This document shows positions 1 to 20,000 of a DNA stretch of 20,000 nt, piece after piece (the first letter of the stretch is position 1; the number at the start of each line of letters is the position of its first letter). The DNA comes from Chloropicon primus. Its lineage: Eukaryota. The notes under the pieces were generated by a model, which saw only the letters and a program-made list of their open reading frames with translations, had not been told where the DNA came from and did not search any database. The translations under genes were made by a program, and so were the position numbers. The DNA is taken from positions 1,483,777 to 1,503,776 of the forward strand of contig CP060756.1 of the NCBI GenBank assembly GCA_023205875.1. The letters run 5' to 3'.

Positions 1-1
1 C

Positions 2-585
2 AAGCTGGCACGGAGGGGCTGGGCAGTTTGGAGGCCCGAGAACAACGAGAAGGGCAGGGAGGACTACACTTGGCCCGAGTACCTGGATTGGGTGGGGGAC
101 AGGACGAGGGACAACGTTGCCGTTGTGGAGATTCACGGGCAGGGCAAGATCGGGGAGATTCCGGCTCAGGGCGTGATCGGGGACGAGGGTTCCCCTCTGA
201 ATCGGGTGCTCGGAGAGAAATTCGGGTTCTTTCCCATCGACTACACGAGGAGGGGTGTTCCGAGGCACGGAGGCACCATCGTAGAGGCTTTTGACACGGA
301 CGAGTTCAGGAAGGTAAGGACGAGGGTGGGACCTTGTAGCGCTCCCCCGGACACTGACTTTTGTTCGTTCGTTAGTTGACTCCGCTTGAGAGGTACGCCG
401 CAGCAGAGTCGGTCAGTGACTCGATCGCAAATAGCGTCTGCAAGGCTTACGACGACGAGGCAAAGGCTGTTCTGCCCGGGTGCAGTGCCACGGGGTGCCC
501 CGTGGACGTGGGTTACGCTCGAAGGAAAGGTTTCCGGGTCAAGTCTTACGGGGCTCCCCGCAAAAATTCTGCTGCGCCGTCCTAG
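2..585 (+). CDS. 3' part of a spliced gene (exons <2..313 and 376..585); uncharacterised protein, weakly amidase_3-like
   Basis: Frame is open from base 2 (KLARRGWAVW...VVEIHGQG...FGFFPIDYTRRGVPRHGGTIVEAFDTDEFRK). It joins in frame to ORF 376..585 after removing a GT..AG intron. The 5' end lies outside the window and the function is only a guess. Confidence 0.6.
314..375 (+). other. Spliceosomal intron (62 nt)
   Basis: AAG|GTAAGG donor at 314, CTGAC branch motif at 354-358, T-rich tract, TTAG acceptor ending at 375. Phase-0 removal joins two open frames. Confidence 0.75.
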
Positions 586-696
586 TCCACCACGAAAGCA
601 AAGAATAACTGTTATTCTCGAAAAAATGTACCAATATATACAATTATTTACGCAAAGGCAAATGTCCCTCGCCGCTGACATCCCTTCTTCCTCGCT

Positions 697-1476
697 TCAC
701 CCCCTGCTGAGATCCTCCGAGGCTTGCCTGAGCTTGCCGAGCTCCTCCGGCGTGGCCTCCCCACTCCCCCTCCACCTGACCTTCCCCCCCTTGTCCACCA
801 GGAAGCAGTACGCCGTCAGCCGATTCGAGATGTCCAGGAGTCGCTGGAACTCCCTCAGGTTCCCGAAAGCGGCCATCAGCTTTATGCCACCCACCGCCGA
901 GCCCTGCTCCCTCTTTGCCATCTCCTTCGCCAGGCCTCCGAGGATCACAGACTTGAGCGGGCCTGCCCTGAACAGGAGCGACTCCACGCAGCAGAGCTCC
1001 AGGACCCCGACCTTGGCCTGGCTCGCCCTCGAGGAGGCCAGAAACCCCTCCGTCCAGGTTCTCAGGTGCCCCTTGGCGTTCTCCCGAAAGTACACCCCCA
1101 CGACTGTCCCGGACGACCCCGCTCCACTCTCGTCGGTGAGGAGGCCAGCCACGTCCACCGGGCCCTTGGGGTGAGTGGGGACCGCGAGGCCGGGGTGGCC
1201 CGTCGAGAAGTTGATCGGATGGGCACTCACGTTCCTAGGGAAGTCCTTGGACGTCCTGTGCGACAGGAGGTGGGGCGAGCAAGGGAACACCTTGCCCCCA
1301 GTATCTCGCATCTCATTCAGCTCGAAAAAGTACCCCTTCTGAAGCCTCTTCTTCTCGAGGTGGTCAAAGTGACGCTCCGGGACGCGGCTCAGTCGCAAGG
1401 CCCACCCCATTCGCGCCCCTCGGCCCCCCGGGTCAAGGCCCAGGCGCCTCACCGACCCCCCCAGCGACTGCAGCAT
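697..1476 (-). CDS. ATP10: Mitochondrial ATP synthase assembly factor ATP10-like protein
   Basis: C-terminal N-x-L-T-A-Y-C-F-L-V-D-x-x-G-K-V-R-W-x-G-S-G-x-A-T-x-E-E-L signature, GYFFELNEMRDTGGK motif, and an Arg-rich presequence-like N-terminus. Confidence 0.8.
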   Translation of the reverse strand: MLQSLGGSVRRLGLDPGGRGARMGWALRLSRVPERHFDHLEKKRLQKGYFFELNEMRDTGGKVFPCSPHLLSHRTSKDFPRNVSAHPINFSTGHPGLAVPTHPKGPVDVAGLLTDESGAGSSGTVVGVYFRENAKGHLRTWTEGFLASSRASQAKVGVLELCCVESLLFRAGPLKSVILGGLAKEMAKREQGSAVGGIKLMAAFGNLREFQRLLDISNRLTAYCFLVDKGGKVRWRGSGEATPEELGKLRQASEDLSRG

Positions 1477-1669
1477 CCTCCTCCTCCCAGTAGTCCACCT
1501 GCTGGATTCCGCGCAATGAAGAAGCAGAAGCCTCGAAGATTGAAAATTGAAAGGGGCTCGTCGGAGTTTTTGGTGGAATGGAATGGAATGGATGATGGAT
1601 TGTGATTCATGCGATTACAAAAAAATGAAAACGGCAACGACCACCTCCACCGCCGACGATGGGGATCAC

Positions 1670-3406
1670 TCACTCCACTTTCTTGTACAGCTGCCTGTAA
1701 TGGGTTCCCGCCGTGAAGACGTACTTGAGGAAGAAGGCTCCTCCCCCGAAACGGAACAGGGTCGAGGTCAGCATGGAGGCCGAGGAGGCCAGCTTGAAGG
1801 CCGTCGTCTCGCTGCCCTCCACCAGAGGAGAGTGGCAGGCTGGAATCACCTGCATGTGGGTGGCAACCATGCTCGAAATTGTTGAAAGCCAAAGCATCTT
1901 GGTCCAAAATTTGGAAAAGGTCTGGAGATTCAAGCCCGCGGAGAAGTTCTTCTTCAGGTAGTCCTCGAGGTTGTAGATGATGACTCCGACCGCCGCCATG
2001 ATGATGCCGTTGAAAAGGTGGTGCATGTGCAGGAGAATGGCGTACCTGATGTTCACCTGGTGGATGGGAGGGTGCGAGAGCTTCTCCCTGATGCCTCCGA
2101 CGGTGAAGGGGACGATGAGGCCCGCCATCACGGCGTACGCCCAGAAACCACTCACCACGACAACCAGGAGGCCATGGAACACGAAGTTGGTCCTCACGTT
2201 GTTGGCGCAAGTCTCGAAGGGCTTGTACATCACCTTGGGCAGGTGACCGATGACGGTGGCCACGTGGATGTTGGTGTTGATGGCCGTGAAGTTCACCGTG
2301 CAGAAGAAGAAGATCCTGTCGATCAACCATCCCGCCGTTGCGGGCGCGCCCGCGACCAACGTCCAGCTCGGGTGCATGAAGTGCCCACGCATCTTGGAGT
2401 TCATGTAAAACGCGGTGCTGAAGTACGTGAGCTGAACGGAGATGCTGCTGATGGCGTCGAGCTTAGTCCAAAAGGTCGCCTGCGCCTTGCCCTCGCCCTC
2501 ATCCCTCAAGCAAGGGAAGAGCTGGGCCCCCGCGATGACATACAAGGCGTGCATGGCCATCTGGTCGAACGCTTTCGAGTAAACCTTTCTTCGTCCGGGC
2601 ACCATGGGCTCCACGAAGTACTCTCCTGGGGCAGTGGGGTCTGCAATACCGTGGTTGGCAAGAAGCATCCACGCCCCAAAGAGCATGTAGAAGAAGTTCA
2701 CCCAAAAGTAAAGGAACTCTGCGCTGGCCTTCCTGGCCGCCTCCTTGTTCTTGAACTTGCCAACAAAAGGGCCAGTCATGGACCCACCGTTCATGGACAA
2801 GAGCCCCACGAGGGCAAAGACCAAGACGTAGAGGACGTTGGAGAACCAGTACAGAACATCGATATCGGGTGAGGTCGTGTAGCCCTTCGTAAATCCTCTC
2901 TCGGCCCACTCCAAGTTAATCGTCGACCCACCGTTGAGCAAGGTCATGACGATCTGGTGGAGTATCACCCAGACGTGGGAAAGGGGCAGGAGGAAGTACA
3001 CAAGGGAAACCGTCTTGGGGGATGTGGAGCCCTTTCTCAGCGCACTCTCGAGGCAAGCCGGCATCACCGCCAGGTACACAGCCCTGTAAGGGAGCACGTT
3101 GTTTGCAAGATGGGCAATAACAGACTTGCCACCACCTATCACCGTGACCAAGAAGTTCTCGTACTCCTCTTCCCCCGGCGTCTTCACGCCAAACCCCTTG
3201 GCAACCTGAAACAGTGAGGAGGCCAACACAAAGATTGCAGCCCACAAGTAACACCAGATTCTGCCCCTCGAGGCGTCGTTTGGCTTCATCTTGTGCGCCG
3301 TCAGTGGCAAGGCGGTCATCTTGCACCAAAAGGCGTGGTATCCCCAGAAGAACACCACCACCACGCCAATCACAATGAACAAAGAATCCGTCGCAGGACT
3401 CTCCAT
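1670..3406 (-). CDS. 578-aa polytopic membrane protein (stand-alone module B), homologous to the distal part of the fusion membrane domain
   Basis: ATG at 3406 (MESPATDSLF...). The longer 765-aa ORF-track call runs through a microsatellite and the divergent gene. About 12-13 hydrophobic segments, collinear similarity to fusion residues ~280-815, C-terminus KKVE. Confidence 0.75.
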   Translation of the reverse strand: MESPATDSLFIVIGVVVVFFWGYHAFWCKMTALPLTAHKMKPNDASRGRIWCYLWAAIFVLASSLFQVAKGFGVKTPGEEEYENFLVTVIGGGKSVIAHLANNVLPYRAVYLAVMPACLESALRKGSTSPKTVSLVYFLLPLSHVWVILHQIVMTLLNGGSTINLEWAERGFTKGYTTSPDIDVLYWFSNVLYVLVFALVGLLSMNGGSMTGPFVGKFKNKEAARKASAEFLYFWVNFFYMLFGAWMLLANHGIADPTAPGEYFVEPMVPGRRKVYSKAFDQMAMHALYVIAGAQLFPCLRDEGEGKAQATFWTKLDAISSISVQLTYFSTAFYMNSKMRGHFMHPSWTLVAGAPATAGWLIDRIFFFCTVNFTAINTNIHVATVIGHLPKVMYKPFETCANNVRTNFVFHGLLVVVVSGFWAYAVMAGLIVPFTVGGIREKLSHPPIHQVNIRYAILLHMHHLFNGIIMAAVGVIIYNLEDYLKKNFSAGLNLQTFSKFWTKMLWLSTISSMVATHMQVIPACHSPLVEGSETTAFKLASSASMLTSTLFRFGGGAFFLKYVFTAGTHYRQLYKKVE

Positions 3407-3692
3407 CTTGACAATCCTATGCTTGTTTCTCTTTTGTTTCAAGAGAAATGAGAAGAACGAAGGAACAAACGGACGGAAGGACGGAAGGATCAACTGGTTG
3501 CGCGCGTCCTTGTACGGCTGGCCTTGTGCTGCCTCCCGTACGCTCACGCAGTACGACGCGTGGCCCCCGTCTCCCTGTCGTGGTCTCCCTCCCACCTCCC
3601 TTGGTGTGTGGGGGGGCGTTGATTTTTTTTCCCTCCAAGGGATCGGTTCGGCTTTGCGTTTGTGGGGGATATCCACCAGGAGTCCAACAAAC

Positions 3693-3727
3693 GGCTTGGC
3701 TTGGCTTGGCTTGGCTTGGCTTGGCTT
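3693..3727 (+). repeat. (GGCTT)7 microsatellite
   Basis: Seven perfect pentamer copies in the divergent intergenic region. Confidence 0.95.
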
Positions 3728-3796
3728 GGTGCCTGCCTCTACTCTGCCTTCTTGGGGGGGGGCCAAGGCCACAGCACAGACTAAAAGAGACCACTC

Positions 3797-6700
3797 ATGA
3801 AGAAAAGCAACGTGGAGGACAAGGTGGAACCTCCGCAAGTGGACACCATTGCCAACAGAGGGACGCCCAAGATCCTCAGATTTCACGTGCTGCAGGGGTT
3901 CAATTATCTCTTCGCCGGCGCCTACTTTGCCTACCTCGCACTCTACGGGAGCGAGGCCAAGCCACACTACGTGAGCAAGCTATGGATGCAGCTGGAGGAC
4001 CCGCCACTCAACCCTCTGGAGAGGACGCTCCTGGCCATGTTCTGGCTCTGCCCCTCCTGCATCGGGCTTGGGTACCTCCTGATCCCCAAACATCTGGAGA
4101 GCGTGTACGGTTCCTTCTTGACAATGTCAAGTGGGGTCATACTGGCGTTCCGCCTGGCTCTGACGCCGGCCCAGTACCTCACGCTCATTATTTTTCCTGT
4201 GGACTTTGGTGGAATCCTGTACAAGCTGCGGCTGCTGCGAGAGGAGTTCTGGGCCATTCCCAAGGAGTCCAGAAAGATTTTGTGGAACGTTCCTGAGGCT
4301 GCAGACAGGTCGACCATGTCCAGGCTCCTTGAATTCGAGTGTTACTTCTTTGCGGTGTACCTGTACGTGCTGTCCTTTGTGAGCACGGACGTCCTCCTGC
4401 CGGGGTGCAGCGGCACAAGGGTGGCCCCCTTCTCGAAGATCTTCTTCGGCTGCCAGGCGGTGGTCTTCGTGTACGTTGTGCCTGGCTTGAGGCAGGGGAA
4501 GAACCTGGTGGCCTACATGCTCCTCTGCAACAAGGCCATCGTGTCCTGCTTTTTGATCAAGGGCATCTTCTTTGACGGCGTGATTCCCAACACGATGGGC
4601 GCCTGGGTCCTGCTGCCGTACGTGACGACCTTGGCCTTTGAGTTCCACCTGCTCCTGTGGAAGAGAGTGATGCGGTATTCCATATTTTCTCGCTACGTGA
4701 CCAGAAGGCAAGCTTCGAGCGCAAAGTACTTCAGCATGCTGTTCGCCGTGCTCATCGTCACGTTATCCAATACGTGGTACATCTGCACGGGGAGCGGGCT
4801 GGCCTCGATCAGCAAGACGTACGGAAGTTTCCTTGACAGACTGGCTTTCCTTCCCGGCACGGACAAGAACGCGGATAGAGTGCGCTTCCTCGACGCGATG
4901 CTTGCTGGCGTCCTCTTCTTGTTTGTGATAGCGCTGGAGGAGGTGTTGGCGAAGAAGAACACGGCGAGGGTCGTATCCAGGATCCACTTTGTGCTCACCA
5001 TTGGCGCCTTTACCTTTTCCATCATGTTCAAAGTGTTCTGCAATTTGGACGTCAAGTCGAGTTGGCACGGCACCGTGGCTGCCTCTGATCACAGGGTTGG
5101 GATGCATTGCATCTACTGGGTTGTGAACGCGTTCCTGCGCGTGGCGTTTCCCCTTGCTTGCTTGTTCGTTCTCTGCAACGTGGATGGGCCCATCAGCTCT
5201 TGGACGATCTCGATGAAGGGGCCCAAGAAGACAAAGTCCCGCCTCGCGAGCACGATTGTGGTTCAAAACACCGTCAGGACGGCAATCAAGAGGACTATGA
5301 TCTTCCACGGCATGAGCATGATGATGTTTGCCTCTTTGGCCAGCACGCTGTTCACGTCTGGCTTGCCCACCTTCTTCCCCAACGACAGCATTTTTGGTGG
5401 GCACTACATCATCAAGCCCTTGGTGCCTCACAGCGTCGACTCGCAGCGCTCTCTGTTTTACGTCGGTCTTGTGATTGCGTTTGTTACGGTTATCATGGGG
5501 AGCGCCCTGGCGACCATCGACGGCAGGGCACTGCCAGTGGCCCAGTTTTTGAGCGCGGTGTGGCCACTCTCTGCTTGGGCGTTCTTGCTCGATTCCTGGA
5601 TTTCTTTGGCGTATCAGAGGGGCAGCAAGCTCCACCACTACTTTGAACCCCTTTTCAGGGGCTCCATGGTCGTGAACTCCGAGCATATGACCTCCATAGC
5701 GGTGGTGGGCATGGGCACCGCCGCGCTGAGCCTGATGGTTGTGCTCTTCCTGAGGGTGAGGAGCGTCTCCGTGTACAACAGGAAAGTTCAGGCCCCCTCT
5801 GATTTTGCTGAGGAGCTCTCCCACTCGCACAAGCAGTCGTACATCTTCCACAGCAGCGTCCTGGTCTTCTCTGCGAGCGTCTTCATGCTGAGGTCTTGCA
5901 AGTACGCCGACACGAGCAGCGTGGGTGCCATCTTCAAGGATTACTTGTTCGATGACATCGTGGCTTGCCTGACGATGATGAACTTCGGCTTTGTGATTTA
6001 CGAGTGCAAGGAGGGGCTGCATCACCGGAGTTTCTTGTCCAAGGTCACGTCACTGAAAACGGCGTGGATCCTTTCGGGTTACGTGTTGTTTTCGGCCAAC
6101 AAGGCTCTGGGATACTTTGGTTTCTCCGACACGAGGATCGAGATGGTTTACTTGGTTTCGTACGTTGTGTACAACATTGTGATCCAGTTCCAGTCCGCTC
6201 GAGCTGTGGTCGAGGCGATCTACTTCATCCGCCCGAGCTTCAACTCCAACCTTCCTGCGATCCTCAAGTCCTTCAATGCTTTGAGCAGGAGTCAGACAGA
6301 AGATGTGGACACGGGTCTTGTTGGCGTACCGGTGGATGAGGACAATACAATTGTGCCGAAGAATCTGACAAAGGGTAATCCAAACTGGAAGAACAACTGG
6401 AGGAAGTGCTTCGAAAGAGAGTTTGGGGAAAGGACGCTGGCTGACAATGTCAAGACCTGCTTTCCGATCCCTATGCCTGCTGACAAGTCAGGCTTGAACG
6501 CGCTGAAGCGCAAGGCAGTGTTTGGGTCGTGGAAAAAGTACAAGCGCAAGCCCAAGTCTTTTGTCGGAGCCTGTGGCATGTTTGAAGTGATCGAGAACGA
6601 CAAGGTTCCTCCCACAGTTTTTTTTGAGCCAGGAAAGCGATATTATCTTCGATGCAGACATTCGAACGTGACTTGGGACGATGATGCGGGGTTAGACTTT

Positions 6701-9514
6701 CGGGGTGTTGCACTGAAGTTTGGTCACGGAAGACACAAAAGCGACTTTGATTTGCACATGTCAACTGGAGAGATTCCCCCGTTTGTCAACGTCCCAACCA
6801 TGTTGGAGTACATGGGCAACGCAAAGCGCGACTACATGATGAAAAACCCAATGGTTGCGATGGCTGCGATTGAGGGCCAACGTCGGGCCCCCGAGACCTT
6901 TGCGCAGCTTCACTACTACTCCCACTTTTGCAAGAATTTCTGGAGCATCGATGGAATGAAGAGGTACTGCAAGTTCAGGCTCGTGCCGTACGGAGCCGGC
7001 CCCTTCACTGAAGTAGGCCCAGAGGCGTTCAAGCCAAACGCAGAGGACCAGCAGCGCATCTGCCAAAGTCTTGACGCAGATCATGAGAGGCTGCCCGGCG
7101 AGAAGAGGGAGGAGGACTATCTTCGCAAAGAATTCAGAGCGAGGCTTCAGGAGGACGTCGTTCGTTACAGGCTGCAAATTCAGCTTCGCGAGGCCTCTGA
7201 AGTGGAGACCCACGAGGTCTTCAACCCGTGCAAGAGGTGGGACGCACCTTTCTTGGACATCGGCGTAGTCACCCTCTTTGCGCCTCTCGTCGACTACGAG
7301 ACACAGCAAACGGCGTTTGACTACTTCTCTTGGGGGCCGGACTGCTTGTCCCTGATCAAGCCGGTGGGGCTGCTCGACTACAGCTCCATTAATTGGCTCA
7401 GGGAAACGGCGATGAACGGCCAAGGAAAGGCTCCGTGGAGCCTGATGCTCAGGTCCAAGAAGGACAAAGTCTTCAAGAGTCCGTGCAAGTACGTCATCAA
7501 CGTCCACACGTCTCACGTCATGTTCAGCGGCATCGACGGGAACGCGTACGTCACCATCGTGGGCACCAAGGCGTCGACCACGCAGCTTCTCCTTGAGAAC
7601 GGCGGTTACGACTTCGAGGCGGACACCGTGAGCCGGTTCGTGGTGTACGACGAAGATGTGGGCGATCCGTTGTACTGTTTCCTGCACCACGATTCCAACG
7701 AATCTTGGAGGAAGCGCTTGTTGAAGCTGGACTTCTTCGTGGGTTCCAAGTGGAATTGCGGCAAGGTGCAAGTCACGAGCAAGTCCCCGAGGCACGGAAA
7801 GAAGAAGACGACTTTCTTCGTCTGGAAGTGGCTGTCAAAGGGGGAGCTAGCGTTTGCGGTAGCCGACCGAATCCCTGCCACCCCCAAGGCCCAAGCGATC
7901 TCGAGGGAGCTGTTCAAAAAGTACTTCGAGGACAAGCGGAAAAACTACGCGTGGACTTCCGGGCGTTACCTGCCCAACCACTTGACTTGCCCGACCCACG
8001 CGGACCTCCCGGAGGAGGAGCAATTTTCGGTGGTGAAGCACAAGGACTTCCTTGCCATCAGCATGGGGGCGATGCTGAGCCAGAAGCTGGTGAAGACTTA
8101 CTTGCAGGGCGAAAACCTGAAGAGGATAGAGGATTACTACAGCCTCTACGCGACGGAGCAGCCGGGGAAGCACCTTAAGCACTGGTACACCGACGAGGAG
8201 CTGGGAAGGCAGCTGATGAATGGCGTCCATCCTCTCTGGTTCCGCAAGTGCACCGTGATCCCGCGGAAGTTCAAAGTCGACGATGAGACGCTCTCTGGCC
8301 TTCTCCCCCCCGGAAGAACCCTGGCGCAAGAAATGGAAGCGGGCCACATCTTCATTCTGGACTACGAGATCCTCGAGGGGATTTCAACCGCCCCGGGAGC
8401 CTACGTCGCCACCCCGATAGCTCTGCTCTTCGCGAGCGAGGACACCACCTTGCGCCCGATCGCGATACAGCTGAGCCAGAGCGGAGGTCCCGTGTGGACT
8501 CCGAAGGACTCTCCCCTGGAGTGGATCCTGGTCAAGATGCACCTCGTTTCCGCGGACAGCAACTGCCACCAGATGGTCTCCCACTTGTTCGGCACCCACC
8601 TCCTGATGGAGCCCTGGGCCGTCGCCCTGGAGAGAACCCTGTTCAGCGCGCACCCCGTGTACAAGCTGCTGAAGCCTCATTTCATGTACACCATCGGCAT
8701 CAACACCATCGGCAGGACCACCCTCATCCAGCCGGGGGGGATCGTGGACCGAGTTCTTGCCATAGGCGGGGGGGGGCACATCGAGCTGGTCGCGAAAGCG
8801 TACTCGAGATTCAAGCTGGAAGATTTGAACGTCCCGCTCACCCTGGAAAGGAGGGGAGTGGTGGACAAGGCCGTGCTGAAGAATTACTACTGGAGGGACG
8901 ACGCTCTCCTCCTGTGGGGTGCAATCAAAAAGTACGCTCTAGCGGTCCTCGGAGTGCACTACAAGAGCGACCGGGACGTGAAGGGGGACGACCAAGTGCA
9001 GAGCTTCATCAGAGAGATGAGGTACAGGGGCTACGAGGGCGAGGATCCTGATCAGCACGGTGTTCCGCACACCATCACCACCATCGAGCAGCTGGCTGAT
9101 CTGTGTACTTCCCTTCTCTACTGCACCTCGTGCCAGCACGCCGCGGTGAACTTTGCGATGTTCGATTACTACTCCTTCATCCCGAACAGGTGCCTGTGCT
9201 TGCACGGTCCGCCGCCGACGAAAAAGGGAGAGGTGACGGAGGAGTACATCTGCAGCATTCTGCCGAACCTCGAGCAAAGCTCGCTCACGAGCGCGACGGT
9301 GTACGCGCTCTCCAATTTTTCTAGCGAGGAAGTGTTCATAGGGCACTACAAAGTGGACACGATGGACTTCTCGGAGGAGGACAAGGCCACCATGGACTTC
9401 AAGGACGACCTCGAAGGGATCGAGCGCCGTATCCGGGAGAGGAACTCGCGCCTGGGCATTCACGAGTACAAGTACCTGCTTCCCAGCAGGGTCCCTGCGA
9501 ACATTGCCATCTAG
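3797..9514 (+). CDS. Fusion 1 (1905 aa): multi-TM domain + degenerate catalase-related AOS-like domain + PLAT + lipoxygenase
   Basis: Uninterrupted ORF. The catalase-like part (~6380-7450) has RHSN, RRAPETFAQLHYYS, RYCKFR and RYRLQIQL but lacks the heme His/Asn/Tyr. PLAT lies at ~7480-7860. The LOX has HQMVSHLFGTHLLMEP, YYWRDD, QHAAVNF and C-terminal ANIAI. Confidence 0.93.
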   Translation: MKKSNVEDKVEPPQVDTIANRGTPKILRFHVLQGFNYLFAGAYFAYLALYGSEAKPHYVSKLWMQLEDPPLNPLERTLLAMFWLCPSCIGLGYLLIPKHLESVYGSFLTMSSGVILAFRLALTPAQYLTLIIFPVDFGGILYKLRLLREEFWAIPKESRKILWNVPEAADRSTMSRLLEFECYFFAVYLYVLSFVSTDVLLPGCSGTRVAPFSKIFFGCQAVVFVYVVPGLRQGKNLVAYMLLCNKAIVSCFLIKGIFFDGVIPNTMGAWVLLPYVTTLAFEFHLLLWKRVMRYSIFSRYVTRRQASSAKYFSMLFAVLIVTLSNTWYICTGSGLASISKTYGSFLDRLAFLPGTDKNADRVRFLDAMLAGVLFLFVIALEEVLAKKNTARVVSRIHFVLTIGAFTFSIMFKVFCNLDVKSSWHGTVAASDHRVGMHCIYWVVNAFLRVAFPLACLFVLCNVDGPISSWTISMKGPKKTKSRLASTIVVQNTVRTAIKRTMIFHGMSMMMFASLASTLFTSGLPTFFPNDSIFGGHYIIKPLVPHSVDSQRSLFYVGLVIAFVTVIMGSALATIDGRALPVAQFLSAVWPLSAWAFLLDSWISLAYQRGSKLHHYFEPLFRGSMVVNSEHMTSIAVVGMGTAALSLMVVLFLRVRSVSVYNRKVQAPSDFAEELSHSHKQSYIFHSSVLVFSASVFMLRSCKYADTSSVGAIFKDYLFDDIVACLTMMNFGFVIYECKEGLHHRSFLSKVTSLKTAWILSGYVLFSANKALGYFGFSDTRIEMVYLVSYVVYNIVIQFQSARAVVEAIYFIRPSFNSNLPAILKSFNALSRSQTEDVDTGLVGVPVDEDNTIVPKNLTKGNPNWKNNWRKCFEREFGERTLADNVKTCFPIPMPADKSGLNALKRKAVFGSWKKYKRKPKSFVGACGMFEVIENDKVPPTVFFEPGKRYYLRCRHSNVTWDDDAGLDFRGVALKFGHGRHKSDFDLHMSTGEIPPFVNVPTMLEYMGNAKRDYMMKNPMVAMAAIEGQRRAPETFAQLHYYSHFCKNFWSIDGMKRYCKFRLVPYGAGPFTEVGPEAFKPNAEDQQRICQSLDADHERLPGEKREEDYLRKEFRARLQEDVVRYRLQIQLREASEVETHEVFNPCKRWDAPFLDIGVVTLFAPLVDYETQQTAFDYFSWGPDCLSLIKPVGLLDYSSINWLRETAMNGQGKAPWSLMLRSKKDKVFKSPCKYVINVHTSHVMFSGIDGNAYVTIVGTKASTTQLLLENGGYDFEADTVSRFVVYDEDVGDPLYCFLHHDSNESWRKRLLKLDFFVGSKWNCGKVQVTSKSPRHGKKKTTFFVWKWLSKGELAFAVADRIPATPKAQAISRELFKKYFEDKRKNYAWTSGRYLPNHLTCPTHADLPEEEQFSVVKHKDFLAISMGAMLSQKLVKTYLQGENLKRIEDYYSLYATEQPGKHLKHWYTDEELGRQLMNGVHPLWFRKCTVIPRKFKVDDETLSGLLPPGRTLAQEMEAGHIFILDYEILEGISTAPGAYVATPIALLFASEDTTLRPIAIQLSQSGGPVWTPKDSPLEWILVKMHLVSADSNCHQMVSHLFGTHLLMEPWAVALERTLFSAHPVYKLLKPHFMYTIGINTIGRTTLIQPGGIVDRVLAIGGGGHIELVAKAYSRFKLEDLNVPLTLERRGVVDKAVLKNYYWRDDALLLWGAIKKYALAVLGVHYKSDRDVKGDDQVQSFIREMRYRGYEGEDPDQHGVPHTITTIEQLADLCTSLLYCTSCQHAAVNFAMFDYYSFIPNRCLCLHGPPPTKKGEVTEEYICSILPNLEQSSLTSATVYALSNFSSEEVFIGHYKVDTMDFSEEDKATMDFKDDLEGIERRIRERNSRLGIHEYKYLLPSRVPANIAI
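3873..6311 (+). repeat. 2439-bp direct repeat copy 1 (membrane-domain coding region)
   Basis: Matches 11135..13573 at offset 7262. The only difference I noticed is A4865 vs G12127 (K/E). Confidence 0.92.
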
Positions 9515-9521
9515 CCTAGCC

Positions 9522-9522
<1 letters not shown>

Positions 9523-9550
<28 letters not shown>
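9523..9550 (+). repeat. (AG)14 microsatellite
   Basis: Perfect dinucleotide run just after the fusion 1 stop codon. Confidence 0.95.
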
Positions 9551-9556
<6 letters not shown>

Positions 9557-9762
9557 GGCTGGGCGATTTGCGCGCGTTCGCGTCGTGTGTTCACAATTTT
9601 AGTTTTATTGATCATCTTCGTCGTGGGGGGATGTCTCCACCACCCTTTTGTACTTTTACACTTAACGTAACGTAAGACTTATTTGATAACTCCTCCATCA
9701 TCATTATAAATATAAATCCACACTTTACTTTGTGCGTGCAAATCTTTGCGATTGGTTCGCTC

Positions 9763-10650
9763 CTACACCCGCTTCTGCTTCTTCTTGCCAAAGTCCAGGG
9801 CGTGATGCCCGGCCAAGAACAGCAACTCACTGAAAAGGCTCAAGGCGTACGGAAGAAGGACGAAGGAGTACATCGTCCTCGGGACAACCTTATCCACGAA
9901 GACGCCCTTGATCAAAAAGCAGGACACGATGGCCTTGTTGCAGAGGAGCATGTAGGCCACCAGGTTCTTCCCCTGCCTCAAGCCAGGCACAACGTACACG
10001 AAGACCACCGCCTGGCAGCCGAAGAAGATCTTCGAGAAGGGGGCCACCCTTGTGCCGCTGCACCCCGGCAGGAGGACGTCCGTGCTCACAAAGGACAGCA
10101 CGTACAGGTACACCGCAAAGAAGTAACACTCGAATTCAAGGAGCCTGGACATGGTCGACCTGTCTGCAGCCTCAGGAACGTTCCACAAAATCTTTCTGGA
10201 CTCCTTGGGAATGGCCCAGAACTCCTCTCGCAGCAGCCGCAGCTTGTACAGGATTCCACCAAAGTCCACAGGAAAAATAATGAGCGTGAGGTACTGGGCC
10301 GGCGTCAGAGCCAGGCGGAACGCCAGTATGACCCCACTTGACATTGTCAAGAAGGAACCGTACACGCTCTCCAGATGTTTGGGGATCAGGAGGTACCCAA
10401 GCCCGATGCAGGAGGGGCAGAGCCAGAACATGGCCAGGAGCGTCCTCTCCAGAGGGTTGAGTGGCGGGTCCTCCAGCTGCATCCATAGCTTGCTCACGTA
10501 GTGTGGCTTGGCCTCGCTCCCGTAGAGTGCGAGGTAGGCAAAGTAGGCGCCGGCGAAGAGATAATTGAACCCCTGCAGCACGTGAAATCTGAGGAGCTTG
10601 GAAGACTGAGTCTTTGCCAAATGGTCGGGGTCTTTGATTTCGTTCCCCAT
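9763..10650 (-). CDS. 295-aa ~8-TM membrane protein (stand-alone module A), paralog of the fusion N-terminus
   Basis: First 249 codons appear identical to fusion 2, followed by a diverged but still alignable last helix (VVPRTMYSFVLLPY vs VIPNTMGAWVLLPY) and the tail GKKKQKRV-stop. Confidence 0.75.
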   Translation of the reverse strand: MGNEIKDPDHLAKTQSSKLLRFHVLQGFNYLFAGAYFAYLALYGSEAKPHYVSKLWMQLEDPPLNPLERTLLAMFWLCPSCIGLGYLLIPKHLESVYGSFLTMSSGVILAFRLALTPAQYLTLIIFPVDFGGILYKLRLLREEFWAIPKESRKILWNVPEAADRSTMSRLLEFECYFFAVYLYVLSFVSTDVLLPGCSGTRVAPFSKIFFGCQAVVFVYVVPGLRQGKNLVAYMLLCNKAIVSCFLIKGVFVDKVVPRTMYSFVLLPYALSLFSELLFLAGHHALDFGKKKQKRV

Positions 10651-11826
10651 CTTTTGTCTCTCTTTGTGTGTGTGTGAGCCCCTAACCCCCTACTGTCCTG
10701 CACACCCAGGGAGGTGAAAGAGAGGAAAGAGGTGTCCTCCGGAGAGAAAGGTGTTCCCGCGAATTTTGACGATTCCCGCGAATTTTTTTGACGATTCATG
10801 GGACCTCGTCTGTTCATGTGACTCGTCGAACGAGGGTGCTACCCTAGCAACGAAAAAGGTGCGAGTTGTCGGGGAGGAGCGAGGGAAGGGTGTGGGGTGG
10901 ATTGAGGGCGAGGGTAGGGGTCTCAGGCCTCAACGACGAGGACCAACGACACTGTCTGTGGACCAGTGGGATGAAGGTACAGGAGGAGCGAAACCGCTAG
11001 GACAACCAATCACAAGATAAAGGGCAGACCTCTATAAGAGAAAAACAAGCACGCACGCACGCGCAAAGAGAAACAAAAGATGGGGAACGAAATCAAAGAC
11101 CCCGACCATTTGGCAAAGACTCAGTCTTCCAAGCTCCTCAGATTTCACGTGCTGCAGGGGTTCAATTATCTCTTCGCCGGCGCCTACTTTGCCTACCTCG
11201 CACTCTACGGGAGCGAGGCCAAGCCACACTACGTGAGCAAGCTATGGATGCAGCTGGAGGACCCGCCACTCAACCCTCTGGAGAGGACGCTCCTGGCCAT
11301 GTTCTGGCTCTGCCCCTCCTGCATCGGGCTTGGGTACCTCCTGATCCCCAAACATCTGGAGAGCGTGTACGGTTCCTTCTTGACAATGTCAAGTGGGGTC
11401 ATACTGGCGTTCCGCCTGGCTCTGACGCCGGCCCAGTACCTCACGCTCATTATTTTTCCTGTGGACTTTGGTGGAATCCTGTACAAGCTGCGGCTGCTGC
11501 GAGAGGAGTTCTGGGCCATTCCCAAGGAGTCCAGAAAGATTTTGTGGAACGTTCCTGAGGCTGCAGACAGGTCGACCATGTCCAGGCTCCTTGAATTCGA
11601 GTGTTACTTCTTTGCGGTGTACCTGTACGTGCTGTCCTTTGTGAGCACGGACGTCCTCCTGCCGGGGTGCAGCGGCACAAGGGTGGCCCCCTTCTCGAAG
11701 ATCTTCTTCGGCTGCCAGGCGGTGGTCTTCGTGTACGTTGTGCCTGGCTTGAGGCAGGGGAAGAACCTGGTGGCCTACATGCTCCTCTGCAACAAGGCCA
11801 TCGTGTCCTGCTTTTTGATCAAGGGC
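9904..11826. repeat. Long inverted repeat: arms 9904..10666 and 11064..11826, ~397-bp spacer
   Basis: Arms are reverse complements (coordinates sum to 21730). One mismatch seen in the 5' UTR part (10658/11072). Confidence 0.92.
10667..11063. promoter_or_regulatory. Putative bidirectional promoter between the module A gene and fusion 2
   Basis: Head-to-head ATGs at 10650 and 11080. Tandem TTCCCGCGAATTTT(TTT)GACGA at 10754-10797, CCAAT at 11006-11010, TATAA at 11033-11037. Confidence 0.45.
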
Positions 11827-14800
11827 ATCTTCTTTGACGGCGTGATTCCCAACACGATGGGCGCCTGGGTCCTGCTGCCGTACGTGACGACCTTGGCCTT
11901 TGAGTTCCACCTGCTCCTGTGGAAGAGAGTGATGCGGTATTCCATATTTTCTCGCTACGTGACCAGAAGGCAAGCTTCGAGCGCAAAGTACTTCAGCATG
12001 CTGTTCGCCGTGCTCATCGTCACGTTATCCAATACGTGGTACATCTGCACGGGGAGCGGGCTGGCCTCGATCAGCAAGACGTACGGAAGTTTCCTTGACA
12101 GACTGGCTTTCCTTCCCGGCACGGACGAGAACGCGGATAGAGTGCGCTTCCTCGACGCGATGCTTGCTGGCGTCCTCTTCTTGTTTGTGATAGCGCTGGA
12201 GGAGGTGTTGGCGAAGAAGAACACGGCGAGGGTCGTATCCAGGATCCACTTTGTGCTCACCATTGGCGCCTTTACCTTTTCCATCATGTTCAAAGTGTTC
12301 TGCAATTTGGACGTCAAGTCGAGTTGGCACGGCACCGTGGCTGCCTCTGATCACAGGGTTGGGATGCATTGCATCTACTGGGTTGTGAACGCGTTCCTGC
12401 GCGTGGCGTTTCCCCTTGCTTGCTTGTTCGTTCTCTGCAACGTGGATGGGCCCATCAGCTCTTGGACGATCTCGATGAAGGGGCCCAAGAAGACAAAGTC
12501 CCGCCTCGCGAGCACGATTGTGGTTCAAAACACCGTCAGGACGGCAATCAAGAGGACTATGATCTTCCACGGCATGAGCATGATGATGTTTGCCTCTTTG
12601 GCCAGCACGCTGTTCACGTCTGGCTTGCCCACCTTCTTCCCCAACGACAGCATTTTTGGTGGGCACTACATCATCAAGCCCTTGGTGCCTCACAGCGTCG
12701 ACTCGCAGCGCTCTCTGTTTTACGTCGGTCTTGTGATTGCGTTTGTTACGGTTATCATGGGGAGCGCCCTGGCGACCATCGACGGCAGGGCACTGCCAGT
12801 GGCCCAGTTTTTGAGCGCGGTGTGGCCACTCTCTGCTTGGGCGTTCTTGCTCGATTCCTGGATTTCTTTGGCGTATCAGAGGGGCAGCAAGCTCCACCAC
12901 TACTTTGAACCCCTTTTCAGGGGCTCCATGGTCGTGAACTCCGAGCATATGACCTCCATAGCGGTGGTGGGCATGGGCACCGCCGCGCTGAGCCTGATGG
13001 TTGTGCTCTTCCTGAGGGTGAGGAGCGTCTCCGTGTACAACAGGAAAGTTCAGGCCCCCTCTGATTTTGCTGAGGAGCTCTCCCACTCGCACAAGCAGTC
13101 GTACATCTTCCACAGCAGCGTCCTGGTCTTCTCTGCGAGCGTCTTCATGCTGAGGTCTTGCAAGTACGCCGACACGAGCAGCGTGGGTGCCATCTTCAAG
13201 GATTACTTGTTCGATGACATCGTGGCTTGCCTGACGATGATGAACTTCGGCTTTGTGATTTACGAGTGCAAGGAGGGGCTGCATCACCGGAGTTTCTTGT
13301 CCAAGGTCACGTCACTGAAAACGGCGTGGATCCTTTCGGGTTACGTGTTGTTTTCGGCCAACAAGGCTCTGGGATACTTTGGTTTCTCCGACACGAGGAT
13401 CGAGATGGTTTACTTGGTTTCGTACGTTGTGTACAACATTGTGATCCAGTTCCAGTCCGCTCGAGCTGTGGTCGAGGCGATCTACTTCATCCGCCCGAGC
13501 TTCAACTCCAACCTTCCTGCGATCCTCAAGTCCTTCAATGCTTTGAGCAGGAGTCAGACAGAAGATGTGGACATTGCCCTGCTTCAGGTGAATGTTTCCA
13601 GTGCCAAAGCCAAAGATTATTTCACAGGAAAGTTGACAAAGGGTAATCCAAACTGGAAGAACAACTGGGCCAAGCACTACATCGAGAACTTCGGGGAGAA
13701 TGTCTATAATGATGCCACAGCAAAGGAATTTCCTATTCCAATGCCTCCTCCAGATGAATCTGACCTGAAGAAGCAGCAAGGAAAAGCTGCTTTGACGTTC
13801 TTGGTGGCGGCATCAATCTTTCGAAGAAGGCCTACCCACCCCGTGGGCGTTGGTGCTTATGGCATGTTCGAAGTCCTCGACAATGAGAACGTTCCTCCAA
13901 CGGAGTTCTTTGTTCCTGGTAAAATCTTCCACCTTCGTGCAAGGCATTCGAACGGCGTGGGCGTGCAGACAAAGGAGAAGCCAAAGAAATTCGATGACGC
14001 TGCATTGGAGGTCAGGAGTCTTTCCATCAAGCTGGCAAAGGGAAGGGACGACAGCCCATTCGACCTCAATCTGAACACTGGCGAATTTGCGGGCTTTTAC
14101 AACTTGCCCTCTTTCAGGGACTTCGTCTACATGAGCACGATGAATGACCAAAAACTGTTTGACAAGTTTGCTGTGAAGTATCCATCGTGCTTGATGGCAG
14201 AGGTTGATGGCTTCAGGCGCGCCCCAGAAACCTTCGCGCAGCTTCATTACTACTCTCAGACCTGCAGGAGCTTCAACGGCCTGGATGGAAAGAGAAGATA
14301 CTGCAAGTTCAGGGCCGTTCCGTATGGCAAGGGACCTTTCACTGAAGTTGAGGCGGAGCCATTTATGCCTGACGACGACGATCAGAAGCGAATTGTCACA
14401 AAGCCCATGATGTCGCACCACAGGTTGGATGACGAGAAGAGGCCGACGGACTACTTGAGAACTGAGTTCAAGAACAGGGTGACAAACGAGGTCGTGAGGT
14501 ACAGGTTGCAGATCCAGCTGCACGAGTGGCAGGCCAATGACACCGACGAGGTCTTCAATGCAAACAAGGCCTGGGGAACGCCTTTCCACGACATTGGCAT
14601 CATCACCTTGCACACGCCGATGAACGACTACGAGACGGAGCAGACCTCCTTCAACATCGGGAACTGCCCAAGGTGCATCTCTTTGGTGAAGCCCAAGAGC
14701 GCTTTCGATTACCACACCATTAACTGGACAAGAAAGGCGGTGTACGGCAAGTCCTCAAGGATCAGGAGGTACTTCTCGAAGAAGAAGTCTCCTTCCTTTG

Positions 14801-16845
14801 TGAGCCCGTGCCGTTACATCCTGGACTTCCACACCTCCCACGTCGTTTTTAGCGGCATGGATGGTAACGTGCAGGTCACGCTCGTTGGAACCAAGGGCTC
14901 GACGACAGAAATTTTCCTTGAGAACAGCGCCTATGACTTCGAGGTTGACACGGTCAGCAGGTTTGTGGTGTACGACGAGGACATTGGAGATCCCTTGTAC
15001 ATGTTCGTCACTCACGACGCCGACGAGACTTGGAAGAGGAAGCTCTACAACCTCGACTTCATGATACCGAACAAGTGGAACCTCGGCAAGGTCCAGGTCT
15101 CGAGCAAGAGCCCCATATACGGCGACAAGAAGACCAACTTTTACGTCTGGCGCTGGATGAGCAAAGGCGAGCTCGTTTTTGCCATCGCGGACAACATCCC
15201 GGAGGACGACCCCAAGGTGAAGTCCATCCTGCCGCAGCTGCTGGACAAGTACTTCCAGAACAAGAAGTCGATTTACGACTGGAGCTCTGGGGACTATCTG
15301 CCAAACCACTTGTCCGCCAAGGGACACGGCGACCTCCCTGAGGAGGAGCAATTCTCTTCCATGAAGCTCAAGGATTTTGCCGTGTCCGCCATCGAGGGTC
15401 TGAAGAATCAGAAGCTTGTCGGTTTGTACTTCCAAGAAGAGAGCTTCAAGTCCTTGGACGAGTACTACAAGTGCCTGCAGACGCTTCCCCCGTTTCCCCC
15501 CATCGAGAACTGGCACACGGATGAGGAGTTTGGAAGGCAGCTGATGAACGGGACGCATCCTGTCATGTTCATGAGGTGCAGCAAGATCCCGGAAAACTTC
15601 AAGGTCAACGACGTGGTTCTGGAGGGCCTCCTTCCGGCGGGCAAGACCCTGCGGCAGGAGCTGGACGCGGGGCACATCTTCATTATCGACTACAAGGTGC
15701 TGGAGGACATACCTTGCGCGCCCGGTCGGTACTGCTCGTCCGGGCTGGGCCTGCTCCACGCGGACGGGAAGAACTCCTTGAAGCCGATAGCGATCCAGCT
15801 TCACCAGGACGGGGGAGCGATTTGGACTCCCAAGGACAAGCCACTGCAGTGGCTCCTGGCCAAGCTGCACCTTATTTGTGCGGATGGCAACATCCACGAG
15901 ATGGTGACCCACCTCTTCTCCTGCCATCTCGTGATGGAGCCTTGGGCGGTGGCCTTGGAGAGGAATGTGCCCAGCTACCACCCCGTGTTCAGGATGCTGA
16001 AGCCCAACCTGGCTTACACGATCGCGATCAACACGATCGGCAGGAACACCTTGATCGCCAAGGACGGGGTGAGCGACAAGATCCTGTCCATCGGCCAAGG
16101 CGGCCACATCGAGATCATGGCCAAGGCGTACACCTACTTTCAGATGTACCACCTTGACCTGCCCGAGATGCTGGAGAGGAGGGGCGTGATGGACAAGGAC
16201 GTCCTGCCGAGCTACTACTGGAGGGACGACTCCATGGAGATCTGGGGGGCATATCACAAATACGCCAAGGCCGTCCTCACCGCGCACTACGACGGGAAGG
16301 ACTCGGGGGTCAGGCGGGACGCGTTTGTGCAGAACTTGATAAGGGACGTGAAGTTCAACGGGTATTACAACGAGGATCCCGACTACCACGGGGTCCCGGA
16401 CAGCGTGGACACCATAGAGCAGCTGGCGAAGCTCTGCACTTGCGTGCTTTTCCAGACCTCGTGCATGCACGGCTCCGTGAACTTCAGTCAGTACGACTAC
16501 TACTCGTACGTCCCCAACAGGCCCCTGACGATGAGGCAGCCTGTGCCGAGGGAGAAGATCGAGGTGGACGAGGACCTCATCTGCAAGAACCTGCCAGACG
16601 CCAAGGGCTGCGCGAGGAGCATCGCGGCGGTGTGGGCCCTCTCCCAGTTCTCCGACGAGGAGGTCTTCCTGGGTTACTCCAAGATGGTGACCATGGACCT
16701 CCCCTACCAGAAGAGGGCCATCGACGAGTTCAGGAAGGACCTCAAGGCGATCGAGGCCAAGATCGTGGCAAGGAACGAGGGCCTCGGCAAGTTCGGGTAC
16801 ACCTACCTCCAGCCCTCCAGGGTGCCGACCAGCATCGCCATCTGA
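11080..16845 (+). CDS. Fusion 2 (1921 aa): multi-TM domain + intact catalase-related AOS/HPL domain + PLAT + lipoxygenase
   Basis: Uninterrupted ORF. RRPTH (H920), RHSN, LNTGE (N999) and RKAVY (R1218/Y1222) match the coral cAOS motifs as I recall them. PLAT lies at ~14810-15190. The LOX has HEMVTHLFSCHLVMEP, YYWRDD, MHGSVNF and C-terminal TSIAI. Confidence 0.95.
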   Translation: MGNEIKDPDHLAKTQSSKLLRFHVLQGFNYLFAGAYFAYLALYGSEAKPHYVSKLWMQLEDPPLNPLERTLLAMFWLCPSCIGLGYLLIPKHLESVYGSFLTMSSGVILAFRLALTPAQYLTLIIFPVDFGGILYKLRLLREEFWAIPKESRKILWNVPEAADRSTMSRLLEFECYFFAVYLYVLSFVSTDVLLPGCSGTRVAPFSKIFFGCQAVVFVYVVPGLRQGKNLVAYMLLCNKAIVSCFLIKGIFFDGVIPNTMGAWVLLPYVTTLAFEFHLLLWKRVMRYSIFSRYVTRRQASSAKYFSMLFAVLIVTLSNTWYICTGSGLASISKTYGSFLDRLAFLPGTDENADRVRFLDAMLAGVLFLFVIALEEVLAKKNTARVVSRIHFVLTIGAFTFSIMFKVFCNLDVKSSWHGTVAASDHRVGMHCIYWVVNAFLRVAFPLACLFVLCNVDGPISSWTISMKGPKKTKSRLASTIVVQNTVRTAIKRTMIFHGMSMMMFASLASTLFTSGLPTFFPNDSIFGGHYIIKPLVPHSVDSQRSLFYVGLVIAFVTVIMGSALATIDGRALPVAQFLSAVWPLSAWAFLLDSWISLAYQRGSKLHHYFEPLFRGSMVVNSEHMTSIAVVGMGTAALSLMVVLFLRVRSVSVYNRKVQAPSDFAEELSHSHKQSYIFHSSVLVFSASVFMLRSCKYADTSSVGAIFKDYLFDDIVACLTMMNFGFVIYECKEGLHHRSFLSKVTSLKTAWILSGYVLFSANKALGYFGFSDTRIEMVYLVSYVVYNIVIQFQSARAVVEAIYFIRPSFNSNLPAILKSFNALSRSQTEDVDIALLQVNVSSAKAKDYFTGKLTKGNPNWKNNWAKHYIENFGENVYNDATAKEFPIPMPPPDESDLKKQQGKAALTFLVAASIFRRRPTHPVGVGAYGMFEVLDNENVPPTEFFVPGKIFHLRARHSNGVGVQTKEKPKKFDDAALEVRSLSIKLAKGRDDSPFDLNLNTGEFAGFYNLPSFRDFVYMSTMNDQKLFDKFAVKYPSCLMAEVDGFRRAPETFAQLHYYSQTCRSFNGLDGKRRYCKFRAVPYGKGPFTEVEAEPFMPDDDDQKRIVTKPMMSHHRLDDEKRPTDYLRTEFKNRVTNEVVRYRLQIQLHEWQANDTDEVFNANKAWGTPFHDIGIITLHTPMNDYETEQTSFNIGNCPRCISLVKPKSAFDYHTINWTRKAVYGKSSRIRRYFSKKKSPSFVSPCRYILDFHTSHVVFSGMDGNVQVTLVGTKGSTTEIFLENSAYDFEVDTVSRFVVYDEDIGDPLYMFVTHDADETWKRKLYNLDFMIPNKWNLGKVQVSSKSPIYGDKKTNFYVWRWMSKGELVFAIADNIPEDDPKVKSILPQLLDKYFQNKKSIYDWSSGDYLPNHLSAKGHGDLPEEEQFSSMKLKDFAVSAIEGLKNQKLVGLYFQEESFKSLDEYYKCLQTLPPFPPIENWHTDEEFGRQLMNGTHPVMFMRCSKIPENFKVNDVVLEGLLPAGKTLRQELDAGHIFIIDYKVLEDIPCAPGRYCSSGLGLLHADGKNSLKPIAIQLHQDGGAIWTPKDKPLQWLLAKLHLICADGNIHEMVTHLFSCHLVMEPWAVALERNVPSYHPVFRMLKPNLAYTIAINTIGRNTLIAKDGVSDKILSIGQGGHIEIMAKAYTYFQMYHLDLPEMLERRGVMDKDVLPSYYWRDDSMEIWGAYHKYAKAVLTAHYDGKDSGVRRDAFVQNLIRDVKFNGYYNEDPDYHGVPDSVDTIEQLAKLCTCVLFQTSCMHGSVNFSQYDYYSYVPNRPLTMRQPVPREKIEVDEDLICKNLPDAKGCARSIAAVWALSQFSDEEVFLGYSKMVTMDLPYQKRAIDEFRKDLKAIEAKIVARNEGLGKFGYTYLQPSRVPTSIAI
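11135..13573 (+). repeat. 2439-bp direct repeat copy 2
   Basis: Matches 3873..6311; identity ends abruptly after GATGTGGACA. Confidence 0.92.
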
Positions 16846-17109
16846 TGATGGGAACGCGAGGGCCTCAAAGACCATTACAGTCCATTTTTTTTTTTTTTTT
16901 GTGTGTGTGTTAAGGATATACTTTCTTGAGACAAAGCCCTGCATCGTCCCTTTGTTGTCGCATTCTCTCCCCTTCCCCTTCTCCTTCTCCTGATCTCCTG
17001 CTCCTGCTCCTGATCTCCTTTGATCTTTGATGTGGCGCCTCAGGAGCAACCCGGCTTCCCCCCGGTGGCCGTACTGGTACTGGTGGGAAGGAGGGACCCG
17101 TAGGGTGCC

Positions 17110-18402
17110 ATGGAGGTAGGCGGGGGAGGGACCACGCACCTCGGAGGCAAGAGGGACAGAAGGAGACTCGCTCTCGCATTCACACTCACACTCGCACGCC
17201 CCCGGGTGGAGTCCTTGGCGAGGACGAGAGCGAGAGCGAGAGCGAGAGCGAGTGGCCTCCCTGCAGGAGGTGCGAGGGAGAGGGAGGGCACGAGGAGGTC
17301 TTCGGGGGGTCCGTTCGAGGGACTCAGCCGCGTGGGCCTGGGGACGATGCTGTTCGGGACGACGACGGATAGGGAGGAGGCCTTCCGGCTCCTGGACCGG
17401 GCAGTGTCGCACCACGGCGTGAACCTCCTGGACACGGCGGAGATGTACCCCGTGCCACAGAGCGCGGGCACGCACGGGCTGAGCGAGGTCATCCTGGGGG
17501 ACTGGTTCAGCGCCAGGGTGGGGAGGGGGCGGGTCTTGCGCAGGGAGGACGTGGTCGTGGCCACGAAGGTCACCGGGCCGTCCGGCCAGATGCCTTGGAT
17601 CCGGGGAGGACCCGAGCGCCTGGACGCCGAGGCCATCATCGAGGCGTGCGAAGGGAGCCTGGCGCGGTTGGGCCTGGACCACGTGGACATCCTGCAGCTG
17701 CACTGGCCCGACAGGTACGTCCCCATGTTCGGCGAGTCGCTGTACAGGCCCGGGAGCAGGTACGAGGACCGCGTCCCCCTGGAGGAGCAGATGGAGGCCC
17801 TCGGGTCGCTGGTGAGGCAGGGGAAGGTCAGGAGGGTCGGCCTGAGCAACGAGACGCCCTGGGGGCTGACGAGGTGCTGCGACTTGAGCCGGTACGGCGG
17901 CTTCCCCAGGATTCACTACCTTCAGAACTCCTACAGCCTCCTCTGCAGGACGTTCGACTGCGGCGGCCTGGCGGAGTGCTGCTGGGAGGAGGGGGTGGAG
18001 CTCCTGGCCTACTCCCCGCTGGCCATGGGACTCCTCACGGGGAAGTACCTCCCACCGGAGGGCGAGGGGGCGGACCTCGGGGGCTGGGGCCCTCCCGGGG
18101 CCAGGCTGAACCTGTACAAGGGGAGGTACTCGGAAGCCGAGTCGAGGTACGAGAGGACCAGAGAGGTGACCAGGGCGGTTGCGAGGTACGGCGACCTGGC
18201 GGGGAGGCACGGGATGACGCTGACGGAGCTGGCCGTGAGGTTCGTGCTCTCGAACGAGCGCGTCGGGTGCGCGGTCCTTGGCGCGACGTCCTGCAGCCAG
18301 CTGGACGAGCTCCTTGACTACGCGGGGAGGGGCGCGCTGGACTCGAGGATACTGGACGAGATCGACGGCGTTCACAGGGCGGCTCCGAACCCAACTCCCT
18401 GA
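17110..18402 (+). CDS. Aldo-keto reductase, Tas-like
   Basis: GLGTM, LDTAEMYPVP, ATKV, LHWPDR (D/Y/K/H tetrad), GLSNETPWG, QNSYSLL and LLAYSPLAMGLLTGKY. The Arg/Ala-rich N-terminal extension may be a targeting peptide. Start codon is uncertain. Confidence 0.92.
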   Translation: MEVGGGGTTHLGGKRDRRRLALAFTLTLARPRVESLARTRARARARASGLPAGGAREREGTRRSSGGPFEGLSRVGLGTMLFGTTTDREEAFRLLDRAVSHHGVNLLDTAEMYPVPQSAGTHGLSEVILGDWFSARVGRGRVLRREDVVVATKVTGPSGQMPWIRGGPERLDAEAIIEACEGSLARLGLDHVDILQLHWPDRYVPMFGESLYRPGSRYEDRVPLEEQMEALGSLVRQGKVRRVGLSNETPWGLTRCCDLSRYGGFPRIHYLQNSYSLLCRTFDCGGLAECCWEEGVELLAYSPLAMGLLTGKYLPPEGEGADLGGWGPPGARLNLYKGRYSEAESRYERTREVTRAVARYGDLAGRHGMTLTELAVRFVLSNERVGCAVLGATSCSQLDELLDYAGRGALDSRILDEIDGVHRAAPNPTP

Positions 18403-19194
18403 ACATCGACCTGCACGCAGAGCTGGAGGTGACGCGTTTGTGTTGTTTGTGAGAGAGATGGGGAGGGGGAGCGTTGAGGTCGTGTTATGGGGGTCTCTGT
18501 GGTCCAATGGGGGTCCTTTGGAATGCGTTGGTCTCAGTCGCCTTGTTCCATGACAATGAATGGGGGAGGGGCCAGGCCCAGATGATGTGTGCTCGGGTCT
18601 GGGCATTGGCGTCGAGGGGTGGGAGAGGAGAGGTGTTCTTGGGGCAATGCAGGAGAGTGGGAGAGGAGAGGAGGCAAGGAGAGGTGTCTGTGGGTAGTTG
18701 TTCGTGGATTGGATCCTCTTGGTTTGGTTCATGCTGACTTGATTGTGTAATGTAGATGTGTATGATATGATTCTGTTGCTATTATTGTCCATTTTGGGGC
18801 CTATTTTTTGGTACGAATAGTGGAGTGACGGATCCAGTTCGTGTCCGATGGCTGTAAAACTTTGTCAGAAGGGGCTTGTATTTTATATTTGGATACTGTT
18901 TGAATATGGTGTATGTACACGTAGTCCTTGAACCTGTAGAGGTCCATCTGTCGGACCACTAAAACCCAAACCACAGACCTCCATGGAGGATGATGATGTT
19001 ATGTGAATGGAGTCCGTGATGGAGAGACCTGTTCCGGGTGGAATGTAATCTAGGGCACCTGACAATAACGAGGTCCAATCGTAAACCTTACCCTGATCCA
19101 CTCTTCTGCTGGAATCCGTCGTCTTATGCGACCTGGTTTAGGGCCGACTAAAAGCCAGATCACACTTAAAACCTATACCAGAAGGAAAACATGA

Positions 19195-19492
19195 GGTGGC
19201 TTGGATGCACCACGGAAAGCTTGGATGATGCGACTGTGTCTTTCTCTTAGGCTTCTTTTGTTCTCCGGCTCCTTTCCTTGGCCAAGTCGTCCTTCCTTTC
19301 TTCCTCGGGCAAACCCTACTCAAGGCACTTCGGACCCACGAGAGGGCCTTTTAGGCGTTAGGTTTTGGGACTCCCAAGGCTTTAGGAAACGCGGTGGCTT
19401 GGATGCACCACGGAAAGCTTGGATGATGCGACGGTGTCTTTCTCTTAGGCTTCTTTTGTTCTCCGGCTCCTTTCCTTGGCCAGGTCGTCCTT
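19195..19492 (+). repeat. Subtelomeric 100-bp direct repeat (19195..19294 and 19393..19492)
   Basis: Offset 198, two mismatches seen. The spacer contains degenerate telomere motifs (TTTTAGG, TTAGG, TTTTGGG, TTTAGG). Confidence 0.9.
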
Positions 19493-20000
19493 TAGGTTTA
19501 GGCTTTTAGGTTTGTAGGTTGTTAGGTTGTTTAGGTTGTTGGGTTGTTAGGTTGTTAGGTTGTTAGGTTTTAGGTTTAGGTTGTTAGGTTTTAGGTTTTA
19601 GGTTTTAGGTTTTAGGTTTAGGTTTAGGTTTTTAGGTTTTAGGTTTTAGGTTTTAGGTTTTAGGTTTTAGGTTTTAGGTTTTAGGTTTTAGGTTTTAGGT
19701 TTTAGGTTTTAGGTTTTAGGTTTTAGGTTTTAGGTTTTAGGTTTTAGGTTTTAGGTTTTAGGTTTTAGGTTTTAGGTTTTAGGTTTTAGGTTTTAGGTTT
19801 TAGGTTTTAGGTTTTAGGTTTTAGGTTTTAGGTTTTAGGTTTTAGGTTTTTAGGTTTTAGGTTTTAGGTTTTAGGTTTTAGGTTTTAGGTTTTAGGTTTT
19901 GGGTTTTAGGTTTTAGGTTTTAGGTTTTAGGTTTTAGGTTTAGGTTTTGGGTTTTAGGTTTTAGGTTTTTAGGTTTAGGTTTTAGGTTTAGGTTTTAGGA
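19491..20000 (+). repeat. Telomere array (TTTTAGG)n with a proximal variant zone (TTGTTAGG, TTTAGG)
   Basis: About 500 bp of T/G-rich heptamers, with the G-rich strand running 5'->3' to the window end. Confidence 0.96.

Follow-up and report, generated by a model that had tools for sequence, protein, structure and literature searches.

A conserved, apparently unpublished catalase-related AOS/HPL-lipoxygenase fusion with a membrane module in a gene cluster of the green alga Chloropicon primus

The closest described systems are the coral fusions cAOS-8R-LOX and cHPL-LOX (Plexaura homomalla, structures 3dy5 and 1u5u; Capnella imbricata, PMC5617202), in which a catalase-related domain, a PLAT domain and a lipoxygenase follow one another, and the cyanobacterial fusions of Acaryochloris and Anabaena, in which a catalase-related domain is joined to an R-lipoxygenase (PMC11719350, available sections). 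Across the available sections of PMC8511707, PMC11719350 and PMC11507377, fusions of this kind are described from corals and cyanobacteria only, or not at all. The main text of the Chloropicon genome papers does not mention lipoxygenase, allene oxide or oxylipin; as for their supplements, the one file of one set (1/1) held nothing and 12 of the 20 files of another yielded only a lipoxygenase on chromosome 14. No description of a membrane-fused AOS-LOX, or of a cluster such as the one reported here, was found in the full-text literature searched (most subscription papers lie outside it), in agreement with an earlier note on this DNA, which had called the architecture unfamiliar from the literature; public sequence records carry the Chloropicon proteins under the names lipoxygenase or AOS-lipoxygenase. 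Chloropicon and the Mamiellales dominate ocean picophytoplankton, but little is known of the enzymes with which they make oxylipins. In the part available, a 2026 preprint on Ostreococcus mediterraneus ties oxidised galactolipids, including a LOX/HPL-type chain, to virus susceptibility; a single putative LOX is named in it, on the basis of a PLAT domain, and the pathway is described as incomplete. Here we describe a conserved and apparently unpublished form of the catalase-related AOS/HPL-lipoxygenase fusion, located within an algal gene cluster.

The window, i.e., the whole 20,000-nucleotide stretch of C. primus DNA that was analysed, contains a cluster of four open reading frames (C, A, D and B), flanked by the genes for ATP10 and for an aldo-keto reductase. 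HCO and NOR denote heme-copper oxidase and NO reductase, respectively, in the following list of features and throughout.

697-1476, minus strand: ATP10 gene, flanking the cluster
1670..3406, minus strand: gene C, stand-alone membrane protein of 578 aa
3797..9514, plus strand: fusion A, 1905 aa without internal stop; in order, D unit, HCO-like unit, catalase-like domain without heme residues, PLAT domain and lipoxygenase with all iron ligands
3873..6311, plus strand: tract in which A and B (11135-13573) differ at a single base, likely a gene-conversion tract
6386..7480, plus strand: catalase-like domain of A
9763..10650, minus strand: gene D, stand-alone membrane gene, 295 aa
11080..16845, plus strand: fusion B, 1921 aa without internal stop; in order, D unit, HCO-like unit, intact catalase-related AOS/HPL-type domain, PLAT domain and lipoxygenase
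11101..11934, plus strand: D unit of B, aa 8-285
11956..13515, plus strand: C-like unit of B, aa 293-812, predicted HCO/NOR fold
13654..14769, plus strand: catalase-related domain of B, aa 859-1230
14833..15165, plus strand: PLAT domain of B, aa 1252-1362 (Pfam)
15187..16845, plus strand: lipoxygenase catalytic domain of B (Pfam)
17110-18402, plus strand: aldo-keto reductase gene, flanking the cluster
19491..19999, plus strand: TTTTAGG-type telomere repeat array, ~2.6 kb past the end of B

The two head-to-head pairs with stand-alone membrane genes that the earlier note had recognised were found again, C with A across a 390-bp spacer and D with B across a 429-bp spacer, and the subtelomeric site it had proposed is borne out by the telomere array at 19491-19999, the unit of which agrees with the genus Chloropicon (PMC12301720, available part). 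A 100-bp direct repeat (98%; 19195-19294 and 19393-19492) lies immediately ahead of this array. In the cluster (1670-16845), 78-81% of third codon positions are G or C, vs. 86% and 90% in the flanking genes, and the gene order ATP10-C-fusion also occurs in two other loci (L001 and L002). The flanking aldo-keto reductase may be a candidate actor on aldehyde products. Contigs of two presumed-RNA runs cover both flanking genes and leave 1670-16845 almost bare, a pattern that is uninformative either way; one contig of a presumed-RNA run has a 62-base GT..AG gap at 312-373, likely an intron of the gene at the start of the window. One 8-mer is common to three of four spacers; it was counted without a control and is given no weight.

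We hold it highly probable that A and B each encode, in one open frame, a membrane module (~830-850 aa) followed by catalase-like, PLAT and lipoxygenase domains. Both frames run without stops, a Pfam search finds PLAT and Lipoxygenase in both proteins, and B 859-1921 gives a single continuous alignment with coral cAOS-8R-LOX 3dy5 (E = 1.9e-172), B 859-1230 also matching the isolated cAOS domain 1u5u (E = 5e-58). At a Kyte-Doolittle threshold of >= 1.5, each protein has 13 hydrophobic 19-mers ahead of the enzyme part and 0 behind it. The two ~1900-aa ORFs with a hydrophobic region in frame with catalase-like, PLAT and LOX domains, as first read from the DNA in the earlier note, were thus confirmed. 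The AlphaFold2 model of B 1-840 is all-helical, with ~20 membrane-length helices (counted by eye). A differs at 2 residues from an NCBI protein of C. primus that is named lipoxygenase (a second record, on a different contig), and a relative of B in C. roscoffensis carries the record name allene oxide synthase-lipoxygenase; the membrane part goes unmentioned in these public names.

The two fusions differ in the state of their catalase-like domains. B matches coral cAOS at R917, T919, H920, R955, N999, R1218, Y1222 and R1229, and thereby carries equivalents of R64, T66, H67, R102, N137, Y353 and R360 (residue list from the available part of PMC5617202). At R64/T66/H67/N137/Y353/R360, A has K/K/S/S/M/P, while R102 and R349 are kept. 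These substitutions suggest that the catalase-like domain of A is likely a pseudo-enzyme and that only B looks like a complete catalase-AOS/HPL enzyme; of the catalase-AOS/HPL activity ascribed earlier to both fusions, the half that concerns B therefore stands and the half that concerns A does not. Among the 14 enzyme parts compared, H67, N137 and Y353 are kept in 13, with A as the lone exception. The A-type protein in L002 is also without N137 and Y353; the A-type protein of a third lineage keeps both and has Ala at T66.

The lipoxygenase iron ligands (His, His, His, His, Asn) are kept in all 14 enzyme parts; in B they are H1606, H1611, H1616, H1797 and N1801, with a C-terminal Ile. The C-terminal residue is Ile in both A and B and Val in 7 distant fusions. 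At the Coffa site, Gly is found in 14/14 enzyme parts, A and B included, which predicts R-products for all of them, the assignment of this site in these lipoxygenases and the R-product direction of Gly being our assumptions. The Coffa-site stereo switch itself has been described (PMC13319228, available part). Which product the catalase domain of B would make (allene oxide vs. aldehydes) is not readable from sequence, as B-type enzymes have Phe at cAOS position 150, like coral cHPL, a change (L150F) that did not switch the activity of coral cAOS (PMC5617202, available part), and as positions 176-177 of B are unlike either coral enzyme.

Judged by alignment and profile comparison, the fused module is made up of a D unit (~8 helices) and a C homologue (~12 helices), i.e., of the cluster's two stand-alone genes. 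The earlier observation of stand-alone membrane genes in both pairs thus holds and gains in precision, as C and D are the pieces of which the fused module is composed. D corresponds to the first ~270 aa of the module, with 91-97% identity to A and B there, and repeats the beginning of B in inverted orientation (754 identical bases). B 290-830 matches C with a profile probability of 87.7% (E = 3.4e-6), and with 97.4% when distant C homologues are added; reversed or locally shuffled controls gave <= 0.34% in 13 of 13 cases. Profile comparison found no homology between D and C and no internal repeats inside the module or inside D, and Pfam, NCBIfam and PDB sequence searches returned no family for C, D or the module. 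The label TLC, the automatic UniRef name of the C. roscoffensis C homologue, was set aside, as no Pfam TLC row was obtained for 7 members and the modelled fold favours another assignment.

C has no more than two invariant His, H345 and H460. His460 (nt 2027-2029) is invariant in 7/7 homologues and was located by helix counting in the tenth core helix (helix X); His462 is kept in 5/7, as is Asn466, which is replaced in the other 2. Gene C is regarded as a candidate heme enzyme. In the fused unit, Leu and Asp lie opposite the positions of the His460 region of C, no His matches His460, and 0 His are invariant across 10 fusions.

Both C and the C-like unit are predicted to take the 12-helix HCO/NOR fold, in three four-helix arcs. 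The AlphaFold2 models of B 1-840 (mean pLDDT 67.5, pTM 0.68) and of C, modelled separately (mean pLDDT 60.2, pTM 0.71), come from shallow alignments of 18 and 14 sequences, respectively. In the combination of AlphaFold and Foldseek that the earlier note had suggested for each segment, Foldseek gave no match at E <= 0.001 for the module or C models (most top rows for C were HCO/NOR subunits, all above E 0.001), and it was VIA-align that pointed to HCO/NOR (Z 19-21). Specifically, VIA-align matched B 293-812 to cbb3 oxidase/NOR with Z 21.3 (rmsd ~4, 391 residues aligned) and C to cbb3 with Z 19.0 (rmsd 4.9, 410 aligned). When the module model was used as query in an unbiased search of 48,161 chains, without the Foldseek prefilter, the top 10 rows were all HCO/NOR (Z 16.4-21.3; ~390-430 residues aligned; rmsd 4.0-5.3), and the following row, an unrelated fold, had Z 9.8. 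The model of C consists of a 12-helix HCO/NOR-like core and one N-terminal helix. With a low-confidence ESM Atlas model of C as query, no HCO protein was matched (best TM 0.29), a viral structure library gave nothing at E <= 0.001, and sequence searches found no link of C or the module to HCO, styrene oxide isomerase (SOI) or MAPEG. The third four-helix unit aligned with SOI and MAPEG chains at Z 7.7-9.2, amid unrelated helical bundles. The HCO core and the MAPEG trimer have a common topology (PMC4602095, available part), the HCO fold being the one-chain equivalent of the FLAP/MAPEG trimer. The predicted fold points more to MAPEG/SOI-like lipid handling than to a transporter; a shared fold by itself shows no function.

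The system is not confined to this alga, as relatives were found in distant loci and in other protein clusters. With B 1-840 as query, 5 clusters were obtained from 6894 candidates, their lengths all within 1904-1933 aa; with B 855-1400, in a search restricted to proteins of 1056-3362 aa, 14 clusters came from 2767 candidates. Both counts are lower bounds from word-based searches. The same layout, for which the earlier note had proposed to search, is shared by 12 of these 14 long homologue clusters (1904-1976 aa, with 11-17 hydrophobic segments ahead of the catalase domain; A of the window was counted in place of P0002). The other two are the C-terminal piece of a two-part gene call and P0117, a soluble relative without a membrane part. 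P0117, from an MMETSP transcriptome, is a catalase-PLAT-LOX protein of 1084 aa with all catalytic residues present. The two-part call (P0109/P0119) concerns a Chloropicon-like lineage in which several contigs have the B-type gene as two pieces, of 743 + 1182 aa; the break lies inside the HCO-like unit, after helix 10 and before helix 11, and could reflect an intron, a frameshift or a genuine split.

The seven distant fusions make up a clade of their own (100/100); they are missing from the 11 phmmer matches listed for 1.84 billion proteins, and their membrane regions match that of the window by hhalign with 97.8% (E = 7.6e-13, 637 columns). Measured against the A-type gene in L002, the D unit and the C-like unit had dN/dS ratios of 0.25 and 0.22, respectively, and the enzyme parts ratios of 0.14-0.19 (dS of the catalase part is near saturation); these values indicate purifying selection on the membrane module. 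Short-pattern scans with the enzyme alignment confirmed 0 of 92 pattern matches in prokaryote genomes, which leaves room for a bacterial origin, and 0 of 46 and 0 of 63 in viral contigs.

Ten distant metagenome loci (44-49% GC) were found through D; several are near-identical, so that they represent about two gene orders and not ten independent cases. A C homologue is present in 9 of them and a catalase-PLAT-LOX gene in 8, and D-like, C-like and cAOS-PLAT-LOX genes occur together in 8/10; seven loci (L003-L008 and L012) end before the 5' ends of their fusion genes. From their GC content and ankyrin-repeat neighbours we infer that these loci are Bathycoccus-like (Bathycoccus genome traits from the available part of PMC3491373). 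In L009, D is followed by a membrane fusion of 1974 aa, a membrane protein of 399 aa and C. This 399-aa protein (7448-8647, minus strand; also in L011, between fusion and C) is His-rich, has a weak C-terminal EF-hand match, belongs to a cluster of 52 members with no family and is absent from the window. In 7/10 loci (L003 9137-13204, plus strand; also L004-L008 and L012), a 1355-aa protein with Patched/NPC1 sterol-sensing, patatin phospholipase and EF-hand parts is encoded between the C and AOS-LOX genes; the patatin gene is not in the window, and its product could plausibly be a calcium-regulated fatty-acid releasing step. A Class 3 lipase gene (L010 4792-7728, minus strand) lies ~2 kb from the D homologue. 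Directly past the AOS-LOX gene (L003 13444-13578 and equivalents) the 3' end of the C homologue occurs once more as a short copy, which we read as a trace of rearrangement around the patatin gene. A D homologue is also recorded for Picocystis.

Past the module junction, only 45-62% of residues match between A and B. Membrane-region identity is 98.9%, 99.8% and 97.8-99.0% within three lineages and 64-71% between lineages, figures in which the metagenome lineage labels rest on membrane identity itself and some A/B differences may be masked by assembly collapse or polishing. Identity of the enzyme regions is 56-67% for A-A, 76-81% for B-B and 48-54% for A-B comparisons. Membrane regions group by lineage and enzyme regions by paralogue, and in the tree the A-type enzymes are their own clade across species (100/100). 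As modules are near-identical within a lineage and the enzyme parts are old paralogues, the simplest reading is that the gene duplicated long ago and that its module has undergone gene conversion repeatedly since. A fusion in L002 (9983-15708) is A-type to ~nt 14700 and B-type past a frame change, and is either a misassembly or a recombinant of tandem paralogues.

We propose, with a probability of roughly 45%, that A, B, C and D form a membrane-embedded oxylipin assembly line. A lipase would release a polyunsaturated fatty acid, which the His-less fused unit would bind in the bilayer and hand to the tethered lipoxygenase, a presenting role that can be likened to that of FLAP serving 5-lipoxygenase. 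The lipoxygenase would then form an R-hydroperoxide, and the catalase domain of B would turn it into an allene oxide or cleave it to aldehydes. C, with a His-bound heme, would rearrange the reactive intermediate, much as SOI acts on epoxides, and A, without the catalase step, would let go free hydroperoxide. SOI binds its heme via H58 and uses N64 (PMC11374702 and PMC12502698, available parts), and the spacing of H460 and N466 in C equals that of these two residues.

It is also conceivable, but rather unlikely, that the module is itself catalytic, most probably via the D unit, in which case B would be a three-step enzyme, the third step being isomerisation, cyclisation or hydrolysis of the intermediate, and the stand-alone D would add third-step copies. 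Such a role would account for the residues H23-x-x-Q26-G27, R152, E172 and R225, which, like G83, are invariant in 11/11 fused and stand-alone D units that are otherwise only ~17-34% alike, and for the retention of a stand-alone D next to the fusion in loci of both the Chloropicon-like and the Bathycoccus-like type. Conversely, no fold or family was matched for the D unit; its Atlas leads all stay below 0.9, and one of them has Erg28, which is a scaffold and not an enzyme, in 18% of members.

The fused HCO-like unit, with no invariant His in 10 fusions and ~18% identity between lineages (vs. 42-54% for the enzyme part), would suit a module that is an anchor or scaffold only, holding the enzymes at one membrane and recruiting C and D without any lipid handling, and identical modules on A and B would suit such shared assembly. 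We consider this unlikely, however, as ~20 helices are kept where one helix or the PLAT domain could suffice, and as 28 module positions are invariant across 10 distant fusions, in addition to the purifying selection noted above. A module serving to export the oxylipin, or to sense a stimulus that activates the enzyme, possibilities raised in the earlier note, is improbable; while its polytopic nature in cis with the enzyme and the EF-hand membrane proteins within the distant clusters would be compatible with this, no transporter, channel or receptor fold stood out in three structure searches, where the clear match was HCO/NOR. That the fusion is not one protein (splicing, an internal start or an assembly artefact), or that A and D are recent junk duplicates, is very improbable. 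Assemblers may be misled by near-identical repeats, the gene of one lineage is called as two parts and L002 is chimeric at its 3' end; against this, the junction is open in 12 clusters across two deeply split groups, the second C. primus record reproduces A on a different contig, and the A-type clade extends across species under purifying selection.

The proposed assembly line, as predicted from sequence and models, likely makes lipid signals or defences, and the cluster gives candidates for a whole picoalgal oxylipin route. If the proposal is true, it would represent a lipoxygenase as an integral membrane protein, an HCO/MAPEG fold tied directly to lipoxygenase outside animals and a candidate enzyme class for steering allene oxides. 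An intact B and a catalase-dead A on identical modules provide a ready natural comparison. New here are the make-up of the module, its predicted HCO/NOR-like fold, the loss of heme residues in A, the probable gene conversion of the module and the clustering of D, C and fusion genes in Bathycoccus-like contigs. A broader scenario, which we regard as doubtful, would be an old oxylipin cluster of picoplanktonic green algae in which the HCO fold was recruited twice, as a heme-free, fused, built-in FLAP and as the His-heme protein C, a new membrane allene-oxide isomerase/cyclase; signals resembling prostanoids or jasmonates would then be made with neither CYP74 nor the allene oxide cyclase of plants.

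Overall, A and B have the catalase-PLAT-LOX order in common with the coral fusions; B shares their heme residues, and both share their iron ligands and Coffa Gly. Whereas the coral type begins at the catalase domain, A and B have a polytopic region of ~850 aa ahead of it, and the algal locus adds a dead-catalase paralogue (A) and neighbouring dedicated membrane genes. For the cyanobacterial fusions, which were compared by description and not by sequence, no membrane module is described in the available part of PMC11719350. With the HCO/NOR catalytic subunit and HCO-homology proteins, the algal proteins share the predicted 12-helix core over its full length (Z up to 21.3), with the C His in the tenth core helix; they differ in that identity is 6-14%, C has two invariant His (H345 and H460) and the fused unit none, and the fused unit is joined to a lipoxygenase. 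In an active HCO, two hemes and Cu/Fe are bound by six conserved His. Among MAPEG proteins (FLAP, LTC4 synthase, mPGES-1, MGST), MGST1 (Z 8.5), MGST2 (Z 7.7) and 4bpm, which we take to be mPGES-1 (Z 9.1), align with the third four-helix unit of the module, all within a helical-bundle background. MAPEG proteins resemble the HCO core in topology (PMC4602095, available part) and the algal module, as proposed here, in their role beside a lipoxygenase; unlike them, the module is one chain and not a homotrimer, is covalently joined to its enzyme and has no Pfam MAPEG match. SOI differs in having no sequence match to the algal proteins, in its D95, N99 and Y103, for which no equivalents were identified, and in the His that the fused unit is without; nevertheless, its four-helix unit (8pnu) aligns with B 668-803 (Z 9.2, 128/155 residues), and the H-x5-N spacing of its H58/N64 is shared by C.

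Follow-up and report, generated by a model that had tools for sequence, protein, structure and literature searches.

A predicted oxidase fold, free and fused, in a putative oxylipin gene cluster of a picoalga

A gene cluster close to a chromosome end of Chloropicon primus encodes two large fusion proteins, in which a membrane domain precedes oxylipin enzymes, together with two smaller proteins that correspond to the two parts of this membrane domain. The locus raises the question of what the membrane domain is and what its free and fused copies do beside these enzymes. We analyzed a 20,000-nucleotide stretch of contig CP060756.1 (hereafter the window), starting from an earlier note that had read the cluster as a Rosetta-stone pattern, i.e. 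one fused membrane domain made of two stand-alone modules. What is chiefly new here is that an algal oxylipin cluster contains, both free and fused, a predicted oxidase fold whose metal site is apparently stripped.

The gene cluster and its fusion enzymes

The window contains, in order, ATP10 (697-1476, minus strand), gene B, fusion F1, gene A, fusion F2 and an aldo-keto reductase gene. The cluster is subtelomeric, lying at most 3 kb from the chromosome end, where a TTTTAGG-type array occupies positions 19491-19999. Its features are as follows:

1670..3406, minus strand: gene B, 578 aa; an N-terminal helix and a predicted 12-helix core (~41-574) of the heme-copper oxidase/NO reductase (HCO/NOR) fold, from the open reading frame and the model
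2027..2029, minus strand: codon of B His460, in the tenth core helix, opposite Leu717 of F1 in the alignment
2372..2374, minus strand: codon of B His345, after core helix VII, in the invariant motif G-x3-H-P-[ST]-W
3407..3796: spacer of 390 bp between B and F1, which lie head-to-head; ~410 bp with the same layout in the related locus L001
3797..9514, plus strand: fusion F1, 1905 aa
3797..6292, plus strand: F1 membrane domain, residues 1-832, predicted to consist of module A (~16-290) and a B-like HCO-fold module (~290-815)
6383..7405, plus strand: F1 catalase-like allene oxide synthase (AOS) domain (1u5u, E 1.1e-47)
7490..9514, plus strand: F1 PLAT and lipoxygenase (LOX) domains, from Pfam, with iron-ligand motifs and C-terminal Ile
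9763..10650, minus strand: gene A, 295 aa, ~8 helices; 9904-10650 equals F2 codons 1-249 and 9763-9903 is a diverged tail of its own
10651..11079: spacer of 429 bp between A and F2, which lie head-to-head; flanked by an inverted repeat (9846-10676 and 11054-11884)
11080..16845, plus strand: fusion F2, 1921 aa; membrane domain as in F1, intact-looking AOS domain, PLAT, lipoxygenase

Both fusions share one domain order: a membrane domain of ~830 aa, a coral-type AOS, PLAT and lipoxygenase. They are publicly annotated as lipoxygenase or allene oxide synthase-lipoxygenase, and the B orthologue as hypothetical. The AOS domains are closest to coral AOS (1u5u), with an E-value of 4.7e-59 for F2 and the weaker value listed above for F1. 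In F2, the motifs PTHPVG, LNTG and RKAVY align with their coral counterparts and supply the distal Thr-His and Asn and the proximal Arg/Tyr of the AOS site. F1, and likewise P0004, has other residues in place of the distal His, the distal Asn and the proximal Tyr, all three of which are kept in the F1-type protein P0019. As a result, the F1 AOS is likely to be inactive. Judged from these residues, the loss of the site is likely to be lineage-specific and F1 a LOX-only paralogue.

The lipoxygenase domains appear intact by motif: HxxxxH, HxxxN and the C-terminal Ile occur in all six fusion sequences checked. For the PLAT-LOX region of F2, the best match in the PDB is coral 8R-LOX (E 2.1e-112), followed by 5-LOX. 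The fusion lipoxygenases carry a Gly at a position that is also Gly in coral 8R-LOX, so the hydroperoxide is likely to be R-configured.

Some further features of the locus were noted. The aldo-keto reductase gene after F2 (17110-18402, plus strand; PF00248, E 7.6e-59) could encode an enzyme that uses lipid aldehydes or ketones as substrates. The four cluster genes have a GC content of 0.55-0.57 (GC3 0.78-0.81), lower than that of the genes on either side, ATP10 and the aldo-keto reductase gene (0.66-0.69; GC3 0.86-0.90). A 100-bp direct repeat (19195-19294 and 19393-19492, 98%) is situated just inside the telomeric array.

Free and fused membrane modules

The similarity of B to the fusion is weak in pairwise comparison. 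BLASTP aligns 370 aa at 19.5% identity, with an E-value of 6e-4 without composition correction and 0.32 with it. Alignment scores gave z values of 3.6-6.1, and the real score was reached by 0-3 of 500 shuffles per setting (full, 10-residue and 20-residue windows; three scoring schemes; 500 shuffles each). When the B profile was aligned with the fusion profile by HHalign, the match reached 96.4% (E 1.2e-9, 452 columns), compared with at most 1.46% for all 25 window-shuffled profiles and 0.05% for the reversed profile. Larger alignments raised this to 97.6% (E 2.9e-12), placing B 25-514 on F1 286-770. This upholds the proposal of the earlier note, made by eye, that the 578-aa protein is collinear with fusion residues ~280-815, and the shuffle test that it suggested comes out in favor of the match when applied to profiles. 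Six of its eight matched sequence blocks recur in the same register; the other two (YENFL/YGSFL and SKMRGHF/SKLHHYF) are correctly located, with an offset of 3-4 residues. On this profile evidence, B and fusion residues ~290-815 are distant homologues, i.e. paralogues, with an identity of 15-19%.

Gene A differs in kind. As had been claimed, its 295-aa product covers the start of the fusion, up to residue ~286, and does so as a near-identical stretch and not as a remote match. A and B are unrelated to one another (HHalign 0.19%). The Rosetta-stone pattern is thus found in its strict form, with two unrelated free proteins that correspond to different parts of the fusion in more than one lineage. 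The view of A and B as the two free halves of the fusion stands as regards the split and fused pattern, which is conserved, but the halves are unequal, A being near-identical to its fused counterpart and B remote. In addition, the last helix of A and the first helix of B both map to one fusion helix (~266-293), which is A-like up to a Glu and B-like beyond it; the joint therefore falls inside a helix that is present in both free proteins, and A plus B does not simply equal the fusion.

Free A, free B and full fusions are all present in relatives, with sizes of 279-301 aa, 575-593 aa and 1904-1933 aa, respectively. The search for B gave 11 matches in all, including three full-length close relatives (46-54%) and the more distant P0020 (34%), P0026 (28%) and P0028 (32% over a part). 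Three more fusions were found, with 63-71% identity over the membrane region, and the B-like fold is fused to AOS-PLAT-LOX in all five long matches. At least three lineages have retained both free genes. At locus L001, the B orthologue lies head-to-head with a fusion and is followed by ATP10, as in the window; this linkage was confirmed in at least one of 592 candidate stretches. In C. roscoffensis, B and the fusion have consecutive accessions (WZN61161.1 and WZN61162.1). For P0016/P0085, P0071/P0082, P0034/P0048 and P0038/P0052, the longest contigs are equal in length (4426, 8784, 27401 and 21575), a hint that A and the fusions may be on the same contigs as B in relatives. P0028 (526 aa) is unusual: it matches well only to B 282-474, lacks the last helix, has a different N-terminal half and is possibly bacterial. 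Searches for its relatives gave none among the candidate stretches from GTDB genomes (0 of 33 and 0 of 113) and none in plasmids beyond one match at E 8.

The copies of the membrane domain within a genome are far more alike than the enzymes attached to them. Codons 1-249 of A show no nucleotide differences from F2, the differences being confined to codons 250-295, the older tail of the gene. F1 and F2 differ by one nucleotide over codons 20-831, with catalytic domains that are 49-65% identical. The membrane domains of the two fusions are 99.6-100% identical in the window. For those of a second lineage the figure is 94-100%: the identity of P0018 to P0019 is 100% for module B and 94% for module A, and falls to 53-65% for the catalytic domains. 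Likewise, the free A protein P0084 matches P0018 at 100% over the head and 51% over the tail. Catalytic domains group by paralogue (71-85% among F2-type, 56-77% among F1-type), and membrane domains group by species. A is 93-100% identical to fusion module A within species and 70-82% between species. The fusion membrane domains and A are thus homogenized within species, a pattern of concerted evolution for which we infer gene conversion as the simplest explanation. The locus provides a clean case of concerted evolution that is limited to particular domains.

Several details of these stretches were recorded. The homogenization breaks off abruptly where domains meet (F2 codons 20-831, A codon 249), the homogenized stretches being 3867-6400 with 11129-13668 and 9846-10676 with 11054-11884. 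At the single difference between F1 and F2, Lys357 of F1 corresponds to Glu in F2 and also in P0004, the F1 of another assembly. A loop of module A (~140-160) occurs in two types, both of which are seen in free A and fusion copies of several lineages (P0008, P0010, P0011, P0012, P0018, P0019, P0057, P0065). Conversion in patches, chimeric assemblies or an ancient dimorphism could each account for this.

In several lineages, free A proteins (279-301 aa, for example four entries of 286 aa) have their own tails, which indicates that A is an old gene. No family was found for A in Pfam or among PDB sequences. The Atlas search gave A only leads below 0.9, with eukaryotic clusters of ~290 aa at 0.87-0.88 and a weak lead to one cluster at 0.83, in which 18% of members have Erg28. 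No two-fold internal repeat was detected in A by HHalign (0.1%), and none of 70 candidates from viral contigs was a relative of A.

Predicted fold and candidate heme site

The fold of B was predicted from an alignment of 13 sequences, giving a model with 13 long helices (pLDDT 79.6, pTM 0.83). The model of F1 1-832, whose alignment contained no B sequence, has low confidence (mean pLDDT 47.2). In a fold search with the B model (VIA, 48,161 chains), the top 10 matches are all HCO/NOR catalytic subunits (Z 15.8-19.4, rmsd 4.1-4.9, 399-437 residues aligned), led by 4xyd (cNOR) and 3mk7 (cbb3) at Z 19.4; the eleventh row, an unrelated protein, has Z 9.5. The model of F1 288-816 retrieves the same ten entries (Z 17.2-20.5, 386-428 aligned), with the next row at 10.3; this segment coincides with the one delimited in the earlier note. 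The separately predicted models therefore match the same fold, and not the unrelated folds that the earlier note had named as counter-evidence. It is very probable, on these models, that B and fusion residues ~290-815 share a predicted 12-helix HCO/NOR core. Foldseek matches the B model to qNOR 3ayf (E 2.4e-4) and gives E 0.56 for the fusion model. Most of the module A part of the fusion model has pLDDT values under 50, and the matches of the fold search scarcely extend over this part.

The relationship is invisible to sequence methods. No COX1-type match was found at E ≤10 in Pfam (14 proteins) or NCBIfam (9 rows), the PDB sequence search gave no family for B and no match to styrene oxide isomerase, and HHalign of the B family against a five-member HCO/NOR profile gave 0.09%, within the range of 20 shuffles. 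What is proposed is hence a shared predicted fold and not family membership. The Atlas search found no relative of B (best 0.75; the Atlas's own model has pLDDT 0.46 and TM ≤0.29 by query), and the viral fold search gave no match. A weak internal repeat is present in B (40-210 against 211-390, HHalign 82.9%). A UniRef entry labels the B orthologue “TLC domain-containing protein”; we reject this label, which has no Pfam match and no support in the fold search.

Respiratory HCO/NOR members have six conserved histidines, located in helices II, VI, VII (two) and X (two). The NorB sequence used for comparison has them at 53, 186, 237/238 and 326/328. In the B family alignment the invariant residues include Gln282, His345, Trp348, Trp422, His460, Gly474 and His517, and the histidines among them, His345, His460 and His517, are the only three that are invariant (nine of nine rows, representing seven distinct proteins) where the HCO/NOR pattern has six. 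By helix order in the model, His460 is in core helix X, His345 just after VII and His517 at the end of XI. No helix II histidine is common to the seven main B members, and His462 occurs in two of the seven. A helix VI histidine (position 280), next to the invariant Gln282, is found in three of the seven, the distant P0020, P0026 and P0028, and is absent from all four Chloropicon-type B proteins.

On this basis, the low-spin electron-entry heme looks lost in B, which may retain one open heme site. In the model, His460 would be the axial ligand of a high-spin heme and His345 a distal-pocket residue; given that there is no sequence-level HCO/NOR link, this ligand equivalence rests on helix order and not on residue-level superposition. 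The fused module differs at these positions: His460 aligns with Leu717, the His345 position is His in two of five fusions, and none of the three invariant histidines of B is invariant in the fusions. The absence of these histidines, together with the low identity of B to the fused module, fits divergence of function better than a spare subunit copy. Other histidines (397, 437, 504, 545, 676, 678 and 685) are invariant in all five fusions, and the fused copy may therefore not be cofactor-free; as the fusions are 62-100% identical to each other, this invariance says little. Both families are shallow, with seven distinct B members and five fusions.

Proposed pathway and known systems

A role of B and the fused module in the oxylipin pathway is probable. 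We give an even chance to a fuller reading, in which the four genes form a membrane-bound oxylipin pathway, with free B as a one-heme, non-respiratory enzyme and the fused copy as a membrane scaffold. In this pathway, the lipoxygenase would produce a fatty-acid hydroperoxide at the membrane and the intact catalase-like domain of F2 would convert it to an allene oxide. B would bind one five-coordinate heme via His460, with His345 and Gln282 lining the pocket. Its substrate would be the hydroperoxide or epoxide, which it would reduce or rearrange in the manner of styrene oxide isomerase, with its His-bound ferric heme in a related four-helix unit. The fused copy, with Leu at the His460 position, would serve as an anchor for the enzymes and supply them with lipid. 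A would likely be a shared structural subunit, which would explain its near-identity to the fusion.

That B catalyzes the step after AOS is a tentative suggestion. A more specific version is likewise speculative: B would represent a one-heme HCO-fold family in picoalgae that acts after AOS, as an allene oxide isomerase or cyclase with no relationship to its plant counterpart, in a channelled complex with module A and its catalytically stripped fused paralogue.

Other explanations share parts of this evidence. Free A and free B may bind each other and so reconstitute the membrane domain as a hetero-oligomer, which may or may not include the fusions, as the earlier note had suggested. This is possible but doubtful, and would be compatible with B as an enzyme. 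The A-then-B order of all five fusions and the retention of both free genes in at least three lineages speak for it, and the higher identity of A to module A within species than between them is expected with a shared partner or surface. However, gene conversion between the inverted repeats would give the identity of A to the fusion without selection too, B and the fused module share no more than 15-19% identity, and the last helix of A and the first of B map to a single fusion helix. The likeness of B to the fusion could also be one of hydrophobic composition, with A as an assembly error or a dead 5' duplicate. Although BLASTP of B against the fusion is not significant with composition correction, and A, close to a telomere, matches F2 at 100% over 249 codons, this explanation is largely refuted and very improbable: the HHalign match of 97.6% far exceeds that of shuffles (≤1.5%), the same fold is predicted from separate alignments, the 46-codon tail of A is its own, and free A in other lineages stops at the same place.

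It is rather unlikely that both copies are cofactor-free lipid-handling scaffolds, as FLAP (a MAPEG protein) is for 5-lipoxygenase, with the histidines of B in a structural role. Single units do match MAPEG structures (6ssr, Z 8.2; 4bpm, Z 7.8-9.0), the LOX domain is closest to coral 8R-LOX and then 5-LOX, and the fused copy works without His460. YgdD and MAPEG trimers are also described as resembling the HCO core in the available text of PMC4602095, which cites Pei et al. 2014. Yet His460, His345 and His517 are invariant down to ~20% identity and lie in the metal-ligand helices of HCO/NOR proteins. An improbable alternative places B nearer its ancestors, as a redox enzyme that takes electrons from an external donor to reduce O2, NO or lipid peroxide and protects the membrane during lipoxygenase activity. 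The best structural matches are indeed cNOR and cbb3 (Z 19.4), and histidines are kept in helices VI, VII and X of P0020, P0026 and P0028. Against this, no helix II histidine is conserved and His462 is present in two of seven members, so the electron-entry heme looks lost; the helix VI histidine is absent from all four Chloropicon-type proteins, and no subunit II or cytochrome c is encoded within the window.

The known role of full-length HCO-fold proteins is that of respiratory O2/NO reductases. If the preferred reading, a membrane-bound oxylipin pathway with B as a one-heme enzyme, is true, the fold would have been put to a new use here, nuclear-encoded and joined to a lipoxygenase pathway. 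The models suggest that the oxidase fold has likely been reused for making oxidized-fatty-acid signals. Pei et al. (2014) are said to have defined families of HCO homologues, one of which may already include B. B is a testable candidate for the further processing of coral-type allene oxides and for oxidized-lipid production in picoalgae. The available text of an Ostreococcus preprint calls the oxidized-lipid pathway unresolved (10.64898/2026.02.10.705097). In the literature covered, which included few subscription papers, no report of this cluster or of an HCO-fold lipoxygenase partner was found.

The closest structural comparison is with subunit I of the HCO superfamily (cNOR NorB 4xyd, cbb3 CcoN 3mk7, qNOR 3ayg, Cox1/CyoB; PF00115), with which B and the fusion share the predicted 12-helix core over 386-437 residues at Z 16-20. 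As in these proteins, B has a histidine in the tenth helix and one after the seventh. In contrast to them, B has no sequence signal, three invariant histidines instead of six and no low-spin heme pair; it is nuclear-encoded in an alga, fused to or beside oxylipin enzymes, and has no partner redox subunit in the window.

MAPEG proteins (FLAP, LTC4 synthase, MGST2; 6ssr, 4bpm, 5i9k) resemble B in their four-helix units and three-fold packing, and are membrane partners in lipoxygenase pathways. They use glutathione or no cofactor. MAPEGs are small homotrimers, unlike B, and their matches are to single units at middling Z (7.8-9.0). Styrene oxide isomerase StyC (8pnu) offers a working analogy for B, as a His-bound heme that acts on an epoxide. 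Its four-helix unit matches B 401-566, the last four helices (Z 9.2, rmsd 4.1), a score that, like those of MAPEG, is in the range common for helical bundles in the fold search (Z 8-10). By helix order in the model, His460 would fall in the second helix of this unit. In the available text of PMC11374702, the His58-bound ferric heme of styrene oxide isomerase acts as a Lewis acid on the epoxide, with a distal network of Tyr103, Asn64 and Asn99. StyC has three hemes in a homotrimer of 155-residue units, whereas B is a single chain of three unlike units with one candidate site.

The catalytic part of the fusions has its counterpart in the coral AOS-8R-lipoxygenase (Plexaura homomalla; 1u5u, 3dy5, 2fnq), which shares the AOS-PLAT-LOX order with F1 and F2. 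Coral and cyanobacterial fusions of AOS-LOX type are covered in the available text of PMC6627107. Compared with the coral enzyme, the algal fusions add an N-terminal membrane domain of ~830 aa and ~20 helices, and the alga has two paralogues, one with a degenerate AOS site, as well as free copies of both membrane modules.

What the first reader, a model, noticed from the sequence alone, without database searches (positions are those of the whole stretch)
6380..7450. Fusion 1 carries a catalase pseudoenzyme domain next to an intact LOX
All three heme catalytic positions differ from fusion 2. RRPTHPVGVG becomes KRKPKSFVG (no distal His, ~6542-6570). LNTGE becomes MSTGE (Asn to Ser989, 6761). RKAVY becomes RETAM (proximal Tyr to Met1206, 7412). 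Scaffold motifs and the reading frame are retained and all LOX iron ligands are present. Inference: division of labour, in which fusion 1 releases or hands over hydroperoxide and the dead domain is structural, lipid-binding or regulatory.
Basis: partly seen in the sequence, partly recalled or inferred. Interest (0 to 1): 0.75.

Follow-up and report, generated by a model that had tools for sequence, protein, structure and literature searches.

The report
Lipoxygenase fusion with dead haem domain
A tiny marine green alga has two neighbouring genes for predicted membrane-bound lipoxygenase fusion proteins, and in one of them the catalase-like domain has lost its haem-binding and catalytic residues while its core sequence stays conserved, so that protein likely releases fatty-acid peroxides unprocessed and probably keeps the dead domain as a folded spacer.

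Summary
Observation confirmed. The window (Chloropicon primus-type, chromosome end) holds two tandem membrane-domain/cAOS/PLAT/lipoxygenase fusions. Fusion 1 lacks cAOS T66, H67, N137, Y353 and R360; its five LOX iron ligands and the R-type Gly are intact; fusion 2 keeps everything. Orthologues date the loss: a third species keeps His/Asn/Tyr (Thr to Ala), while a C. roscoffensis-like orthologue is also haem-less and shares derived changes. Between the two haem-less domains 87 of 103 family-invariant sites are kept against 70 of 167 variable sites, so the scaffold is relaxed but not neutral. Against a special role: fusion 1 is mostly broken in the C. roscoffensis-like lineage, expression is untested, and a coral AOS-LOX lacking T66/H67/Y353 was already noted in print (PMC5793058). 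Best reading: an R-lipoxygenase that likely releases free hydroperoxide, with the dead domain as a folded spacer; lipid binding, regulation and hand-over are unshown. This scan found the membrane-fused architecture before on other DNA (e1-563731), not the dead domain. New variant of a known kind; interest 0.45.

The parts
3797..9514 (+). Fusion 1 ORF, 1905 aa: membrane domain, haem-less cAOS, PLAT, lipoxygenase
   Evidence: P0003 named Chloropicon primus lipoxygenase QDZ20234.1 differs at 2 residues
3875..6310 (+). Fusion 1 N-terminal hydrophobic domain (aa 27-838), at least 11 predicted membrane segments; DNA 3867-6311 differs from fusion 2 at 2 bases
   Evidence: no Pfam or NCBIfam family
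6368..7462 (+). Haem-less catalase-related (cAOS-type) domain of fusion 1, aa 858-1222
   Evidence: model pLDDT 90.4, TM 0.81 to 1u5u
6542..6568 (+). Distal loop without Thr66/His67, shortened by a deletion
6656..6658 (+). Arg954, the kept haem-propionate Arg102 equivalent
6761..6763 (+). Ser989 in place of Asn137; Ser also in the C. roscoffensis-like orthologue
   Evidence: contig X10
6923..6928 (+). His1043-Phe1044 in place of Gln-Thr (cAOS 195-196); shared by both haem-less orthologues and by none of 12 active algal homologues
   Evidence: contig X3 6831-6981
7400..7414 (+). Proximal helix: Arg1202 (R349) kept, Met1206 in place of Tyr353; Ala in the C. roscoffensis-like orthologue
7478..7861 (+). 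Fusion 1 PLAT domain
   Evidence: PF01477, E 3e-11
7862..9511 (+). Fusion 1 lipoxygenase domain with H1596 (8582), H1601 (8597), G1639 (8711), H1781 (9137), N1785 (9149), I1905 (9509)
   Evidence: PF00305, E 6e-69; TM 0.91 to coral 8R-LOX
9763..10650 (-). Short (295 aa) inverted copy of the start of the membrane domain, head to head with fusion 2
   Evidence: a 286-aa counterpart (P0017) clusters with the third species' fusion 1
11080..16845 (+). Fusion 2 ORF, 1921 aa, same architecture with all cAOS and LOX catalytic residues
13636..14790 (+). Intact cAOS-type domain of fusion 2 (T919, H920, N999, R1218, Y1222, R1229)

Best explanation
Fusion 1 carries a catalase-like domain that has lost its haem-binding and catalytic residues next to a lipoxygenase with all iron ligands, so it likely works as a membrane-anchored R-type lipoxygenase that releases fatty-acid hydroperoxide unprocessed, the dead domain probably being kept as a folded spacer between the membrane domain and the PLAT-LOX unit. 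History (inferred from trees): a membrane/cAOS/PLAT/LOX gene duplicated before three Chloropicon-type species split; the fusion 1 cAOS drifted from the allene-oxide-synthase type (Thr66 to Ala in the species that still has His/Asn/Tyr); the haem site was then lost once, before C. primus and the C. roscoffensis-like lineage separated. Since then the pocket and surface evolve fast while the core is held, because a domain in the middle of the chain has to fold. Fusion 2 would make and convert its own hydroperoxide; fusion 1 would supply a second, probably different product. Shown: residue losses, shared loss, constrained core, conserved LOX. Inferred: absence of haem, LOX activity, membrane location, product, spacer role.
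For: Residue losses. Fusion 1 orthologues form one clade, ((P0001,P0245),P0004), with 100/100 support on the cAOS domain. Burst on the stem to the two haem-less forms: 0.353 substitutions per site in cAOS against 0.047 in PLAT-LOX; afterwards 0.272 against 0.124 in C. primus and 0.612 against 0.229 in the sister, while fusion 2 gives 0.107/0.131 and 0.084/0.207. Shared derived states: 4-residue deletion, N137S, Q195H, T196F. Haem-less pair: 87 of 103 family-invariant sites identical against 70 of 167 variable sites, p 2.5e-12; in 900 neutral simulations the gap never exceeded 0.20 against 0.43 observed. Model keeps the cAOS fold (pLDDT 90.4, TM 0.81 to 1u5u). C. primus fusion 1 PLAT-LOX branch is as short as that of fusion 2 (0.124 and 0.131). 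Fusion 1 and fusion 2 LOX clades differ consistently at about 6 of 17 pocket positions (positions recalled). A coral 8R-LOX domain is active when expressed without its cAOS (PMC5617202 passage), which fits a LOX that does not depend on the haem domain.
Against: In the C. roscoffensis-like cluster none of the 15 listed members (of 41) is a whole protein; P0245 (13 contigs) and P0256 run into an out-of-frame tail inside the LOX, and 9 others stop early, so the whole gene is dispensable there. The selection test uses two lineages only and assumes a single loss; no codon-level dN/dS between orthologues could be run. 64 of 145 relatives keep His but show no Tyr at the aligned column, so Tyr loss alone does not prove haem loss in this family. 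30 positions are shared by the two haem-less domains and by no active algal homologue, which could reflect a new function rather than mere spacing. A model of a divergent sequence built on an alignment of active relatives leans towards their fold.
Confidence: 0.5

Rival explanations
1. The dead domain has an active non-catalytic job: its remodelled pocket binds a fatty acid or hydroperoxide, or it docks on PLAT-LOX and gates activity or membrane binding.
For: Burst of change on the stem followed by retention; His1043/Phe1044, Ser989 and Pro994/Pro995 shared by both haem-less forms; His-Phe at the same two positions in a degenerate Lingula fusion, P0167; the three-domain model has pTM 0.89, which suggests a defined domain packing; coral cAOS helices at residues 56 and 357 are said to contact the LOX domain (PMC5617202 passage).
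Against: The segments matching those two contact helices are among the least conserved between the haem-less orthologues (14 and 11 identities in 30). The modelled packing differs from chain A of the coral fusion 3dy5 (TM 0.55, rmsd 28.8) and has no fusion 2 control. Shared states can be simple inheritance.
Confidence: 0.2
2. Fusion 1 as a whole is a redundant duplicate on its way out; C. primus merely lags behind its sister lineage, and the domain's conservation is mostly left over from earlier selection.
For: Mostly broken gene in the C. roscoffensis-like cluster; only a fusion 2 type was found for the P0007 species; position about 10-16 kb from a telomere; cAOS rate raised about threefold or more relative to LOX.
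Against: Short C. primus PLAT-LOX branch; all LOX ligands intact and an open 1905-codon frame in two assemblies; Ser989 and Met1206 codons differ from the fusion 2 Asn and Tyr codons at all three bases, so the loss is old; invariant-site retention far above neutral.
Confidence: 0.15
3. Fusion 1 is a dedicated feeder: it co-localises with fusion 2 through their identical membrane domains and its hydroperoxide is converted by the fusion 2 cAOS.
For: Membrane domains are near-identical within each of three species (100%, 99.8%, 98%); tandem position.
Against: Fusion 2 has its own intact LOX; the two LOX pockets differ (recalled positions); coral cAOS and cAOS-LOX are monomers (PMC5617202 passage); identity of the membrane domains is explained by gene conversion alone; fusion 1 had its own haem domain in the third species.
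Confidence: 0.1
4. The domain still binds haem or a metal through a switched ligand (Met1206 or His1043) and does new chemistry.
For: Arg102 and Arg349 equivalents kept; His1043 is new and shared; many bacterial relatives lack Tyr at the usual place.
Against: Met1206 is Ala in the orthologue; those bacterial relatives mostly keep His67, Asn137 and Arg360, which fusion 1 lacks; the distal loop is shortened.
Confidence: 0.05

Closest known systems
[quoted passage not shown]
   Same: Order cAOS-PLAT-LOX in one chain; cAOS fold (TM 0.81); LOX fold, five iron ligands and Gly at the R/S determinant.
   Different: Fusion 1 lacks T66, H67, N137, Y353, R360; it carries an 840-residue membrane domain in front; it sits beside an intact paralogue; the coral pair AOS-LOX/HPL-LOX are both active.
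Orbicella faveolata AOS-LOX XP_020618715.1 as described in PMC5793058 (section 2.1.2 read whole)
   Same: Predicted fusion with LOX ligands intact and cAOS lacking T66 and H67 with Y353 changed (to Leu), beside paralogues with intact sites.
   Different: Noted there in one sentence, untested, no selection analysis; soluble coral type, Val at the R/S determinant; I did not fetch that sequence.
Degenerate 'allene oxide synthase-lipoxygenase-like' proteins of Branchiostoma (P0099, P0100, P0110) and Lingula (P0167)
   Same: cAOS haem residues partly or wholly lost, protein kept full length (in Branchiostoma across several species).
   Different: Their LOX iron ligands are lost too, so both halves look dead; no membrane domain.
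Membrane-domain cAOS-PLAT-LOX fusions of other marine picoalgae (P0005-P0014; earlier scan note e1-563731)
   Same: Same four-part architecture and about 1900-1980 aa.
   Different: All 10 of P0005-P0014 keep T, H, N, R, Y; only the fusion 1 branch has lost them.

Membership tests
Active catalase-related AOS/HPL haemoprotein | cAOS-type catalase fold | tested here: met
   phmmer E 1e-47 to 1u5u; model TM 0.81
Active catalase-related AOS/HPL haemoprotein | Distal Thr66-His67 | tested here: not met
Active catalase-related AOS/HPL haemoprotein | Distal Asn137 (supporting, not essential according to the PMC5617202 passage) | tested here: not met
   Ser989
Active catalase-related AOS/HPL haemoprotein | Proximal ligand Tyr353 with Arg349 | tested here: not met
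   Arg1202 kept, Met1206 for Tyr
Active catalase-related AOS/HPL haemoprotein | Haem-coordinating Arg64, Arg102, Arg360 | tested here: not met
   R102 kept, R360 lost, R64 alignment-dependent
Active catalase-related AOS/HPL haemoprotein | Haem bound; hydroperoxide turnover | not testable with these tools
   needs recombinant protein
Lipoxygenase (R-type, PLAT-bearing) | His/His/His/Asn/C-terminal Ile iron ligands | tested here: met
   H1596, H1601, H1781, N1785, I1905 (numbering from PMC5793058)
Lipoxygenase (R-type, PLAT-bearing) | PLAT plus LOX fold; Gly at the R/S determinant | tested here: met
Lipoxygenase (R-type, PLAT-bearing) | Dioxygenase activity and product | not testable with these tools
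   needs assay
Pseudoenzyme domain | Enzyme fold with catalytic residues lost | tested here: met
Pseudoenzyme domain | Kept under purifying selection after the loss | tested here: met
   protein-level only, two lineages:
Pseudoenzyme domain | Expressed | not testable with these tools
   no RNA data could be laid
Pseudoenzyme domain | A non-catalytic function (binding, scaffolding, regulation) | tested here: inconclusive
   single-chain model only

The most novel reading that the evidence does not exclude
A catalase fold was repurposed in picoalgae as a haem-free lipid or hydroperoxide-binding module: after a burst of change that removed the haem site and installed His1043/Phe1044, it gates or buffers its own membrane-anchored lipoxygenase, and the same conversion recurred in corals, brachiopods and amphioxus, making dead cAOS domains a recurrent class of oxylipin-pathway regulators.
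Probability: 0.2. Interest if true: 0.75.

Novelty: new variant of a known kind. Interest (0 to 1): 0.45.

Why it matters
No catalase-fold pseudoenzyme attached to a lipoxygenase was found described as such in the searches run, and oxylipin synthesis in Chloropicon, a widespread ocean picoalga, is not covered in the two genome papers' text I searched. The locus offers a natural series in one genus (intact Thr-His form, Ala-His form, haem-less form, broken gene) for testing how a two-step oxylipin enzyme changes product and loses a step, and whether the cAOS domain has a job beyond catalysis. If the domain is only a spacer, the value is modest: an annotation warning that 'AOS-LOX' labels hide half-dead and fully dead fusions.

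Tried and rejected
No whole genome was held. Expression: no RNA holder listed. The protein atlas did not answer for the membrane domain. The metagenome-contig scan gave one locus, L001, a chance 8-residue word in an unrelated phage-like contig: dropped; no orthologue DNA was obtained, so no orthologue dN/dS. Paralogue dN/dS (fusion 1 against 2) is near saturation (cAOS pS 0.72): not used. GC3 is equally low in both cAOS domains (0.685 and 0.688): no signal. A rough synonymous distance from one sister-type contig (13 third-position differences in 41 codons; species read by eye from loose ends) implies neutral identity near 0.4 against 0.575 observed, but is too small a sample to lean on. The 16 small-share runs were not used as habitat evidence; 8 were laid, 21 and 7 records, mostly short. 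A search for stand-alone relatives of 205-655 aa at E 1e-20 found none among 994 candidates, though the profile-free library search did list such proteins. Met as a new haem ligand: rejected, Ala in the orthologue. cAOS heterodimer: unlikely, coral cAOS is a monomer. My first idea that His1043 restores the catalase proximal His was off by one residue (register read; catalase numbering recalled). The upstream membrane-protein gene (1670-3406) shows no similarity to the fusions. Papers not held: Oldham 2005, Gilbert 2008, Gao 2008; seen only as references or second-hand.

Full report
Setting. The window has two long single-frame genes, 3797-9514 (fusion 1, 1905 aa) and 11080-16845 (fusion 2, 1921 aa), and ends in TTTTAGG telomere repeats. 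A protein named Chloropicon primus lipoxygenase (P0003, QDZ20234.1) differs from fusion 1 at 2 residues, so the DNA is of C. primus type and the gene is found in two assemblies. Each fusion has a hydrophobic N-terminal domain of about 840 aa with no Pfam or NCBIfam match, a cAOS-type domain, PLAT and lipoxygenase.

Observation. Confirmed residue by residue. Using C. imbricata AOS-LOXa (P0299) for numbering, fusion 1 lacks T66, H67, N137, Y353 and R360, keeps R102, Y193, S194 and R349, and keeps all five LOX ligands and the Gly determinant; fusion 2 keeps all of them. The residue list comes from passages of PMC5617202 and section 2.1.2 of PMC5793058. Changes concentrate on the haem site (5-6 of 7 against 10-11 of 96 other invariant sites). 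I aligned 161 cAOS-like domains (14 and 147 further ones from the best 150 of 382 hits); 145 span all three sites, 5 of these are gapped fragments at the His column, and of the other 140, 7 lack His and 6 lack all three residues; 64 of 145 keep His with no Tyr at the aligned column. Wild contigs match without difference over Ser989, His1043-Phe1044 and, near a contig end, Met1206; none of 8 runs covered the His loop.

Orthologues. The first search gave 14 long fusions. P0004, from an unnamed species, is the fusion 1 orthologue and keeps His, Asn, Tyr and the three Arg, with Ala for Thr66; P0006 is its fusion 2, sharing a 98% identical membrane domain. A T66V change is reported to induce catalase activity in coral cAOS (title and passage in PMC5617202), so this form may already differ in chemistry (inference). 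P0245/P0256/P0104 are a third fusion 1 whose membrane domain is 99.8% identical to that of P0005, the cluster holding C. roscoffensis WZN61162.1; it lacks His67, has Ser at 137 and Ala at 353. The two haem-less domains are sisters with full support, and share a 4-residue deletion, N137S, Q195H and T196F, so one loss before their split is the simplest reading.

Selection. Trees by domain (11 sequences each; near-redundant and degenerate distant rows left out) give cAOS against PLAT-LOX branch lengths of 0.353/0.047 on the stem, 0.272/0.124 for C. primus and 0.612/0.229 for the sister, against 0.107/0.131 and 0.084/0.207 for fusion 2. The haem-less pair is 57.5% identical, the live fusion 2 pair 84.9%. 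Identity is not even: 87 of 103 sites invariant in 12 active algal homologues are identical in the pair, against 50 of 87 two-state and 70 of 167 variable sites; 900 neutral simulations gave a gap of at most 0.20 against 0.43. So the domain is relaxed but its core is held. AlphaFold gives the cAOS fold at pLDDT 90.4 (TM 0.81 to 1u5u). A model of cAOS-PLAT-LOX has pTM 0.89 but packs the domains unlike 3dy5 chain A (TM 0.55, rmsd 28.8); without a fusion 2 control this is inconclusive.

Results against a special role. None of the 15 listed members (of 41) of the C. roscoffensis-like cluster is whole: 2 run into an out-of-frame tail within the LOX (P0245 on 13 contigs), 5 stop near residue 1551, 3 near 1380, 1 near 1430, P0104 has a complete PLAT-LOX but starts inside the cAOS, and 3 are other fragments; I saw proteins only, so some ends may be gene-calling artefacts. 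The segments that match the coral LOX-contact helices are among the least conserved in the pair. Coral cAOS and cAOS-LOX are monomers and the coral LOX domain works alone. Fusion 1 and fusion 2 LOX differ consistently at about 6 of 17 recalled pocket positions, which makes a different product more likely than a feeder role; PMC5793058 warns that no motif predicts LOX specificity.

Mechanism. Most likely (0.5): fusion 1 is a membrane-anchored R-lipoxygenase whose hydroperoxide leaves unprocessed, with the dead domain kept because it sits in mid-chain and must fold. Rivals: active binding or gating (0.2), a decaying duplicate (0.15), hand-over to fusion 2 (0.1), switched ligand (0.05). Activity, haem absence, expression and location are all untested.

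Known and new. cAOS-LOX fusions and a functionally split pair (AOS-LOX, HPL-LOX) are known from corals. PMC5793058 notes one Orbicella fusion lacking T66/H67 with Y353L and intact LOX ligands, so the half-dead state is in print in passing. Branchiostoma and Lingula have fusions degenerate in both halves. Searches of the held library found no paper on catalase-type pseudoenzymes with lipoxygenase (0 papers), none on Chloropicon lipoxygenase beyond one unrelated listing, and nothing further relevant (listings and abstract starts only). Passage searches of the two Chloropicon genome papers found no 'lipoxygenase' in PMC6731263 and no 'allene' in PMC12301720, nor either word in the one supplementary file held for the latter; other supplements and subscription papers were not seen and may bear on this. 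PMC11507377 was seen as passages and added nothing. What is new here is the dated loss, the evidence of continued constraint, and the graded series within one genus. Verdict: real, new variant of a known kind, interest 0.45.

Noticed in passing
window 3867-6311 and 11129-13573: The membrane domains of the two fusions differ at 2 of 2445 bases while the catalytic halves are about 66% identical in DNA; the same within-species homogenisation, ending at the linker before cAOS, is seen at protein level in two other species (99.8% and 98%): concerted evolution of one domain of an old paralogue pair.
   Followed up: partly
window 9763-10650 (-) and 9846-11884: A 295-aa inverted copy of the start of the membrane domain lies head to head with fusion 2 (831-nt arms, 97%, 377-nt spacer); a 286-aa counterpart exists in the third species (P0017), so the short gene is old.
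   Followed up: partly
P0099, P0100, P0110 (Branchiostoma), P0167 (Lingula): Full-length 'AOS-LOX-like' proteins that have lost both haem-site residues and LOX iron ligands; the P0099 cluster spans several Branchiostoma species: candidate double pseudoenzymes.
   Followed up: partly
P0004 cluster: Fusion 1 orthologue with Ala-His instead of Thr-His and a remodelled pocket: a natural candidate for a cAOS with changed chemistry.
   Followed up: partly
P0245/P0256 cluster: The C. roscoffensis-like fusion 1 occurs mostly as broken forms with several different stop points.
   Followed up: partly
window 1670-3406 (-): A 578-aa membrane protein gene without a family match, divergent from fusion 1 and about 390 bases away; no similarity to the fusions.
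   Followed up: no
P0182, P0224, P0176, P0215, P0233, P0240: cAOS-like domains fused to an acyl-CoA-binding domain plus LOX (P0182) or to a P450 (P0224), and four long non-LOX proteins with Phe at the distal His position.
   Followed up: no
P0007 and P0043: In one species the fusion 2 type appears split into a 743-aa membrane protein and a 1182-aa cAOS-PLAT-LOX; intron or true split not checked.
   Followed up: no
window 697-1476 (-), 17347-18402 (+), 19195-20000: ATP10 and aldo/keto reductase genes flank the locus; a 100-nt direct repeat and the telomere close the window.
   Followed up: no
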